Virus record (IMG/VR): IMGVR_UViG_3300009593_002680
Direction: 5' to 3' (one strand)
From: a virus
Length of the DNA: 64,000 nucleotides
Positions 1 through 64,000 of the stretch are shown here, piece by piece. The position numbers and the translations under genes are program-made. Numbering within the stretch: the first letter of the stretch is position 1; each line of letters opens with the position of its first letter. The notes beneath the pieces are model-generated. The model worked only from the letters and a program-made list of their open reading frames with translations, had not been told where the DNA came from and made no database searches.

Positions 1-4
1 AGAA

Positions 5-901
5 ATGGTTGAACTTGCTGAAGATAAACAAAAAGTCGCTGAAGAAAGAGTTGCTTACAAAAAGGCTGTTAGCGAACACTCTAAGAAATTAGAGAAGTTT
101 GTTGCAGAACAGTTAGCAAAAGAAGTTAAAGAGTTAAGAGATGAGAGAACCCAAGTAGGTGAACATGTTTCTAAACTTGATGACTTTGTTGTTGAACAAT
201 TAAGTGGAGAACTTAAAGAATTCCACGAAGACAAACAAGCATTAGTAGAACAAAAAGTTAAAATGGTTACTGAAGGTAAAAAAGCACTTGCAGAAGCCAA
301 AAAAGACTTTATCAAACGTGCCGCTGACAAGGTCGAACAAACTGTAAACAATATCGTAACAGAGAATGTTAAACAGTTTAGAGATGACATCACAGCCGCA
401 AGAGAAAACGATTTCGGTCGCAGAATCTTTGAATCCTTTGCAAATGAATATCGTTCAAGTTACTTGAATGAATCTTCAGACGTAAAAGATTTAGAAAAAC
501 AAATCGCTGATGTTAAAGAGCAATTAGACGAAGCAAAAGCAGATGCTGAAGCGAAAGCAGAAGCAACTAAACTTGTTGAATCAAAATTGAATGTAGCAAA
601 TGACAGATATGCTCGTAAAGAGCAAATGGACTCATTGCTTAAACCTTTAGCAAAAGGCAAAAAAGAAATAATGGTTGATTTATTAGAGAGTGTAAAAACA
701 GAAAACCTAGAGAAGCAATTTAACAAATACCTTCCTAGTGTTTTAGACGGCGAAGCACTACCTAAAGAATCTAGAAAGCCATTAACGGAATCAGTGACAT
801 CAGAACACACTGGTGACAAAAACGTTCAGACTTCAACTGAAGATGGACAGGATATTGTCGAAATTGAGAATATCCGTAAATTAGCCGGACTTTCAAATTA
901 G
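5..901 (+). CDS. gp22: Prohead core scaffolding protein, T4 gp22-like (probably 5'-truncated by window edge)
   Basis: Long charged coiled-coil immediately upstream of the major capsid gene; FGRRIFESFANEY segment; C-terminal IRKLAGL; frame is open to the window start. Confidence 0.85.
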   Translation: MVELAEDKQKVAEERVAYKKAVSEHSKKLEKFVAEQLAKEVKELRDERTQVGEHVSKLDDFVVEQLSGELKEFHEDKQALVEQKVKMVTEGKKALAEAKKDFIKRAADKVEQTVNNIVTENVKQFRDDITAARENDFGRRIFESFANEYRSSYLNESSDVKDLEKQIADVKEQLDEAKADAEAKAEATKLVESKLNVANDRYARKEQMDSLLKPLAKGKKEIMVDLLESVKTENLEKQFNKYLPSVLDGEALPKESRKPLTESVTSEHTGDKNVQTSTEDGQDIVEIENIRKLAGLSN

Positions 902-911
902 GAGATAAGAA

Positions 912-2051
912 ATGGCAGAATTATTTGAAAGCAACTGGTCAGCAACTAAGGACGCACTTTTAGAAGGACTTAACGGTTCTCGTAAAGGTACATTAGATGT
1001 GGTCCTCGAGAATACTAAAAGATATCTTCAGGAATCCGCAACTAGTGGAGCGACTCAGTCTGGCAACGTTGCAACTTTAAACAAAGTAATGTTACCTTTG
1101 ATTAGAAGGGTTATGCCTTCAGTCATTGCTAACGAACTTGTTGGTGTACAACCAATGAGTGGTCCAGTAGGACAAATCCATACTTTAAGAACAAGGTATG
1201 CCGAGAGTGCAACAGGAGTTAATCCTGGTGATGAAGCACTTTCACCATTTAAGATTGCTAATGCTTACTCAGGTTCACCAGATGCTACAGCGGCGTCAGA
1301 AGGAACTGCAGGTAAGAAAATGAGCATCCAAATCTTAAAACAAACTGTTGAAGCAAAAACAAGACGTCTATCTGCAAGATGGACTTTTGAATCGGCACAA
1401 GATGCTGAATCAATGCATGGTCTTGATGTTGAAGCAGAAATTATGCAGGCTCTAGCACAAGAGATTGTTGTTGAAATCGACCAAGAAATTATTGGTTCTT
1501 TAAGAACACTTGCTGGTGCAGGAACTACATTAGACTTTAACTCTGTGACTGGTACACAAACTTACGTTGGTGACAGACATGCAGTATTGGCTATTGAGAT
1601 CAACAGAGCGGCAAACAGAATCGCGGCAAGAACAAGAAGAGGCGCAGGTAACTATATAGTTGTTTCTCCAGAAGCACTTACTATATTACAATCAGCATCT
1701 ACTTCAACTTTTGCTAGAACAACTGAAGGTTCTTTTGAAGCACCTACTAACACTAAACTTGCTGGAACTTTAAACGGTTCTATCAAAGTTTTTGTTGATA
1801 GTTATGCGGCTGACGGTACTAAAGTACTTGTTGGATACAAAGGATCAAGCGAAACTGATGCTCCTGCGTTCTACTGTCCGTATATCCCACTAATGAGCAC
1901 AGGCCCAGTTATGGACCCTGCTACATTCGAACCTGTCGTGTCATTTATGACAAGATACGGTTACATCGAACTTACTAACACAGCAAGTTCATTGGGTAAC
2001 GCGGCTGACTACGTTGATGCAATTACTTTATCAAACGTAGCATTCCAGTAA
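912..2051 (+). CDS. gp23: Major capsid protein, T4 gp23-like
   Basis: LPLIRRVMPSVIANELVGVQPMSGPVGQI, TVEAKTRRLSARWTFESAQD, FYCPYIPL and FMTRYG motifs; AGGAG RBS; followed by a strong terminator. Confidence 0.97.
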   Translation: MAELFESNWSATKDALLEGLNGSRKGTLDVVLENTKRYLQESATSGATQSGNVATLNKVMLPLIRRVMPSVIANELVGVQPMSGPVGQIHTLRTRYAESATGVNPGDEALSPFKIANAYSGSPDATAASEGTAGKKMSIQILKQTVEAKTRRLSARWTFESAQDAESMHGLDVEAEIMQALAQEIVVEIDQEIIGSLRTLAGAGTTLDFNSVTGTQTYVGDRHAVLAIEINRAANRIAARTRRGAGNYIVVSPEALTILQSASTSTFARTTEGSFEAPTNTKLAGTLNGSIKVFVDSYAADGTKVLVGYKGSSETDAPAFYCPYIPLMSTGPVMDPATFEPVVSFMTRYGYIELTNTASSLGNAADYVDAITLSNVAFQ

Positions 2052-2090
2052 GAATTAGTTTTAATTCAAACTGCGAATAGCAGACATTTA

Positions 2091-2122
2091 AAAAGCACTT
2101 CCTTCGGGAGGTGCTTTTTTTT
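2091..2122 (+). terminator. Rho-independent terminator after gp23
   Basis: AAAAGCACTTCC-TTCG-GGAGGTGCTTTT stem with C(UUCG)G loop and T8 tract. Confidence 0.93.
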
Positions 2123-2139
2123 GATTTTATTCCCAATTA

Positions 2140-2147
2140 GATAAATA
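2140..2147 (+). promoter_or_regulatory. T4-type late promoter GATAAATA
   Basis: Motif 40 nt upstream of fibre gene 2187; recurs upstream of about 20 genes. Confidence 0.75.
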
Positions 2148-2186
2148 CAACTAAAGCAATTTATTATTGGCGGAAACACATTAACG

Positions 2187-5100
2187 ATGAGTAAACAATC
2201 AAATTTTAATCCAGATGAGAATCTAGTCGTATTTGGAAATCTATTAGTACACGGAACTGTAACAGGTAAAGGTAACGTAGTTTTTAACGCAGATACGCAA
2301 ACAGTAAACGACGCAGATGGTTATGTAATTAACAGCGACAGCGATGTTGCTGAAGCATACCTTCAAATTAATTCAAATGCTGGAAGTAACGTTCAACTTT
2401 TATATAGTGGTAACGCAACTGCTAACACTTTAATAGTAAGTCAAGATACAGAAATATCACAAGACTTGAATGTTGCACAATCACTTAACGTTGTAGGTAA
2501 TACAACAATTGGTACAACAGTAATTACGCCAAATGCTTATGGTTCAGAAACAGGTAGAATTTTTGGAACAAGATTTACAGGTATAGCCAATACAGCAGAT
2601 AAATGGCAAACAGGAAGAACATTAACAACAACACTTACAGGTGATGTTGCTGGTTCAGGAAGTATTTTAATTGATGGTAGTGGAGATGTTACATTAACTG
2701 TAGCAACCACAACTGTACAAGCAAATGCAGTAGCACTAGGAACAGATACAACTGGTGCTTATGTTCAATCAGCACAAGGTGTTGGCAACAGTAATATTAT
2801 TGTTGCAAGTCAAGGAACAGATGACGGTTCCGATATTACAATAGATTTAGTTGACACAACTGTTACAGCAGGACCTTATGGTAGTGCTACAACAGTTCCA
2901 ACATATACTGTAGATGCAAAAGGTAGATTAACAGCGGCGGCAAACGCCGTAATAGATATTCCATCATCACAGATTAACGATTTCAATACAGCCATTACAG
3001 CCTTTGTTTCCGGAGGAACTGGAATAACAGAAGCAAATGGTGTTATAACTTTAGATGACACGGCAGTTACAGCCGCAAGTTACGGTAGTGCTACAGCAAT
3101 ACCAACCTTTACAGTAGACGCACAAGGACGTTTAACTGCGGCGGCAGATGTAAACATATCAGTACCGAGTTCACAAGTTAACGATTTTAATACAGCCATT
3201 AGTGCATACATTCAAAACGGTACTTATGTTACAGAAGCAAATGGTGTTATAGATGTAACAGCAGATGTTGTTACAACAGATAGAAATGATACATTAACAG
3301 CAGATTATGTTTATACAGGAACAACAGACTTCACCGGAGCAACTTTTAGTGCAGGTGCGGCGGCAACAGGTATTACTGCTTCAGCAAATGATAACAGTAC
3401 TAAACTTGCCACAACGGCTTATGTGCAAACAGAATTAGATGATTTAATTGGCGGTGCTCCAGCACAACTAGATACTTTAAGAGAAATAACAGATTCATTA
3501 AACAATAGTACATCAGTTTCAAATACGTTAGTGGCATCAATTGCCGCGGCAGAAGCCAATATTGTAACTGCAAATAATAATTTAAAAACTTATACAGATA
3601 CTGAAAAAGTTGATAAAGATTATGAAATACAAGCATCGTATTCCTTTATACTAGGTACTAAATTAGCAAATGGTTTAATTGTTGACGGTAATAATGCTGA
3701 TTTAAGTAATCCTAATTCGGCAAACAATGCCATATCATTTAAAAATGCAGATGACCAGCAAAATATTTTTATTAACACTAAAAAGTATGACCACTCTTAT
3801 GCTGTATTACACCAAGGTGAACAAACTATAAGTGGTAACATTACTTCAATATCTGGTGACGGAACAACAATGACTGTTACCACAACCGGTGCTCATAGAG
3901 TTAGAGTTGCTGAACGATATACAATACAAAATACAAATAATGCTGGCGCTCATGGTACTTTTGATGTAGCGGCTACACCAAATGCTACTTCATTTACTGT
4001 AGCACATACTTTTAATGGTAATGCAACTGGAGGTGATTACTTTGATTCTAACCCAACAGCAGATAGTCAAACAAGAGCTGGAAACTTAACAGTAACAGGT
4101 GACCTTTTAATACAACGTGGTATTGATGGTAATGCAAGTGTAGATGACCAAAATAATGGTGCAGGTACGTTTACTTCAGTTAGTAACATGCGACATGTTA
4201 AGTCGGCTAATGCTACTTTTGCCGCAGGACAAACTTATTCTTCAAACGTAAGAACAATTTTTTATAAAACTGATTTAGGTTCATTGTCAGGAAGTAACAC
4301 TACAGTATCTGCTACAATGATTTCCGGATCAAACATTTTAGTTTTAACTGGTAATGCAGATAGTACAGATACTTATTTAGGTAGTGAAACTGTTGGAACA
4401 CTTAATGCAGTAGCAAGTTATAATGCAGTTGAAGTTGGTGTGCCAAGAGCACACTATCAAAACTTTGGTAAATCTACAACATTTATTGGAGACTTTGGTA
4501 ACGTTGCAACATATACAAGTGTTTTTGATTTAGGAACATCAGCACAATATACAACAGGACAAAGACCATTAGAAAGATTAACAGTTGATGGTGCTTTAAG
4601 TTTAGGTGCTAGACATACACCAGCAAACTTATTAGTTAATGGTACAATATTTTATGATTCTTCAACTAACAAACTAAAAGGTATTCAAGGTAATGCAGTT
4701 GTAGACTTAATTGATGCTACAGTTACAACTTTAAATTTAGGTGACGGTACTGGAGACCATGCATTAGCAACATTATCAGGTAACACTTATTACTTAAGAC
4801 AATTAACAGCAGGAACAGGCATAGACAGTTCTGTTAGTGCGGCAAACGTTATTACAATTACAGCAAACAGTGATAACATTAGAGATATTGCTAGAGGCAA
4901 TTTAAGTGCTACAGCAGGATCAGTAGGTTATACAAACGGCACTGGACAATTTAGTATTCCAGGAACTAGTGACCATATTACAGAAGGTTCAACAAATTTA
5001 TTTTATACAGATGCTAGAGCAGATGCAAGAATTACAAACGCAATTAAAGACGAAGATAACATGGCGTCTGATAGTGCAACGCATGTTCCATCACAACAGA

Positions 5101-7445
5101 GTGTTAAAGCATACGTTGATACACAACTAACAGCAGAAGACCTGGACTTCCAAGGAGACTCAGGCGGTGCATTAAGCATAGACTTAGATAGTGAAACATT
5201 AACTATTGCAGGTGGTAATGCAATTAGTACTTCAGGTGCTTCTAATACATTAACAGTAGCACTAGATAATACAGCAGTTACACCAGCAACTTATGGAGCC
5301 GCTGGATCAGTAGGCACATTTACAGTTGACCAACAAGGTAGATTAACTGGAGCGGCAACTACTGCCATTAATATTACAGCATCACAAGTTAGTGATTTTT
5401 CTGAAGCAGTAGATGATAGAGTAAACGTATTAGTATCAGGTGGTGCTAATATAACTGTAACATACGATGACGCCGCAGGTACATTTGTTATTGACAATGA
5501 CCTAGTAGGTGACGTAACAGGTATTGTTGCAGGAGATGGTTTAAGTGGCGGAGGATCAAGTGGTGATATTACAGTAAATGTTGATAGTACAGTTATAAGA
5601 ACTACCGGAGCACAAAGCATTGGTGGTGCTAAAACATTTACATCAGATATGGTTATATCCTCAACGGATGCCACTGATGCCGCAGGTCCACAATTACAAT
5701 TATATAGAAATAGTGCAAGTCCGGCAGACGCAGATTACTTAGGACAAATTGCATTCCAAGGTGAAAATGATGCAGGACAATCAACATTATTTGGAAAAAT
5801 TACAGGTAAAATTCTTGACGCATCAGATGGTTCAGAAGATGGTGGGTTTGAATTTGCGGCTCAAAAAGCAGGAACACAAACTATACTTGCTAGACTTAGG
5901 TCCAATAAATTAGAATTAATTAACAGCACAGGATTAGAAGTTGCAGGATTAACATATCCAACAGCAGATGGTAGTGCTAATCAGGTATTAACAACAGACG
6001 GTAGTGGTACTTTATCATTTGTTGATGTAAACACAATTGGTGGTACAGTTACAGGAGTTACTGCTGGTGATGGTATGACCGGTGGTGGTGTTTCAGGTAC
6101 AGTAGCACTTAATGTTGTAGGCGGTGATGGTATAGATGTAAATGCAGATAACATAGTAGCCAACGCAAGTTTCATAACCACTACAGTAGAAAATTATTTA
6201 GATGGTGGTAATGGCATTGTATTTGGTAGTGGTACTATTGATGTAGATACAACAGTTCTAAGAACAACTGGTGCACAAAGTGCCGCAGGTGTTAAAACAT
6301 TTACAAACGGCGTAACTATCCCTTCAGGTGGAACATTAACTGTAACAGATGCAACTATTACAGGTGCTAATACAGATAGCATTTCAGAAGGTTCAACTAA
6401 TTTATATTATACAGACGCAAGAGTTCAAGCAGTTAGTATTAACAATCTATCAGAAGATACAACTCCACAACTAGGTGGTAACTTAGATATAAACGGACAT
6501 AATATACTTTATGCTGATAACGAAAAAGCAATATTTGGTGATGGTCCTGATTTAGAAATCTACCATGATGGTGTTGACAGTTTCATTACAGACGTTGGTA
6601 CAGGAAGTATTAAAATACGTTCTGGTACAACATATATTACAAACGCCGCAGGAACAAAAACAAGTATAGCAACTAATTCAGGTGCAGGACAAACATTATA
6701 TTTTAATAATAGTCCAGTATTTGAAACAGTAAGTGGTGGTGCAAAAGTTACAGGTACATTAGAAGTTACAGGAAACTTTGTAACTGCCGACACAGATAAT
6801 TTAAGTGAAGGTTCAACTAACCTTTACTATACTGATGCAAGAGCAGATGCAAGAATTACTAAAGCGGCAATTGATGCCTTAAATGTAGATGCAGATACAT
6901 TAGATAGTTTAGACAGTACTGCTTTCTTAAGAGCAGATGCTAACGATTCACATACAGGTGATATTACACCTGCTTCAGATAATGCAGTTGATTTAGGAAC
7001 AGGCTCTTTAAGGTATGCGGAAATACATGCTGTTAGTTTTGAAGGAACGGCAACCTCGGCAAAATATGCGGATTTGGCAGAAAGATATTTGCCTGATGCA
7101 GACTATGGCGTAGGTACTGTAATGGTATTTGGTGGTAACAAAGAAGTAACACAATCAACTAAACAAAACTGCCCAAGCATAGCAGGTGTTGTTAGTACAG
7201 ACCCAGCATTTTTAATGAACAAAGATTTAGAAGGCGGCATAACATTAGCATTAAGAGGACGAGTTCCTGTTAAAGTTACTGGCGCAGTCAGAAAAGGAGA
7301 TGTACTAATTTGTAGTAACACTCCGGGCCACGCAGAAGCGGCACCGTTCAAAGGATATCACGTAACAGGACCTAGTATGATAGGTGTTGCAATCGGTGAA
7401 CATCTATCAACTGGAACGGGTGTTGTAGAAGCACAAATCAAGTAA
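2187..7445 (+). CDS. Long virion fibre protein (1752 aa; tail or head fibre)
   Basis: G/T/A/S/D-rich; GPYGSATTVPTYTVDAKGRLTAA-type repeats, EGSTNLYYTDAR repeats, C-terminal SAKYADLAERY...GRVPVKV domain typical of aquatic phage fibres; late promoter. Confidence 0.8.
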   Translation: MSKQSNFNPDENLVVFGNLLVHGTVTGKGNVVFNADTQTVNDADGYVINSDSDVAEAYLQINSNAGSNVQLLYSGNATANTLIVSQDTEISQDLNVAQSLNVVGNTTIGTTVITPNAYGSETGRIFGTRFTGIANTADKWQTGRTLTTTLTGDVAGSGSILIDGSGDVTLTVATTTVQANAVALGTDTTGAYVQSAQGVGNSNIIVASQGTDDGSDITIDLVDTTVTAGPYGSATTVPTYTVDAKGRLTAAANAVIDIPSSQINDFNTAITAFVSGGTGITEANGVITLDDTAVTAASYGSATAIPTFTVDAQGRLTAAADVNISVPSSQVNDFNTAISAYIQNGTYVTEANGVIDVTADVVTTDRNDTLTADYVYTGTTDFTGATFSAGAAATGITASANDNSTKLATTAYVQTELDDLIGGAPAQLDTLREITDSLNNSTSVSNTLVASIAAAEANIVTANNNLKTYTDTEKVDKDYEIQASYSFILGTKLANGLIVDGNNADLSNPNSANNAISFKNADDQQNIFINTKKYDHSYAVLHQGEQTISGNITSISGDGTTMTVTTTGAHRVRVAERYTIQNTNNAGAHGTFDVAATPNATSFTVAHTFNGNATGGDYFDSNPTADSQTRAGNLTVTGDLLIQRGIDGNASVDDQNNGAGTFTSVSNMRHVKSANATFAAGQTYSSNVRTIFYKTDLGSLSGSNTTVSATMISGSNILVLTGNADSTDTYLGSETVGTLNAVASYNAVEVGVPRAHYQNFGKSTTFIGDFGNVATYTSVFDLGTSAQYTTGQRPLERLTVDGALSLGARHTPANLLVNGTIFYDSSTNKLKGIQGNAVVDLIDATVTTLNLGDGTGDHALATLSGNTYYLRQLTAGTGIDSSVSAANVITITANSDNIRDIARGNLSATAGSVGYTNGTGQFSIPGTSDHITEGSTNLFYTDARADARITNAIKDEDNMASDSATHVPSQQSVKAYVDTQLTAEDLDFQGDSGGALSIDLDSETLTIAGGNAISTSGASNTLTVALDNTAVTPATYGAAGSVGTFTVDQQGRLTGAATTAINITASQVSDFSEAVDDRVNVLVSGGANITVTYDDAAGTFVIDNDLVGDVTGIVAGDGLSGGGSSGDITVNVDSTVIRTTGAQSIGGAKTFTSDMVISSTDATDAAGPQLQLYRNSASPADADYLGQIAFQGENDAGQSTLFGKITGKILDASDGSEDGGFEFAAQKAGTQTILARLRSNKLELINSTGLEVAGLTYPTADGSANQVLTTDGSGTLSFVDVNTIGGTVTGVTAGDGMTGGGVSGTVALNVVGGDGIDVNADNIVANASFITTTVENYLDGGNGIVFGSGTIDVDTTVLRTTGAQSAAGVKTFTNGVTIPSGGTLTVTDATITGANTDSISEGSTNLYYTDARVQAVSINNLSEDTTPQLGGNLDINGHNILYADNEKAIFGDGPDLEIYHDGVDSFITDVGTGSIKIRSGTTYITNAAGTKTSIATNSGAGQTLYFNNSPVFETVSGGAKVTGTLEVTGNFVTADTDNLSEGSTNLYYTDARADARITKAAIDALNVDADTLDSLDSTAFLRADANDSHTGDITPASDNAVDLGTGSLRYAEIHAVSFEGTATSAKYADLAERYLPDADYGVGTVMVFGGNKEVTQSTKQNCPSIAGVVSTDPAFLMNKDLEGGITLALRGRVPVKVTGAVRKGDVLICSNTPGHAEAAPFKGYHVTGPSMIGVAIGEHLSTGTGVVEAQIK

Positions 7446-7450
7446 CTTTC

Positions 7451-7458
7451 GATAAATA
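7451..7458 (+). promoter_or_regulatory. Late promoter GATAAATA
   Basis: Intergenic, upstream of second fibre gene. Confidence 0.75.
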
Positions 7459-7547
7459 CAGTTATAAAATGGCACAATGCCTTTTTGACTATGTTCAGAC
7501 GTGAACGTAGACTACACAAATTGTAGAACATATAGGAAGAATTAAAA

Positions 7548-10088
7548 ATGGCCACAGCAATTCAATGGAGACGAGGAACTACATCTCAACACAGTTCGTT
7601 TACTGGGTTAGTAGGTGAAATTACCGTCGATACAGATTTAGATACCCTTAGAGTCCACGATGGGTCAACAGCAGGTGGACACAGGCTAGCAAAATATTCA
7701 GAAATAGGAGACATTACAGCAGTTACGGCAGGTGACGGATTAAGCGGTGGTGGAACTTCTGGAGCATTAAGCATAGCCTTAGACTTAAACGAATTAACAG
7801 CGGCAACAGTAGCCGTAGATGCAGACAGCATAGCAATTATCGATGCAGGAGATAGTTCAAGTAAGAAAGAATCTATTGCAGACTTTGTAAGTGCAATAGC
7901 AGGATCAGGTTTATCAGCAAGTTCAGGACAATTAAGCATTTCAGAAACAGGCGACATTAGTGCCGTTACAGCAGGTGACGGTTTAAGTGGCGGCGGTTCA
8001 AGTGGTGCAGTATCACTTGCACTAGACTTAAACGAATTAACAGCCGCAACAGTTGATGTTGCAAATGATAGTATTGCAATTATCGATGCTGGTGACAGTA
8101 GTTCAAAGAAAGAAGCAATAGCAGATTTAGTATCAGCAATGGCAGGTACAAACTTAACAGCAACAAATGGTGTGTTAAGCACAACAGCAGATATAACAGG
8201 TGTTACTGCTGGTGATGGTTTATCAGGCGGTGGAACAAGTGGTGCATTAAGTTTAGCATTGGACTTAAACGAATTAACAGCGGCAACGGTAGACGTTGCA
8301 AACGATTTAATACCAATTATAGATGCATCAGATAATAGCACGAAGAAAGAATCATTAGCGGATATAGCCACAGCAATGGCAGGTACTGGTATAGATGCAT
8401 CAAGTGGTGTACTTGCAGTAGACAGTACAGTTGTTGTAACTACAGGAACACAAACTGTTGGCGGAAACAAAACATTTAGTAACGATATTGTAGTTACAGG
8501 TAACTTTACAGTTAATGGTACAACTACAACAATTAATACAGAAACGTTAGCATTAGAAGATAACAATATTGTACTTAACAATGGAACAAGTGGATCTCCA
8601 ACTGAAAACGCAGGTTTAACAGTTGATAGAGGATCAAGTACAGATGTAGTTTTGCAATTTAACGAAACTACTGATAAATGGCAATTTACAAATGATGGAT
8701 CAACATACTTTACTATAGCAACTAGCACAGACGAGTTAGCAGAAGGTTCAACTAACCTTTATTTTACAAATACTAGAGCAGATGCAAGAGCAGATGCCAG
8801 ATTTGCTGTTCAATTAGCGGCGTCTGATACAGGTGATTTAAGTGAAGGCAGTAACTTATACTATACAGATGAAAGAGTTATGGATAAAGTTGGTGCTAGA
8901 CTTTCTGGTTCAGGTAATATTAGTGTAACATATGATGATGCGGCAGATACTATTACAGTTTCTGAAGCATTAACAACTACAGACATTACTGAAGGCGATA
9001 ACTTATATTATACTAACGCAAGAGCAGACGCAAGAATAACAGCGGCATTAATTGATGAAGATGATTTATCAAGTGATAGTGCTACTAGACTTCCATCACA
9101 GCAATCAGTTAAAGCATACGTTGATGCTCAGGTGGCAGGTAAAGATAATACAGATGAAATTACAGAAGGTTCAAGTAACTTATACTTTACAAACGCAAGA
9201 GCAGATGCTAGAATTACAAACGCATTAGTTGATGAAGATAACATGGCATCTAATAGTGCTACTAAAGTTCCTTCACAGCAATCAGTTAAAGCATACGTTG
9301 ATGCACAAGTTGATACAGCAGATGCATTAAGTGAATTAAGTGGTGATTCAGATGACGTTACAGAAGGTTCAACAAACTTATTCTTCACAAATGCTAGAGC
9401 CCAAGCGGCAATCACAGTTACTGACGCAGGTGGAGATGGTAGTTTAGGATATAGTAGTGGAACAATTACTTACACAGGACCAGCCACCAATACCCTTATT
9501 GATGCAAGAGTAGATACTGCTTTTGTAAATGCATTAAACGTTAATGCTACAACATTAGACAGTATTGATAGTGGCAGTTTCTTAAGAAGCGATGCTAACG
9601 ACTCACATTCAGGTGATATTACACCTGGCTCAGATAATGCAGTTGACTTAGGAACAGGTTCTTTAAGATATGCAGAAATACATAGTGTTCTTTTTTCAGG
9701 TGTGGCTAGTTCGGCAAAATATGCGGATTTGGCTGAGAAATATACAACTGATGAAGAACTTGATGCAGGTACAGTAGTATGCTTCGGTGGTGAAGCAGAA
9801 ATTACTGCATGTGAACACGAATGTGACCATAGAGTTGCAGGTGTTATAAGTACTGATCCAGCATACATGATGAACAGCGAAGGCGAAGGTCAATACCTAG
9901 CACTAACAGGAAGAGTACCTACTAAGGTTACTGGTCCAGTTGCTAAAGGTGATTTACTAGTAAGCAGTTCTGTTAAAGGTCATGCTATGGTAGATAATAA
10001 CGCACAACCAGGTAGAATAATTGGTAAAGCAGTTGGTTCTAACGAGAGTGGAGAAGGTGTTATTGAAGTATTAGTTAATATGATGTAA
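7548..10088 (+). CDS. Virion fibre protein with Mtd_N-like N-terminal domain (846 aa)
   Basis: N-terminus QWRRGTTSQHSSFTGLVGEITVDTD...VHDGSTAGG; three ~80-aa repeats; EGSTNL repeats; C-terminal YADLAEKY domain paralogous to that of the 2187 gene. Confidence 0.82.
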   Translation: MATAIQWRRGTTSQHSSFTGLVGEITVDTDLDTLRVHDGSTAGGHRLAKYSEIGDITAVTAGDGLSGGGTSGALSIALDLNELTAATVAVDADSIAIIDAGDSSSKKESIADFVSAIAGSGLSASSGQLSISETGDISAVTAGDGLSGGGSSGAVSLALDLNELTAATVDVANDSIAIIDAGDSSSKKEAIADLVSAMAGTNLTATNGVLSTTADITGVTAGDGLSGGGTSGALSLALDLNELTAATVDVANDLIPIIDASDNSTKKESLADIATAMAGTGIDASSGVLAVDSTVVVTTGTQTVGGNKTFSNDIVVTGNFTVNGTTTTINTETLALEDNNIVLNNGTSGSPTENAGLTVDRGSSTDVVLQFNETTDKWQFTNDGSTYFTIATSTDELAEGSTNLYFTNTRADARADARFAVQLAASDTGDLSEGSNLYYTDERVMDKVGARLSGSGNISVTYDDAADTITVSEALTTTDITEGDNLYYTNARADARITAALIDEDDLSSDSATRLPSQQSVKAYVDAQVAGKDNTDEITEGSSNLYFTNARADARITNALVDEDNMASNSATKVPSQQSVKAYVDAQVDTADALSELSGDSDDVTEGSTNLFFTNARAQAAITVTDAGGDGSLGYSSGTITYTGPATNTLIDARVDTAFVNALNVNATTLDSIDSGSFLRSDANDSHSGDITPGSDNAVDLGTGSLRYAEIHSVLFSGVASSAKYADLAEKYTTDEELDAGTVVCFGGEAEITACEHECDHRVAGVISTDPAYMMNSEGEGQYLALTGRVPTKVTGPVAKGDLLVSSSVKGHAMVDNNAQPGRIIGKAVGSNESGEGVIEVLVNMM
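7707..8420 (+). repeat. Three tandem 79-81 aa coding repeats in the fibre gene
   Basis: Units begin at 7707, 7950 and 8187: (G/A)DI(T/S)xVTAGDGLSGGG(T/S)SGAxSxALDLNELTAATV...IIDA...SxKKE. Confidence 0.9.
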
Positions 10089-10103
10089 TAAAAGAATTAA
10101 AAG

Positions 10104-10133
10104 AAAAAGGCAGGTTTTACCCTGCCTTTTTTT
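10104..10133. terminator. Bidirectional rho-independent terminator
   Basis: AAAAAGGCAGG-TTTTAC-CCTGCCTTTTTTT between convergent genes. Confidence 0.9.
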
Positions 10134-10139
10134 ATGACT

Positions 10140-10355
10140 TTATTTCTCGTTTACGAAAGTATAAAGTTCTTGTGCAGTTTTAATTACTTCATCCGTAGTG
10201 ATAGTAACAACTGGTGCTTTCTCACCATTAACTCTTTCTTCATCTGGTATGCTGAAAAAGGAATTTGTAACCTGGTCTCTGTTAGTTTCTAACAATCCCA
10301 TAGCCATTCCTAAGATATCGGTTCTTAATTCGAACCCACTTTTTGAATTACTCAT
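10140..10355 (-). CDS. Small hypothetical protein (71 aa; start moved to MSNSKSGFELR)
   Basis: AGGAG RBS before ATG 10355; minus-strand TATAAATA at 10401-10408; FELRTDILGMA and VIKTAQELYTFVN resemble a widespread small T4-like phage protein. Confidence 0.75.
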   Translation of the reverse strand: MSNSKSGFELRTDILGMAMGLLETNRDQVTNSFFSIPDEERVNGEKAPVVTITTDEVIKTAQELYTFVNEK

Positions 10356-10400
10356 TGTATTCTCCTGTGTGTATGTGTGTTGTACGTTACTGTACATTAA

Positions 10401-10420
10401 TATTTATATAATGATAAATA
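10401..10420. promoter_or_regulatory. Back-to-back late promoters (TATAAATA on minus 10401-10408; GATAAATA on plus 10413-10420)
   Basis: Exact motifs between divergent genes. Confidence 0.75.
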
Positions 10421-10496
10421 CCTTTGTATTCAAAAGCGAATGCAAATCCCACACAGATACAGCAGAATAAACAAATATACATAAACAGGAGATATT

Positions 10497-11066
10497 ATGT
10501 ACCAATCTGAATCAATGATACAAATGCTTGAAGACATGCAACATCAAGCGAATGAAATGGAAAAAAGTATTAAAGATATGTTGGAAGTCGAAGGTCGTGC
10601 AATAGGTATAGAACTTGATAAAAGAAAAAATGCCAGAGACCTATTCAATGAATTATCAGAAAAACAAAACGAAATAGCAGAAGAACAAGCACAAGCAATG
10701 ACTTGGGCATACGTTCCTTGTGAACTTGCAGAGCAAGATGCTAATTGTTAAGTTGAGGACACAGCCTGGGTAGAAGAAGCAAATGTCATGCTAGACCATG
10801 ATGAAGTACACTATGAAGAAGCAAATGTAGAAGTTGCACCTGAAAGTATGCCAGAAGAAGCAAACGTAGAAGTTGCGCCTGAAAGTATGCCTGAAGAAGC
10901 AAATGTCGAAGTTGCTCCTGAAGAAGTAATGCCTGAAGAAGCGGCACCAGAAATGGAACCTGCTCCTGAAGTTGCTCCTGAACCAGAAGTGGCACCAGAA
11001 GAAGTTGTTGAAGATGCACCTGTGCAACCTGCACCGGTAATTGAAGACCCTAATCAACAAGGTTAA
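10497..11066 (+). pseudogene. Acidic protein with Pro/Glu repeats, interrupted by one in-frame TAA at 10749-10751
   Basis: ORFs 10497-10751 and 10788-11066 are in the same frame; the 12 codons between them read VEDTAWVEEANV, containing the EEANV repeat of the downstream part; no RBS before 10788. Confidence 0.6.
10815..10934 (+). repeat. Three tandem 39-42 nt coding repeats (EEANVEVAPESMP)
   Basis: Units at 10815, 10854 and 10893. Confidence 0.9.
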
Positions 11067-11083
11067 TCTTTTTTTAAAGAAAT

Positions 11084-11114
11084 AAAAAAGCACCCATTAA
11101 GGGTGCTTTTTTTT
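11084..11114. terminator. Bidirectional rho-independent terminator
   Basis: AAAAAAGCACCC-ATTAA-GGGTGCTTTTTTTT between convergent ORFs. Confidence 0.9.
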
Positions 11115-11116
11115 GA

Positions 11117-11248
11117 CTAACTAGTAACTCCGGCTATCTTAGCCACATTGGTAAGTCTACCGGCTTTCATCATCGTGTCAAATTTTTTAAAGTAGTCCAA
11201 AGCAAAACGTTGAGTTGCATTGGCTACTATTCCTAAGGATTTCGCCAT
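11117..11248 (-). CDS. Small basic protein, 43 aa (MAKSLGIVANATQRFALDYFKKFDTMMKAGRLTNVAKIAGVTS); not in the ORF track
   Basis: GGAG RBS upstream, late promoter GATAAATA at 11365-11372 (minus), stop abuts terminator. Confidence 0.7.
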   Translation of the reverse strand: MAKSLGIVANATQRFALDYFKKFDTMMKAGRLTNVAKIAGVTS

Positions 11249-11364
11249 TTTCTTCTCCGATTGAGGTAACCGAATTTCCCATATACATTGGTCTTACATC
11301 ATCTCTAATGAGGTTTGTAAAACATGATTCTCAAATGTACTATGTTACATTCGTGTTACACGTT

Positions 11365-11431
11365 TATTTATCAAGAAAAAATTCCAAAATGCTATCCTCT
11401 ACCAAAAAAATTGGCAACTTTTGGATAAATA
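11365..11431. promoter_or_regulatory. Divergent late promoters (GATAAATA minus 11365-11372; GATAAATA plus 11424-11431)
   Basis: Exact motifs; the plus copy precedes the csgF/csgG cassette. Confidence 0.7.
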
Positions 11432-11505
11432 TGCATGTAGAGTACAGAGTAACGAAACACAATTTACACTACTATAAAAACAAATAAACAGAGTGTGCAG
11501 TACAG

Positions 11506-11802
11506 ATGAGTGAGATTTTCAAACTAATTGCGGAAGTCGGGTTTCCTATTGTCGGAGCATTGGTAATGGGTTACTTTATTTTCTTAACAATAAAGCAAAT
11601 GCTTGCCGGAGTGGTGGGCCAAATTCAGACACTTACTAAATTTTGCGTGATGTTGGAAGACAGAGCACGAACTATGAGTAACGAAATGATGAAAATTGAC
11701 TTATTAGTATCTAGTGCATTAGAATTGAGACCTGATATAGATAGAATAGCCCGAGCAGAAAATTTTATTGAAGACGGGAGTATCGACGCAAGGAGAGACT
11801 AG
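11506..11802 (+). CDS. Small membrane protein (YvrJ/holin-like), paralogue of the next gene
   Basis: N-terminal GFPIVGALVMGYFIF transmembrane segment, then coiled-coil with KIDLLV. Confidence 0.6.
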   Translation: MSEIFKLIAEVGFPIVGALVMGYFIFLTIKQMLAGVVGQIQTLTKFCVMLEDRARTMSNEMMKIDLLVSSALELRPDIDRIARAENFIEDGSIDARRD

Positions 11803-12108
11803 ATGGACATAGCAGGCTTAATATCTGATTACGGTTTTCCTGTAGTTGCATGTGTAGGTTTAGGTTACTTTATATACTATGTATGGAATTACATTGGAAC
11901 ACATGTGAAGCCAGAACTTGGAAAAATGCATATGGCATTAATCAAAGTTATTGACCAAACAAGGATGTTGGATCAAGATATGATAAGACTGCAACAAAAG
12001 GTTAATGTGGTTTTAGAATATAATGCTCGAAGAAAAGTTATCGAAGAGCATGAGGAGGAAGAAGCAGTTGAAGAACTGAAGATTCTTAAGGAGAAAAAAG
12101 GAAAATGA
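11803..12108 (+). CDS. Small membrane protein (YvrJ/holin-like), paralogue of the previous gene
   Basis: GFPVVACVGLGYFIYYVW transmembrane segment, then coiled-coil; zero-gap coupling to the upstream gene. Confidence 0.6.
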   Translation: MDIAGLISDYGFPVVACVGLGYFIYYVWNYIGTHVKPELGKMHMALIKVIDQTRMLDQDMIRLQQKVNVVLEYNARRKVIEEHEEEEAVEELKILKEKKGK

Positions 12109-12605
12109 ATAAAATCACAGGACGTATATTAGGTATTGGTGTAATGCTACTTTATTTTAGTAGCCAAACTGTATTTGCAGACCAACTTAAACATAAATTT
12201 AAGAACCCTAGTTTCAGTGGTATTGGTACTGGCGCTCATTACTTAACTATTGAGAATCAGGAAAAAAGTAGGAAAGATAAAATTAGGGATGATGTTGAAG
12301 CGGCTTTAAGAGCGGCAGATAGAGCAGAATCAAACAGTACTATCAATAAGTTTATTAGAAATCTGGAAAGCAGAATTTACAGTCAGATTTCTAAAGGATT
12401 GGTAGATAGTATGTTCTGTAACCCAGAAGAAGTACCAACTTGTACTAACTCAACCGAAGGTGCATTCTCTATTGAAGATAATGCAGTATCTTATCAAATT
12501 GTTACCATAGACGGAGTACAATATATTAGACTTACTATTGTAGATGTTGACGGTACAGTTACAGAAATTGAGATACCGATTGGTATCGGAACGTTAGGCG
12601 GGTAG
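12105..12605 (+). CDS. csgF: Curli assembly component CsgF-like
   Basis: Signal peptide followed by LKHKFKNPSFSG (compare CsgF MTFQFRNPNFGG); NKFIRNLESRIYSQ; directly upstream of csgG. Confidence 0.8.
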   Translation: MNKITGRILGIGVMLLYFSSQTVFADQLKHKFKNPSFSGIGTGAHYLTIENQEKSRKDKIRDDVEAALRAADRAESNSTINKFIRNLESRIYSQISKGLVDSMFCNPEEVPTCTNSTEGAFSIEDNAVSYQIVTIDGVQYIRLTIVDVDGTVTEIEIPIGIGTLGG

Positions 12606-12608
12606 ACA

Positions 12609-13589
12609 TTGAGAGTAGGATTTATAGCAGTATTATTTGCTTTGTTCATTAGTGGATGTGCTAGTGTCTCAATTCCTGGTGACAAACTTTGCGGAACGTC
12701 TTTACTTGAATGTATAGAAGAGCCAAAATTTGTAGAATTACCCACATATAAAAAATTAAGGAATTTGCCACCGGCAGAGGTTATGCCTGTGGTTGCAGTT
12801 TATAAATTTGAAGACTTAACTGGACAAAGATTTAGTTCAGATGGAGTTGCAAGTTTCAGCACCGCTGTTACACAAGGTGCAAAAGATTTATTAATAGATT
12901 CACTCAAAGCCGCAGGTGCTAAGGACGATCCTAAAGGCACATGGTTTAGAGTAGTAGAAAGAGGTTTAGGACTAGACAACTTGGTTAGAGAAAGACAGAT
13001 TGTTCGTAGTACTCGTGAACAGTTTGCTTCAGAAGAGAAACCAGCAGAAGGAGTCCAACCATTGTTATTTGCAGGTATGATATTAGAGGGAGGAGTCATT
13101 GGATATGACACTAATATTGAAACTGGAGGTAACGGTGCAAGATATCTCGGTATTGGTACAGCGAATCAATATCGAAGAGATAGTGTTGTAGTATCACTTA
13201 GAGCCGTTAGCACACTCACCGGCGAAGTGTTACTCAACGTACAGACATACAAAACCATTTTGAGTACTGGACAAGCCGGAGACGTATTTAGATTCCTAGA
13301 TATGGATACCAAGTTGCTTGAACTAGAAAGTGGTATGACAGAGAACGAAAGTGTAACGTGGGCAGTACGTTCGGCTATTGAAGCCGCAGTATTGGCACTT
13401 ATACAACAAGGCGATGAACGAGGTTATTGGAAAATTGTTTACCCTGAAGGGTGGGACGTACAGGAACTCTCTCCTGACGAACAAGCAACTTGGATGAAAG
13501 TAGACATAGATGAAGAGGACCTCAAAGCCGACAAAAAACTTTGGGAGAAAATGCTCCTGAAGAATAACGGAGAAAATAATGAAGACTAG
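12609..13589 (+). CDS. csgG: Curli secretion channel CsgG (outer-membrane lipoprotein)
   Basis: TTG start; lipobox ISGC; VAVYKFEDLTGQ, STAVTQGA, WFRVVER, LVRERQIVR, ILEGGVIGYDTN, RAVSTLTGEVL motifs. Confidence 0.95.
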   Translation: MRVGFIAVLFALFISGCASVSIPGDKLCGTSLLECIEEPKFVELPTYKKLRNLPPAEVMPVVAVYKFEDLTGQRFSSDGVASFSTAVTQGAKDLLIDSLKAAGAKDDPKGTWFRVVERGLGLDNLVRERQIVRSTREQFASEEKPAEGVQPLLFAGMILEGGVIGYDTNIETGGNGARYLGIGTANQYRRDSVVVSLRAVSTLTGEVLLNVQTYKTILSTGQAGDVFRFLDMDTKLLELESGMTENESVTWAVRSAIEAAVLALIQQGDERGYWKIVYPEGWDVQELSPDEQATWMKVDIDEEDLKADKKLWEKMLLKNNGENNED

Positions 13590-14397
13590 AAATTTATTTA
13601 GAAATTTTGCAATCAATGTCTTCGCGATTATGGGACTTACGGTTGGACTTTATGCTCCTGCCTTAGGTGCTGACGATAACGAAGTTTTATTGGACCAACA
13701 AGGGGATAATTTAACTTTGACCATATTACAGGCTGGTAGTGGTAACAAAATAACAGGTGATGCTTCTGATGGTAGTGATTTAGTCATTACTGGAGCAAAC
13801 TTGATTATTGATATTATCCAAGATGGTGATAGTAATGAAATATTTGGTGCATGGACTGGAGACGGTTCTGGTTCAACTGTTTGGGATTTATATTTCTTAG
13901 GAGATAGTAACTCAGTAGATATGAACATAGGTGCAACAGGTAGTGCAGATAGTGTTGATATGCTTTGGAATATTCAAGGTGATACTAACATATTTGATGT
14001 TGACATCGGTGGAGACCTTGCCGCAGACAACCTTAATATGGATTTAACAATACTAGGGGACAGAAACGACTTTAGAAGTGCTGTTAATAATACTAAAACT
14101 TGGGGTGGAACTCCAGGTTCTGGTTGGAACAGTACATCTGCTTTTTCACAAAGTGGTATTAAAGTTGATGCCGGTTCCGCAACTTGGGAAATGAACATTA
14201 CTGGTGATGATAATGCTATTACATCAAAACAAACTGGTAACTCTGACCACTACTTAAAATTTGTTTTAGTAGGTTCAGATGGTGATTTCCAGTTTTTACA
14301 AAGTAATGCGGCTACATGTAGTCCTGTATGTCCTGGTAAAATCGACGTTGATTTAGATAGTGAAAATGCATCAGTTAGTATCAGACAAACTGACTAA
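13579..14397 (+). CDS. Secreted curlin-like beta-solenoid protein 1
   Basis: Signal peptide ending ALGA; repeats such as NEVLLDQQGDNLTLTILQAGSGN, IIQDGDSNEI, NIQGDTNIF, ITGDDNAITSKQTGN. Confidence 0.75.
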   Translation: MKTRNLFRNFAINVFAIMGLTVGLYAPALGADDNEVLLDQQGDNLTLTILQAGSGNKITGDASDGSDLVITGANLIIDIIQDGDSNEIFGAWTGDGSGSTVWDLYFLGDSNSVDMNIGATGSADSVDMLWNIQGDTNIFDVDIGGDLAADNLNMDLTILGDRNDFRSAVNNTKTWGGTPGSGWNSTSAFSQSGIKVDAGSATWEMNITGDDNAITSKQTGNSDHYLKFVLVGSDGDFQFLQSNAATCSPVCPGKIDVDLDSENASVSIRQTD

Positions 14398-15571
14398 AGT
14401 TTGTTTATACGCATTTTTATTGTTTAGTGCAACATACAGTATTTCCGCCGGTGCCAATGAAAGTATCGGCGGAGTATTTGAGCAAAGTGGCTCACCTGGA
14501 AGTATTAAAAGGACGTCTGGTGACAAATTGATTGCAGAACTAGACACAGACATACAGAGCATGGACGAAGTTGAAACGATTGATGGTCGTATTAAACTAA
14601 AGTTTATAGATGACACACTAGTTAGTTTAACGGAACACACATACATGGTTATTAATGAATATGTGTACGATCCTGACCCCAGTAAAAGCAGGATGGCATT
14701 AGATTTCGTGCAAGGGACTGCACGATTTGCCACTGGCGGGTTAGGGTTAGTACCAAAAGAAAATATAACTGTAAAAACTCCTACTGCTACTATAGGTATT
14801 AGGGGAACCGACTTTACTACTACTGTAGATGAGTTGGGAAGAAGTTTGGTAATATTATTACCAGACCAAAGATGTACAGACGGAGTACGTTTAGAAGAAG
14901 GTTGTGCTCCAAGTGGTAGTATTACTATCACAAATGATGGTGGTGTACAAGTATTAACTGAAGCATTTCAGGCTGTAATGGTTAGTACATATGAACAAGC
15001 ACCAACTAATCCAGTTCTTCTTGCAGATTTGGATTTAAACATGATTGATAACATGTTTATTGTAAGTGAACCAACTGAGATTACAGAAGCAGTTGATGAA
15101 CAAGCAGAAGAATCAAAAGGAGATGGTGGATTATTAGACTTTGATGGATTAGATGCTAATGCCATTGAAGCAGATGTATTGAAAGATACAACAGAAGATT
15201 TAGAGTTTAGTCAGTTAGACATTAACTTCTTAGATGTAGATTTCTTACAAGATTTGTTAGAAATTATAGAAGAGGAAAGTGTAGAAGTAGGCGGAAAAAG
15301 TAAAAGTAAAGGCGGAGAAAATTCAGAAGGAAGTTTAGGAACCGATAAAATTACAGGAACTGCTTTAGGTTTTGATGACACAACGCAGTTTAATACTATT
15401 ACAGAAGATGGTAAAATATTCTTCTTTAGACAAGTAACTAATACAGTAAGTATTAAACAACAGTCAGGTAATAGTGCTAAAATCTTTATAGAAGATAGTA
15501 ACTTAAAAGACACCACAATATGTCTTAATGATTGCGAAGGAACATTTATAACAATTATACAGGTAGATTAG
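14360..15571 (+). CDS. FecR-domain periplasmic protein with acidic linker and curlin-like C-terminal tail
   Basis: Signal-like N-terminus; IKLKFIDDTLVSL, GTARFATG, VKTPTATIGIRGTDF FecR-type motifs; exact start uncertain (14360 or 14366). Confidence 0.8.
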   Translation: MKMHQLVSDKLTKVCLYAFLLFSATYSISAGANESIGGVFEQSGSPGSIKRTSGDKLIAELDTDIQSMDEVETIDGRIKLKFIDDTLVSLTEHTYMVINEYVYDPDPSKSRMALDFVQGTARFATGGLGLVPKENITVKTPTATIGIRGTDFTTTVDELGRSLVILLPDQRCTDGVRLEEGCAPSGSITITNDGGVQVLTEAFQAVMVSTYEQAPTNPVLLADLDLNMIDNMFIVSEPTEITEAVDEQAEESKGDGGLLDFDGLDANAIEADVLKDTTEDLEFSQLDINFLDVDFLQDLLEIIEEESVEVGGKSKSKGGENSEGSLGTDKITGTALGFDDTTQFNTITEDGKIFFFRQVTNTVSIKQQSGNSAKIFIEDSNLKDTTICLNDCEGTFITIIQVD

Positions 15572-16477
15572 ATGAAGTATATATTAGGAACATTATTAGC
15601 AATATTTTGTGCAACAGCAAGTTATGATGCATTTGCCGGTGAAGGACACAACCATGTTCATATAGACCAGGTTGGTGACGATTTAGTTTTAAATATTGAC
15701 CAACAAGGTAAAGACCAGCATATTGATTTGGACTTAGGATTACAATATGGCAATGTAGATAATTTAACTATGTGGATTGGGCAGTTGGGAGAAGACAATG
15801 AAGTTGAATTCTCTGTATCTGGAGATGGAAACTCTGTTAAAATTACGCAAGTAGGCGAGAAGCAATTTGCAGGATTTACAAGTACTTGGGGTAAAGTAAA
15901 TTGCCCTAATTCAACTTGGTGTGGAGACGTAGACGGCGTAGATAATGAAATAGAAATTAGTCAAAAATGTACAGAAGACAATAATTGTCGATATACTGAA
16001 GCAGGCTTTCACTTTTGGGGAGACAACAATTTAATGAGATGGGGTCAAGGTGTTGGACTTAACAACATAAATGATACAACATTTAGTCAAGGTGATGGTT
16101 CTGAGCATGGTGGTCATAAAGTTATATTAGATTATCATGGAGATAATAATGTTATTGTTGGATATCAAACAAACGGTAATACTAATACACCAGGCAGTCA
16201 TACTGCAAATATATGGATATATGGTGACGAACAAGACATTTGGTGGAAACAAATTAACGATGGAAACAAAACAGTAAACTATAAAAGTTATCAAGACTAT
16301 AGTCAAATAAGTGGAGTACAAAAAGGGAATGGTGCTCATAATGCCAATATAACTCTATATGGTACCCAACCAACAACGTTAAATTTAACACAAAATAGTG
16401 GCACAGCACAAAATTATAATTTAACTCAAACATGTGTAACCGTCGGTGGTTGCACTATCAATATAACACAAGATTAG
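15572..16477 (+). CDS. Secreted curlin-like beta-solenoid protein 2
   Basis: Signal peptide ending AFA; NHVHIDQVGDDLVLNIDQQG, IGQLGEDNEV, VSGDGNSVKITQVG, YHGDNNVIVGYQ repeats. Confidence 0.75.
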   Translation: MKYILGTLLAIFCATASYDAFAGEGHNHVHIDQVGDDLVLNIDQQGKDQHIDLDLGLQYGNVDNLTMWIGQLGEDNEVEFSVSGDGNSVKITQVGEKQFAGFTSTWGKVNCPNSTWCGDVDGVDNEIEISQKCTEDNNCRYTEAGFHFWGDNNLMRWGQGVGLNNINDTTFSQGDGSEHGGHKVILDYHGDNNVIVGYQTNGNTNTPGSHTANIWIYGDEQDIWWKQINDGNKTVNYKSYQDYSQISGVQKGNGAHNANITLYGTQPTTLNLTQNSGTAQNYNLTQTCVTVGGCTINITQD

Positions 16478-16484
16478 ATAAATA
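16477..16484 (+). promoter_or_regulatory. Late promoter GATAAATA
   Basis: Upstream of the 16526 gene. Confidence 0.7.
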
Positions 16485-16525
16485 ATTTCTGTAGGTAGAC
16501 AAGAATGACGTAGGAGGTCACTTGG

Positions 16526-16996
16526 ATGATTGAAGTCGCCGTAGCCATATCGATGGCTAGTCAGGCATTTACCGGAATCAAAAAAGCAGTAGAAATGGGT
16601 CGGGATATTGAAGATGTCACCGGGTATTTCGGTCGGTTTTTTGATGCCAGAGATGCAATTACAGAAGCAAATCAATACAGCAAAAATCCATCTTTAGCAA
16701 AAAAATATATGGCTGGTGGTAGTGTAGAAGCACAGGCTTTAGAAATTACAGCCGCAAAACATAAAATGGCACAACTTGAAAAAGAGTTGAGAGAGTATTT
16801 AATCTATACAGGACAGCAAAATTTTTACGAAGATATGATGCGTGAAAGACGTGTCATTAGACAAGCCAGATTAATGGAGGCTAAACGTAAAGCAGAAAGT
16901 AAAAAATTTGCAATAGATGTAACAGCAGTAGTATGTTTATGTATTGTTATTTTTGCGGTAGTCATGATGACAGTAAGCATTATAGCCGGACGATAA
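16526..16996 (+). CDS. Hypothetical protein with C-terminal transmembrane helix (156 aa)
   Basis: AGGAGG RBS; helical body; C-terminal hydrophobic VTAVVCLCIVIFAVVMMTVSII. Confidence 0.75.
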   Translation: MIEVAVAISMASQAFTGIKKAVEMGRDIEDVTGYFGRFFDARDAITEANQYSKNPSLAKKYMAGGSVEAQALEITAAKHKMAQLEKELREYLIYTGQQNFYEDMMRERRVIRQARLMEAKRKAESKKFAIDVTAVVCLCIVIFAVVMMTVSIIAGR

Positions 16997-16999
16997 ATA
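16992..16999 (+). promoter_or_regulatory. Late promoter GATAAATA (leaderless start of the cyclase gene)
   Basis: ATG 17005 lies 6 nt after the motif end. Confidence 0.7.
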
Positions 17000-17004
17000 C
17001 ATGC

Positions 17005-18870
17005 ATGAAGTGGTTATACAGTGGTTGGGCAGTTGTGGTAACAATCTGTTTACTCACGACAGTAAAAATATTAGATCCTACGCCTATACAAAGTCTACGA
17101 CTACAAACGTTCGATGCTTTACAACTATTAGACGAGCCAAAACAAAGTGATGAAATTGTTATTATTAATGTTGGCGAGAAAAGTTTACAACAATGGGGAC
17201 AATGGCCATGGCCCAGACAGAATTTTGCCCAGGTAATTCACGACATCAGACAGAAGAATGGTGGTATCATTGGCTTGACCGTGATGTTCCCCGAGACGGA
17301 CCGATTTGGCGGAGACGAAACTTTAGCAAGTTGGATGAAAGGAAACGGCATAGTTTTAAGCCAGACACCTTCAACGAAGGGGATAAGGAGTTCAGGCCCG
17401 CACATTGGAACAGGCACGATAGGACCTTTGAACCCGACCCAATCTTTGCTAAAGTGGCCCAATCTCGTAACAAACGTTTCTATCCTTGAAGAACAAGCAG
17501 AGGGTATTGGAGTACTTGCTTCAGCACCACAACCAGATTTAGTTACAAGAACTTACCCATTAGCAATAACAGTAAATGAAAAAATTTACCCTAGTTTTGC
17601 TATTGAGATGTTAAGAACATATACACAAAAACCAAGTTATATGTTAAAGACATCTGAGATAGGAATACAAGAATTTGCAGTACCACCTTTTGATCCTATA
17701 GTAACACAACCAATTGGAACAGCATTTATACGTTTTAATAACACCTTTGAAGAAGTAGAATATGTGGATATAAACAGTCTACCAGACCTAGGTGGCAAGT
17801 TTATTATACTAGGTGTTACAGCAGAAGGTGTTCAAAACCCTGTTCCTACTCCAAAAGGACTTATGTATCCACAGCATATACAGGGCCATATGCTACAGAA
17901 TTTTATAGATGGATCAAATATACAGCGAAACGAATTAAGTGCTTTATACGAGCTCTTAGGAGCCCTGTTGGGTATGATATTGATTGCTTTTGCTGTTTAT
18001 AAGTTACCTTTACTGTGGACAGCACCTATTTCCATGCTAATTTTGGGTACAGAAGCCTATGGAAGTGTGTGGTTTTACACAAATCACCTAGTGTTAATGG
18101 ACGCAACTTTCCCGGTAATTAGTGGATTTTTAGTGTTTACCCAGAGTGCTTTTAACAATTTTTACAAGCAATACAAGTTAAGACAGCAAATAAAAGGACA
18201 ATTTGGCACATATATTTCACCTGACTATGTAGATATGATAGTAAAAGATCCAAGTTTAATGAAGTTAGGCGGAGAAAGAAAAGAGATGAGTTTCTTATTT
18301 GCAGATATAGTCGGCTTTACTCCTATATCAGAGCAGTATATGAAGAATGATGACCCTGAAGGATTAGTAGAATTAATCAATAGTTTCTTAGATAAGATGA
18401 CAAACATAGTATTAGCCAACGGTGGAACGATAGATAAGTTCATGGGCGACTGTATAATGGCATTTTGGAATGCACCAATACCATGTGAAAATCATGCAGA
18501 GATGGCAGTTAAAACTGCAATAGAAATTGAATTACTTGGTGATGAATTAGAAAAAGAAATGGAAAAATTAGGATTGCCTAGAGTTAAATTTGGTACAGGT
18601 GTAAACACAGGTACATGTATTGTTGGTAATATGGGTGCTGAAACTAGATTAGATTATAGTGTTGTAGGCGATGCTGTAAACTTAGGTGCTAGATTAGAAG
18701 CCGAGACTAGAAAACAAGACACTCCTATCTTATTGAGTGAATTTACATACATGCAACTTACGGATATTGCATGTCGTGAACTCGATGAAGTTACTGTAAA
18801 AGGAAAAGAGGAGCCTGTAAAAATTTATGCTCCGCTGTTCGATGGTGAAATAAGAAAACTTTACAAATAA
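17005..18870 (+). CDS. CHASE2-domain class III adenylyl cyclase (start moved to MKWLYSGW)
   Basis: N-terminal TM; CHASE2 motifs IVIINVGEKSLQQWGQWPWPRQ and TPKGLMYPQHIQ; three TMs; catalytic FADIVGF, DKFMGD, GNMG, DYSVVGDAVNLGARLE (K/D adenine-specifying residues). Confidence 0.93.
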   Translation: MKWLYSGWAVVVTICLLTTVKILDPTPIQSLRLQTFDALQLLDEPKQSDEIVIINVGEKSLQQWGQWPWPRQNFAQVIHDIRQKNGGIIGLTVMFPETDRFGGDETLASWMKGNGIVLSQTPSTKGIRSSGPHIGTGTIGPLNPTQSLLKWPNLVTNVSILEEQAEGIGVLASAPQPDLVTRTYPLAITVNEKIYPSFAIEMLRTYTQKPSYMLKTSEIGIQEFAVPPFDPIVTQPIGTAFIRFNNTFEEVEYVDINSLPDLGGKFIILGVTAEGVQNPVPTPKGLMYPQHIQGHMLQNFIDGSNIQRNELSALYELLGALLGMILIAFAVYKLPLLWTAPISMLILGTEAYGSVWFYTNHLVLMDATFPVISGFLVFTQSAFNNFYKQYKLRQQIKGQFGTYISPDYVDMIVKDPSLMKLGGERKEMSFLFADIVGFTPISEQYMKNDDPEGLVELINSFLDKMTNIVLANGGTIDKFMGDCIMAFWNAPIPCENHAEMAVKTAIEIELLGDELEKEMEKLGLPRVKFGTGVNTGTCIVGNMGAETRLDYSVVGDAVNLGARLEAETRKQDTPILLSEFTYMQLTDIACRELDEVTVKGKEEPVKIYAPLFDGEIRKLYK

Positions 18871-19086
18871 CTAAACTTCATACTTGCTAATATTTTTCAT
18901 TATATCAGGAATCTCTTCCTTTTGTATTAAATCTATAATAGTATTAGTAAGGTCAATTTCTTGTCGTACGAACTGCATACGAAGTAACAACTTTTTTAAT
19001 TCTAATTCATAGAATTCTAACTCTTGTTCTTTTCGTAATTTGTCGTTAATTAGGTCCGCAATCTGTATTATTTTGCCTGACTTCAT
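18871..19086 (-). CDS. Small coiled-coil hypothetical protein (71 aa)
   Basis: ORF with ACTAAATA late-like motif ending 6 nt before the ATG. Confidence 0.65.
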   Translation of the reverse strand: MKSGKIIQIADLINDKLRKEQELEFYELELKKLLLRMQFVRQEIDLTNTIIDLIQKEEIPDIMKNISKYEV

Positions 19087-19100
19087 AATAATATTTAGTC

Positions 19101-19742
19101 TTATTCGTCTGGATTGTATATTCTAAATTCTGTGAACAATTTGGCATATTCAAGCAAATCTTGTCTTAATGTTTGCAAGTGTTTTATTTCCATTGGCATT
19201 TTAAAATTAGCAACACTATATATAGGCATATAGTAATTTAAAATCTTATCTACTTTTTCTCTATCTTTAATTATGTCTTGTATAACTCTATGATAAAAAT
19301 TAGGCTCTGTAATTAATTGACTTAACCAAACATGATGGTCATCATGCGAGTTATATGCGTAAGCCATTTCCCTAATGTCATAGGTTATTGCTCTTACAGG
19401 ATTTATATTTGCTCTATATTTTTTCATCACAGGTGGATACATCCACTTCTCATGACGAGTGTGTTGATTTCTTAAAAATGCTTTATACTCATTTAAAAAA
19501 CTTTTATATAAACCTTCTTCACTTTGCTTGACTTCAACATTATAATGTTCAATCAATTCATCTGCAATTTTTTGTGCTTTCGAAGATAAGTCATCGTACA
19601 ATTCTCTTACATCAAGTATTGTATATGTGCCATCAAAGAATGTATTTGGGATTGCCTTGTGTCGTTTATATTTGTTTAGTTCAGTTGTAAGTTTTATAGC
19701 ATCAAAATTAATAATATCTTTTGACATGCTATTACTTATCAC
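19101..19742 (-). CDS. Hypothetical protein
   Basis: 213-aa ORF coupled to the upstream Nudix gene; start could be 19727. Confidence 0.7.
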   Translation of the reverse strand: MISNSMSKDIINFDAIKLTTELNKYKRHKAIPNTFFDGTYTILDVRELYDDLSSKAQKIADELIEHYNVEVKQSEEGLYKSFLNEYKAFLRNQHTRHEKWMYPPVMKKYRANINPVRAITYDIREMAYAYNSHDDHHVWLSQLITEPNFYHRVIQDIIKDREKVDKILNYYMPIYSVANFKMPMEIKHLQTLRQDLLEYAKLFTEFRIYNPDE

Positions 19743-20290
19743 ATATTGATTTTAAGTATAGTGTGCAGTTTACCAGTGCCTTTATTACGTCCTAGTGTAC
19801 TTCTTGCTCCATCATGCAATGGTTTGGGCCACTGTCCTATGTCTACCCAAGCATACCCACAACTCTCATCATTTAGTGTAGGTTGAAATTCTTTATCTAC
19901 TACATAGCAAAAACTGTAATACATAAAATTTTTGTCTTTGCTTTGATATACGTCTAATGGATTTAATTTTTTAAGTTCAGGAACAAGACCAATTTCTTCT
20001 GATAGTTCTCTTTGTAAGGCTTCATAAGGAGTTTCTATTCCTTCTATCATGCCTCCCCAAAATCCCCAAGTATGTTTTTGTCTTTTATCTGAATTGCGTA
20101 GTTGGAATAAACATCTACCTGTGTCTTTTGCTAAAAACAAAACACCTGCGGCACTAATGCCCTTATGTTTATTAAGATTGGTCAAAGGATTTAATTTTTC
20201 TATAATGCTCTTTTCTTCTAGATGTTGATTTTCCAGAACCCTGGGTTGTACGTCCCTTCGTAAGTGCTTGTCCACGTTTCGTTTTTCCAT
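19739..20290 (-). CDS. Nudix hydrolase
   Basis: Nudix box GGMIEGIETPYEALQRELSEEIG; start uncertain (overlaps gp15 by 73 nt). Confidence 0.88.
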   Translation of the reverse strand: MEKRNVDKHLRRDVQPRVLENQHLEEKSIIEKLNPLTNLNKHKGISAAGVLFLAKDTGRCLFQLRNSDKRQKHTWGFWGGMIEGIETPYEALQRELSEEIGLVPELKKLNPLDVYQSKDKNFMYYSFCYVVDKEFQPTLNDESCGYAWVDIGQWPKPLHDGARSTLGRNKGTGKLHTILKINM

Positions 20291-21663
20291 TGATACTGTT
20301 TTCCTGTAAATGTGTTTGTGACATAATGTACAGCCGTAACAGCCGATGCATCGAATACTTTAGTCCATGCACTACCGTTATACTCAATTATGTCATTGTA
20401 GTCTGCAGATATTCCCCAATTGTCTCCGGAAATCTCTGATGTAAGTAAATATCTTTGTCCATTTGTGGCGGCGGCTAATGTACCATCGCCTGGATAACTT
20501 GCTGTAGGATCAATAATTTTTGTTAAACTTGTTAATGTATTAGTTGGCAATGTATCACTGTCAATAGTGAATACTAATTTGCTTGGGTCTATACTATTTC
20601 TTGCAATAAATCCACTAATAAGACTAGTTGTTGAATCTATATCGTTTGAAATATTTAATTGTAATGTACTTCCTGTTGTTAAAGGTATATCACTCATTGT
20701 AACACTTGCATTAGACAACGTACCTTTATCTCCTTGCGGAGCAATAACTTCTAATAAATCATTCCAATTTGCTTTTGTTGTTTCACCATCATCATAACTA
20801 GTACCTTCTGTAGGTCCTGTTTTAAATAATGTTGCTTCTGTACCATTCATTTCTAAATAGTAATTGTTTGGACTTACAGTATGTAACTCAAATTGTGAAT
20901 CAACTGTTCTAAAGAAGTCGTATATATCTTCATCATAACCTAAATCTTGTACATTTGATGTATCGTAAATATTAGTTATAATTGTATTAATAATTTTTTG
21001 TCTTTGTACTTTTGCAGGTGGACTTAACCAGATAGGTAAAGTAAATGTTAGGGTGGCAACGTCTATTGTTTCATCGACGCCTGCTGGCATACTTCTATTT
21101 GACCAATTTACATCTGTAAGTTCCACTTCAAAAATACTAGTCCAATCTAAAGGATTGGAAGAGTGTTGTAATTGAATACTTGGATTAAACAAGATTAATA
21201 CTTGTTCTAACAGTTGTAATTTTTGGTCTGTATTTCCAGTCCAAATGTCTACTTGCATTGTTAAATTGTACGGAACTGGCATATATCTATCTGTGCTGTA
21301 TAAGTTACCTGGAAAACTTTGTGAATCACTACCCGTTTTATATTGACTAGTACCACTATCATATTGTCTTTCTGCAACTTGTACTTTACTAATTAACATA
21401 GGATCTTGAGCCCTATCTCTTGCTAGTAATAAACTGTTAATGCTACATGCTATAAAAGGAGTAGAGTTAACCATGTTTTCACTACCCTTTCTCATAATAT
21501 GTCCTACCATTCTTTGCATGTCTGCATATCTTACAGGAACTTTATTATAGTATGTTGCACCATCACGTTTACCTTCTGACACTTTAAAGTCATTAAAAAT
21601 CCTCATGAATTGCATCAAGTATCTTCTTAATTGTGCGTCATACCAGTAATCTAAATTAGCCAT
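20218..21663 (-). CDS. gp15: Tail sheath terminator/stabiliser, T4 gp15-like, with C-terminal extension
   Basis: YWYDAQLRRYLMQFMRIF, VPVRYAD, PVPYNLTMQVDIWT, QLLEQVLILFNP; follows gp14. Confidence 0.8.
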   Translation of the reverse strand: MANLDYWYDAQLRRYLMQFMRIFNDFKVSEGKRDGATYYNKVPVRYADMQRMVGHIMRKGSENMVNSTPFIACSINSLLLARDRAQDPMLISKVQVAERQYDSGTSQYKTGSDSQSFPGNLYSTDRYMPVPYNLTMQVDIWTGNTDQKLQLLEQVLILFNPSIQLQHSSNPLDWTSIFEVELTDVNWSNRSMPAGVDETIDVATLTFTLPIWLSPPAKVQRQKIINTIITNIYDTSNVQDLGYDEDIYDFFRTVDSQFELHTVSPNNYYLEMNGTEATLFKTGPTEGTSYDDGETTKANWNDLLEVIAPQGDKGTLSNASVTMSDIPLTTGSTLQLNISNDIDSTTSLISGFIARNSIDPSKLVFTIDSDTLPTNTLTSLTKIIDPTASYPGDGTLAAATNGQRYLLTSEISGDNWGISADYNDIIEYNGSAWTKVFDASAVTAVHYVTNTFTGKQYQWKNETWTSTYEGTYNPGFWKINI

Positions 21664-22694
21664 TAGTTATCTGCCTTAGGTTTAACTGCTTTACTGAGGT
21701 TTGTTTTCTCAACTTGAGTTGTACCATCTGTGTTTGTTGTAATATTATCATTATTAATAAAGGAAGTAAGTATTTTATTAGCGGCACTCCAAGCCTTCTT
21801 GTTGTCATCGCTAATTTTAATCCATCTACTTCCAGACTTCTTAAATAATCTATGAGGTTCAAAATCTGTTCTCAAGAAATAATCTCCGTTGTTTGATCCT
21901 ATTGGGAATGAATCTCCACTTCCAACAATACTTATGCCGTTAGGTGCAGAGCCATCTCCTGGGAAGTACACACCTGGCTTATCTACACTGGTTTCATCTA
22001 CATATAAATGACCACCTTCAAAGTTTCCAGCATCATATTGAACTTCAGCATTGGCAACTGCCATAACTTTGTCGCTAACTTCAATTTCTGTTTTGTATGT
22101 ACTAAGAACATTTCTTAAATCAGTTGCAGTTTCTCCAGTACCAAGAATATCTCTGTATTCTGGACTGTCTGTAATGTTAGTTAATTTACATCTCCATAAG
22201 TGGGGCCACCATCTAGGATCATATCCTTCTGCTGGTCTGCCACAATCACTTACTACAAAGAATCTATTAACTGCTTCACCACCACCTAAAAGTAAATCAT
22301 CTCTTAAATGTGGTAGTTCTAAAACATCACCTGCCATTAACCTTCTGCCAAGTAAACTTGCACATGAGTTCATGTGGAAAGTCATATACAAACTATCGTT
22401 AGATAAAAACATACCAAATTGTGTTAAATCAAAATCTGGTTCTGCTATATTATATGCTCCACGTAGTTCGTAAATGTCTGGGTCGTATTTTCTATCTCTG
22501 TTTTCTAAGAATATAACGTCTTGTATATACAAGTCGCCACTACCAATACTGGCTGTTGAGTCATCAGTATATGTGCCTATGTATTTGTGTACATAGACTC
22601 CTGTGCCGCCGGCATTGATACTTTCTGCTACAACTCTATCTATAAAGCCGTAGTCATTAGTTTTGTTCTTGTTCCACAGTTGTAATCTTGGCAT
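21663..22694 (-). CDS. gp14: Neck protein, T4 gp14-like
   Basis: DVIFLENRDRKYD, FDLTQFGMFL, GDVLELPHL, WWPHLWRCK; late promoter upstream. Confidence 0.78.
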   Translation of the reverse strand: MPRLQLWNKNKTNDYGFIDRVVAESINAGGTGVYVHKYIGTYTDDSTASIGSGDLYIQDVIFLENRDRKYDPDIYELRGAYNIAEPDFDLTQFGMFLSNDSLYMTFHMNSCASLLGRRLMAGDVLELPHLRDDLLLGGGEAVNRFFVVSDCGRPAEGYDPRWWPHLWRCKLTNITDSPEYRDILGTGETATDLRNVLSTYKTEIEVSDKVMAVANAEVQYDAGNFEGGHLYVDETSVDKPGVYFPGDGSAPNGISIVGSGDSFPIGSNNGDYFLRTDFEPHRLFKKSGSRWIKISDDNKKAWSAANKILTSFINNDNITTNTDGTTQVEKTNLSKAVKPKADN

Positions 22695-22701
22695 AATGTA
22701 C

Positions 22702-22709
22702 TATTTATC
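22702..22709 (-). promoter_or_regulatory. Late promoter GATAAATA for gp14-gp15-Nudix
   Basis: TATTTATC on plus strand, 8 nt from the ATG. Confidence 0.75.
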
Positions 22710-22723
22710 ACTTTCTTTAATCC

Positions 22724-22752
22724 TTGACAATGAACGTGAATACCTATATACT
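22724..22752 (+). promoter_or_regulatory. Sigma70-type promoter for tRNA-Ser
   Basis: TTGACA-17-TATACT. Confidence 0.8.
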
Positions 22753-22763
22753 GTCAAATAATA

Positions 22764-22853
22764 GGAAAGGTGGCTGAGTGGCTTAAAGCACCTCCCTGCT
22801 AAGGAGGAGTACGGGTAACTGTACCGAGAGTTCGAATCTCTCCCTTTCCGCCA
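22764..22853 (+). tRNA. tRNA-Ser (GCT)
   Basis: Acceptor GGAAAGG/CCTTTCC, anticodon arm CCTCC-CTGCTAA-GGAGG, long variable arm, GAGAG-TTCGAAT-CTCTC, encoded CCA. Confidence 0.96.
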
Positions 22854-22979
22854 ATTACCAGATATTAAAACTAGTGTTAATTAATACCGGTAAATATGTG
22901 CTACTCAGTAGAAAATGCAACGAGGCAGAAGAACCGGAATAAGACTACTGAAACTAGTGCAACGCACAGAGAGAACAAA

Positions 22980-23201
22980 ATGGTAAAAGCAAAAGCAAAA
23001 ACTAAAGCAGTTACTACTAAAAAAGCAACTAAGAATGTTGATTGGGATTTTCAAAACGTTGGTGACAACGTAAGAAAAAATGCAGAACAAATTAGTGCTA
23101 ACATTAGAGCAAACGCAGAAGAAATAAGTTCTAACATTCGAGCAAATCAAAAAAGGATTAGCGACAATATGAGAGCATACCTAAACAGAAATTTAGGGTA
23201 A
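22980..23201 (+). CDS. Small basic protein with 11-aa repeats (73 aa; start moved to MVKAKAK)
   Basis: GAGAG RBS-like sequence; repeats NVRKNAEQISA, NIRANAEEISS, NIRANQKRISD. Confidence 0.7.
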   Translation: MVKAKAKTKAVTTKKATKNVDWDFQNVGDNVRKNAEQISANIRANAEEISSNIRANQKRISDNMRAYLNRNLG

Positions 23202-23211
23202 ACATAAACTG

Positions 23212-23287
23212 GGGGCGGTAGCTCAGTTGGGAGAGCGTCTGGTTTGCATCCAGAAGGTCGCAGGTTCGACCCCTGTTCGCTCCACCA
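23212..23287 (+). tRNA. tRNA-Ala (TGC)
   Basis: Acceptor GGGGCGG/TCGCTCC with G3:U70, anticodon arm TCTGG-TTTGCAT-CCAGA, GTTCGA T-loop, encoded CCA. Confidence 0.96.
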
Positions 23288-23304
23288 GTTTCGATAGTAT
23301 TAGT

Positions 23305-23559
23305 ATGACAAGTGATAAAGACATAGACGATATATTAACAGAAGTAATATTAGATTTATTGCTTGAAGCAAAAGAAAATGGTTTAGACATGTTATCATTT
23401 AAAGACCTTACTAAGATGCTAGGAGTAGATGATACATCATTAATGACAAAGTTTGAACAAGGTATGACGTTTAAACTTAATCATGAATTTATAGATAAAT
23501 TAAAAGACCCAGAAATAAGACAAGCAATGATAGAATCATTTAAGGCGACTAAACATTGA
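23305..23559 (+). CDS. Hypothetical protein (84 aa; start moved downstream of the tRNA)
   Basis: First ATG after tRNA-Ala; coupled to fpr. Confidence 0.7.
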   Translation: MTSDKDIDDILTEVILDLLLEAKENGLDMLSFKDLTKMLGVDDTSLMTKFEQGMTFKLNHEFIDKLKDPEIRQAMIESFKATKH

Positions 23560-24287
23560 ATAAAGAAACAGTAACATGGGTTCATCATTGGACCGATAAA
23601 ACATTCAGTTTTAAAACAACAAGAAATCAATCGTTTCGTTTTGTAAACGGTGAATTTGCAATGATTGGATTAATGGTAGATGACAAGCCATTATTAAGAG
23701 CATACAGTATTGCTAGTGCAAATTACGAAGACCACTTAGAGTTCTTAAGTATTAAGGTACCAGACGGCCCTCTTACAAGTCGTTTACAGCATTTAAAAGT
23801 TGGAGATGAAGTTATATGTATGCCAAAGACTACGGGCACTTTAACGATTGATAATTTAACTAAAGCAGATAATTTGTTTTTATTATGCACAGGAACAGGT
23901 TTAGCACCGTTTATGAGTATTATTAGAGACCCTCAAACATACGAAAAGTTTAGTAATGTAACATTAGTACATACAACAAGAACACATGCAGAACATACAT
24001 ATCAAACAGAAATAACAAATGCAGTAAACACTATTGCAGACACACCATTTACATTTACTTACTACGATACATGTACCCAAGAAGATTATGAACGTAAAGG
24101 ACGTTTTTGGCTACACATACAAAATTTTACAGATGGCGGATTTAATAAAGATACTGACAGAGTAATGGTATGCGGTGGACCAGAAATGAATTATGAATGT
24201 AGAGACTTTTTTGAAAACTTAGGTTTTCAAGAAGGTAATTTAGGAGAAGCCGGAGATTTTGTACTTGAAAGAGCCTTTGTAGATTAA
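23556..24287 (+). CDS. fpr: Ferredoxin/flavodoxin-NADP(+) reductase
   Basis: TTG start; VHHWTDKTFSF, RAYSIAS, GPLTSRL, TGTGLAPFMS, MVCGGP, C-terminal VLERAF. Confidence 0.95.
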   Translation: MNKETVTWVHHWTDKTFSFKTTRNQSFRFVNGEFAMIGLMVDDKPLLRAYSIASANYEDHLEFLSIKVPDGPLTSRLQHLKVGDEVICMPKTTGTLTIDNLTKADNLFLLCTGTGLAPFMSIIRDPQTYEKFSNVTLVHTTRTHAEHTYQTEITNAVNTIADTPFTFTYYDTCTQEDYERKGRFWLHIQNFTDGGFNKDTDRVMVCGGPEMNYECRDFFENLGFQEGNLGEAGDFVLERAFVD

Positions 24288-24300
24288 GATAAGTACAAGT

Positions 24301-26157
24301 ATGAAAGACGTTCTTCAAGATTGGTATAATTGGTCAGGACCAGGTGGAGATCCTGGTATAGACTGGAAAAATCAAAAAGACATAAAACTTGCTATCGAAA
24401 TAGACAAAGATTTCGAACACACTCCTGTTGATGTATTAATCTTTGCTTCTGATCCTCAACGTGGCAGAGAGTATGAAATGATTTTAAAGGAAATGTATAA
24501 GCCAGGCGAGTCATGGTCAGACGACTTTTTTCATACTGAATATATGGGAAAAGCAAAATTCTTTGAAGAACAATGTTATAAATTACCATCTAGAAAAGAA
24601 CTTTTAAGTACTGCTAATGGCGAAGATAAACTTAAAAATGCTGGATATTATTTAACTTGGCCCTCTTTAGACCAACATGATGGTCGTGCTATGGGCAGTG
24701 ATAAAGTTGCACATGAAATAAGAAAATTAGGCTATACAGTACAAGTTATCCACAACCTTTTACATGTAAGTGAAGATACTGTACATAAAATTATACAAAA
24801 ATTTGTTGGAGAAAACACTAAAGCAGTAATGTTTGGTCAAGTATTTTCATTTCATAAAGACCAATATGGTTTATTGAATAGTTCGTTTTTCCCTCCAGGT
24901 AGGCAACATTTAATTAAACCGTGGATATTAGAACAAAATCCTAACACTAAATTAGTTATAGGAGGAGTACAATATAATTACACAAAAGAGTTTGGTGGTG
25001 TTAGTAAAAATAAGACTCCTTTAGATGATATAGATATTCGTATGTTTGGATATGCAGACGTAACTATTAGAGATATGCTAAAAGACTTAGAAAACGGAAA
25101 CAGCAAAGAGTCTTACAGTGATCCTAAAAGTATGCTTGACATTTATAACAGCACAATGGAATATTTTGACGAAGATGTTATTTTACCAAACCAACGTATT
25201 GGATTAGAACTAGGTAGAGGTTGTATTTTTAAATGTACATTCTGTGAGTTTAATTTAATAGGAAAAACAAAAGGCACTTATACAAGAAGTACGTCAAGAC
25301 TTGAAGATGAATTAAAACGTAATTGGGAAGAGTACGGAGTAAGTAGATATTGGATAACAGATGATACACTAAATGATGATACTGCAAAATTAGAAAGAAT
25401 AGCAGAAATAAAAACAAAACATAATATACCTTTAACGTATTCTTGTTTTTTAAGATTAGATTTACAGAACAGATTAAAGCAAGAAGATATTCTACTAGAA
25501 AGTGGACTTGAATATGCTCATTACGGTATAGAAACATTAATACCTGATAGTGCTGTTTCAATCGGTAAAGGTTGGCATCCCGAAGAACAAATGGCATATA
25601 TTAGAGAACTTAAAGCAGATAAATTTAAAAATGTGTTCTTACATTCTAACTTTATGTATGGATTACCAGAAGATACTTTAGAAGGTATAAAAGAAATGCA
25701 TTATAAATTAATAGATATGGATTATAATAAATTAGACCAAACAGTTGTACAACTTTATACAATTAGACAGGTACAACCGGATTATTCTAAATCAGACCCA
25801 ACAAAAACAACTAGTAGCATACAAACTAATTTAGAAGAAGAACGATATACTATACAAGATGACCGTAAAGTATGGGAAGGCATTTTATTAACTAAAAACA
25901 AACACGGATTATCTACACAACAATCACACCATATAGCACATCAAACAACAGTACAATTTAGACACAACAAGTATTGGCAAGACTTTGATCCTGTAAAGAA
26001 TTCAAACGACCTAAGATACCAAATGTTTCAAGATTATAGCACATATTTTAATAGAATATTTGACATTAATAAACATAATAGATATGAAACTGTAACACTT
26101 TTTAATGAAGATGTCCCTAGAACACTATCTGTACAAGAATATAAAGAATCGCTGTAG
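24301..26157 (+). CDS. B12-binding-type (class B-like) radical SAM protein
   Basis: CxxxCxxC in LELGRGCIFKCTFCEF; upstream Rossmann-like AHEIRKLGYTVQVI, KLVIGG, DIRMFGYAD; WITDDTLND, YGIET, FMYGLPEDT. Confidence 0.85.
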   Translation: MKDVLQDWYNWSGPGGDPGIDWKNQKDIKLAIEIDKDFEHTPVDVLIFASDPQRGREYEMILKEMYKPGESWSDDFFHTEYMGKAKFFEEQCYKLPSRKELLSTANGEDKLKNAGYYLTWPSLDQHDGRAMGSDKVAHEIRKLGYTVQVIHNLLHVSEDTVHKIIQKFVGENTKAVMFGQVFSFHKDQYGLLNSSFFPPGRQHLIKPWILEQNPNTKLVIGGVQYNYTKEFGGVSKNKTPLDDIDIRMFGYADVTIRDMLKDLENGNSKESYSDPKSMLDIYNSTMEYFDEDVILPNQRIGLELGRGCIFKCTFCEFNLIGKTKGTYTRSTSRLEDELKRNWEEYGVSRYWITDDTLNDDTAKLERIAEIKTKHNIPLTYSCFLRLDLQNRLKQEDILLESGLEYAHYGIETLIPDSAVSIGKGWHPEEQMAYIRELKADKFKNVFLHSNFMYGLPEDTLEGIKEMHYKLIDMDYNKLDQTVVQLYTIRQVQPDYSKSDPTKTTSSIQTNLEEERYTIQDDRKVWEGILLTKNKHGLSTQQSHHIAHQTTVQFRHNKYWQDFDPVKNSNDLRYQMFQDYSTYFNRIFDINKHNRYETVTLFNEDVPRTLSVQEYKESL

Positions 26158-26164
26158 GTAACTT

Positions 26165-26172
26165 ACTAAATA
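26165..26172 (+). promoter_or_regulatory. Late-like promoter ACTAAATA
   Basis: 7 nt before the FabZ-like ATG; no SD sequence. Confidence 0.55.
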
Positions 26173-26178
26173 CCTTAC

Positions 26179-26601
26179 ATGGAACTACCACACAGACATC
26201 CTATTGCACTAATAGATGAACACACTATCTTAAATGATGAAGAAGTTGAAGCAACATATATGGTGCATAATGCTCATCCAGTATTAGAAGGACACTTCCC
26301 TCATGTAAAAATTTGGCCCGGTGTCTATATTATCGAAGGAATGAATCAATGTGCCGGTCTCCATGCATTACATCTAGCAGGAAAAGAACAAGATGAACTT
26401 AAACATGAAGATTATGTTACTTTTGTTACTAGTGTAGACAAATGTAAGTTTAGATTTCCTGTATTTCCAGGTACTAGATTAAGACTTACAGCCAAACTTA
26501 CCAAACGTAAACTTAATCATATCTTCTATGATTGCAAAGTATTCGATGGAGAATCACGTGTAGCATCTGCTACAATAGGTCTAACTGCCAAAAAACTATA
26601 A
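26179..26601 (+). CDS. fabZ: 3-hydroxyacyl-ACP dehydratase, FabZ-like hot-dog protein
   Basis: LPHRHPIALID, GHFP..KIWPGVYIIEGMNQ, KFRFPVFPG motifs. Confidence 0.85.
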   Translation: MELPHRHPIALIDEHTILNDEEVEATYMVHNAHPVLEGHFPHVKIWPGVYIIEGMNQCAGLHALHLAGKEQDELKHEDYVTFVTSVDKCKFRFPVFPGTRLRLTAKLTKRKLNHIFYDCKVFDGESRVASATIGLTAKKL

Positions 26602-26604
26602 ATA
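26597..26604 (+). promoter_or_regulatory. Late promoter TATAAATA
   Basis: Exact T4 late consensus upstream of the 26661 gene. Confidence 0.7.
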
Positions 26605-26660
26605 CAGTTGGTGGATTTACGGCGGTATCATACACCTCAACAATAAACGGAGGATATACT

Positions 26661-27209
26661 ATGAAGTATATTATTTTGTTGTTAGGAGTAATGATGTCCA
26701 CACTCTCATTAGCCGAAACAATGATTTATTACAATGATGGAACACAATATACTGTGCCTGAAAGTGCGGGTATATATGTTTCTGAAGGACCTCTTTGGAC
26801 AAAAACACAATCAGACGATAATATAGAATTTGGAAAAGTTACAGAAAACTCCAGACGTGATGGCGATGATGATCCACCGCCACCCACCAATCCATATTGC
26901 TTCGGGCCGTTAAAGCCTGCCGCGTCTACTTACGATTGTGATTTGAACGGAGATGTAATAGGTCAAGATTGCAAACACCCTGACCAACCAGGCAGTAATA
27001 TTAGTGTTGGTGGGATGAATAATTATGTCTCATATTGCAAATTGAGGCAAAAAGATGCAAATGGTAAATGGGTTGGTAGTAACAATAGGGATGGATGTGT
27101 AACTTATACTACACTTTGGGGAGGGGTTTATAATGCTCCTCAATGCGTTCAACCTTTTGAATATAGACCAATTTATAGTGACGGCAGACATAACTCTAGC
27201 AATTTTTAA
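26661..27209 (+). CDS. Secreted Cys-rich hypothetical protein (182 aa; start moved to MKYIILLL)
   Basis: GGAGGA RBS; signal peptide ending SLA; poly-Pro linker; six Cys in the C-terminal half. Confidence 0.75.
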   Translation: MKYIILLLGVMMSTLSLAETMIYYNDGTQYTVPESAGIYVSEGPLWTKTQSDDNIEFGKVTENSRRDGDDDPPPPTNPYCFGPLKPAASTYDCDLNGDVIGQDCKHPDQPGSNISVGGMNNYVSYCKLRQKDANGKWVGSNNRDGCVTYTTLWGGVYNAPQCVQPFEYRPIYSDGRHNSSNF

Positions 27210-27211
27210 TT

Positions 27212-27237
27212 AAAAGGGCCGTTCTGGCCCTTTTTTT
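27212..27237 (+). terminator. Rho-independent terminator
   Basis: AAAAGGGCC-GTTCT-GGCCCTTTTTTT. Confidence 0.9.
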
Positions 27238-27262
27238 ACCATTTTGATTCAAAATTTACCAA

Positions 27263-27291
27263 TTGACAAAGAAATTTTTTGAAGTTATACT
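27263..27291 (+). promoter_or_regulatory. Sigma70-type early promoter
   Basis: TTGACA-17-TATACT. Confidence 0.8.
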
Positions 27292-27328
27292 AACTAGCAA
27301 TATTGTTTGGAGTAATTTTAATAAAACA

Positions 27329-28492
27329 ATGGCTAGAAAGAAAAAGCAAAGAACCGTTTATGTAACCAAGGAACCAGATTGGAAAAAGTTCATTGGGTTG
27401 ACTAATCCTGAGGAACAAGAAAAAGCATTTGATAGTTGTGACTATTTTGTGCATTCTGAAATATCTACAAAGGAAGGTGTTGCCGCATATAGGCAATGGG
27501 TTAAAGAAGCAAGTGGTTGGGCACCAGAGGATATTAAGGTTATTCTTAAAAATCCAGATTGGCGATTTAGCAGTAGTGCCAAGTATGCCTGGCTTTGGAA
27601 AAAACTAGGATATATGCCAGAGAGATTATCAAAGTTTTATGATAAAAAACAGGAAGAACTGATTATGCAAGGTAAGACAGTTTTAGAAGAAGTAGAAAAG
27701 AAGAAAGTAAAGGCTCCACCTAAAGTATCTATACAACAAAGAATGTTAGAACAGATTACTGACTTATGTGGTGACTGGGACGGCTTGTTAGATGAATTCA
27801 TTGTAAATGAAAAGTTTGACCTTAAGAAGTTTGACCCTGAAAGGGATATGAAAGTATATGGCGGCGGTGTTGTAAAACCTGCACATGCTAAACTTATTAA
27901 AGACCAGTATGAAATGATTACTGAAGAAGCAAAAGAAAATTTAGCAGGTACATGTGACCAATTAAAAGAAGCATATAGTTTTATGGATAAGAAAATGAAG
28001 AAAGACTATGTAGCATTTTTTGAAAAAATAAACTCAGCCTGTGATGCTGTTATACTTACTGGTAAAGCAAATAGGAAACAACGTAAACCTAGAGCAAGAA
28101 GCAAAGATGTTATTATAAAGAAAATGAAATATCAAGTGAACGATGGCACACTAGGAATAGCATCTATTTCGCCCACAGACGTCGTCTACGCAAACGAATT
28201 ATGGATATACAATACAAAGACTCGTAAAGTAGGAGTCTACCACGCAAAGAACAAAGATCCACGTGGATTAGGCAGACCTGGTGCAGGATTACTTGTAAAA
28301 GGCACTACTATACAAGATTTTGATGAAGAAACTAGTGTACAAAAGACACTTAGAAAGCCAGCAGAACAAATTAATAGTTGGACTGGAAATGCTAAAACAC
28401 GTTTTGCTAAAGCATTTGACGAAGTTAAAACAACACCCACCAAATTAAACGGAAGAATGAACGATACTACTATCATATTGAAAGCCTTTTAA
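27329..28492 (+). CDS. Conserved hypothetical protein (387 aa; start moved to MARKKKQR)
   Basis: The track start 27263 coincides with the -35 box; C-terminal ELWIYNTKTRKVGVY, VKGTTI, QKTLRKP region resembles a T4-like phage early protein. Confidence 0.75.
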   Translation: MARKKKQRTVYVTKEPDWKKFIGLTNPEEQEKAFDSCDYFVHSEISTKEGVAAYRQWVKEASGWAPEDIKVILKNPDWRFSSSAKYAWLWKKLGYMPERLSKFYDKKQEELIMQGKTVLEEVEKKKVKAPPKVSIQQRMLEQITDLCGDWDGLLDEFIVNEKFDLKKFDPERDMKVYGGGVVKPAHAKLIKDQYEMITEEAKENLAGTCDQLKEAYSFMDKKMKKDYVAFFEKINSACDAVILTGKANRKQRKPRARSKDVIIKKMKYQVNDGTLGIASISPTDVVYANELWIYNTKTRKVGVYHAKNKDPRGLGRPGAGLLVKGTTIQDFDEETSVQKTLRKPAEQINSWTGNAKTRFAKAFDEVKTTPTKLNGRMNDTTIILKAF

Positions 28493-28503
28493 AGGCAAAA
28501 AGT

Positions 28504-28511
28504 GATAAATA
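28504..28511 (+). promoter_or_regulatory. Late promoter GATAAATA (leaderless gp13)
   Basis: ATG 28517 lies 6 nt after the motif end. Confidence 0.75.
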
Positions 28512-28516
28512 GTAGT

Positions 28517-29284
28517 ATGGCACAGAGAATAGACCAAATAGGCTACAACAACAGAGACGAAATCATTAAAGAGATTCAGTTAAGATTGGCTGATGGAATG
28601 GTAGATGTTGAGTTGGATAGAGAGCATTACGATATAGCAATCAATAAATCTATACAAAAGTATAGACAGTTGAGTAGTGGTAGTGTTGAAGAAGCAGTTA
28701 TTTTTATTCAAACCCAAGATGGTATTACAAAATATGTATTACCTGATGAAGTTATAGATGTTAAACGTTTATATAGAAGAGGTATTGGTACTAATAGTGG
28801 CGGTGGCACAAACTTTGATCCGTTCGATGTGGCTTTCAATAATATGTACATGTTACAAGCAGGACAAATAGGTGGACTTGCAGTATTTGATGCATTTGCA
28901 CAATACAAAGAAACTATTGGTCGTGTGTTTGGTAGCGAGTACAACTTTACATTTAATAGGAATACCAAAGAATTAACCATATTACGAAACGTAGCACACG
29001 CAGAGGATATTGCAGTAGGAGTTAATAACTTTATACCAGAAAGTGTTTTAATCAAGGATGTTTATGCCGCAGATTGGCTATCGAATTTCGCCCTAGCACA
29101 AAGCAAAATGATGTTAGGTGAAGCAAGAAGCAAATTCCCAGGTGGACTTCCTGGACCAGGTGGAGCAACAACACTTAACGGAGACGCCTTAAAGGCTGAA
29201 GCAATAACTGAAATGGAACAGTTAATAGCCGGATTACACAACATGGAAGAAGGCAACTCACCGTTAGGTTTTGTTATGGGCTAA
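28517..29284 (+). CDS. gp13: Neck protein, T4 gp13-like
   Basis: RLADGMVDVELD, ALAQSKMMLGEARSKF, PGGATTLNGDALKAEA motifs. Confidence 0.85.
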   Translation: MAQRIDQIGYNNRDEIIKEIQLRLADGMVDVELDREHYDIAINKSIQKYRQLSSGSVEEAVIFIQTQDGITKYVLPDEVIDVKRLYRRGIGTNSGGGTNFDPFDVAFNNMYMLQAGQIGGLAVFDAFAQYKETIGRVFGSEYNFTFNRNTKELTILRNVAHAEDIAVGVNNFIPESVLIKDVYAADWLSNFALAQSKMMLGEARSKFPGGLPGPGGATTLNGDALKAEAITEMEQLIAGLHNMEEGNSPLGFVMG

Positions 29285-29285
29285 G

Positions 29286-30119
29286 ATGAGACCCGACACT
29301 TTTTGGGATATACCTGAGTTACTGGACTACCCTCTTCCTTTTACAGCAGACGAATTATTATTACAAGAAGATTTTGATTTACAAGATGGCTATCAACATA
29401 GCCAGGCAGTTTTTGATAACGCAAAAAATATTGCATGGACTACAAATACAGAAGCACCAGACTTACAAATAGGTTGGTTAATTAGTAAAGAATTATCAAG
29501 AACATTAAATGAATGGGCAAATGATATTTTTCCAAAAGATTTCCTCTCACCTAAGTTCTATCAAATGCCAAGAAAAATTTTTCCTTCAACATTAGTAATG
29601 ACAAAACCAAGTGAAACTTCTAGATGGCACTATGAAGGATTTTATCCTTGGACTAACTTCGAATCTTATACTGGTTCCCATTTGGAGCAAAAACTCGGTC
29701 ATAAAAGAACAAGTTGTTCACTAAATATAAAACTAAGAGCAAACAATGATAGTGATTTAGTGTTTGGCATGCCAAATGAGAGGATTCAGAAAGAAATTGA
29801 ACACTTGTCTATTAATAGAAGAAATTCATTTGATGTACAATGGAATGAAGATAAAAGCATAAGAAGTAACATTTATAGTGATGCTGTAATGTTTATTAAT
29901 GAAGAAGTTAAAGAAATAGACAGAAAAGTAAAATACGATTGTCCATTTTTATTAAATTTAGGACATTTAGATACGCACCCTAATCCTTGGCATAGAGTAG
30001 AAAATAGCAGAGCATCTGAACCGAGAATCACTTTTAGATTAATGCTCAATGAAGAATATCCAATGAAACATTGGATTGATATGCACAATGAAGGAAAGTT
30101 GCTAAATGCAAAAAGTTAA
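29286..30119 (+). CDS. Fe(II)/2OG-oxygenase-like (DSBH) paralogue 1
   Basis: WHYEG ... WHRV ... PRITFR; N-terminal LDYPLPFTADELLLQED. Confidence 0.6.
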   Translation: MRPDTFWDIPELLDYPLPFTADELLLQEDFDLQDGYQHSQAVFDNAKNIAWTTNTEAPDLQIGWLISKELSRTLNEWANDIFPKDFLSPKFYQMPRKIFPSTLVMTKPSETSRWHYEGFYPWTNFESYTGSHLEQKLGHKRTSCSLNIKLRANNDSDLVFGMPNERIQKEIEHLSINRRNSFDVQWNEDKSIRSNIYSDAVMFINEEVKEIDRKVKYDCPFLLNLGHLDTHPNPWHRVENSRASEPRITFRLMLNEEYPMKHWIDMHNEGKLLNAKS

Positions 30120-31053
30120 AAATCATTTATGTTCTTTTCCAGGATTAGAACTTCCAATTACTGTAGAAGATATATTTACAGACGATGACTACGAATTAAT
30201 ATACGACAGAGCAAGGTTTAACAAAAAAGTTGATATAGTTGAACACCCTGACTTGTTTGGCTGGACTATGGCACAAACAGAAAAAATGCATTGGATGTAT
30301 AGTCCTAACGAACATAAACTTGCTGGCACAGATATTATATTAGAAAAAGACCAAGATTTTGCAGACTTAACATTTGAAGAAAGAAAGTATTTAGGATATA
30401 GACCACCAACAAGCATAGGTGTAATAACAGATAAAGACTTAATGTATAAGTTAAGAGAGTTTGCATTAGATACATTCCATGAAGATTATCTAGCAGACAT
30501 TTGGAGTTTTGCTGGTAGAAAGATTGTTCCTATAACATTAATAGGATTTAGTGGACCTAGTACATTCCATACAGAAGGTTTAACTGGTTGGAGAAAAATT
30601 ACAGACGAAAGTTTATTTGAAAACAGAATAGAAACATCACGTACAAGTGCTGTATGTAACTTTAGACTTATAGGTGATCCTGATGATTGCTCTATAGAAG
30701 TTGCAGAACCAGATGAATACTTTACTGAAGTATATGATAACTTAAACAAAGAATATATTAGTAAATGGAAACAAGATGGCAAAGAACCAGAAACAATGTG
30801 GTCTGAAGGACGTGGCATCTCCGTATCATCTAGTATTGACCAAACATCAAGTGACGAAATGTTAAGTCATTTAACACCTTGTGGTAAAATAGAAGGATAC
30901 CATGACCCATTCCTTTTAAATTTATCTTCTTGGCACAGAGTTAATATAAAAACAGAAGCACCTAGAGTAAGTTTAAGATTTATGGGACATAAAAAACATT
31001 CCTTTGATTATATACAACAATTAATAGACGAAGACCGGTTTTTAAAATGCTAG
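30106..31053 (+). CDS. Fe(II)/2OG-oxygenase-like paralogue 2
   Basis: FHTEG, CNFRLIGD, WHRV ... PRVSLR. Confidence 0.62.
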   Translation: MQKVKNHLCSFPGLELPITVEDIFTDDDYELIYDRARFNKKVDIVEHPDLFGWTMAQTEKMHWMYSPNEHKLAGTDIILEKDQDFADLTFEERKYLGYRPPTSIGVITDKDLMYKLREFALDTFHEDYLADIWSFAGRKIVPITLIGFSGPSTFHTEGLTGWRKITDESLFENRIETSRTSAVCNFRLIGDPDDCSIEVAEPDEYFTEVYDNLNKEYISKWKQDGKEPETMWSEGRGISVSSSIDQTSSDEMLSHLTPCGKIEGYHDPFLLNLSSWHRVNIKTEAPRVSLRFMGHKKHSFDYIQQLIDEDRFLKC

Positions 31054-31859
31054 GTTGTTACTGTGATTGTCCTGGTATTGAGTTACCTTTTACTAATGAT
31101 ATTCTTTCTTAACAAGATTTAGATATGATTTATGGTAGAAAAGAAATACCTAAGACACCTTCTATACAAACTGAAAAAATAAATTGGTATGCAAATTGGT
31201 CAACAACAGAATGGTCAAAAGATGATGTCTTAAATGGCGGAGCAGTAATAACAGACCAACAGTTAAAAAAAGATGTTTGGGAATGGTTACATGAAACTAT
31301 ACATCCAGATTACTTTCAAAAAATATGGAATATGGGTGGAAGAAAAACTCCACCAGTTTCTATTTTATGTTTCTCACACCCAACTGCTTGGCATAGAGAA
31401 GGACCAATACAGTTTCCTGAAAACTTATCAGAACATATAAACACAGACATTGTATCTAAACCAAGAGCACCAGCAGTAATTAACTTTAGATTGCTAGGCG
31501 ACCCAGACGGTAGTACATTAGAATTTGCAGAAGCAAATGACGAATTAAATATAAAAGAAAAAGAATGTATTGACAAATACTTTGAAACATGGTATAATGA
31601 TGTTAATGGTGAGATACATTCTGCAGAACATGAAGGTGTAGTTTTTACAGCGGCCCAGCATTGGCTAGAAGAAGAAACTGGATTAACTAAAATAACAGAA
31701 CATGTTGGTATGCATAATGCATATATTGTAAATTTATCTCAATGGCATAAAGTTAATACTAATGGAGAACCTAGAGTTACATTTAGAATACATGCTAATA
31801 CAGACTTAACGTTTGAAGAAATAGAACGTTTAGTTGATAACGGAGAATTTTTTAAATGA
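31047..31859 (+). pseudogene. Fe(II)/2OG-oxygenase-like paralogue 3, with in-frame TAA at codon 22 (31110-31112)
   Basis: ATG 31047 gives MLGCYCDCPGIELPFTNDILS*QDLDM, matching MLECYCDCVGVEFPF...TEQDIDM of paralogue 5; WHREG, NFRLLGD, WHKV ... PRVTFR. Confidence 0.65.
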
Positions 31860-32737
31860 ACGGTTGTTATTGCGACTTACCTGGCATAGACTTTCCTTTT
31901 AATAAGGACGATTTTCTTACTGAACAAGATATAGAAATGATTCACGGTACTAGAGAAGGGGAAATTATGGAAGATAAGTCCTTTGGAGCCTTGTCGGCTT
32001 TTAGAGGTCAAGACACTTTTATAAAATCAGAAAAATTAAAATGGAGTAGATATACATACAAAATGTCTACAGATGGTGCTGGAGAAGGATACCGTGCAGA
32101 CTTTGGTAGTTTTAATGGTAATGCAATAATAACAGATACTAAATTAAAACGTGATGTATGGGAGTGGCTTAATGAAACGTTACACCCAGATTATTTTCAA
32201 GAGATTTGGAAATTTTCATCAGGTACTAATACACCTCCAGTTACTGTATTATGTTTTTCTATGGAAACTAGTGGTTGGCATAATGAAGGACCTGTACCAC
32301 ACCCAGACTTTGATAATTCTAGGAGACCACCAGCAGTAATTAATTTTAGACTTTTAGGTGATGTAGATAACAGTTATATAGAATTTGCACAACCAGATGA
32401 AGAAATGCAACAAGCAGAAGACGAAATAGTTGAAATGTTTATAGAAGATATTAAAAACTCTACAGCACCAGATCCTATGTTGACAACTGCAACAGAACAT
32501 AAGAACTTAATTATGGCAAGTACATTACAATTATTTCATAATAATGTTTGGGAACCAAATTTAATACCAATTACAAAACATGTAGGACAACATAATCCAT
32601 ACATTGTTAATGTTGGTAAATGGCACAGAGTAGTTACAAATGGCACACCTAGAGTTACTTTTAGAATACATGCTAATACAAATTTAACATTTGAACAAAT
32701 AGAACAAATGGTAGAGGCAGGAGAGTTTTTTAAATAA
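31856..32737 (+). CDS. Fe(II)/2OG-oxygenase-like paralogue 4
   Basis: WHNEG, NFRLLGD, WHRV ... PRVTFR. Confidence 0.65.
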   Translation: MNGCYCDLPGIDFPFNKDDFLTEQDIEMIHGTREGEIMEDKSFGALSAFRGQDTFIKSEKLKWSRYTYKMSTDGAGEGYRADFGSFNGNAIITDTKLKRDVWEWLNETLHPDYFQEIWKFSSGTNTPPVTVLCFSMETSGWHNEGPVPHPDFDNSRRPPAVINFRLLGDVDNSYIEFAQPDEEMQQAEDEIVEMFIEDIKNSTAPDPMLTTATEHKNLIMASTLQLFHNNVWEPNLIPITKHVGQHNPYIVNVGKWHRVVTNGTPRVTFRIHANTNLTFEQIEQMVEAGEFFK

Positions 32738-33591
32738 TGCTAGAATGTTATTGTGATTGTGTTGGAGTAGAGTTTCCGTTTACAGCGGAAGACTTTTTTA
32801 CAGAACAAGACATAGACATGATTAACGGTAATGTAATACCAGACGAAATCACAGTACAGTCTGGAAAAATTAGATGGACAAATTGGACATCTGATAAAAT
32901 ACCTACAGAAGCAAAAGCAAATAGATGGTCAAACAGTTCAGATAACAAGCAACAAGCATTTAATGGTATCGGTTTTATATCAAACTTAGAATTAAAAAGA
33001 AGAGTATCAGATTGGCTACACGAAACATTCAACCCAGATTTTTTACAAAACAATTGGAGTATAAATGGTTTAAACACTCCGCCAGTTACTGTATTATGTT
33101 TTTCTAAATCTACACAGTGGCACAAAGAAGGGCCTGTATCAATACCAGCAACAGCACCAGAAGATTTTAATTCTGTATTTTTAGATGCTTATAGACATCC
33201 TGGTCTATGTAATTTTAGATTACTAGGAGACAAAGAAGGTAGTAGTTTAGAGTTTGCAAAACCAAGTGAAAATATGTGGAATGCAGAACTAGAGTTAATA
33301 GAACAATTTTGTCAAGATTATCATATTGCACAAGAACCGATAACAACTGTACTCAATGATATGACAATGGTTGTTGATAGTCATTGGCCCAATGCAAGTG
33401 TTTGGGAAGATGAATTAGAAATTATTACTGAGCATGTTGGTATGCATAATCCTTACATGGTAAATATTAATCAGTGGCATAGAGTAAAAACTAATGGAGA
33501 ACCTAGAGTAACACTTAGAGTACATGGCAGTCATGAATTAACGTTCAAACAAATGGAAGAAATGTACGATACCGGAAAATTGTTTATCTAA
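32737..33591 (+). CDS. Fe(II)/2OG-oxygenase-like paralogue 5
   Basis: WHKEG, NFRLLGD, WHRV ... PRVTLR. Confidence 0.65.
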   Translation: MLECYCDCVGVEFPFTAEDFFTEQDIDMINGNVIPDEITVQSGKIRWTNWTSDKIPTEAKANRWSNSSDNKQQAFNGIGFISNLELKRRVSDWLHETFNPDFLQNNWSINGLNTPPVTVLCFSKSTQWHKEGPVSIPATAPEDFNSVFLDAYRHPGLCNFRLLGDKEGSSLEFAKPSENMWNAELELIEQFCQDYHIAQEPITTVLNDMTMVVDSHWPNASVWEDELEIITEHVGMHNPYMVNINQWHRVKTNGEPRVTLRVHGSHELTFKQMEEMYDTGKLFI

Positions 33592-33614
33592 AAAAAATTG
33601 GAATATATATTAGT

Positions 33615-34271
33615 ATGATAATAGGAATAACAGGATTTATGGGCAGTGGCAAAGATACAGTTGCTGAAATGCTCGTAGAAAAAGGAGCAGTAAAAGATAG
33701 TTTTGCGGCACCTTTAAAAGATTTATGTGCTAGTGTGTTTGGTTGGGACAGACACATGTTAGAAGGTGATACTGTTGAAAGCAGAGACTTCAGAGAAACA
33801 GCAGACTTGTATTGGACAAGAAAACTAGGCATAGATAACTTCACACCAAGACTAGCACTTCAGTTGCTAGGTACAGAAATAATGCGTACACATTTTAATC
33901 AAGACATTTGGTTAGACAGTTTAGAGTATCGTATTAGAAAACAAGCACAAGAAGACCAAATAGTTGTTGTAAGCGATGCTAGATTTAAAAACGAATTAGA
34001 TTTAATCAAACAACTTGATGGTATTGTTATACATGTTATGAGAGATGACATGCCTGAATGGTATGAAACAGCCGCACACGCCAATAGAGGTAGTGTACCT
34101 GCAAAGCATACTATGGAAACACGTTATTCTAGTGTACATGCTAGTGAATGGAAATGGGCAGGATATGATTTTGATTATGAAATATCTAATACAGGAACAT
34201 TAGCAGAACTACAAACTCAAGTAGATATTATACACAATAATATCTTTTCAAATAAAATCCAAGCCATATAG
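33615..34271 (+). CDS. Deoxynucleoside monophosphate kinase (T4 gp1-like)
   Basis: IIGITGFMGSGKDT P-loop, SFAAPLK, TPRLALQLLGTE, VVSDARFKNE, HASE. Confidence 0.9.
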   Translation: MIIGITGFMGSGKDTVAEMLVEKGAVKDSFAAPLKDLCASVFGWDRHMLEGDTVESRDFRETADLYWTRKLGIDNFTPRLALQLLGTEIMRTHFNQDIWLDSLEYRIRKQAQEDQIVVVSDARFKNELDLIKQLDGIVIHVMRDDMPEWYETAAHANRGSVPAKHTMETRYSSVHASEWKWAGYDFDYEISNTGTLAELQTQVDIIHNNIFSNKIQAI

Positions 34272-34352
34272 TAAAAAATTTCTATATTTATCAAAACCGT
34301 TAAAAACCTTGTACCCTGGGAGTTTTATAATACCGGTTTTTTGCAAAATCTA

Positions 34353-34360
34353 GATAAATA
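34353..34360 (+). promoter_or_regulatory. Late promoter GATAAATA
   Basis: Upstream of the tail sheath gene. Confidence 0.78.
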
Positions 34361-34393
34361 TTCGTACTAACATAATTTAATTAGGAGATTATA

Positions 34394-37180
34394 ATGGCAG
34401 AATTAGTATCACCAGGTGTTAGCATTAGTGTATCCGACGAATCGTTTTACGCCTCGGCGGGTGCTGGAACTGTACCTTTGGTTATCATCGCTACGGCCCA
34501 GGACAAAACTGGACCAGATGGATCAAGTACAGCGGCATTTACATCTAAAGCAAACGCAGGTAAATTAAAACTAATGACTAGTCAACGTGAGTTATTACAA
34601 GAATTTGGAAACCCTTTGTTTTACAAATCAGGTTCTACTCAGTTGAATGGTTATGATCTCAACGAATACGGTTTACTAGCGGCCCACAGTTTCTTAGGTT
34701 TGGCAAATAGAGCATACGTTCTAAGAGCAGACATAGATTTAAGTCAACTCGCGGCTTCCTCTACAGCACCAACTGGTGCAATAGCAGATGGATCATACTG
34801 GTTAGACACAACTGTTTCAACTTTCGGGTTGAGAGAGTGGTCAGGCACAGCATGGGTTAAGCAAGACGTATCTGTTGTAGACGCAACAAGTATTAACTCA
34901 GGAACAGGTGGACCAAGTAAAGCATTTGGACAGAACGGCGATTACGCAGTTGTGGCAAATACAGCGGCTGGTGGAACTGCTTCTCAAGTTAAATACTATG
35001 AAAAATATTCAAACGACTGGTATCAAATAGGTAGTACAAGTTGGGGAACCGCTACTAGTGGCGACTTCCAATTTGCTACTCATTTAGGCGTACCAGCATT
35101 AAGAAGTGATGGAGTATCTGCTCTATCGGCTGGAGATGTTTTTATTCAAACTTCAACACCTAACACAGGTACAAGTTTAGGAACAAAACTCTATAGTACA
35201 AGTACTAAAGCCTTTAGTTCAGTAGCAACATCAATTTATGCAAACACTGACTCAGCACTTTCTACTGTAGGTACAGCAAACGTTAAAGTTGGCGACCTAG
35301 TAGCAATATCAGGCGGCAGTGAAGCAGAATACACTTTAAAAAGACATACTGGTAGCACATCAGTTGTTGGCACAGGGTCAGCATTTACTGGTGGTGTATT
35401 AGATGTCTCAGGTAACAGCAGTTTTGACATTGTTTATAATGGCACAACTGTAGTAGTTACATTAGCAGGTACAATTTCAACTACACCCGCAACCTCAACA
35501 CCCGAAGATGCCGTTTACGACATCAACGCGGCTCTTGGTGCGGCAAGTATTACTGAAGTTCTTGCTTCTATCGGAGATGACAACAATGTTGTCCTTACTT
35601 CAAGCACAGGTAGAGATATTCTTTTACAAAGTAATCACGCAGACTTTGGACCAAGTTCAGTAGGATTTGGATCACAGGCGGTTACAGCAAGTAAAACATA
35701 CTCTAACTATGCAGACCTATCATATGTAGCAAGTAAAACTACAATGACAGGAACTCTAGCAGACGGTACTTATTGGTACAATGCGACAGTAGCCTCGGCT
35801 AACGTTGACTTATTAGAGCACAACGGAACTACGTGGGTTACTTTCACAAAAGACAAACAAGTTGCCGCAACTGCACCAACAACTCAATCAGACGGAACTG
35901 CTCTAGTGGCAGGTGATGCCTGGTTAGACTCAGATGATACTGAAAACTTCCCTAAATTCTACAAATGGTCAGGCACAGCCTGGGTTGCAGTAGATGGTAG
36001 TGACCAAGTATCAGCAGATGGTATAGTATTTGGTGACTTTAGACAAACTTCAGGCAGTTCGCTTGACGCAGACGCACCGGCGGCTACAGCATACCCAAGT
36101 GGTATCTGGGCATTTAACAAACGTGCTTCAGCAGGTAATGTTAAAGAATACAAAATTAACTATACTCCAGCAAGTACTAACATAGGTAATGTTTGGGTTG
36201 ATGCATCAATGAACAAACCAGATGGCAATATGTACGGTTTAAGAAAAGCAGTACATAACTTGGTTAAAACTAAAATGCAGGCGGCAGTAGTTTCTAATGA
36301 TGACATTAGAAGTGAAATCAATGCATTTAACGTTATAGCCGCTCCTGGATATCCAGAAATGCTAGACGAAATGGTTGCATTAAGTACAGACAGAAGGAAT
36401 ACTGCCTTTGTACTTGCTGATACACCATTCAGACTTAAAGCAGATGCTACAAGCACAAAAAATTGGGCAACAAACGCCAACAATGCTAGTGAGAATGGCG
36501 AGGACGGACTTGTTTCTTCATCACCATACGCGGCTGTTTTCTACCCAAGTGCTTTAACAACTAACTTGGACGGAACTAACGTTGTTGTTCCTCCAACACA
36601 CGTTGCTTTAAGAACACTTGCATTTAATGACCAGGTTGCTTTCCCTTGGTTCGCACCAGCAGGCTTCCAAAGAGGTCTAGTTCAAAATGCTACATCAGTA
36701 GGATATGTTGACGCACAAGGTGAATATGTTTCAGTAACATTGAACGAAGGTCAAAGAGACACATTATATAGCAACAAAGTTAATCCAATTGCTTCATTCC
36801 CAGGAAGAGGACTTGCAGTATTTGGACAAAAAACTCTGAACCCAACTGCAAGTGCATTGGACAGAATTAACGTTGCAAGACTTATTGTGTACATAAGAGA
36901 AAGACTTGACGACATCGTTAAGCCGTTCTTATTTGAACCAAATGATGCAATAACAAGGTCAAACGCAAAAGAAGTTGTTGATGGTTTACTATCAAACCTT
37001 GTTATACAAAGAGGTTTATTTGACTTCGTTACAGTATGTGACACTTCAAATAACACTCCTGCTAGAATAGATAGAAACGAACTTTACATTGACATCGCTA
37101 TACAGCCTGTCAAAGCAGTTGAGTTTATATACATTCCGATTAGAATCCAAAACACTTTGGGTACTTCAGGATCTAGTTAA
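34394..37180 (+). CDS. gp18: Tail sheath protein, T4 gp18-like
   Basis: LVSPGVSISVSDES N-terminus; FPWFAPAGFQRG, LYSNKVNPI, GQKTL, DRINVARL, FLFEPND, IQPVKAVEFI. Confidence 0.96.
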   Translation: MAELVSPGVSISVSDESFYASAGAGTVPLVIIATAQDKTGPDGSSTAAFTSKANAGKLKLMTSQRELLQEFGNPLFYKSGSTQLNGYDLNEYGLLAAHSFLGLANRAYVLRADIDLSQLAASSTAPTGAIADGSYWLDTTVSTFGLREWSGTAWVKQDVSVVDATSINSGTGGPSKAFGQNGDYAVVANTAAGGTASQVKYYEKYSNDWYQIGSTSWGTATSGDFQFATHLGVPALRSDGVSALSAGDVFIQTSTPNTGTSLGTKLYSTSTKAFSSVATSIYANTDSALSTVGTANVKVGDLVAISGGSEAEYTLKRHTGSTSVVGTGSAFTGGVLDVSGNSSFDIVYNGTTVVVTLAGTISTTPATSTPEDAVYDINAALGAASITEVLASIGDDNNVVLTSSTGRDILLQSNHADFGPSSVGFGSQAVTASKTYSNYADLSYVASKTTMTGTLADGTYWYNATVASANVDLLEHNGTTWVTFTKDKQVAATAPTTQSDGTALVAGDAWLDSDDTENFPKFYKWSGTAWVAVDGSDQVSADGIVFGDFRQTSGSSLDADAPAATAYPSGIWAFNKRASAGNVKEYKINYTPASTNIGNVWVDASMNKPDGNMYGLRKAVHNLVKTKMQAAVVSNDDIRSEINAFNVIAAPGYPEMLDEMVALSTDRRNTAFVLADTPFRLKADATSTKNWATNANNASENGEDGLVSSSPYAAVFYPSALTTNLDGTNVVVPPTHVALRTLAFNDQVAFPWFAPAGFQRGLVQNATSVGYVDAQGEYVSVTLNEGQRDTLYSNKVNPIASFPGRGLAVFGQKTLNPTASALDRINVARLIVYIRERLDDIVKPFLFEPNDAITRSNAKEVVDGLLSNLVIQRGLFDFVTVCDTSNNTPARIDRNELYIDIAIQPVKAVEFIYIPIRIQNTLGTSGSS

Positions 37181-37196
37181 ACAAAGCATTAACTTT

Positions 37197-37224
37197 AAAA
37201 AGGGGTCTTATGACCCCTTTTTTT
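37197..37224 (+). terminator. Rho-independent terminator after gp18
   Basis: AAAAAGGGGTC-TTAT-GACCCCTTTTTTT. Confidence 0.9.
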
Positions 37225-37266
37225 ATGTCTGATTAAAACTCTGTTTAATAAAATTACCGCTTTTTT

Positions 37267-37274
37267 GATAAATA
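37267..37274 (+). promoter_or_regulatory. Late promoter GATAAATA
   Basis: Upstream of the tail tube gene. Confidence 0.75.
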
Positions 37275-37335
37275 AAAGTAACTATAAGGCTGTACATAAC
37301 TTAGGAGCCTTATGTAATAGATAGGAGATGATAAT

Positions 37336-37965
37336 ATGTCAACAAGTGCAAGTAAATTCGGTGTGCCTACCCAGGCAGGCGAAAAGGGTATTCTACAACC
37401 TAAATTAAAATACAGGTTTAGAGTTACACTTGGAGAAGGCTTTGGTGGTTCAGGTAATGAAACCCGAACATATACTCAAAACGTTATGAATGTTACCCGT
37501 CCTAAAGTAAACTTTGAAGAAGTTATGATTGATTCATATAATTCAAAAGTGTATGTTGCTGGAAAACACGCATGGGATCCAGTAACTGTTGTTGTTAGAG
37601 ATGACATCCAGAATTCTGTATCAAGAATTGTTGGTGCTCAAAACCAAAGACAACTTAACCACTTTGAACAAACAGCACCATTGGCTGGTACTGACTATAA
37701 ATTCGGAATGAAAATTGAATTATTAGACGGTGCTACTGCTGATGCAACTGAAACTTGGGAATGTGAAGGATGCTTCTTAACTAATGTTGATTACTCAGAA
37801 AGTGATTATGCAACTAGTGAACCTGTTACTGTTTCAATGACAGTAAGAATGGATAACTGTTTGCATACTGCAGGAACTACAAGTGTAATAAATCCAGACC
37901 AAGGATTAATGACTGGTTCACATGCAGGTTCAGTTTCTGCACCAACGGCTACCCAAGGCAGTTAA
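37336..37965 (+). CDS. gp19: Tail tube protein, T4 gp19-like
   Basis: QPKLKYRFRV, AGKHAWDPVTVVVRDD, WECEGCFLTNVDYSE; follows the sheath gene. Confidence 0.9.
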   Translation: MSTSASKFGVPTQAGEKGILQPKLKYRFRVTLGEGFGGSGNETRTYTQNVMNVTRPKVNFEEVMIDSYNSKVYVAGKHAWDPVTVVVRDDIQNSVSRIVGAQNQRQLNHFEQTAPLAGTDYKFGMKIELLDGATADATETWECEGCFLTNVDYSESDYATSEPVTVSMTVRMDNCLHTAGTTSVINPDQGLMTGSHAGSVSAPTATQGS

Positions 37966-38023
37966 TAATAATTAACTTTATTAACGTAATTTTATTGCGT
38001 AATAATATTGAGGTAACAACGGT

Positions 38024-39142
38024 ATGAGTTTAAAAGGACATTTAAGAAAACTTGTGGCGACTGCAATCGGAGGTGGACAACAGTACTATAATGCAACTGT
38101 AAATCCAGACTACGGTGGAGCACCACAAGAACGAGATACTTTATATGTTGGAACAACGAATAACGCGATAAGATTCAACCCTAGCCAAACACCGGTTAGA
38201 CAAAAATTTGAAGGATATGTCAATTTTCACTTTAATAGTGAAGTTGACATCTCCTCGTTAAACAATAATGACACTCGTAATACTTTAAGCAGTCTTTGTA
38301 GGGCGGCTGAAGTTCCAACGGCAGAAATTCAAACAGATATAAAAAATCAATACAATAGAAAACGTGTAACTGTAACGCATACAGAATTCAAACCAATTAC
38401 TGTAACAGCATACGACACAGTCGATAGTGCTTGGGTAATTGTATTAATGAAAATGTATGCACATTTATTTACACAACCAATTGCAAAATTTGATACAAGT
38501 GGTAATACACCTTTACCAGCACGAGTGCCTAATGATATTGTACCAGATGCAGTAGCAGGCGGCGGATCTGAAGCAGTACATAGTGGAAACTTTGATAGCA
38601 ACTATGCAGGATATAATTTAAGACCAGCGGCACAAAGAAACTTTATTACAAGTATGGATATAGTTAAATACCATGGACAGAAAGCAATTAGGTACACAGT
38701 ATTCAATCCAATGATTACAAATTTTGAAATAGAAGGTATTGACCACGGTGATTCACAGCCAGCAATGATAACAATGAGCATATCATATGAAAACTTTACT
38801 ATTAATCCTGTAGTAAATGATTGGTTATCAGAAGAAGAACTACAAAGATTCTCAGGATTTAATGTAGGCGTATGGAACTATCTCAGAAACGGACAACAAA
38901 ATACACCAAACTTAATGGGTTCTGATGTACCAGGAAGAAGTATAGCAGATAATCCTGTTATGGGTGCTAAGAAATTAGATTTCTTAAACTTGGCTAAAGA
39001 CGCCACTAGAAGTTCACAACAGAATGAATTCTTTAAGAAGTTTGGACCAAGTGAATCTAAAGAAGATCCAAATAAAGATGAAAAGAAAAAGCCAGACAAT
39101 GGCGTAGATAACCAAAGACAAAAACTAGGAGGCAGTATTTAA
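38024..39142 (+). CDS. Tail-tube-fold baseplate protein (gp48/gp54-like)
   Basis: KNQYNRKRVTV..EFKPITVTAYD and ITMSISYE resemble a tube fold; follows gp19. Confidence 0.6.
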   Translation: MSLKGHLRKLVATAIGGGQQYYNATVNPDYGGAPQERDTLYVGTTNNAIRFNPSQTPVRQKFEGYVNFHFNSEVDISSLNNNDTRNTLSSLCRAAEVPTAEIQTDIKNQYNRKRVTVTHTEFKPITVTAYDTVDSAWVIVLMKMYAHLFTQPIAKFDTSGNTPLPARVPNDIVPDAVAGGGSEAVHSGNFDSNYAGYNLRPAAQRNFITSMDIVKYHGQKAIRYTVFNPMITNFEIEGIDHGDSQPAMITMSISYENFTINPVVNDWLSEEELQRFSGFNVGVWNYLRNGQQNTPNLMGSDVPGRSIADNPVMGAKKLDFLNLAKDATRSSQQNEFFKKFGPSESKEDPNKDEKKKPDNGVDNQRQKLGGSI

Positions 39143-39579
39143 TGTCTTCTAAAAGCCTATATGAAACATTTGGTAATGAAATCAACTATGAAGAACGTAG
39201 AGGTAAACTTGTACAGTTTTTAGAAAACAATACAATTAACTTTCCATTACCAGAAGCAAGTATAGACATACTTGTAGAGATGGTACCACAAGACTTTAAA
39301 GGTATCGATCCTAACAAAGTAGAAATAATAGAAAACAGATTAACAAGCATAGGATTCACAGGTCCTACTGCAAGAACATTAGCATCTGCACTTATTCAAG
39401 TTGCAGACCAACAAGGTGTACACCCTATATCATACTTCGAACTTAATGAAGAAAGCATTAAGTTAGCAGAAGAGACTTATAAAGCCATAAATACTATAAG
39501 ACCAAAAGGTAATAAGATTGGTTTAACAGTAGACAAGTTTAATAAAGATAGCAAATTAGCGAACGTTATTAGACCTTAG
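39142..39579 (+). CDS. Hypothetical protein
   Basis: 145-aa ORF translationally coupled within the structural block. Confidence 0.7.
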   Translation: MSSKSLYETFGNEINYEERRGKLVQFLENNTINFPLPEASIDILVEMVPQDFKGIDPNKVEIIENRLTSIGFTGPTARTLASALIQVADQQGVHPISYFELNEESIKLAEETYKAINTIRPKGNKIGLTVDKFNKDSKLANVIRP

Positions 39580-39587
39580 GAGATAAC

Positions 39588-40061
39588 ATGGCAGGCAACT
39601 CCCATTACAGCCAAGGTGAATATGTAGTACAAAATCCCAGCAAGTTTGTTGGGACTAAAATGCCTTTTGCCCGAAGCAGTTGGGAAACGGCATTCATGAG
39701 ATTTTGTGATAACCATCCTAACATTGTTAAGTGGGCAAGTGAAAATGTTAAAATTCCTTATAGACATCCTTTAACAGGAAAGATTACTAACTATGTTCCT
39801 GACTTTATGGTACAGTACATAGATAAGAATGGTAAGACACTAGTTGAACTAATAGAGATTAAACCAAAAAGCCAAACTATCATAGAGAATGCTAAAGGTA
39901 GAGGCGATAAAGTGGCAACAACTATAAATGCCGCCAAGTGGACAGCCGCAAATGAGTGGGCAAAAGCAAAAGGCATGCATTTTAAAGTTATCACTGAAGA
40001 CCAGATATTCCGAAATAATAAAAAACGTAAACCAACACAAAGGAAACCAAGACGAAAGTAA
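39588..40061 (+). CDS. gp4: Head completion nuclease, T4 gp4-like (TnsA-type PD-(D/E)xK)
   Basis: RSSWETAFMRFCD, WASE, YVPDF, LIEIKP, KWTAA, FKVITE. Confidence 0.88.
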   Translation: MAGNSHYSQGEYVVQNPSKFVGTKMPFARSSWETAFMRFCDNHPNIVKWASENVKIPYRHPLTGKITNYVPDFMVQYIDKNGKTLVELIEIKPKSQTIIENAKGRGDKVATTINAAKWTAANEWAKAKGMHFKVITEDQIFRNNKKRKPTQRKPRRK

Positions 40062-41131
40062 TGAAAATACAATATACAAATACTCCAAGGGACGTTATCG
40101 AGTTTGACGATGATGTTCCGGCTAATTTAGATCCTACTGATGTAGTAGAGATTTTTCAAACGCCTTTAACGGGCTCATTCAATTGGGATTACACAGTACA
40201 AGACAACAGAATAAAGAAATTATATGAACTAGGCAAACAACTTAACTGGAATGTTGAAGTAGATGTTGATTGGACACCACAATTTAAAAGTATTAGTGAT
40301 GAAGAATTTGATTTTGAAAACAATCAATGGGAAAATCATGAAACATTTAAAACGTTTGACAAAGAAACAAGACTAGAGTTCATGAAAGACTTAAACAGTT
40401 GGGCAACAAGTCAATTTTTGCATGGAGAACAAGGAGCATTATTAGTAGCATCGCAGTTAGCCTGTTGTGCGCCGACCTATAACGCAAAACTTTACGCCGC
40501 ATCGCAAACTTTCGATGAAGCAAGACATGTAGAAGCATTTAACAAATACTTACAGCAACGTTTACAACGTAGTTGGCCCATAGGTAGAGCATTAAAAGGA
40601 CTATTAGACAAAATATTAACTGATCCTCGTTGGGATTTAAAGTTTATTGGTATGCAAGTAGTCATAGAAGGATTGGCATTAGCCGCCTTTAACGCCGCCA
40701 AGTCAGCAACTAACGATCCTGTGTACGAACAAATGTTAGAATACATTATTAGAGATGAAGCAAGGCACGTTACATTTGGTATTAACTATTTAAAAGACTA
40801 TGTTACTACATTAAGTGAAGAAGAAGTAGTTGATAGAGCAAATTTTGCCTTAGAAGCCTGTACAGTAAGTAGAAATAGATTACGAGCATATGATGTATGG
40901 GAAAAATATGGTATGGATTTAGATTATACTGATACATATCAAAAAGAAAACATATTTCAAACACAATTCCAAGATGTATTGTTTAGTAGGATTATGCCTA
41001 ACCTTAAAAAAATTGGACTATTAACAGATGACCTAGTACCTGAATATGAAAAATTAGGTGTTATGGGTTATGCAGAAGGCGATAGTGATTATGAAACAAG
41101 TTGGGAAGAATTAAGTAAACCATTAAAATGA
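40061..41131 (+). CDS. Ferritin-like diiron protein (AurF-like)
   Basis: HGEQGA, DEARHV, IEGLA, second DEARHV: paired ExxH diiron ligand set. Confidence 0.82.
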   Translation: MKIQYTNTPRDVIEFDDDVPANLDPTDVVEIFQTPLTGSFNWDYTVQDNRIKKLYELGKQLNWNVEVDVDWTPQFKSISDEEFDFENNQWENHETFKTFDKETRLEFMKDLNSWATSQFLHGEQGALLVASQLACCAPTYNAKLYAASQTFDEARHVEAFNKYLQQRLQRSWPIGRALKGLLDKILTDPRWDLKFIGMQVVIEGLALAAFNAAKSATNDPVYEQMLEYIIRDEARHVTFGINYLKDYVTTLSEEEVVDRANFALEACTVSRNRLRAYDVWEKYGMDLDYTDTYQKENIFQTQFQDVLFSRIMPNLKKIGLLTDDLVPEYEKLGVMGYAEGDSDYETSWEELSKPLK

Positions 41132-41247
41132 AAATAGTAGTAAGAGAACCACAAATACCTGTAGAAGGCGAACATACACTTTGTAATAGAGGTGAAGTTG
41201 CTGTATTTAGAAATGGTAAGTGGGTTAGACCAAATGAAGATAAGTGA
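41128..41247 (+). CDS. Small hypothetical protein, 39 aa (MKIVVREPQIPVEGEHTLCNRGEVAVFRNGKWVRPNEDK); not in the ORF track
   Basis: ATG overlaps the upstream stop and the TGA overlaps the next start; fills an otherwise empty gap. Confidence 0.55.
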   Translation: MKIVVREPQIPVEGEHTLCNRGEVAVFRNGKWVRPNEDK

Positions 41248-41389
41248 AATTATAGAATTCAAAGCACCTAAAAAGGTTTATGATAAACCACAAGACTATG
41301 TGGATGCTAGAAATCATAGATTTGACCAAATGTTTGGACACCCTACTAGAAAACTTAAGAAGAAAAAGTCCAAAAAGAAAAAGAAGTAA
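41234..41389 (+). CDS. Small Lys-rich protein (51 aa; start MKISEIIE)
   Basis: Overlaps the previous ORF; poly-Lys C-terminus. Confidence 0.55.
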   Translation: MKISEIIEFKAPKKVYDKPQDYVDARNHRFDQMFGHPTRKLKKKKSKKKKK

Positions 41390-41392
41390 TGT

Positions 41393-42475
41393 ATGTCCTC
41401 TTTAATAGATTACAAATTATTGGAAACACCGACCAAGGGCCTTATTCCTTTAGCAAAAAGGAACAACGAACTTAAACATAACATTACAAATGACTGTACT
41501 ATACCCCATAGGAGTCTAAACATAACAACAAAAGGCGAATGTTTCATAGATAACTGTGAAATGTATTTGCCTTTTGTTATATGTAATATATTAGATTTAG
41601 AACGTTTACAAGATGTTTGGTCAAACCCTTTAGCAAGAGAATTACAGAAAGATGTAGAAGATAAAAAATTTACATGGTGTGCTGTAGAGCATTGTAGAAT
41701 TATGGAAAGGGATTTGCATTGGATAAACAATAAAGGGCAAGAATTTTATAGCATATATGTAAATGTAGATGAAAGTTGCAATCTTGCATGTCCAAGTTGT
41801 AGGACAGATATGATATTGCATACACAAGGTGACGATTATAACAGACAATATGCTTATGCAGAACATGTTGTTAAACTATTACGCAACTTCAAAGAACGAA
41901 CACACATAACTCTTACTGGAAATGGCGATCCTTTAGCAAGTAACATAATGAGACCGCTTGTTACTAACTGGATACCAAATGAAAATCACACAATTACATT
42001 GTTTACAAATGGATTGTTAATGAGTAAACAACTTCCTGACAGTAAAATACTTCCAAACATAAGTGAATTTAAAATTAGTATAGACGCAGGATCTAAAGAA
42101 GTATATGAAATAGTCAGAAGACCGGGTAAATTTGAAAAACTTATAGAAAATTTAGATTGGATGCATGAAAACAAAAACACAGCCGGTTCATTTCAAAAGG
42201 GTTTTCACAAAGAAGGTCCTAATATACACTTTAGATTTGTATGTCAAAAAGCAAATGCACATGACGTTGTTAATTTTGTAAAACTAGCAGAACGTTATGA
42301 TGCTGAATGCTCTATATCTAGATTAGACGATTGGGGAACATTTGATAATTTTGCAGAAGAGGACGTAGTTGACCAATTAGACCATCCGTTAAGGCCCGGA
42401 TTTTTAGAACAAATACGTGAAGTAGTAGATTTACCTTATGTATCTATACCATATAACATAACGAAGTACTTATAA
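41393..42475 (+). CDS. Radical SAM protein with N-terminal Cys-containing (SPASM/twitch-like) domain
   Basis: ESCNLACPSCR; GNGDPL, FTNGLL, ISIDAGS; N-terminal CTIPHRSLNI...GECFIDNC...WCAVEHC. Confidence 0.85.
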   Translation: MSSLIDYKLLETPTKGLIPLAKRNNELKHNITNDCTIPHRSLNITTKGECFIDNCEMYLPFVICNILDLERLQDVWSNPLARELQKDVEDKKFTWCAVEHCRIMERDLHWINNKGQEFYSIYVNVDESCNLACPSCRTDMILHTQGDDYNRQYAYAEHVVKLLRNFKERTHITLTGNGDPLASNIMRPLVTNWIPNENHTITLFTNGLLMSKQLPDSKILPNISEFKISIDAGSKEVYEIVRRPGKFEKLIENLDWMHENKNTAGSFQKGFHKEGPNIHFRFVCQKANAHDVVNFVKLAERYDAECSISRLDDWGTFDNFAEEDVVDQLDHPLRPGFLEQIREVVDLPYVSIPYNITKYL

Positions 42476-42480
42476 CATAG

Positions 42481-42488
42481 TATAAATA
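42481..42488 (+). promoter_or_regulatory. Late promoter TATAAATA (leaderless)
   Basis: ATG 42494 lies 6 nt after the motif end. Confidence 0.78.
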
Positions 42489-42493
42489 GCAGT

Positions 42494-42991
42494 ATGACCA
42501 AAAAATTAGAAGAAGAATTTAATTTACCACCAATGGAAGAAGCAACTGCAAAAGAAAATGCAGATGCGACAGAGAAATTTGATGTACAAGAAGTTACGCA
42601 AGTAGATATAGAAGATGTTCAAACAGCATTAAGTAATGCAGAAAAAATAGACCTTGCATTAAAAAATGTAAAAGGGTTAGATGAACATGATGAAGAAATG
42701 GATGACATTGGACAACAAGCAATTGACAGTTATCAACAGTTAATGAACTTAGGTATGAATGTTGGAGACAGAGAAGCAGGTAGTATTTTTGATAGTGCCG
42801 CCAAAATGTTAAAGACAGCCTTAGAAGCCAAAGAGAGTAAAATCGATACTAAATTAAAACAAATTGATTTAATGATTAAAAAAGGCAGACTGGATAACAA
42901 CACACAATCAGCAAGTAATACTGCAAGTGGTGGCCCTGCAGTAGATAGAAACGAACTACTTAAAATCATCAACTCTGATAAAAAAGAATAA
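42494..42991 (+). CDS. Putative terminase small subunit (gp16-like)
   Basis: Helical protein with LEEEFNLPP, AAKMLKTALEAK and C-terminal DRNELLK; late promoter; upstream of gp17. Confidence 0.55.
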   Translation: MTKKLEEEFNLPPMEEATAKENADATEKFDVQEVTQVDIEDVQTALSNAEKIDLALKNVKGLDEHDEEMDDIGQQAIDSYQQLMNLGMNVGDREAGSIFDSAAKMLKTALEAKESKIDTKLKQIDLMIKKGRLDNNTQSASNTASGGPAVDRNELLKIINSDKKE

Positions 42992-43005
42992 TTTTACCTT
43001 ATTTT

Positions 43006-43013
43006 GATAAATA
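43006..43013 (+). promoter_or_regulatory. Late promoter GATAAATA
   Basis: Upstream of the 43036 gene. Confidence 0.72.
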
Positions 43014-43035
43014 AGTACATACGGAGTTATTAACA

Positions 43036-43740
43036 ATGAGAGAACTTAAAGACATTATAACCGAATCATTCAACAAAGAATACGGTTATAGAATTAAACT
43101 AGCAAGAGACTGTTCAGCAGATGACTTATCTAAGTTAGAAAATGCTTTGCAAAAGTATAACCTTGTTAGTGCTACACCTTGGAAAAGGTTACCAATACAA
43201 GAAAACCCAATTGAGTTTAAAAGACTTAAAGGTTTAAACACTACATCTGAAGTTTGTAGTACTGATGTTATTTTAAAATACCCAGTCAACGAAAGAATTT
43301 TAGAAGTATATGTAGCAGTTGCTTGTGGTTGTGACCATGAACGTGTTATTGTTATGGGTGTAGACAGTCCAAAAAGAATCGAAAGTGAAATGGCTGAAGA
43401 AAGACTTGCTAATGATAAAGATAGACAAGTAGAAGTTCCAGAAGCAATTTTAGATGAAGTAGATAGTTCCGCAGACCAAGAGCATTACGAAGCACAACAA
43501 GAAGGTGTTAGTGATGGTCCATTATTTGGTGAAGAATACAATGCTAAATTCTTAGCAGAGTTAGAAAAAATCAAAGCAGAAAAAGGCGCAGATTACTTCC
43601 GTAACTATCCTAGTAAAGATGGTATAATGGGAGATGATTTAGCCGCGATGCATGATACAATAACTGGTAAAGCACACGGTGGATTGGCACCAGAGGCTAA
43701 ACAAGTTGATGTAATATCACAAAGTTCTAGAAGAAACTAA
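43036..43740 (+). CDS. Hypothetical late protein (possible internal head protein)
   Basis: GGAG RBS; N-terminus MRELKDIITE resembles T4 capsid-targeting sequences. Confidence 0.7.
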   Translation: MRELKDIITESFNKEYGYRIKLARDCSADDLSKLENALQKYNLVSATPWKRLPIQENPIEFKRLKGLNTTSEVCSTDVILKYPVNERILEVYVAVACGCDHERVIVMGVDSPKRIESEMAEERLANDKDRQVEVPEAILDEVDSSADQEHYEAQQEGVSDGPLFGEEYNAKFLAELEKIKAEKGADYFRNYPSKDGIMGDDLAAMHDTITGKAHGGLAPEAKQVDVISQSSRRN

Positions 43741-44018
43741 TGGCAGAACTAAAGTTGGGAATAGATGAACTTCAACATTTGCTAAAACTAGCAGGTGTAC
43801 AAGGCCCAGAACAACATGATGATGAGCCTGAAGCACCATGTGATTCAGAAGAAGAGCCTAAAGTAATTGCAATAGACGTAGATGACGAAGATGGCGATTC
43901 TGCTATGCAATTTCCTAAGACAGATGTTAATCCTGATGCATCAATGACCACTGATAAAGAAGTCTTAACTAGCATTATTAGAGACAGACTTAAAGATTAT
44001 CTCCGCAATAGTAAATAA
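43740..44018 (+). CDS. Small acidic hypothetical protein
   Basis: Coupled ORF; contains LLKLAGV. Confidence 0.7.
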   Translation: MAELKLGIDELQHLLKLAGVQGPEQHDDEPEAPCDSEEEPKVIAIDVDDEDGDSAMQFPKTDVNPDASMTTDKEVLTSIIRDRLKDYLRNSK

Positions 44019-44033
44019 TCCCCTTTAATACTC

Positions 44034-44041
44034 GATAAATA
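44034..44041 (+). promoter_or_regulatory. Late promoter GATAAATA (leaderless terminase)
   Basis: ATG 44047 lies 6 nt after the motif end. Confidence 0.78.
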
Positions 44042-44046
44042 CTGTT

Positions 44047-45645
44047 ATGCCAAAAGGAACAGTTAATACTGAGTTAGTAAAACAAGCATACTCTAAAATA
44101 CCGTATGATTCAGAAATGCTGAAAGAATTTCAAGCATGTTGTGATCCTAATGACGGTCCAATGCATTTTATGAAGAAGTTTGTACGCATTCAACACCCTA
44201 CAAAAGGTGGTATTGACTTTGAGCCTTTTGATTATCAAGAAGATTTAATTGTAAACTACAACAATAACAGATATAGTATTAATATGCTAGGCAGACAGAT
44301 GGGTAAAACTACTGTAGCCGCCGGATATTTGCTATGGTTTGCTATGTTTAAACCTGACAGCACAATATTAGTTGCGGCTCATAAGGCGGCAGGTGCTCAA
44401 GAAATTATGCAACGTATTAGATATGCATATGAAAGCATACCAAACCATATCAGAGCAGGAGTAGTAGAATACAACAAAGGTAGTATTACATTTGATAACG
44501 GAAGTAGGATTGTAGCAAGTACAACTACTGAAAATACTGGTCGTGGTATGTCGCTTACATTAGTGTACTTAGATGAGTTTGCGTTCGTACCACCTAGAAT
44601 AGCCAAAGAGTTTTGGACTTCATTATCACCAACATTAGCAACAGGTGGTAAATGTATTGTTACTAGTACACCAAATAGTGATGACGATACATTTGCTGGT
44701 ATATGGAATCAAGCAATTAAAACTGTAGACGAATATGGTAATGAACAAGACGTTGGTATAAATGGATTTAAAGGCTATATGGCTAAATGGAATCAACATC
44801 CTGATAGAGATGATGAATGGGCCACAGAAGAAATGAGCAGGATTGGTGAAGAACGTTTTAGAAGAGAACATGAATGTGAATTTATCATTTACAATGAAAC
44901 ATTAATAGATGCATTATTATTGGCTAATATGAAGCACACAGACACCTTGTATAAAACAGGACAAGTTCGTTGGTACAAAAGGCCCACTGCAGATAAAATG
45001 TATGTATTAGCATTAGATCCTAGTGCAGGAACAGGCGGAGATAACTCTGCAATACAAGTTATTGAATTACCTACAATGGTACAAGTAGCAGAATGGTGTC
45101 ATAATAAAACTCCTATTGAAGGGCAAATAAGAGTAATGTTAGACATATTAAAAGAATTAAAACAATATGGTTCTAAAGAATTATATTGGACAGTAGAGAA
45201 TAACAGTATTGGTGAAGCCGCACTTGTTGTAATTAGAGATACAGGCGAAGAACAATTCCCAGGAACATTTTTACATGATCCTGTTAAAGTTCAAGGCAAA
45301 AGAGGTCGTAAAGGATTCCATACAAGCAGTAAAACAAAAATTGACGGCTGTTTAGCACTTAAACGTTTTATAGAACAAAACAAATTAAAAGTTTACAGTA
45401 AAGCATTTTTAAGTGAACTAAAAAACTTTGTTGCACGTGGTAATAGTTTTGCAGGACAACCAGGTGAAAGCGATGACTTGGTTATGAGTATGGTAATTGC
45501 ATGTAGAATGATTAATTACATTAGTACATTTGAAGATGATATATTTACAGTAGTAAATCAAAACATTGGAGATGGTACAGGACCTAGTGATGACGATGGT
45601 CCTTTAGATGAATACGATGAACCCATGCCCGTTGGATTGCTATAA
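44047..45645 (+). CDS. gp17: Terminase large subunit, T4 gp17-like
   Basis: RQMGKTT Walker A, LVYLDEFAF Walker B, STPN, ALDPSAGTGGD and DDLVMS nuclease motifs. Confidence 0.97.
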   Translation: MPKGTVNTELVKQAYSKIPYDSEMLKEFQACCDPNDGPMHFMKKFVRIQHPTKGGIDFEPFDYQEDLIVNYNNNRYSINMLGRQMGKTTVAAGYLLWFAMFKPDSTILVAAHKAAGAQEIMQRIRYAYESIPNHIRAGVVEYNKGSITFDNGSRIVASTTTENTGRGMSLTLVYLDEFAFVPPRIAKEFWTSLSPTLATGGKCIVTSTPNSDDDTFAGIWNQAIKTVDEYGNEQDVGINGFKGYMAKWNQHPDRDDEWATEEMSRIGEERFRREHECEFIIYNETLIDALLLANMKHTDTLYKTGQVRWYKRPTADKMYVLALDPSAGTGGDNSAIQVIELPTMVQVAEWCHNKTPIEGQIRVMLDILKELKQYGSKELYWTVENNSIGEAALVVIRDTGEEQFPGTFLHDPVKVQGKRGRKGFHTSSKTKIDGCLALKRFIEQNKLKVYSKAFLSELKNFVARGNSFAGQPGESDDLVMSMVIACRMINYISTFEDDIFTVVNQNIGDGTGPSDDDGPLDEYDEPMPVGLL

Positions 45646-45659
45646 AATCATTGTTAAAT

Positions 45660-45667
45660 GATAAATA
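45660..45667 (+). promoter_or_regulatory. Late promoter GATAAATA
   Basis: Upstream of the 45692 gene. Confidence 0.72.
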
Positions 45668-45691
45668 CATACATAACGGAGATACAGACTA

Positions 45692-47316
45692 ATGTTAGTA
45701 GAAGCAACAAGTGTAAAAACAGTAGCAGATAGAGTTTTTAATCTATTAAAAGGTTACGGTTTTCAAATAGACACTTATAATAAAGCAGGTGAAGTTGTTG
45801 GTGACCCAGCAGATGCTATTAGATTTTTTGTTGAAGATCCTAACTTACTTGTTACACTTAATGTACCAAGAGAAGAAATACGTTTAAGCATTAGTGATAA
45901 CTCTGACCAAACTGATACATTAAGAAGTCAATTAGACGAAATTGCAAAAGATTACTTAATGATGCTTGACTTTAGAGTATTTGGAAAAACATTAAAACCA
46001 AGTAGTGAAGCAATAAACATTAGAAGAGATGAAGACATGAAAGAACATAATGAAATGAGAAAACTAGCAGGACTAGAACCTATTAATGAAGAAAGAACAG
46101 TAGTTGGTTGTAACGATGACCAATCATTGTATATCTTTTTAAATAACGGAATGGTTGACTTAGGTAAAACTGAAGAAGAGATTGCTTCAAAATTACATGA
46201 ACTAGGTGACGTAATAGATTTTGATGATATGTATTACAGTTCAAGCATGGACTTTGCAGAAGAATGTGGTTTTAAAAATGACGATGCGGCTAAAGAACTA
46301 ATGGACAAAGCAATAGAACTTTATGGTGAAATGAGAAGTGGTGCAGTAAGAGAATCAACACAAGAAAACGTTGAAGAAGTTGAAGAAGAAGTTGAAGAAA
46401 CTATTGTTGAAGCAAGTTTAGGTTCTATGAGAGGAAGTATTAAAACAAGTAATCAACCATTGGGCTCAACAAAGATTATTGTTAAGCATTCTAAACCAGT
46501 AAACGAAGAAGTACGTGGTTCAAGAAGTAGAAACATACAAAAGATATTCATTGAGAATAATGAAGAAAGATTCTTATTCCCAAGCAAAAATTTAACGGTG
46601 CTAGAGCAATGGCAAGGCACTTATACAACGGTGGCGTAATGCATGATACAGTAGGTGAAAGCATTGTTGCTATGTGTACTGAATTAAAAACATTAAAAGA
46701 ATTCGCAAACTATGTTAAGAAGCAAGGTCTTATAAATGAAGAAAACAACGACTATGTCGAACTTGCTAAACAACATATTAATACAATTAAAGAAACATTT
46801 AAAAAATTAAGTGGTGTAAAAACTTATAGTAAAGCAGTAGAGAGTTTAAAAGACATGAACAATATTGATATTGTTAATGAAGTAAACTTAGAAGACCACT
46901 TTACTGAAACACACTTTGATAACAAAGTGGGTAATGCACATGAAACATTAAGCAAGTTAGTAAACAAGCAAACTGCATTTGAAAGTATGATTATGAAAAC
47001 AATTGAATCAGAAAACTTTGCAGGTGTTAAAGAACTTATTAGTGAAGATCCTTTAGACTTTGCTACACCAGAAGCAAAACTAGGACATCAAGTATCACAG
47101 TTAGGTGCTACTGCTACAAATCCACAACTTGCAAATTACTTAGGTAGTATTAGTAATAAGTTAAGTAATGGTGGACAAATGAATCAATTTGAATATAGAG
47201 CAGTTAAGGCTTCTCTACTTTCTGCACAACGTCCTGAACAAGCACAAATGGCAGAAACAGTAACAGAAGAAGAGAAATACACCAAATTTATAGAGAGTTT
47301 TGTAGAAGAAGAATAA
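45692..47316 (+). CDS. Late protein apparently split by a -1 frameshift near 46594 (ORFs 45692-46639 and 46609-47316)
   Basis: Overlapping ORFs; the joined reading ERFLFPSKNL-NGARAMARH reads as continuous protein; the frame 1 tail after 46594 looks out of frame. Confidence 0.6.
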
Positions 47317-47363
47317 ATACTATTATAACAAGACAACGGTTATTGTCGAAAGACAAAAAAAGG

Positions 47364-47392
47364 TTGACAACATGGCACAAAGAATATAAACT
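47364..47392 (+). promoter_or_regulatory. Sigma70-type promoter for the gp32-uvsX-uvsY operon
   Basis: TTGACA-17-TAAACT; a late-like AATAAATA also occurs at 47312-47319. Confidence 0.72.
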
Positions 47393-47458
47393 TAGGCATT
47401 AGTAATACATAAACACAGACAGTATTACAAACATGGCACATACATAGGAGAAATTATT

Positions 47459-48457
47459 ATGGCATCTTTGGCAGAAATAAGGGCTAAATTGGCAAGCATG
47501 GAGAACAACAGAAGTTCTAGCCAATCATCAACAGGCGGCGACAACGCCATTTATCCACACTGGAATATCGACGAAGGAACATCAGCAGTCCTCAGGTTCT
47601 TACCTGACGCAGACGTTGATAACACATTCTTTTGGCAAGAAAGACAAATGATTAGACTTTCTTTTCCAGGTGTAAAAGGCGGTGACAGTAAACCTGTTAC
47701 AGTACAAGTACCTTGTGCAGAAATGTACGGCGATACTTGTCCAGTACTAACTGAGGTTCGTCCTTGGTTTAAAGACGCAAGTCTAGAAGACATGGGTCGT
47801 AAGTATTGGAAAAAAAGAAGTTACATATTCCAAGGATTTGTAATTGAAAACCCACTTAACGAAACAGCACCTGAAAACCCAATCAGACGTTTTGTTATTT
47901 CCCCACAAATCTTTAACATTATTAAATCAGCATTAATGGACCCAGACATGGAAAACATTCCTACTGATTATGTTAATGGTACAGACTTTAGGGTAACTAA
48001 AACAACCAAAGGTCAATATGCAGATTATTCTACATCTAAATGGATGCGTAAAGAACGTGCATTAGATGAAACAGAATTAGCATCTGTTGACACAAATGGT
48101 TTATACACATTATCAGACTTTTTACCAAAAAGACCTGGTGAAGAAGAACTTAACGCAATTAGCGAAATGTTCCAAGCATCAGTTGACGGTGAGTTATATG
48201 ATGTGGAAAGATGGGGTAACTTCTACAAGCCTTACGGCGTAGATGCTCCAGCAAGTAGTAGTGCAAAACCAGCCACAACGGCTCCTGCACAACCAGTTGC
48301 TGAAACTAAAGCACCAGAAGTTACTAATGAACCTAAGGCAGAAGCACCTGCTCCTGCACCGGCTACGGAAGAAGCACCTGCTCCTGCAACAGCAGAAGCA
48401 AGTGGTGAAAAACCTAGTGCTGATGATATTTTAAATATGATCCGTAACCGTTCTTAA
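47459..48457 (+). CDS. gp32: Single-stranded DNA-binding protein, T4 gp32-like
   Basis: AVLRFLPD, CPVLTEVRPWF, YWKKRSYIFQG, GTDFRVTKT, YADYSTSKW, Pro/Ala linker and C-terminal DDILNMIRNR. Confidence 0.92.
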   Translation: MASLAEIRAKLASMENNRSSSQSSTGGDNAIYPHWNIDEGTSAVLRFLPDADVDNTFFWQERQMIRLSFPGVKGGDSKPVTVQVPCAEMYGDTCPVLTEVRPWFKDASLEDMGRKYWKKRSYIFQGFVIENPLNETAPENPIRRFVISPQIFNIIKSALMDPDMENIPTDYVNGTDFRVTKTTKGQYADYSTSKWMRKERALDETELASVDTNGLYTLSDFLPKRPGEEELNAISEMFQASVDGELYDVERWGNFYKPYGVDAPASSSAKPATTAPAQPVAETKAPEVTNEPKAEAPAPAPATEEAPAPATAEASGEKPSADDILNMIRNRS

Positions 48458-48466
48458 GGAGACATC

Positions 48467-49576
48467 ATGCAGAAACCATTTGACTTAACCAAGTTCCGAA
48501 CAGGATTGACTAAAAGCATCACTGGAATAAGTGCTGGCTTTCATGACCCACAGGATTGGATATCAACTGGTAACTACACTCTAAATTACTTAATAAGTGG
48601 GGACTTCCAAAAAGGAGTTCCCCTTGGTAAGGTGAGTGTGTTTGCTGGAGAATCTGGTTCGGGTAAAAGTTTTATCTGTTCAGGTAATTTAGTGCGTAAT
48701 GCACAAAAACAAGGCTGTCAGGTTGTATTATTTGACAGTGAAAATGCACTTGATGAAGATTGGCTACAAGCATTAGATGTAGACACTAGTCCAGAAGCAC
48801 TTCTGAAAATTAGTGTTAGCATGATAGATGATGTTGCTAAAACAATCAGTGATTTTGTAAAAGACTATAAAACTAACTATGGTGACTTACCATATGAAGA
48901 ACAACCTAAAATGCTATTTGTAGTAGATAGTTTAGGTATGTTACTTACACCAACAGACGTAGCACAATTTGAAAAAGGTGATATGAAAGGTGATATGGGT
49001 AGAAAACCAAAGGCATTAACTGCCCTAGTTAGGAATACAGTTAATCAATTAGCACCACACCCGATTGGTCTAATTGCAACAAACCATACTTATGCATCAC
49101 AAGACATGTTTGACCCTGATGATAAAATATCAGGCGGACAAGGTTTTATATATGCAAGTAGTATAGTAGTTGCTATGAAAAAACTAAAACTTAAGGAAGA
49201 CATTGACGGCAACAAAGTGTCTACAGTACAAGGTATTAGAGCGGCTTGTAAAGTAATGAAAACTCGTTACAGTAAACCGTTTGAAAGTGTTCAAGTAAAA
49301 ATCCCATACGAAGAAGGTATGGACCCATATAGTGGGCTCCTAGAAATGCTTGAAGCAAAAGGTATTGTAGAAAAAGTTGGCAATAAACTTTCTTATATCT
49401 CACCTGTAACTGGCGAAGAAATTAAAGAGTTCAGAAAAGGCTGGAGTGGAGACAAACTTCAGGTAATTATGGATGAGTGGAGTCATATTGCAGAACCTGT
49501 TGAAGAAGAGGATCTTGTAGATGATGAAACATTAATTGACGAACCTACACTTGAGGAGTTAAAAGATGAATCCTGA
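48467..49576 (+). CDS. uvsX: RecA-like recombinase UvsX
   Basis: WISTGNYTLNYLISG, GESGSGKS, FDSENAL, VVDSLGML, SGGQGFIYASS. Confidence 0.95.
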   Translation: MQKPFDLTKFRTGLTKSITGISAGFHDPQDWISTGNYTLNYLISGDFQKGVPLGKVSVFAGESGSGKSFICSGNLVRNAQKQGCQVVLFDSENALDEDWLQALDVDTSPEALLKISVSMIDDVAKTISDFVKDYKTNYGDLPYEEQPKMLFVVDSLGMLLTPTDVAQFEKGDMKGDMGRKPKALTALVRNTVNQLAPHPIGLIATNHTYASQDMFDPDDKISGGQGFIYASSIVVAMKKLKLKEDIDGNKVSTVQGIRAACKVMKTRYSKPFESVQVKIPYEEGMDPYSGLLEMLEAKGIVEKVGNKLSYISPVTGEEIKEFRKGWSGDKLQVIMDEWSHIAEPVEEEDLVDDETLIDEPTLEELKDES

Positions 49577-49799
49577 AATACAACTATTAATTAGTATATG
49601 GGACTCTATGAAAAACTATATCCAAAAGAAGGATAGAGTTGAAGCCGCAGAACACCTTGTTCGTGTATTTGACGAAGAAAGTGATATGAACGGTATAGAG
49701 GAAGAAGCCCATACTTTTGATGGCGCCTTAAAAACCGCTGTAGTCGGACATTACGGCTTCGGTGAAAATGAGGACGACTTTGAGGAAGATTGGGATTAA
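49566..49799 (+). CDS. Small acidic hypothetical protein
   Basis: Coupled ORF with GGAG RBS, between uvsX and uvsY. Confidence 0.7.
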   Translation: MNPEIQLLISIWDSMKNYIQKKDRVEAAEHLVRVFDEESDMNGIEEEAHTFDGALKTAVVGHYGFGENEDDFEEDWD

Positions 49800-49802
49800 A
49801 TT

Positions 49803-50264
49803 ATGGCTGGTTGGTATAACTCTGTAGTAGAAGATTTAGGCAAAATTGTTGACTCTATTGACCACTACGAAAAAGAATTAGAAGAAGCCAAATACGAATG
49901 CAGTATTAAGGGTAGCCTAGAGAAATCTAGTGCCGCCCTTCCAGGCATTACTGAACATCGATTTAATCAATTACAAGAGATTGAAGCAATACTAGAACAT
50001 CTAAATATTGAACTAAGAAAAGAACGTTCAAAAACATTCAGAAAATTCTTAGAATCTTACAACAGACAGTTAAGTAGTAGAGACGCAGAAAAGTTTGTTG
50101 ATAGTGAACCTAGTGTTATTAACCTAACACACCTTTGCAATCAATACAGTCTACTCAGAAATAAGTATCTGGGTATTATGAAAGGACTTGATACAAAACA
50201 ATGGCAAATAGGTCACATAACAAGACTAAGAACAGCAGGAATGGAAGACATTGTAATACAATAG
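49803..50264 (+). CDS. uvsY: Recombination mediator UvsY-like
   Basis: FLESYNRQLSSRDAEKFVDSE, RNKYLGIMKGLD..QWQI; in an operon with uvsX. Confidence 0.7.
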   Translation: MAGWYNSVVEDLGKIVDSIDHYEKELEEAKYECSIKGSLEKSSAALPGITEHRFNQLQEIEAILEHLNIELRKERSKTFRKFLESYNRQLSSRDAEKFVDSEPSVINLTHLCNQYSLLRNKYLGIMKGLDTKQWQIGHITRLRTAGMEDIVIQ

Positions 50265-50294
50265 CATCTTCCAAATCAATAACTTACAAAAAGG

Positions 50295-50322
50295 TTGACA
50301 AAGCCACAATAGATGCTAATAT
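50295..50322 (+). promoter_or_regulatory. Sigma70-type promoter
   Basis: TTGACA-16-TAATAT with TG extension. Confidence 0.6.
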
Positions 50323-50356
50323 AAGCACCATATCTAACTGGGTAGGGAATCAGGAT

Positions 50357-50782
50357 ATGATTCATGTTCAAATACATGGTCAGTTTAAAAACAAAAAATT
50401 TGTAGAAAAAGTCTCAGAACTACTATTAGAAAACATTGTTCCAACACGATTAAGACGTTATGTAGAAGTAGACGTTTGGATACAAACTGTATGTGAAGAA
50501 CAAGTAGGTGGTTACTGTTGGGGAGATAAAAAGTCTATAGACATTGAAGTTGCAAGAACTTCAGAAGGTGAACACTATACAAGGGACGAAATGTTAATGA
50601 ACTTAACACATGAATTAATTCATGCTAAACAGTTTATTACAGGAGAACTATCTCCTTCTAGTATGAGATGGAAAAAAGCAGATTATTCCAAAGTTCCGTA
50701 TAGTCATCAACCGTGGGAACGTGAAGCATACCGTTGGGAAAAACGTCTTTACGAGAAATACTTCCAAAAACTTAATGCATAA
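50357..50782 (+). CDS. Zincin-like metallopeptidase (start moved to MIHVQ)
   Basis: LTHELIHAKQ (HExxH) and PWEREAY; AGGA RBS; promoter upstream. Confidence 0.8.
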   Translation: MIHVQIHGQFKNKKFVEKVSELLLENIVPTRLRRYVEVDVWIQTVCEEQVGGYCWGDKKSIDIEVARTSEGEHYTRDEMLMNLTHELIHAKQFITGELSPSSMRWKKADYSKVPYSHQPWEREAYRWEKRLYEKYFQKLNA

Positions 50783-50787
50783 TTAGG

Positions 50788-50816
50788 TTGACATTTACCA
50801 GATTTTTTAGTATTAT
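50788..50816 (+). promoter_or_regulatory. Sigma70-type promoter
   Basis: TTGACA-17-TATTAT. Confidence 0.72.
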
Positions 50817-50845
50817 TATATTACTTTTATTTTTTAGGAGACAAT

Positions 50846-51025
50846 ATGAGTAATGTAAACGGTGTTTTTGTATATGATGAGAGCATGTCTTTCAACGAAA
50901 ATTTTTCAGTATGGTTCGATATGAACACTTACGAAAGAAGTGCATATGGTGAAGAACCATATTCAAAAGAAGAAGGATTTGCTGTTTTTTCAGGAATATT
51001 TGAAGTAAACAATACCAATTCTTAG
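50846..51025 (+). CDS. Small acidic protein, 59 aa (MSNVNGVFVYDESMSFNENFSVWFDMNTYERSAYGEEPYS...); not in the ORF track
   Basis: AGGAG RBS, promoter upstream, stop overlaps the RBS of the next gene. Confidence 0.8.
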   Translation: MSNVNGVFVYDESMSFNENFSVWFDMNTYERSAYGEEPYSKEEGFAVFSGIFEVNNTNS

Positions 51026-51034
51026 GAGATACTT

Positions 51035-51574
51035 ATGACCACCCATGCAATGATTGATATCGAAACTTTGGCTACAACGCCAGAAGCAGTAGTATTAAGT
51101 GTGGGTGGTGTAAAGTTCGATCCTTACACAAATGAAGAGCCACACACATTCTTAGACTTTAAATTAGACATTGATGAGCAAACAAACTTACACAGAGATG
51201 TAGATGATGGTACTATGGAATGGTGGGCAAAACAACCAAAACATATTCAGGATATTGCCTTTGCAGAAGAGGGCAGAACTCCACTAAATGAATTCACAAA
51301 ATCGCTTAATAAATGGCTAGTTGGGTGTGACCAAATATGGTGCCAAGGCCCACAATTTGATATGGTCATTATTGAGAATCTATATAAAATGCTAAACACC
51401 CACACAAATTGGGCATATTGGCAAATCAGAGATAGCAGAACTGTATTCAGCATGATGGATGTAGACCCTAGAAAAGGCATTCAAGAAGACCTACATAGTG
51501 CTGTAGATGATGCAAAATGGCAGGCAAAATGTTTACAAACCTGCTTTTTCATGCTAAACATCAAAAAAGATTAA
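51035..51574 (+). CDS. DEDDh 3'-5' exonuclease (Rv2179c-like)
   Basis: MIDIET, WCQGPQFD, RDSRT, HSAVDDA. Confidence 0.88.
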   Translation: MTTHAMIDIETLATTPEAVVLSVGGVKFDPYTNEEPHTFLDFKLDIDEQTNLHRDVDDGTMEWWAKQPKHIQDIAFAEEGRTPLNEFTKSLNKWLVGCDQIWCQGPQFDMVIIENLYKMLNTHTNWAYWQIRDSRTVFSMMDVDPRKGIQEDLHSAVDDAKWQAKCLQTCFFMLNIKKD

Positions 51575-51603
51575 TTTTTTTACCAAAAAAAGTGGTAAAA
51601 AGG

Positions 51604-51631
51604 TTGACTTACACTCAAAAAGAAGTATAAT
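51604..51631 (+). promoter_or_regulatory. Sigma70-type promoter
   Basis: TTGACT-16-TATAAT. Confidence 0.75.
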
Positions 51632-51689
51632 AGTATATAAGAGTTAGGGAAAGGGTCCTTAACAAAACCATAAAGTCGGGGATGACAAT

Positions 51690-52727
51690 ATGACAAACGC
51701 ATTAAATTATGTAAAAATTAAGAGCGGAACTTACCGTAAAAACGAAATCGTTGATACTGTATTTCCAATTCTTAAGCCACTTAATGTTGGTAAAAAAGGT
51801 GCTTTCATTACTGTAAACGGTACTGAAGTGATGGGTGATAAATTTGCAAGTATTAGGGTTTTAATAGAAGATCCTACTAAAGACTTAGAGTATGTTACTC
51901 CAGGTGTTTATGCAGAACAACCTAAAATCGACAACACTCCAAAAGATGAGGAAAGTGACGAACAAGCAATTGAGCGAATTCGTGAACGTTTTGATATTTT
52001 GGACAGAATGACTCATGCAGTAGCAGAAGGTACTGTAAGAGGTATGATAGTAAGTGGCCCTCCAGGAGTTGGTAAGTCATTTGGTGTTGAAACTGTTCTT
52101 GAAGATTATGACATGCTTACAGAAGTTGCTGGTAAACCTGCAAGAACTGAAGTTGTTAAAGGTTCAGTTACACCAATTGGTCTTTTCCAAACACTTTATA
52201 ACAATTCACAAAAAGGTAACATCTTAGTATTTGATGACTGTGATAGTGTGTTGTTTGATGAAGTATGTTTGAACATGCTTAAGGCTACACTTGATTCAGG
52301 TAAGAAAAGAACTATTACTTGGAAGTCAGAATCACAAGCACTTAGAAGGGAAGGTATTCCTGATAGGTTTGAATTCAAAGGTGGTTGTATCTTTATTACT
52401 AACGTTGATTTTGAAAACGTTCGTTCTAAGAAGATTAAGGATCACTTGGCGGCACTTATGTCAAGATGTCATTACCTAGACCTTACAATGAACTCTAAAA
52501 GAGATAAGTTTCTAAGGATTAACCAAATCGTTAGAGATGGTATGCTTGATGAGTATGGGTTTGGGAAAGAAGGAGATAAAGAAATTATCGACTTCATGAC
52601 TGAGAACCAAGACATCGTAAGAGAGATTAGTTTGCGTATGGTTTTAAAGATTGCGGATCTTAAGAAAATGGATTCTGAGAACTGGCAAAAACTAGCCAAA
52701 ACAACTTGCATGTCTGGAGCAATATAA
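51690..52727 (+). CDS. AAA+ ATPase of unknown function
   Basis: SGPPGVGKS Walker A, LVFDDCD Walker B, IFITN sensor, ALMSRC arginine finger. Confidence 0.88.
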   Translation: MTNALNYVKIKSGTYRKNEIVDTVFPILKPLNVGKKGAFITVNGTEVMGDKFASIRVLIEDPTKDLEYVTPGVYAEQPKIDNTPKDEESDEQAIERIRERFDILDRMTHAVAEGTVRGMIVSGPPGVGKSFGVETVLEDYDMLTEVAGKPARTEVVKGSVTPIGLFQTLYNNSQKGNILVFDDCDSVLFDEVCLNMLKATLDSGKKRTITWKSESQALRREGIPDRFEFKGGCIFITNVDFENVRSKKIKDHLAALMSRCHYLDLTMNSKRDKFLRINQIVRDGMLDEYGFGKEGDKEIIDFMTENQDIVREISLRMVLKIADLKKMDSENWQKLAKTTCMSGAI

Positions 52728-52793
52728 GATAATTATATATTGCTAACGGTTCCCTGGTGCTCAACGTTAGTCATCCCCCACTAGAGCACCATA

Positions 52794-52825
52794 GAAGCCC
52801 GGAGTTCTTCCGGGCTTCACCTTTT
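52794..52825 (+). terminator. GC-rich hairpin, probable terminator
   Basis: GAAGCCCGGA-GTTCT-TCCGGGCTTC followed by ACCTTTTG (short U tract). Confidence 0.7.
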
Positions 52826-52848
52826 GTGCATTTAATTCTAGAATTAAC

Positions 52849-52876
52849 TTGACTTTTCAGTAGAAAGACGTATAAT
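52849..52876 (+). promoter_or_regulatory. Sigma70-type promoter for the TonB receptor
   Basis: TTGACT-16-TATAAT. Confidence 0.75.
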
Positions 52877-52906
52877 TAATATAGAATTAACCAACCTGGA
52901 GACAGA

Positions 52907-54649
52907 ATGAAGAACGGAAACAAAATTGACTGGAATTTCCATATCAATTTTTCTCCGATGTATGCGGCTTTTGTATGGATGGTATTGTTCTCAGTAGCAA
53001 TATGTATAAGTCCAAAAGCACAAGCAGAGGAGATAGAAGAAGTTGTGGTAGTGGCACAACAGACTAAAACAGTTAAAACAGATCCACTAAAAGAGAATTC
53101 CTTTATAAGAGCATTACTACCTAGTCATACTTGGACTGCTGGTGGACAAGGTGCTTTTCAAGGATATAACGAACGTGGTGCTCAAAATGTACACACCACA
53201 GTATATAGAAATGGCATACCAGCAAATTTACCTGGTACTGCATGGTATGACTTTGGAACAGAATTAGTAACTGGACAAGAAGTTAAAATTATTTCTGGTG
53301 CTAATAGTGTTGTATATGGAAGTGGTAGTATTGCTGGAACAATATTAATCAAAGACACTATTCAAAAGAGTGCAACAGCATCATTTGGAACAGACAGTAA
53401 TAGATATTTAAGTCTTGCACCTACTAATTGGCTTCAATATACTGCAATGGAAGTAAAGCAAGGTAGTGCTAGAAATGATAATGTAGAAGAAGACATATAC
53501 AGTAATAGAAATGCAAAGTTAAATTTTGACTTACAAGACTTTACAATTACAATGAATTATACTGATTATACATATGATTATGATAACTGTTATGATTCTC
53601 AATTTGAAGCATCAAATGATTGTGAACAAGATGGTGAGAAGTATAATATTGCAGTAAACAACGAATACCTTACAATAGGTAGAACACATGATAAATCAGA
53701 ATACTATACAGGTGATTGGATGTCTTTCTATAGTGAAAGTAGCACAGACTATTTACGAGTAGGCGACCAAACTAACCTTTCACAAAAATTGCAAGTTGCA
53801 TATGGACTTGATGCAAGTCATGAACAGTATGAAACATTAAGTGATGATTACAATAGAGATAACTATGGTGCTTACTTAAATATTAATGCCGACTTTGCCA
53901 TGAAATATAACTTTGGTTTTAGAGTTGGCAATGAAGACCAAAACGCATTACGATTTGGACTTGAAAGTGGACCATTCTTTTTAAATGTTGGAAACAGTTT
54001 TAGAAGACCTACATTATATGAACAAAATGGTGACGGCTATGTAGATGCTAACTTAGACTTATTGCCTGAAGAAGCAGTAGGGTATGAAATTGGTTTTGGT
54101 GTATTAAGTTTATTTAGATATGAATTTGAACAAGCAATTGAATATACACCAGGGTTTTATGAAGATGTTACATCATCAGAAACTGTTCCTATCTATGATG
54201 AAGATGGAAATGATACAGGTGAAGTAGAAGTAATTATAACAACTGAACAAGTTTGGAACGCACCTAAATACTACAATACGGGGTCATACGAAACAACAGG
54301 TTTTAGATACTCTCAAACATTTGGAGCATTTGGTGTTGCACTTAAATACACTGATACGGACCAACCAAGAGTTCCTAAGTATGTTGGTGTGTTTAGTTGG
54401 GACCAAGATTTTGGAAGTCATAATTTTAACATTACATATAGAGGACAGTTTGAAAGAATACCTGGAATATTTGATGGTGATGAATTAGAAGATTTACAAA
54501 ATTTATCTTTTAGATATATTAAAACTTTTGCTAATGAATTAGAACTAGCATTAAGAGTTGATAATGTATTAGATGAAGAATTAGAAGTACTTCCTGGATA
54601 TAACAATCGTGGAAGACAATTTATGTTGACAATACAACGAAAATGGTAG
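52907..54649 (+). CDS. TonB-dependent outer-membrane receptor (compact, BtuB/CirA-like)
   Basis: Signal peptide ending AQA; TonB box EEVVVVA; plug motifs VYRNGIP and VKIISGANSVVYGSGSIAGTI; GNSFRRPTLYE, LRVDNVLDEE, GRQF; C-terminal W. Confidence 0.88.
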   Translation: MKNGNKIDWNFHINFSPMYAAFVWMVLFSVAICISPKAQAEEIEEVVVVAQQTKTVKTDPLKENSFIRALLPSHTWTAGGQGAFQGYNERGAQNVHTTVYRNGIPANLPGTAWYDFGTELVTGQEVKIISGANSVVYGSGSIAGTILIKDTIQKSATASFGTDSNRYLSLAPTNWLQYTAMEVKQGSARNDNVEEDIYSNRNAKLNFDLQDFTITMNYTDYTYDYDNCYDSQFEASNDCEQDGEKYNIAVNNEYLTIGRTHDKSEYYTGDWMSFYSESSTDYLRVGDQTNLSQKLQVAYGLDASHEQYETLSDDYNRDNYGAYLNINADFAMKYNFGFRVGNEDQNALRFGLESGPFFLNVGNSFRRPTLYEQNGDGYVDANLDLLPEEAVGYEIGFGVLSLFRYEFEQAIEYTPGFYEDVTSSETVPIYDEDGNDTGEVEVIITTEQVWNAPKYYNTGSYETTGFRYSQTFGAFGVALKYTDTDQPRVPKYVGVFSWDQDFGSHNFNITYRGQFERIPGIFDGDELEDLQNLSFRYIKTFANELELALRVDNVLDEELEVLPGYNNRGRQFMLTIQRKW

Positions 54650-54655
54650 TATAAT
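54626..54655 (+). promoter_or_regulatory. Sigma70-type promoter (leaderless uvsW)
   Basis: TTGACA-18-TATAAT; ATG 6 nt after the -10 box. Confidence 0.65.
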
Positions 54656-54660
54656 AAACT

Positions 54661-56118
54661 ATGGCTAAATGTGTTCTAGAAATACGTGATGAAGTAAATG
54701 TTAAGTTCTCTGGTTTAGCACCGAGTACAAGACGTAAAATTTCTGACGAAGCAAAATACTTTTTACCTTATGCATATCATATGCCTGCTTATAAATTAGG
54801 CAGATGGGATGGTTGCGTAAGGTATTGTGATATTGGCGGTAGAACATATATGAACTTGTTGGATAGATTAATACCTATTGTACAAGCAGATGGATATGAA
54901 ATAGAAATAGATGACCAACGTGATGAATGGAAGTTTGATTTTGAACCCATAGAACAAACAAGGTATGAAAACATAGCATGGCCCAAAGGGCATCCTGCAG
55001 ATGGCGAACCTATTATTTTAAGGGATTACCAAGTACAAGTTATTAATGAGTTTTTAACTAATCCACAAAGTTTGCAAGAAGTGGCTACAGGCGCCGGTAA
55101 AACACTCATAACTGCCGCCTTAAGCGACTTATGTGAGCCCTATGGTAGAACAATAGTAATTGTTCCTAATAAAGATTTAGTTGTACAAACAGAACGAGAT
55201 TATAAAAACTTAGGTCTTGATGTTGGTGTACTGTTTGGTGATAGAAAAGAATATGATAAAACACATACAATTTGTACTTGGCAAAGTCTTGCAATACTAG
55301 AAAAGAAAAGTAAAAAGTATGAAGCAGATTTTCCAATAGACTTGTTCTTACAAGGTGTTGTATGTATTATGGTAGACGAAGTACATAAAGCAAAAGCAGA
55401 TGTATTAAGAAATCTACTAGGTGGTGTGTTTGCTAATGTTCCTATTCGTTGGGGACTAACAGGAACTATTCCTAAAGATGACTATGAAGCAATTGGTTGT
55501 ACATGTTGTTTAGGACCTGTTACAGGAAACCTTAGCAGTAAAGAACTACAAGATAAAGGTGTGTTAGCAAACTTAGACATTAACATATTCCAACTACAAG
55601 ATGGAGTTTTAGGTTTTAATAACTATGCACAAGAATTAAAATGGCTTGTAACAGACGACCCTAGAGTAACTCACATAAGTGATATTATTAAAGGGTTAAG
55701 TGGAACAGGCAATACACTTGTACTAATAGATAGATTAGCAACAGGTGAATTACTTATAGATAAAAATCCTGATTGGGTTTTTATAAGTGGAGATATGAAA
55801 GTTTCTGATAGGCAATCAGAGTATGCACAAATATCAGAAATGGATAATAAAGTAATTGTTGCAACGTACGGAGTTGCGGCGGTCGGTATTAATATTCCTC
55901 GAATATTTAATTTGGTTCTTTTAGAGCCAGGTAAAAGTTTCGTAAGAGTAATACAAAGTATCGGAAGAGGAATCCGTAAAGCAGAAGACAAAGACTATTT
56001 GAATGTTGTCGACATTACAAGTAATCTTAAGTATAGTAAGCGACATTTAACTAAAAGAAAAGCATTCTATAAAGAACAAGGATTCCCTTTTCAAGTTACT
56101 AAAGTGGAGTATAAATGA
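54661..56118 (+). CDS. uvsW: SF2 helicase UvsW
   Basis: LRDYQ, ATGAGKT, VDEVH, GLTGT, ATYGVAAVGINI, QSIGRGIR. Confidence 0.95.
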   Translation: MAKCVLEIRDEVNVKFSGLAPSTRRKISDEAKYFLPYAYHMPAYKLGRWDGCVRYCDIGGRTYMNLLDRLIPIVQADGYEIEIDDQRDEWKFDFEPIEQTRYENIAWPKGHPADGEPIILRDYQVQVINEFLTNPQSLQEVATGAGKTLITAALSDLCEPYGRTIVIVPNKDLVVQTERDYKNLGLDVGVLFGDRKEYDKTHTICTWQSLAILEKKSKKYEADFPIDLFLQGVVCIMVDEVHKAKADVLRNLLGGVFANVPIRWGLTGTIPKDDYEAIGCTCCLGPVTGNLSSKELQDKGVLANLDINIFQLQDGVLGFNNYAQELKWLVTDDPRVTHISDIIKGLSGTGNTLVLIDRLATGELLIDKNPDWVFISGDMKVSDRQSEYAQISEMDNKVIVATYGVAAVGINIPRIFNLVLLEPGKSFVRVIQSIGRGIRKAEDKDYLNVVDITSNLKYSKRHLTKRKAFYKEQGFPFQVTKVEYK

Positions 56119-56618
56119 AAATATTAACAGTAGATAATTCCGTATATGAGATAGACCAAGTACCTGATGAAATAGATGATATCAGATTTGGTGTATTTGA
56201 CACTAGTGATCCAGAATGGATGGATTACTATTTTTTACCTCTAATCTTTTTAGAGAGTTTTTATGCACCTGCAATATGTTTACAAATAGGAGAACACAAT
56301 ATACAAATGCCTATGGATTGGAGTATTGCAATAACAGATGAAGATTTAAGTGGTATTGAAGTTATACCTTTGACTAGTTTAAACAATAGAGGATTCTTAA
56401 CTGCAACGTTAAATCCCTTGAGTGGTAGGCTCATTGAATGTCATGAAGTAAAAATTACAAATATATTTCAAGATGTAAAATGGTACTTTCCTAAATTAAA
56501 AAATGGACACATGTTGTTGGCACCTTTAGAAAGTAGAGATAATCCACAATGTGCTATGTTTGTTAAAGAAGCAAACAAAATTCCAAATGAAATTGATATA
56601 GGTCATTTACTAGACTAG
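56115..56618 (+). CDS. Conserved hypothetical protein
   Basis: Coupled to uvsW; WYFPKLKNGHML motif. Confidence 0.72.
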   Translation: MKILTVDNSVYEIDQVPDEIDDIRFGVFDTSDPEWMDYYFLPLIFLESFYAPAICLQIGEHNIQMPMDWSIAITDEDLSGIEVIPLTSLNNRGFLTATLNPLSGRLIECHEVKITNIFQDVKWYFPKLKNGHMLLAPLESRDNPQCAMFVKEANKIPNEIDIGHLLD

Positions 56619-56627
56619 GAGGTTAAT

Positions 56628-57380
56628 ATGGCAAAATATAGATATAGAATTGACGGCGGAAGATATGGAGGAGAACTTACAGTAGGAGAAGTTACTGATG
56701 AGTTTGTAAGATTTTGGGTACCTAGGATTGAAGATGATGGTGCATACGAACAATTTATTCCACATGTACTTTCTTTAGGTGAATGGGACGATGACGAAGA
56801 TATTATTTCTGAGTCTCCTGCTATTTTAGAAGATAGAGATGATATTCCTGGTTGGTATGAATTAGATGGTATTGAGCATATAAACGCCGCCTACGCAGAT
56901 GGTGGCTTTTTTGTTTCTAGTGTAAAACCAGATGGAGAAGCAGATTGGGATTACGATGAAGGCGAAATGGAAATAGAAGGGCATTGTTTAAAAGGTAGAG
57001 AAGGAGCATATATAAGCATAGAAACAGAAGGTGAAACTCCAGAAGGCTGTACACCTGTTATGCTTTTCCATAGTGCAGAAAAAGGTGGCTTTGCAAGTTG
57101 GTTTGTAGACTCAGACGAACCTTTCGACCCTGACAAGTTAGTTTTTAGTATTGTAGAAACACACTTAGGTGATTTTATAGAAGATGTTTGGTATGATAAA
57201 GAATGGTTAGATCCAAATTATGACTGTAACGATACAACAGGCAAAAGTTATGAAGCCGCAGTTGGATGGATTACAGACAAATGGAGAGACCCATATGTAG
57301 ATCCTGAAGATAGCGACTTATCAGAGTATTGGGAAGAACATGAAGAGAATCTTGCATGGGAAGAAGAGAATGGATCTTAA
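56628..57380 (+). CDS. Very acidic hypothetical protein
   Basis: AGGAGG RBS; D/E- and W-rich 250-aa ORF. Confidence 0.75.
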   Translation: MAKYRYRIDGGRYGGELTVGEVTDEFVRFWVPRIEDDGAYEQFIPHVLSLGEWDDDEDIISESPAILEDRDDIPGWYELDGIEHINAAYADGGFFVSSVKPDGEADWDYDEGEMEIEGHCLKGREGAYISIETEGETPEGCTPVMLFHSAEKGGFASWFVDSDEPFDPDKLVFSIVETHLGDFIEDVWYDKEWLDPNYDCNDTTGKSYEAAVGWITDKWRDPYVDPEDSDLSEYWEEHEENLAWEEENGS

Positions 57381-57900
57381 AGAACTTATAACTACTGTAC
57401 CTGACTTTCCTGTTAAAGGAATACAGTACAAAGACGTTACTAGCATTCTAACACAACCACAAGCATTTCAATATACAGTTACAAAACTAACTGATTACTG
57501 TATGCGTAATAAAGTTACAGATATTGTGGCTCCGGATGCCAGAGGATTTTTATGGGGTGCTCCAGTGGCATTAGATATGGAAATACCTTTACACATAGTT
57601 CGTAAACCAGGTAAACTACCTCCCCCAACATTTGAGCATCACTTTACATATGAGTATGCAGAAACTAACTTAAACATAAAGCAGGACGCAAAATTAGGGC
57701 CAGACAGCAACGTTTGTATTATGGATGATGTAAATGCTACGGGTGGTACTGCAAGTGCTATATTTGAACTGCTACAAAACTTTAATTGCCAACCTTTGCA
57801 TTATGCATGTGTAATTGACTTGACTTTCTTAGAAGGAAGTGCTAAACTGCAAGAGTATTGCGGAATGGATACTTTTAGTGTGATATCTTATGACGAATGA
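57370..57900 (+). CDS. apt: Adenine phosphoribosyltransferase (start moved to MDLKELI)
   Basis: PDFPVKGIQYKDVT, DARGFLWG, VRKPGKLP, PRPP-binding IMDDVNATGGT. Confidence 0.9.
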   Translation: MDLKELITTVPDFPVKGIQYKDVTSILTQPQAFQYTVTKLTDYCMRNKVTDIVAPDARGFLWGAPVALDMEIPLHIVRKPGKLPPPTFEHHFTYEYAETNLNIKQDAKLGPDSNVCIMDDVNATGGTASAIFELLQNFNCQPLHYACVIDLTFLEGSAKLQEYCGMDTFSVISYDE

Positions 57901-58450
57901 GTTTAATAATATAATTTTAATTGCTTTAAAAGAAGAAGCACCTACTATGGCTAAATGGAGTAATGTGTTTTTTACAGGTGTTGGAAAAGTAAATGCAGGT
58001 ATTTGTGCTGGTAAACTTATTGAAAGATATAAACCTACAACTGTTTGGAACTTTGGTACAGCAGGTGGTATTAGTGTTAGTAGTGGGTTACATGAAATGA
58101 AAAACTTTGTACAACGTGATATGTTATGCAGTGAACTAGGATTTGGTATAGGACAAACACCTTTTGAAGAAAGTGGTATTATTAGTTTTGGAGACCCAAT
58201 AGATGATATGTGTTGTAGTAGCGGTGATAATTTTGTTAGTGGTGATTCAGATTTGGGCATTATCTCAGATGTGGTAGAAATGGAAGCCTATGCAATAGCA
58301 AAAGCATGTCAAAAAACAGGAACAAATTTTAAATGTTTTAAATATGTAAGTGACCAAGCAGATGAAAATGCTAGTAAAGATTGGAGCGAAACTGTAGCAG
58401 ATGGAGAACAGCATTATATAAACGCATACTTGGATCACAATAATGGCTAA
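57890..58450 (+). CDS. mtnN: MTA/SAH nucleosidase-like (PNP_UDP_1 fold)
   Basis: GVGKVNAG, NFGTAGG, SGDNF, VEMEAYAIA, KYVSDQAD. Confidence 0.82.
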   Translation: MTNEFNNIILIALKEEAPTMAKWSNVFFTGVGKVNAGICAGKLIERYKPTTVWNFGTAGGISVSSGLHEMKNFVQRDMLCSELGFGIGQTPFEESGIISFGDPIDDMCCSSGDNFVSGDSDLGIISDVVEMEAYAIAKACQKTGTNFKCFKYVSDQADENASKDWSETVADGEQHYINAYLDHNNG

Positions 58451-58907
58451 GAAACCTCAAATACCTTTAGCAGAAGTTATGAAAGCCATAGATAAAAAAG
58501 ACCGTGGCTGGTATAATAGATTGAGTGCTGAACAAAAGAAGGCATTTAGTGCCTGGATGATGATGAGGTATGCAAGTAGTGTACAAGGTGGCTCTGCACC
58601 AGATTATATTTGGATGGTTAATGAATTAGTAAATCATAAATTTTCTGACGTAAGTAAATATCCAGAATTACAATGGTTACTGATGACAGCAGTAGGTAGT
58701 GGTAAAGTACAACATCACCCATACATAAAACCACCTAACAGTAAAAGAAAGAAAAATAAAATATCAGATGCTATTGCAAAGATATATCCTCATATTAGTC
58801 AAGAAGAGATAAATTTACTATTAAGCATTAATGATAAAGATGAACTAAAGCAGTTTTTCCAAGCACATGCTTATACAGATAAAGAAATAAAAGAGTTAAT
58901 GAAATGA
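58443..58907 (+). CDS. Possible clamp-loader small subunit (gp62-like)
   Basis: FSAWMMMRYAS, KYPELQWLL, HHPYIK, KIYPH resemble gp62-type proteins; replication gene context. Confidence 0.5.
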   Translation: MAKKPQIPLAEVMKAIDKKDRGWYNRLSAEQKKAFSAWMMMRYASSVQGGSAPDYIWMVNELVNHKFSDVSKYPELQWLLMTAVGSGKVQHHPYIKPPNSKRKKNKISDAIAKIYPHISQEEINLLLSINDKDELKQFFQAHAYTDKEIKELMK

Positions 58908-59572
58908 AGTGTAAATGGTGTAACAAAGAGTTTGCAAGTGAAAGAACACTCTCGGCTCATATGTGCGTAAAGAAAAGACGTTGGGCAGATAGAGATATGA
59001 GCCATATACGTTTAGGACACAGAGCATTTCAAATGTTTTATGAATTGAATACAAGTGCTAAAGAACCTAAGAGTATAGAAGACTTTATTATGAGTCAATA
59101 CTATGAAGCATTTGTAAAGTTTGGTAGAAGTTGTATGACCAATGAATGGTTACAACCAGAAAAGTACACAGAATGGTTAATTAAAAATGGTGTTAAGTTA
59201 AAGCAATGGACATCAGATAGACAGTATGATAAATTTGTAAAAGATTATGTTAGAAAAGAACCAGGACTAAAAGCATTAGAAAGGACTATTATATATCTTG
59301 CTAAATGGAGTGAAGAAAGCGATAACAAATGGCAAGATTACTTTACTACAGTAAGTCCAAGCAGAGCAGTACATGATATAAGAGCGGCAAAAGTTAGTCC
59401 TTGGGTAATATATTTAAGTAGCACAGGCAACAAGTTATTGGAAAGATTCAATGACGAACAAGTCCAAATGATAGATGAGATGATAGATCCTCCATTTTGG
59501 ATGAAACTCTTTACAACAAGTAAAGAAGAAGTAAAAACAATAAAACAAACATGTAAGGATGCAAATATATGA
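58904..59572 (+). CDS. Conserved hypothetical protein with N-terminal Zn finger
   Basis: CKWC...HMC. Confidence 0.72.
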   Translation: MKCKWCNKEFASERTLSAHMCVKKRRWADRDMSHIRLGHRAFQMFYELNTSAKEPKSIEDFIMSQYYEAFVKFGRSCMTNEWLQPEKYTEWLIKNGVKLKQWTSDRQYDKFVKDYVRKEPGLKALERTIIYLAKWSEESDNKWQDYFTTVSPSRAVHDIRAAKVSPWVIYLSSTGNKLLERFNDEQVQMIDEMIDPPFWMKLFTTSKEEVKTIKQTCKDANI

Positions 59573-60246
59573 ACGTTAATTTAGTTAGTTATAGTAAGTC
59601 AGACGGAAGTCACTTAATTGAAAGTACAAGTGCAACAGAGTTAGTTGCCTATTGTGCCAGAGTAAGTAATCCGGAGAACCAATTTAATAAAGAAACAAGT
59701 GATAAACTTATAAAATATTTAATGAAACATAAACACTGGTCACCACTAGAGATGGTTAGTGTGTGTTTAGAAATAGAAACAACAAGAGATATTGGAAGGC
59801 AAATTCTAAGACATAGAAGTTTTAGTTTTCAAGAATTCAGTCAACGTTATGCAGACCCCACAAACAATTTAGACTTTGAAGTTAGAGAAGCAAGATTTCA
59901 AGATCCTAAAAATAGGCAAAATAGTATTGATGCCGATGATACTCATGATTATGAAATTATATCTAAATGGAAAGAAAAGCAAGAGTATTTAATTAGGCTG
60001 GCAAGAGATACATATTTTTGGGCAACTGAAAATGGTATTGCAAAAGAACAGGCAAGAGCGGTACTACCAGAAGGCAATACAATGAGTAGAATGTATGTTA
60101 ATGGTACATTAAGAAGTTGGGTTCACTACATAGAGTTGAGAGGTGCAAATGGTACTCAAAAAGAACATATTGAGATTGCCAAAGCAGTAGCAAAAGTAAT
60201 TAGTAAAATTTTTCCACTAGCAAATGAGGTTATAAACGATGAATGA
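59569..60246 (+). CDS. thyX: Flavin-dependent thymidylate synthase
   Basis: HWSPLE, RHRSFSFQEFSQRY, KEQARAVLP, QKEH. Confidence 0.96.
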   Translation: MNVNLVSYSKSDGSHLIESTSATELVAYCARVSNPENQFNKETSDKLIKYLMKHKHWSPLEMVSVCLEIETTRDIGRQILRHRSFSFQEFSQRYADPTNNLDFEVREARFQDPKNRQNSIDADDTHDYEIISKWKEKQEYLIRLARDTYFWATENGIAKEQARAVLPEGNTMSRMYVNGTLRSWVHYIELRGANGTQKEHIEIAKAVAKVISKIFPLANEVINDE

Positions 60247-60559
60247 ATACACTCTAAGTCCGTATCTCACTGATACAATTACATTGACAAATGACAATGA
60301 TACTGTTACACTTACAGATGGAAGTTTAGATTCTGGATTTACATTACAAGGTATGACAAGTAGTTCAGGAACAGTCACAATTGATACCAGTGTTTTAGAC
60401 CAGAATATTACAATCGGAGGTACAACATTACACGAAAGTGATATTAAAGATATAAGAGTACTATTAGATATTATTAAGGAATTAGATGACGACAATCCTA
60501 TCAAAGCATTGTTTAATTCTAAAAAAATGTTAGACAAAATGAAGGTAAAAGATGAATGA
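60239..60559 (+). CDS. Hypothetical protein
   Basis: Coupled ORF; Thr/Ser-rich N-terminal half. Confidence 0.65.
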   Translation: MNEYTLSPYLTDTITLTNDNDTVTLTDGSLDSGFTLQGMTSSSGTVTIDTSVLDQNITIGGTTLHESDIKDIRVLLDIIKELDDDNPIKALFNSKKMLDKMKVKDE

Positions 60560-60776
60560 AGCATACGCAAAAGAGTGTATAATAGAATGCACAGATAATG
60601 GTAAAACTGTAGAAGCAGAAGTTGGCAACTTTAAACCAGAAGAGTTTTTACAAGTGTTTATGAATACAGTTAAAGTAACATTACAATATCAGCCAGCACA
60701 TAAAGTTTATGTGGGTAGTATGGCTGGTATGGAGTTTGTTACAAACGGACCAAAGGTAGTTGGAACTTATAGATGA
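60552..60776 (+). CDS. Small hypothetical protein
   Basis: Coupled ORF with AAGG RBS. Confidence 0.65.
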   Translation: MNEAYAKECIIECTDNGKTVEAEVGNFKPEEFLQVFMNTVKVTLQYQPAHKVYVGSMAGMEFVTNGPKVVGTYR

Positions 60777-61357
60777 AAATAAATTTTGATGTAGACATCG
60801 ATATGGCAGATAGAGATGAGTTTTTAAAACTTGTTGAACATATTCCTGCTAGTATTAAACGTGATGGTGAATTTGAAAAGCACAACACTGGTGTTTATTT
60901 CCAACCTATTCCAAACTTTCCTGTTGAAGGGTACAGTACAATAGACCACAAAGAAGCAGAGGAATTAGGATACTTTAAAGTTGATTTTCTAAATAACCAT
61001 GTGTACGAAGGTATAAAAGATGAAGCACATCTTGATAAACTACTTAATACAGAACCTATGTGGGAGTTGTTTGGTCATAAAGAAATAGTTGAGCAATTAT
61101 TCCATGTTGGTAATCACTTTGAAATTATTAAACAACACATGCCTAACAGTATAGAACAACTTGCAATGATACTTGCTATGATTAGACCAGGTAAAAGATA
61201 TTTGGTTGGAAACGATTGGTCAGTTATTGAAAAGGAAGTTTGGCAAAAAACAGATGATTATTTCTTTAAAAGAAGTCATGCAATAGGATATGCAACATTA
61301 ATTCTTGTGCAATTAAATTTAATTGTGGAATCTACTCTTCAGGCGGAATCTTCTTAA
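60773..61357 (+). CDS. Miniature DNA polymerase III alpha (DnaE)-like protein, 194 aa
   Basis: Ordered DnaE motifs FDVDID, HNTGV, FKVDFL, AMIRPG, FKRSHAIGYA. Confidence 0.78.
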   Translation: MKINFDVDIDMADRDEFLKLVEHIPASIKRDGEFEKHNTGVYFQPIPNFPVEGYSTIDHKEAEELGYFKVDFLNNHVYEGIKDEAHLDKLLNTEPMWELFGHKEIVEQLFHVGNHFEIIKQHMPNSIEQLAMILAMIRPGKRYLVGNDWSVIEKEVWQKTDDYFFKRSHAIGYATLILVQLNLIVESTLQAESS

Positions 61358-61712
61358 CTAACTGAATACTTCTTCTTTTAATCCTTTTTCTCAAAATATT
61401 TTGCATACTTGTAACAGGACCAAACAGTATTTCTGTTTCTTTGTTAATAAAAGTTCTTAAACAATGTCTAAATTCCATCATTTCTTGATATAAAAATACA
61501 TCTATGGGTAACATTCTATTAGATTCCCACCACCATAAATCAGCATGTTCTAGCATTAAACGTTTCTCATCATCGTTTCTACACTTCTCAATATCGTAAA
61601 AACTTATGATATGTTGGTCTTTATTTTGAACTATTCCTACAAATTCTGTGTCGTTAAATTCTAATCCTGTTAAAAATGGATATTTCTCTTGGAGTTCTTC
61701 TTGTTTAGTCAT
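61332..61712 (-). CDS. Conserved hypothetical protein
   Basis: WWWESNRMLPIDVFL; late promoter 7 nt upstream. Confidence 0.75.
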   Translation of the reverse strand: MTKQEELQEKYPFLTGLEFNDTEFVGIVQNKDQHIISFYDIEKCRNDDEKRLMLEHADLWWWESNRMLPIDVFLYQEMMEFRHCLRTFINKETEILFGPVTSMQNILRKRIKRRSIQLVKKIPPEE

Positions 61713-61718
61713 CTTAGA

Positions 61719-61743
61719 TATTTATAAACAGTATAGATAAATA
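61719..61743. promoter_or_regulatory. Divergent late promoters (TATAAATA minus 61719-61726; GATAAATA plus 61736-61743)
   Basis: Exact motifs between divergent genes. Confidence 0.75.
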
Positions 61744-61767
61744 CATATTATAAATGGAAGATAAATT

Positions 61768-62580
61768 ATGTCATTTGGCAGTAACAATACATTATACATT
61801 TTAGGAAACCCGTCAATCGACCTTGTTTTAACGTCGGACGGTATAACAGTGGACAATAGACCAATGAATCAAACTAAATTAACAATACATAAAGGATTCG
61901 ACTCGCAGTTGAACTTTCATGTAAGAAATAGAGACAGAGTATTACAAAACCTCAGTGGAAAAACATTGTATGCTAGTATTATAAACCCTAATACAAACAA
62001 GAGAGTTGTATTCAAGCAATTAACTTTAGTTAATAGTGGAACAACTGGAGAAGCAAAATTGAATTTTGTTCCAGGAGATTTAACTAACTTGTCACCGGGT
62101 TTATATCAAATTAGTATCAGTGAAAGCAGTGATAGTGGTGTAACACAAAGTCCTTTGTATGCTAACCAAAACGATAGAATTATTACAGATTTAGAAATTA
62201 GAAGTAGTTTAGAGTATGATCCTGTAGCAACACAAGAACAAACAACATTTACTGACCAAGGGTCAAACGTATTTGTTACAAGTGCTATGTATGGTAATCA
62301 GGATAATAACTTTACAAGTAGTCAACACACTATTGGTCTTTATATGACTGATTTTGTTGGTAACGTAACTATACAAGGTTCTGCTTTATCTAGTACACCA
62401 ACACAAGATAGTGATTGGTATAATATTAATGTACAAGGTGACCAAGGATCTGATGCAGTACCTTTTAGTAGTGCATTTAATGGTATAGATGCTTATAATT
62501 TCAATGTCAACACCAATTGGGTCAGGGTTAAATTCGATAAAACCTCGGGTTCTTTGGATAAAGTTTTACTAAGAAATTAG
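61768..62580 (+). CDS. Beta-rich virion structural protein (BppU/Ig-like)
   Basis: Late promoter; beta-strand-rich; DLTNLSPGLYQISI and NWVRVKF segments. Confidence 0.55.
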   Translation: MSFGSNNTLYILGNPSIDLVLTSDGITVDNRPMNQTKLTIHKGFDSQLNFHVRNRDRVLQNLSGKTLYASIINPNTNKRVVFKQLTLVNSGTTGEAKLNFVPGDLTNLSPGLYQISISESSDSGVTQSPLYANQNDRIITDLEIRSSLEYDPVATQEQTTFTDQGSNVFVTSAMYGNQDNNFTSSQHTIGLYMTDFVGNVTIQGSALSSTPTQDSDWYNINVQGDQGSDAVPFSSAFNGIDAYNFNVNTNWVRVKFDKTSGSLDKVLLRN

Positions 62581-62608
62581 TTGACTTTATTCTAATTGGT
62601 GTTATAAT
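62581..62608 (+). promoter_or_regulatory. Sigma70-type promoter for primase
   Basis: TTGACT-16-TATAAT with TG extension. Confidence 0.75.
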
Positions 62609-62617
62609 AGTTTTGTT

Positions 62618-63595
62618 ATGCATCATCACGAACTCGTAGACAACGTACATAGATTACTTATGGATAATTTGCCAATCAATAGTGGCAAAACTCCTAGTGG
62701 CTGGACTACATTTAATTGTCCAATGTGTACTGATAAGAGAAAACGTGGTGGTGTTATACAAAGTAATGCTAAAATAAGTTATCATTGCTTTAACTGTGGA
62801 TTTACAACTGGGTGGGCACCAAGTCCTAAACTAGGTGGTAAGTACAAAAAGTTATGTGAAACTTTGGGTGTGCCAGCAACTGACATACATAAAGTTGTTT
62901 TAGATTTAATGCGACATGCAGAAGAACTAGAAACTGAAGATAATTCAGATTATGTTTATACTGCCGCAAAGTTTGAAACTAGACAACTTCCAGAGGAAAC
63001 CTCGATTGTAGATGATTTACCTGATGACAACAAAGTAAAGCAATATGCTATACAACGTGGCTTATTAGGAAACTATCCTCTATTACATATTAACAACAGT
63101 ATGTATAATGCAAGATTAGTTGTACCTTTTATGTATAACAATCAACTAGTCGGCTGGACAGGTAGGCACATAAACCCACCCAATAAAGAAACAGCAAAAT
63201 ATCTTCTTAACATGCAAAGTGGATATGTGTTTAACATAGATAAATTTGTTGACACAGATAGAGAAGTTGTAGTTGTTGTTGAAGGCGTATTTGATGCAAT
63301 ATTAATAGATGGTATTAGTGTGTTAGGTAATGGCGTAACAGCCGAACAGGCACATTTAATAGACAAACTTAATAAACGTGTTATACTATGTCCTGATAGA
63401 GATGAAGCAGGTAAAGAACTTATTGATAAAGCAATAGAACTAGGATGGGAAATTAGTTTTCCACCTTGGAGCAGTGATTGTAAAGATGCCGCTGATGCTG
63501 TAAATAAATATGGTAGGTTACTTACTTTAGCAAGTATTATAAAACATGCTAGTAGTAATACAGTAAAGAACAAAGTAAAGGCAAAAATGTTATGA
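62618..63595 (+). CDS. DNA primase (Zn-ribbon + TOPRIM), gp61-like
   Basis: NCPMC...HCFNC; VEGVFDAI, CPDRDEAG, KDAAD. Confidence 0.88.
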   Translation: MHHHELVDNVHRLLMDNLPINSGKTPSGWTTFNCPMCTDKRKRGGVIQSNAKISYHCFNCGFTTGWAPSPKLGGKYKKLCETLGVPATDIHKVVLDLMRHAEELETEDNSDYVYTAAKFETRQLPEETSIVDDLPDDNKVKQYAIQRGLLGNYPLLHINNSMYNARLVVPFMYNNQLVGWTGRHINPPNKETAKYLLNMQSGYVFNIDKFVDTDREVVVVVEGVFDAILIDGISVLGNGVTAEQAHLIDKLNKRVILCPDRDEAGKELIDKAIELGWEISFPPWSSDCKDAADAVNKYGRLLTLASIIKHASSNTVKNKVKAKML

Positions 63596-64000
63596 AGTTA
63601 TTAGTAAACGGATGTAGTTTTACAGGAGGTAATGAGGTTATACACGATGAAAGTGGAACATTAGCACCTATACCTGACTATGTTTGGTCTAACCACACAG
63701 GTGTAGATACAACTAATATAGCAATAGCAGGTAATAGTAATGATAAAATTGCTAGAACAACAATAGAGCATTTAAGTAAAAATAATTATGATGGTGTTAT
63801 TGTTCAATGGTCAGCATTGTATAGACTTGAACGTTATATAGAACAATATAAGTTATGGGGAAATATTTGTAATGTACCCGGAGTTCTGCATAAAGAAGAT
63901 ACAGTACCAAACCAAGTTGAGCAACGTGATGGGGAACAGTTGTTTGGATTGCATTTCGATAAATTTGAAGAAGACCACGGAGAAAAGTTAAATACATTAG
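63592..64000 (+). CDS. SGNH/GDSL-like hydrolase, 3'-truncated by the window edge; not in the ORF track
   Basis: MKLLVNGCSFTGG, NIAIAGNSND, VIVQWS; open to the end of the window. Confidence 0.65.
   Translation, partial: MKLLVNGCSFTGGNEVIHDESGTLAPIPDYVWSNHTGVDTTNIAIAGNSNDKIARTTIEHLSKNNYDGVIVQWSALYRLERYIEQYKLWGNICNVPGVLHKEDTVPNQVEQRDGEQLFGLHFDKFEEDHGEKLNTL

Follow-up and report, generated by a model that had tools for sequence, protein, structure and literature searches.

The cassette at 11506–18870 of the window, by which we mean the whole 64,000-nucleotide stretch of viral DNA analysed here, is almost certainly another instance of a known viral module that joins type VIII (curli) secretion genes to FecR and an adenylate cyclase. 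The phage that carries it is marine and T4-like. An ORF check recovers all nine same-strand genes of the initial annotation on the plus strand. The first seven ORFs abut or overlap, and Pfam and PHROG matches agree with the domain assignments made there (membrane pair, CsgF, CsgG, curlins, FecR, CHASE2 cyclase). The cassette is not new. Wittmers et al. 2022 (PMC9599517) already described the module in full, including FecR and adenylate cyclase, as it is known in pelagiphages and OM43 phages, and its expression is published in the same work; related papers on viral curli modules are Zaragoza-Solas et al. 2020 (PMC7029224) and Buchholz et al. 2022 (PMC9004378). Near-identical pieces of six cassette genes are contained in marine RNA libraries. 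The genes of the cassette are real and conserved, and the functions proposed for them are what we infer. The function we favour is signalling across the envelope, from the state of pore or fibre through FecR to the CHASE2 cyclase. We put it forward tentatively, with chances slightly short of even.

The cassette opens with two small membrane proteins of 98 aa (11506..11802, +) and 101 aa (11803..12108, +), which match phrog_18771 with E 1e-25 and 6e-25, respectively. They are paralogs, and each is kept in 73 of 73 related loci. At its N-terminus, the first has a hydrophobic helix that contains a GFPI motif, followed by a coiled-coil-like tail. It has no Pfam match even at E≤10 and therefore no histidine-kinase domain. 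The two proteins are labelled histidine kinases in PMC9599517, but in this copy Pfam finds no such domain.

The secretion genes follow. The CsgF-like secreted protein (166 aa, 12105..12605, +; Pfam CsgF E 4e-11, phrog_35372 E 4e-39) carries a signal peptide, and its motif F-K-N-P-S-F lies close to the mature N-terminus. CsgG is an outer-membrane lipoprotein of 326 aa (12609..13589, +; Pfam CsgG E 8e-46) with the lipobox ISGC, and E. coli CsgG structures match its residues 44–276 with E 1.6e-43. Curlin-like protein 1 (272 aa, 13579..14397, +) contains a signal peptide, short strands in repeats, a Cys pair and SIRQTD at its C-terminus; its predicted model is all-beta (pTM 0.68). With 24.2 bits it lies above the Pfam Curlin_rpt cut-off of 20.7 bits, while curlin-like protein 2 (301 aa, 15572..16477, +, ending in CVTVGGCTINITQD) lies slightly below it with 20.5 bits. 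Curlin-like protein 2 is homologous to the curlin-like 1 family in hhalign (99.7%, E 1.6e-25), and judged by sequence the two are paralogs. The translations of CsgF, CsgG, both curlins and FecR show signal peptides or a lipobox. CsgE, CsgC and CsgD have no match among the nine cassette proteins; CsgE is also reported missing from viral T8SS modules (PMC9599517).

The FecR-domain protein (403 aa, 14360..15571, +; Pfam FecR E 6e-9) is predicted by its AF2 model to consist of a signal helix, a FecR/PupR-like beta domain (residues 35–208, nt 14462–14983), an acidic disordered linker (residues 225–323, nt 15032–15328) and a small beta domain (nt 15329–15568). The fold of the N-terminal domain resembles the PupR signalling domain 6ovk_R with Z 14.9. 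To 5ix9, a 'cell surface anchoring domain', the structural similarity is weak, with a Z of 7.1 as can arise by chance. Acidic residues dominate the linker, with 30 D+E versus 5 K+R in residues 225–325. Pfam detects no anti-sigma N-terminal domain in the protein, which carries a signal peptide only.

The last strand of the small beta domain, ITIIQVD, is of curlin type. FecR and both phage curlins share a C-terminal strand of the form hydrophobic-x-hydrophobic-x-Q, followed by 1–3 residues, and alphaproteobacterial cellular curlins beside csgG have it as well. The strict form of this motif is present in 47/47 FecR, 38/39 curlin 2 and 19/50 curlin 1 relatives, compared to a background rate of 1.7% of C-termini. 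Within the window it occurs in 3 of 84 ORFs, and these are exactly FecR and both curlins. Beyond the last ~8 residues, hhalign detects no significant relatedness between the FecR C-terminal domain and the curlins. It is the curlin-type C-terminus that links FecR to the secretion genes, and a role of the shared terminal strand as tether of FecR to pore or fibre is plausible. The same motif could serve as a pore recognition tag. FecR would then be a periplasmic adaptor or gate of CsgG that replaces the missing CsgE and docks by its curlin-like tail, and the cyclase would separately raise host cAMP. This would fit the lack of a CsgE-like match here and in the literature, as well as the conserved position of FecR between both substrates. 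We consider such an adaptor improbable, however, given that the FecR fold is a signalling-domain fold and that FecR domains pair with CHASE2 sensors in several bacterial lineages without nearby curli genes.

The CHASE2 class III adenylate cyclase (621 aa, 17005..18870, +; Pfam CHASE2 E 2e-36, Guanylate_cyc E 1e-18) is composed of a TM helix, the periplasmic CHASE2 domain, a TM region and the catalytic domain. Its frame is open from 16933, and the likely start is the ATG at 17005 (MKW...), right after the stop of the preceding 156-aa gene. The set of catalytic residues is complete: D434 and D482 are the metal Asp, K478 lies in IDKFMGD, and N559 and R563 lie in VNLGARLE. The active site proposed earlier is thus confirmed for the metal Asp pair, Lys, N and R, but its specificity pair has to be corrected from Lys/Asp to Lys/Ser. 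The second specificity position is Ser552 (DYSVVGD), the same as in CyaK, and is Thr in P. aeruginosa CyaB. The cyclase matches P. aeruginosa CyaB 3r5g with E 2e-35 and is 47% identical to CyaK over the catalytic domain (E 1e-55). A weak test found no cNMP-binding protein in the window, and five related phage genomes likewise yielded neither a cAMP receptor nor a cNMP-binding protein.

Three copies of GATAAATA lie on the plus strand of the locus. The late-promoter-like motif at 11424..11431 precedes the first cassette gene by 81 nt, and the motif at 16477..16484 precedes the 156-aa gene by 48 nt. The putative promoter motif at 16992..16999 shares bases with the stop codon of the 156-aa gene and is spaced 12 nt from the cyclase ATG that follows, a spacing that recurs at 42482 and 44035. 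ATAAATA is not over-represented overall (23 copies vs 33 expected). The zone 10–110 nt upstream of plus-strand starts covers 10% of the window and holds 13 of the 18 plus-strand ATAAATA copies (binomial P 5e-10). T4-type late motifs had been claimed for the three sites. The motifs are there and are strongly positioned window-wide, but they read GATAAATA, and the exact canonical TATAAATA is absent at all three. As sequence signals, they suggest late expression.

Late expression would also suit a CsgG/CsgF pore that times lysis as a gated secretin or pinholin analogue, with the other genes as accessories. This was proposed in print for Melnitz from structure modelling and neighbouring genes, and small membrane protein 1, upstream in the membrane pair, has a weak holin-family match (phrog_4898, E 5e-5). 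We regard it as very unlikely. The inner membrane cannot be depolarised by an outer-membrane pore, FecR and the two curlin paralogs, which are conserved and secreted, are not accounted for, and the cassette sits among tail genes whereas the Melnitz module adjoins thyX or ssrA.

The 156-aa membrane protein (16526..16996, +; phrog_32327 E 1.5e-7) has a C-terminal hydrophobic membrane helix at residues 125–156 and had been included in the system. Of about 160 related loci, only 3 were found to contain its gene, which is therefore no conserved member. It is a passenger, a variable insert in a variable slot outside the module core.

Within the phages, the core genes stay together. Where a CsgG locus extends 4.5 kb or more downstream, FecR and curlin 1 are always present (45/45); where it extends 5 kb or more, the cyclase is present in 41/43. 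Of the cyclase loci that extend 5 kb or more upstream, 14/14 have FecR. These counts stem from one lineage and are not independent evidence. The exceptions without cyclase are L006 and L007, and a longer locus of the L006 contig has the cyclase further downstream. FecR is found between the curlins in every locus, and the gene order is kept in relatives of 35–39% identity on other phage-like contigs. The distance from FecR start to cyclase start ranges from 1.7 to 8.3 kb across related loci. The slot between curlin 2 and cyclase holds inserts of up to about 6 kb, so the cyclase is not always in one tight operon. In podophages, the cyclase and second curlin are reported to be often missing from the module (PMC9599517), which means that part of the family can do without the cyclase.

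This variable spacing and the frequent absence of the cyclase from podophage modules favour a module that just makes curli-like fibres on infected cells, be it for aggregation ('sibling capture') or for a superinfection block. FecR and cyclase would be loosely associated regulators or independent auxiliary genes, and no physical relay would lead from pore to cyclase. It is the reading already in the literature, in line with curlin paralogs that have signal peptides and repeats and with the full CsgG/CsgF pair. However, Melnitz cultures showed no clumping, and fibres by themselves leave unexplained the constant place of FecR between the curlins, its curlin-type C-terminus and the recurrence of FecR with CHASE2 in unrelated bacteria. 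We therefore rate this explanation as rather unlikely.

At 7/7 sampled alphaproteobacterial curli loci, FecR and cyclase are absent. Independent assortment of FecR and cyclase from csgFG, which the initial annotation had set against a circuit, is accordingly found in cells but not within these phages, where the genes are linked. The coupling of curli genes to FecR and cyclase is phage-specific. It seems to have arisen in phages alone, by fusing two modules kept separate in Alphaproteobacteria: the curli set of CsgF, CsgG and curlins, and the pair of FecR-domain protein and CHASE2 cyclase.

The second of these modules is found in several cellular settings. On pSymB of S. meliloti, the gene abutting cyaK encodes a 1190-aa FecR-domain (FecR-TPR) protein. 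It sits where nsrA is reported to lie and also fits it in length, and we take this gene to be probably nsrA. Signal perception by CyaK genetically requires NsrA. Residues 1–240 of the cyaK-adjacent protein align co-linearly with the phage FecR (E 3e-7), and by sequence the phage FecR/cyclase pair is related to CyaK and its neighbour. On an Ensifer plasmid, FecR and TPR genes adjoin the best full-length cyclase match. In two small low-GC alphaproteobacteria, the gene for an acidic-linker FecR protein lies in a group of type I secretion genes, and a CHASE2 cyclase gene and cNMP-binding genes are located at a distance of about 6–9 kb. A Campylobacterota cluster combines a FecR outer-membrane protein, TPR, phosphodiesterase and CHASE2 cyclase (PMC9239204), and a Burkholderia/Pseudomonas (Burkholderiales) operon combines LysM-FecR with a CHASE2 histidine kinase (PMC5192318). 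These clusters and the NsrA/CyaK alignments independently back a functional link between FecR domain and CHASE2 cyclase, as drawn in the initial annotation. The closest cellular FecR relatives pair with CHASE2 cyclases and not with iron transporters. This speaks against an ungated pore that imports nutrients or cofactors, an idea raised in the literature for which FecR hints at iron and the CsgE gate is undetected. With a FecR protein lacking the anti-sigma N-terminal domain and curlin substrates that speak for export, import has very little probability.

For signalling across the envelope, we propose the following sequence of events. Late in infection, the phage CsgG/CsgF pore would be inserted in the host outer membrane and the two curlin paralogs would be exported. 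The C-terminal strand of FecR, like that of the curlins, would engage pore or fibre, with the long acidic disordered linker threading the channel and the folded N-terminal domain kept in the periplasm. The CHASE2 domain of the inner-membrane cyclase would read this periplasmic domain, and the state of pore or fibre would thereby set cytoplasmic cAMP synthesis. The cAMP target is probably host-encoded. Compared to the single trans-envelope circuit first claimed, the real and phage-linked parts, the FecR–CHASE2 precedent and the curlin-type FecR tail stand in its favour; the 156-aa protein drops out as a member, and the coupling is confined to phages.

The closest known systems are HTVC008M (KC465899) and Melnitz (MZ577097), which have the same order of two small proteins, CsgF, CsgG, curlin, FecR, curlin and cyclase, with proteins 25–50% identical to those of the cassette. 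Unlike them, this copy has the 156-aa membrane protein inserted before the cyclase, and it is located between tail-fibre and tail-sheath genes, whereas their module lies between ssb and baseplate genes. The CHASE2 domain, found here by Pfam, goes unmentioned in PMC9599517. E. coli curli are similar in CsgG by structure match and in CsgF and curlin repeats by Pfam, but include CsgE, CsgC and CsgD, which the cassette does not match. Unlike those of E. coli, the phage curlins belong to the alphaproteobacterial type: they have a Cys pair and the terminal hydrophobic-x-hydrophobic-x-Q strand. With FecA/FecR/FecI and PupB/PupR, the phage FecR shares the periplasmic signalling fold of its N-terminal domain; it lacks their cytoplasmic anti-sigma domain, and its output would be a cyclase instead of a sigma factor. 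LapA/MpIBP-type type I secreted proteins likewise have a folded N-terminal domain, a long linker and an exported C-terminal part, a layout that recurs in the cellular FecR protein whose gene is surrounded by type I secretion genes and lies close to a CHASE2 cyclase gene. The resemblance is no more than an analogy, as the secretion system differs and the 5ix9 match could be due to chance. The Campylobacterota and Burkholderia clusters similarly encode a secreted or periplasmic FecR-domain protein beside a CHASE2 sensor, but without curli genes or a phage and with a kinase as possible output. S. meliloti NsrA/CyaK has the same adjacency of a FecR-domain protein gene and a CHASE2 class III cyclase gene. 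Where the S. meliloti protein has a TPR region and a beta-barrel, the phage FecR has neither, but an acidic linker and a curlin-type tail, so the analogy is confined to the N-terminal domain. In the phage, the outer-membrane element would come separately, from CsgG/CsgF.

Nine open reading frames lie on the plus strand within 11506-18870, and the first seven abut or overlap one another. They encode two small membrane proteins, CsgF (protein 3, Pfam E 4e-11), CsgG (protein 4, Pfam E 8e-46, with the lipobox ISGC), a first curlin (protein 5, Pfam Curlin_rpt at 24.2 bits, above the cut-off), a FecR protein (protein 6, Pfam E 6e-9) and a second curlin (protein 7, slightly below the Pfam cut-off for Curlin_rpt). 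A gap of 48 nt precedes the gene for a 156-aa protein. The reading frame of the last gene, a CHASE2 class III cyclase (protein 9), is open from 16933, and the ATG at 17005, 8 nt past the preceding stop codon, is the likely start. By Pfam and ORF coordinates, csgF and csgG are adjacent on the same strand. PHROGs assigns 7 of the 9 proteins to phage families of unknown function. The nine-gene cassette of the initial annotation is thus confirmed, with small corrections to a motif sequence and to one residue of the cyclase.

Curli genes in these phages were reported in 2020 (PMC7029224) and 2022 (PMC9004378). The full module was described by Wittmers et al. in 2022 as one or two small genes called 'histidine kinase' (HK), CsgF, CsgG, CsgA/B, FecR, a second CsgA/B and an adenylate cyclase. 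These authors detected it in myo- as well as podo-pelagiphages, gave co-occurrence statistics and metatranscriptome detection, assigned it an alphaproteobacterial origin and termed FecR and the cyclase putative regulators (PMC9599517). Our cassette carries curlin, FecR, second curlin and cyclase in the order of that module, of the phages HTVC008M and Melnitz and of the viral loci compared here. It is a further copy of the published module, FecR and cyclase included, and its novelty is low. What we add is the link to NsrA/CyaK, the curlin-type tail of the FecR protein and the separateness of the two halves in cells. The two small upstream genes are paralogs found by tblastn in 73 of 73 related viral loci, and their products have no Pfam match to a kinase domain even at E<=10.

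Residues 44-276 of CsgG match the solved E. coli CsgG, a nonameric pore, with an E value of 1.6e-43. CsgF has no match among PDB sequences, and the model of curlin 1 retrieves only weak beta-helix entries from the PDB (E > 0.1). Curlin 1 and curlin 2 are paralogous (hhalign 99.7%, E 1.6e-25), and both carry signal peptides. With a pore of this kind, a role in lysis can be imagined, as can a role as an import channel. Next to two curlins with signal peptides encoded by the same cassette, we consider the lysis pore highly improbable, and the import channel is just as hard to credit.

The nine cassette proteins were searched by tblastn over 160 viral loci. Among CsgG loci with enough downstream DNA, FecR and curlin 1 are present in 45 of 45 (at least 4.5 kb) and curlin 2 in 43, and the cyclase is found in 41 of 43 (at least 5 kb). 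One of the two exceptions, L006, has a longer counterpart from the same contig (L120) in which the cyclase lies further downstream; the other is L007. The order is unchanged in relatives of 35-39% identity on other phage-like contigs. The gene set and its order recur in Pelagibacter phage HTVC008M and Methylophilales phage Melnitz, whose GenBank records annotate FecR and the cyclase, and among cultured phages the set bearing CsgG is the set bearing a related cyclase. All 120 matches listed for the FecR protein are phage-like metagenome proteins, and the representatives followed up from a representative search were mostly phage-like contigs with the same cassette. The cassette is therefore a stable module in phages. 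Because the loci are related, the conserved linkage does not by itself prove function.

FecR and cyclase lie on one strand in every locus examined, and FecR is found in all 14 cyclase loci with 5 kb of upstream sequence. Podophage modules often lack the cyclase (PMC9599517). A reading of the FecR protein as a CsgE-like adaptor beside an independent cyclase appears improbable to us. The distance from FecR start to cyclase start varies from 1.7 to 8.3 kb, with a median of 2.3 kb, which indicates that a slot upstream of the cyclase tolerates inserts. The 156-aa gene, present in 3 loci only, is one such insert, and the slot is an insertion hot spot. In L120 (1882-9001), about 6 kb of other genes separate curlin 2 from the cyclase, and at another locus, L168, the slot is occupied by a DUF4337 membrane protein.

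The surroundings of the cassette differ between phages. In the window it is flanked on one side by a major head gene and two large tail-fibre-like genes (912-10088), whose products of 1752 and 846 aa have a C-terminal phrog_19602 domain in common, and on the other side by NUDIX, tail-sheath and structural genes on the minus strand (19101-22694). HTVC008M and Melnitz instead have it between ssb and tape-measure/baseplate genes.

The linkage proposed in the initial annotation between csgFG and the FecR and cyclase genes holds across phages but not in the cells sampled. Among 401 sampled Alphaproteobacteria, 7 have a phage-like CsgG (44-51% identical), and in 0 of these 7 does FecR or cyclase occur within 10 kb of CsgG. 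This separation agrees with Wittmers et al. (PMC9599517). Cells keep the curli set and the FecR/cyclase pair apart as two modules, and FecR and CHASE2 are recurrently paired there without curli genes. Such clusters have been published for Campylobacterota (PMC9239204) and Burkholderiales (PMC5192318). Of the plasmid sequences that match the phage cyclase over its full length, the best lies on an Ensifer plasmid, where its neighbours are FecR and TPR genes together with genes for an exporter and a cNMP-binding protein. At this locus (L206, 798-10896) the TPR and FecR genes are divergent from the CHASE2 cyclase, and the flanking genes encode an NHLP-type bacteriocin exporter, the cNMP-binding protein and an MBL-fold hydrolase. 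Two small low-GC alphaproteobacteria encode a FecR protein of 830-918 aa with a long acidic linker among TolC-, ABC- and HlyD-type genes, with CHASE2 cyclase and cNMP-binding genes a few kb from the FecR gene. In one of them (L202), a cNMP-binding domain is fused to an HlyD-type secretion protein (16358-18088, minus strand) adjoining the CHASE2 cyclase, and a stand-alone cNMP-binding gene lies nearby (13091-13558, minus strand). This arrangement is a hint of possible cAMP control over the type I export of the adjacent FecR protein. A genome-contig search with the cyclase returned three Variovorax loci and one locus in an alphaproteobacterial MAG. The Variovorax locus examined (L163, 8348-13008) has the cyclase with FHA, PP2C phosphatase and class II phosphodiesterase-like genes and no FecR, so not every CHASE2 cyclase has a FecR partner nearby.

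The cyclase matches CHASE2 (Pfam E 2e-36) and the class III catalytic domain (E 1e-18). Residues 4-28 and 310-342 are hydrophobic, and CHASE2 is predicted to be a periplasmic domain between membrane helices, ahead of the catalytic domain. The complete active site anticipated from the sequence was located in full: the metal-binding D434 and D482, the adenine-specifying K478 and the transition-state residues N559 and R563, which are invariant or nearly so among 43 relatives. The second specificity residue had been given as Asp; the partner of the lysine is in fact Ser552, as in CyaK. To CyaK the catalytic domain is 47% identical (E 1e-55), and the CHASE2 N-terminus can be aligned as well.

The FecR protein of 403 aa was modelled by AlphaFold with a mean pLDDT of 71.7. 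It consists of a signal helix, a confident beta domain (residues 35-208), an acidic linker and a confident beta domain of about 80 residues. The linker, about 100 residues long, is disordered in the model and contains 30 D+E against 5 K+R. The N-terminal domain matches the cell-surface-signalling domain of PupR with a Z score of 14.9. A FecR-type anti-sigma factor, which would carry a transmembrane helix and a cytoplasmic anti-sigma domain N-terminal to FecR, was considered and rejected: the protein has no anti-sigma domain and no other Pfam domain at E<=0.1, and a signal-like helix of about 30 residues alone precedes the FecR domain.

Each of the three secreted proteins closes with a strand of the pattern hydrophobic-x-hydrophobic-x-Q, after which 1-3 residues remain (SIRQTD, TIIQVD and NITQD). 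Among the 84 ORFs of the window, exactly curlin 1, FecR and curlin 2 have this ending, which occurs in 1.7% of background C-termini (n=1300). It is kept in 47 of 47 FecR relatives and 38 of 39 curlin 2 relatives. Curlin 1 relatives have it in strict form in 19 of 50 cases, and most of the other tails examined have a longer stretch past the Q. Cellular alphaproteobacterial curlins adjoining csgG show the identical type of ending. Since phage and cellular curlins share it, we conclude that the FecR protein acquired a curlin-type terminus. The likeness is confined to the last ~8 residues; elsewhere the C-terminal domain has no detectable curlin resemblance, and hhalign against curlin profiles was not significant.

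From the observed gene content, homologies, fold, shared terminus and conserved order, the best-supported model is a curli set fused with a FecR/CHASE2 cyclase pair of NsrA/CyaK type, acting as an envelope-to-cAMP relay. We hold this model tentatively, at somewhat below an even chance. The FecR tail would engage the pore or the fibre while the FecR domain remained in the periplasm, CHASE2 would read the FecR domain, and cAMP would be made as a result. Searches for cNMP-binding proteins found none in the window (phmmer, three bacterial queries) and none in five cassette-bearing phage genomes (PF00027). Phage fibres accompanied by unrelated regulators are an alternative that we regard as unlikely. 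The trans-envelope interpretation of the initial annotation is partly supported: the parts, homologies and order stand, but the novelty does not, as the module had been published.

Marine metatranscriptome contigs contain near-identical stretches of six cassette genes: the first small gene, csgF, csgG, curlin 1, FecR and curlin 2. These fit the published detection, though contigs cannot prove transcription. Marine RNA-library contigs barely reach the cyclase, but contigs can neither rank genes nor show transcript ends or absence. One RNA-library contig (11434-11640) starts a few bases past the GATAAATA motif at 11424-11431; contig ends do not reveal where transcripts start, so this is no more than a hint.

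T4-type late motifs had been noted before the cassette, the 156-aa gene and the cyclase. The sites are there, but all three read GATAAATA and not TATAAATA. A late promoter of T4 type would have exactly TATAAATA roughly 10 nt ahead of the point where transcription starts, and neither exact TATAAATA nor CTAAATA is present at the three sites. The ATAAATA core shows no overall enrichment in the window, with 23 copies against 33 expected. Of the 18 plus-strand copies, 13 lie 10-110 nt upstream of plus-strand starts, a zone that makes up 10% of the window (P 5e-10). The motifs upstream of the cassette and of the 156-aa gene conform to this placement, and the third overlaps a stop codon 12 nt upstream of the cyclase ATG. 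The GATAAATA sites are plausible candidate late promoters. At three places (16993-17007, 42482-42496 and 44035-44049) the distance from the start of the core to an ATG start codon is exactly 12 nt; if these were late promoters, the mRNAs would be nearly leaderless.

Very abundant ocean phages that infect SAR11 and OM43 carry the module, which was present at 65 of 65 surveyed stations, at about 0.1% of viral proteins (PMC9599517). The hosts have no curli genes, and the function of the module has been called a mystery (PMC7029224, PMC9004378). Kinship with NsrA/CyaK and the curlin-type tail make the relay model testable in E. coli or in two cultured phage-host pairs, HTVC008M with HTCC1062 and Melnitz with H5P1. 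It also bears on what CHASE2 domains sense, an open question in the literature (PMC5192318). A broader proposal, which we put forward as doubtful, is that FecR domains are protein ligands of CHASE2 sensors. In such a protein the FecR domain would be the periplasmic foot, and the opposite end would be anchored in the outer membrane or beyond it: by its own barrel, as in NsrA; by a channel for type I secretion; or, through a curlin-type tail, by the phage curli pore. If so, the phage version would be a virus-encoded envelope-spanning sensor, and the surface state of the infected cell (fibre growth, contact, a second phage) would be signalled as cAMP.

A related known system is found on pSymB of S. 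meliloti. There, cyaK is abutted by a gene that we take to be nsrA. Its product of 1190 aa combines TPR repeats with a FecR domain at the N-terminus (E 1.8e-15), and its position and length fit NsrA. NsrA is the outer-membrane protein that CyaK requires to perceive its signal. The phage FecR protein can be aligned to the first 240 residues of the pSymB protein (E 3e-7). Both systems encode a FecR-domain protein with a CHASE2 cyclase. NsrA joins its FecR domain to TPR repeats and to a beta-barrel in the outer membrane, whereas the phage protein, in which Pfam finds no TPR repeats, is without both and has the linker and the beta domain of about 80 residues in their place.
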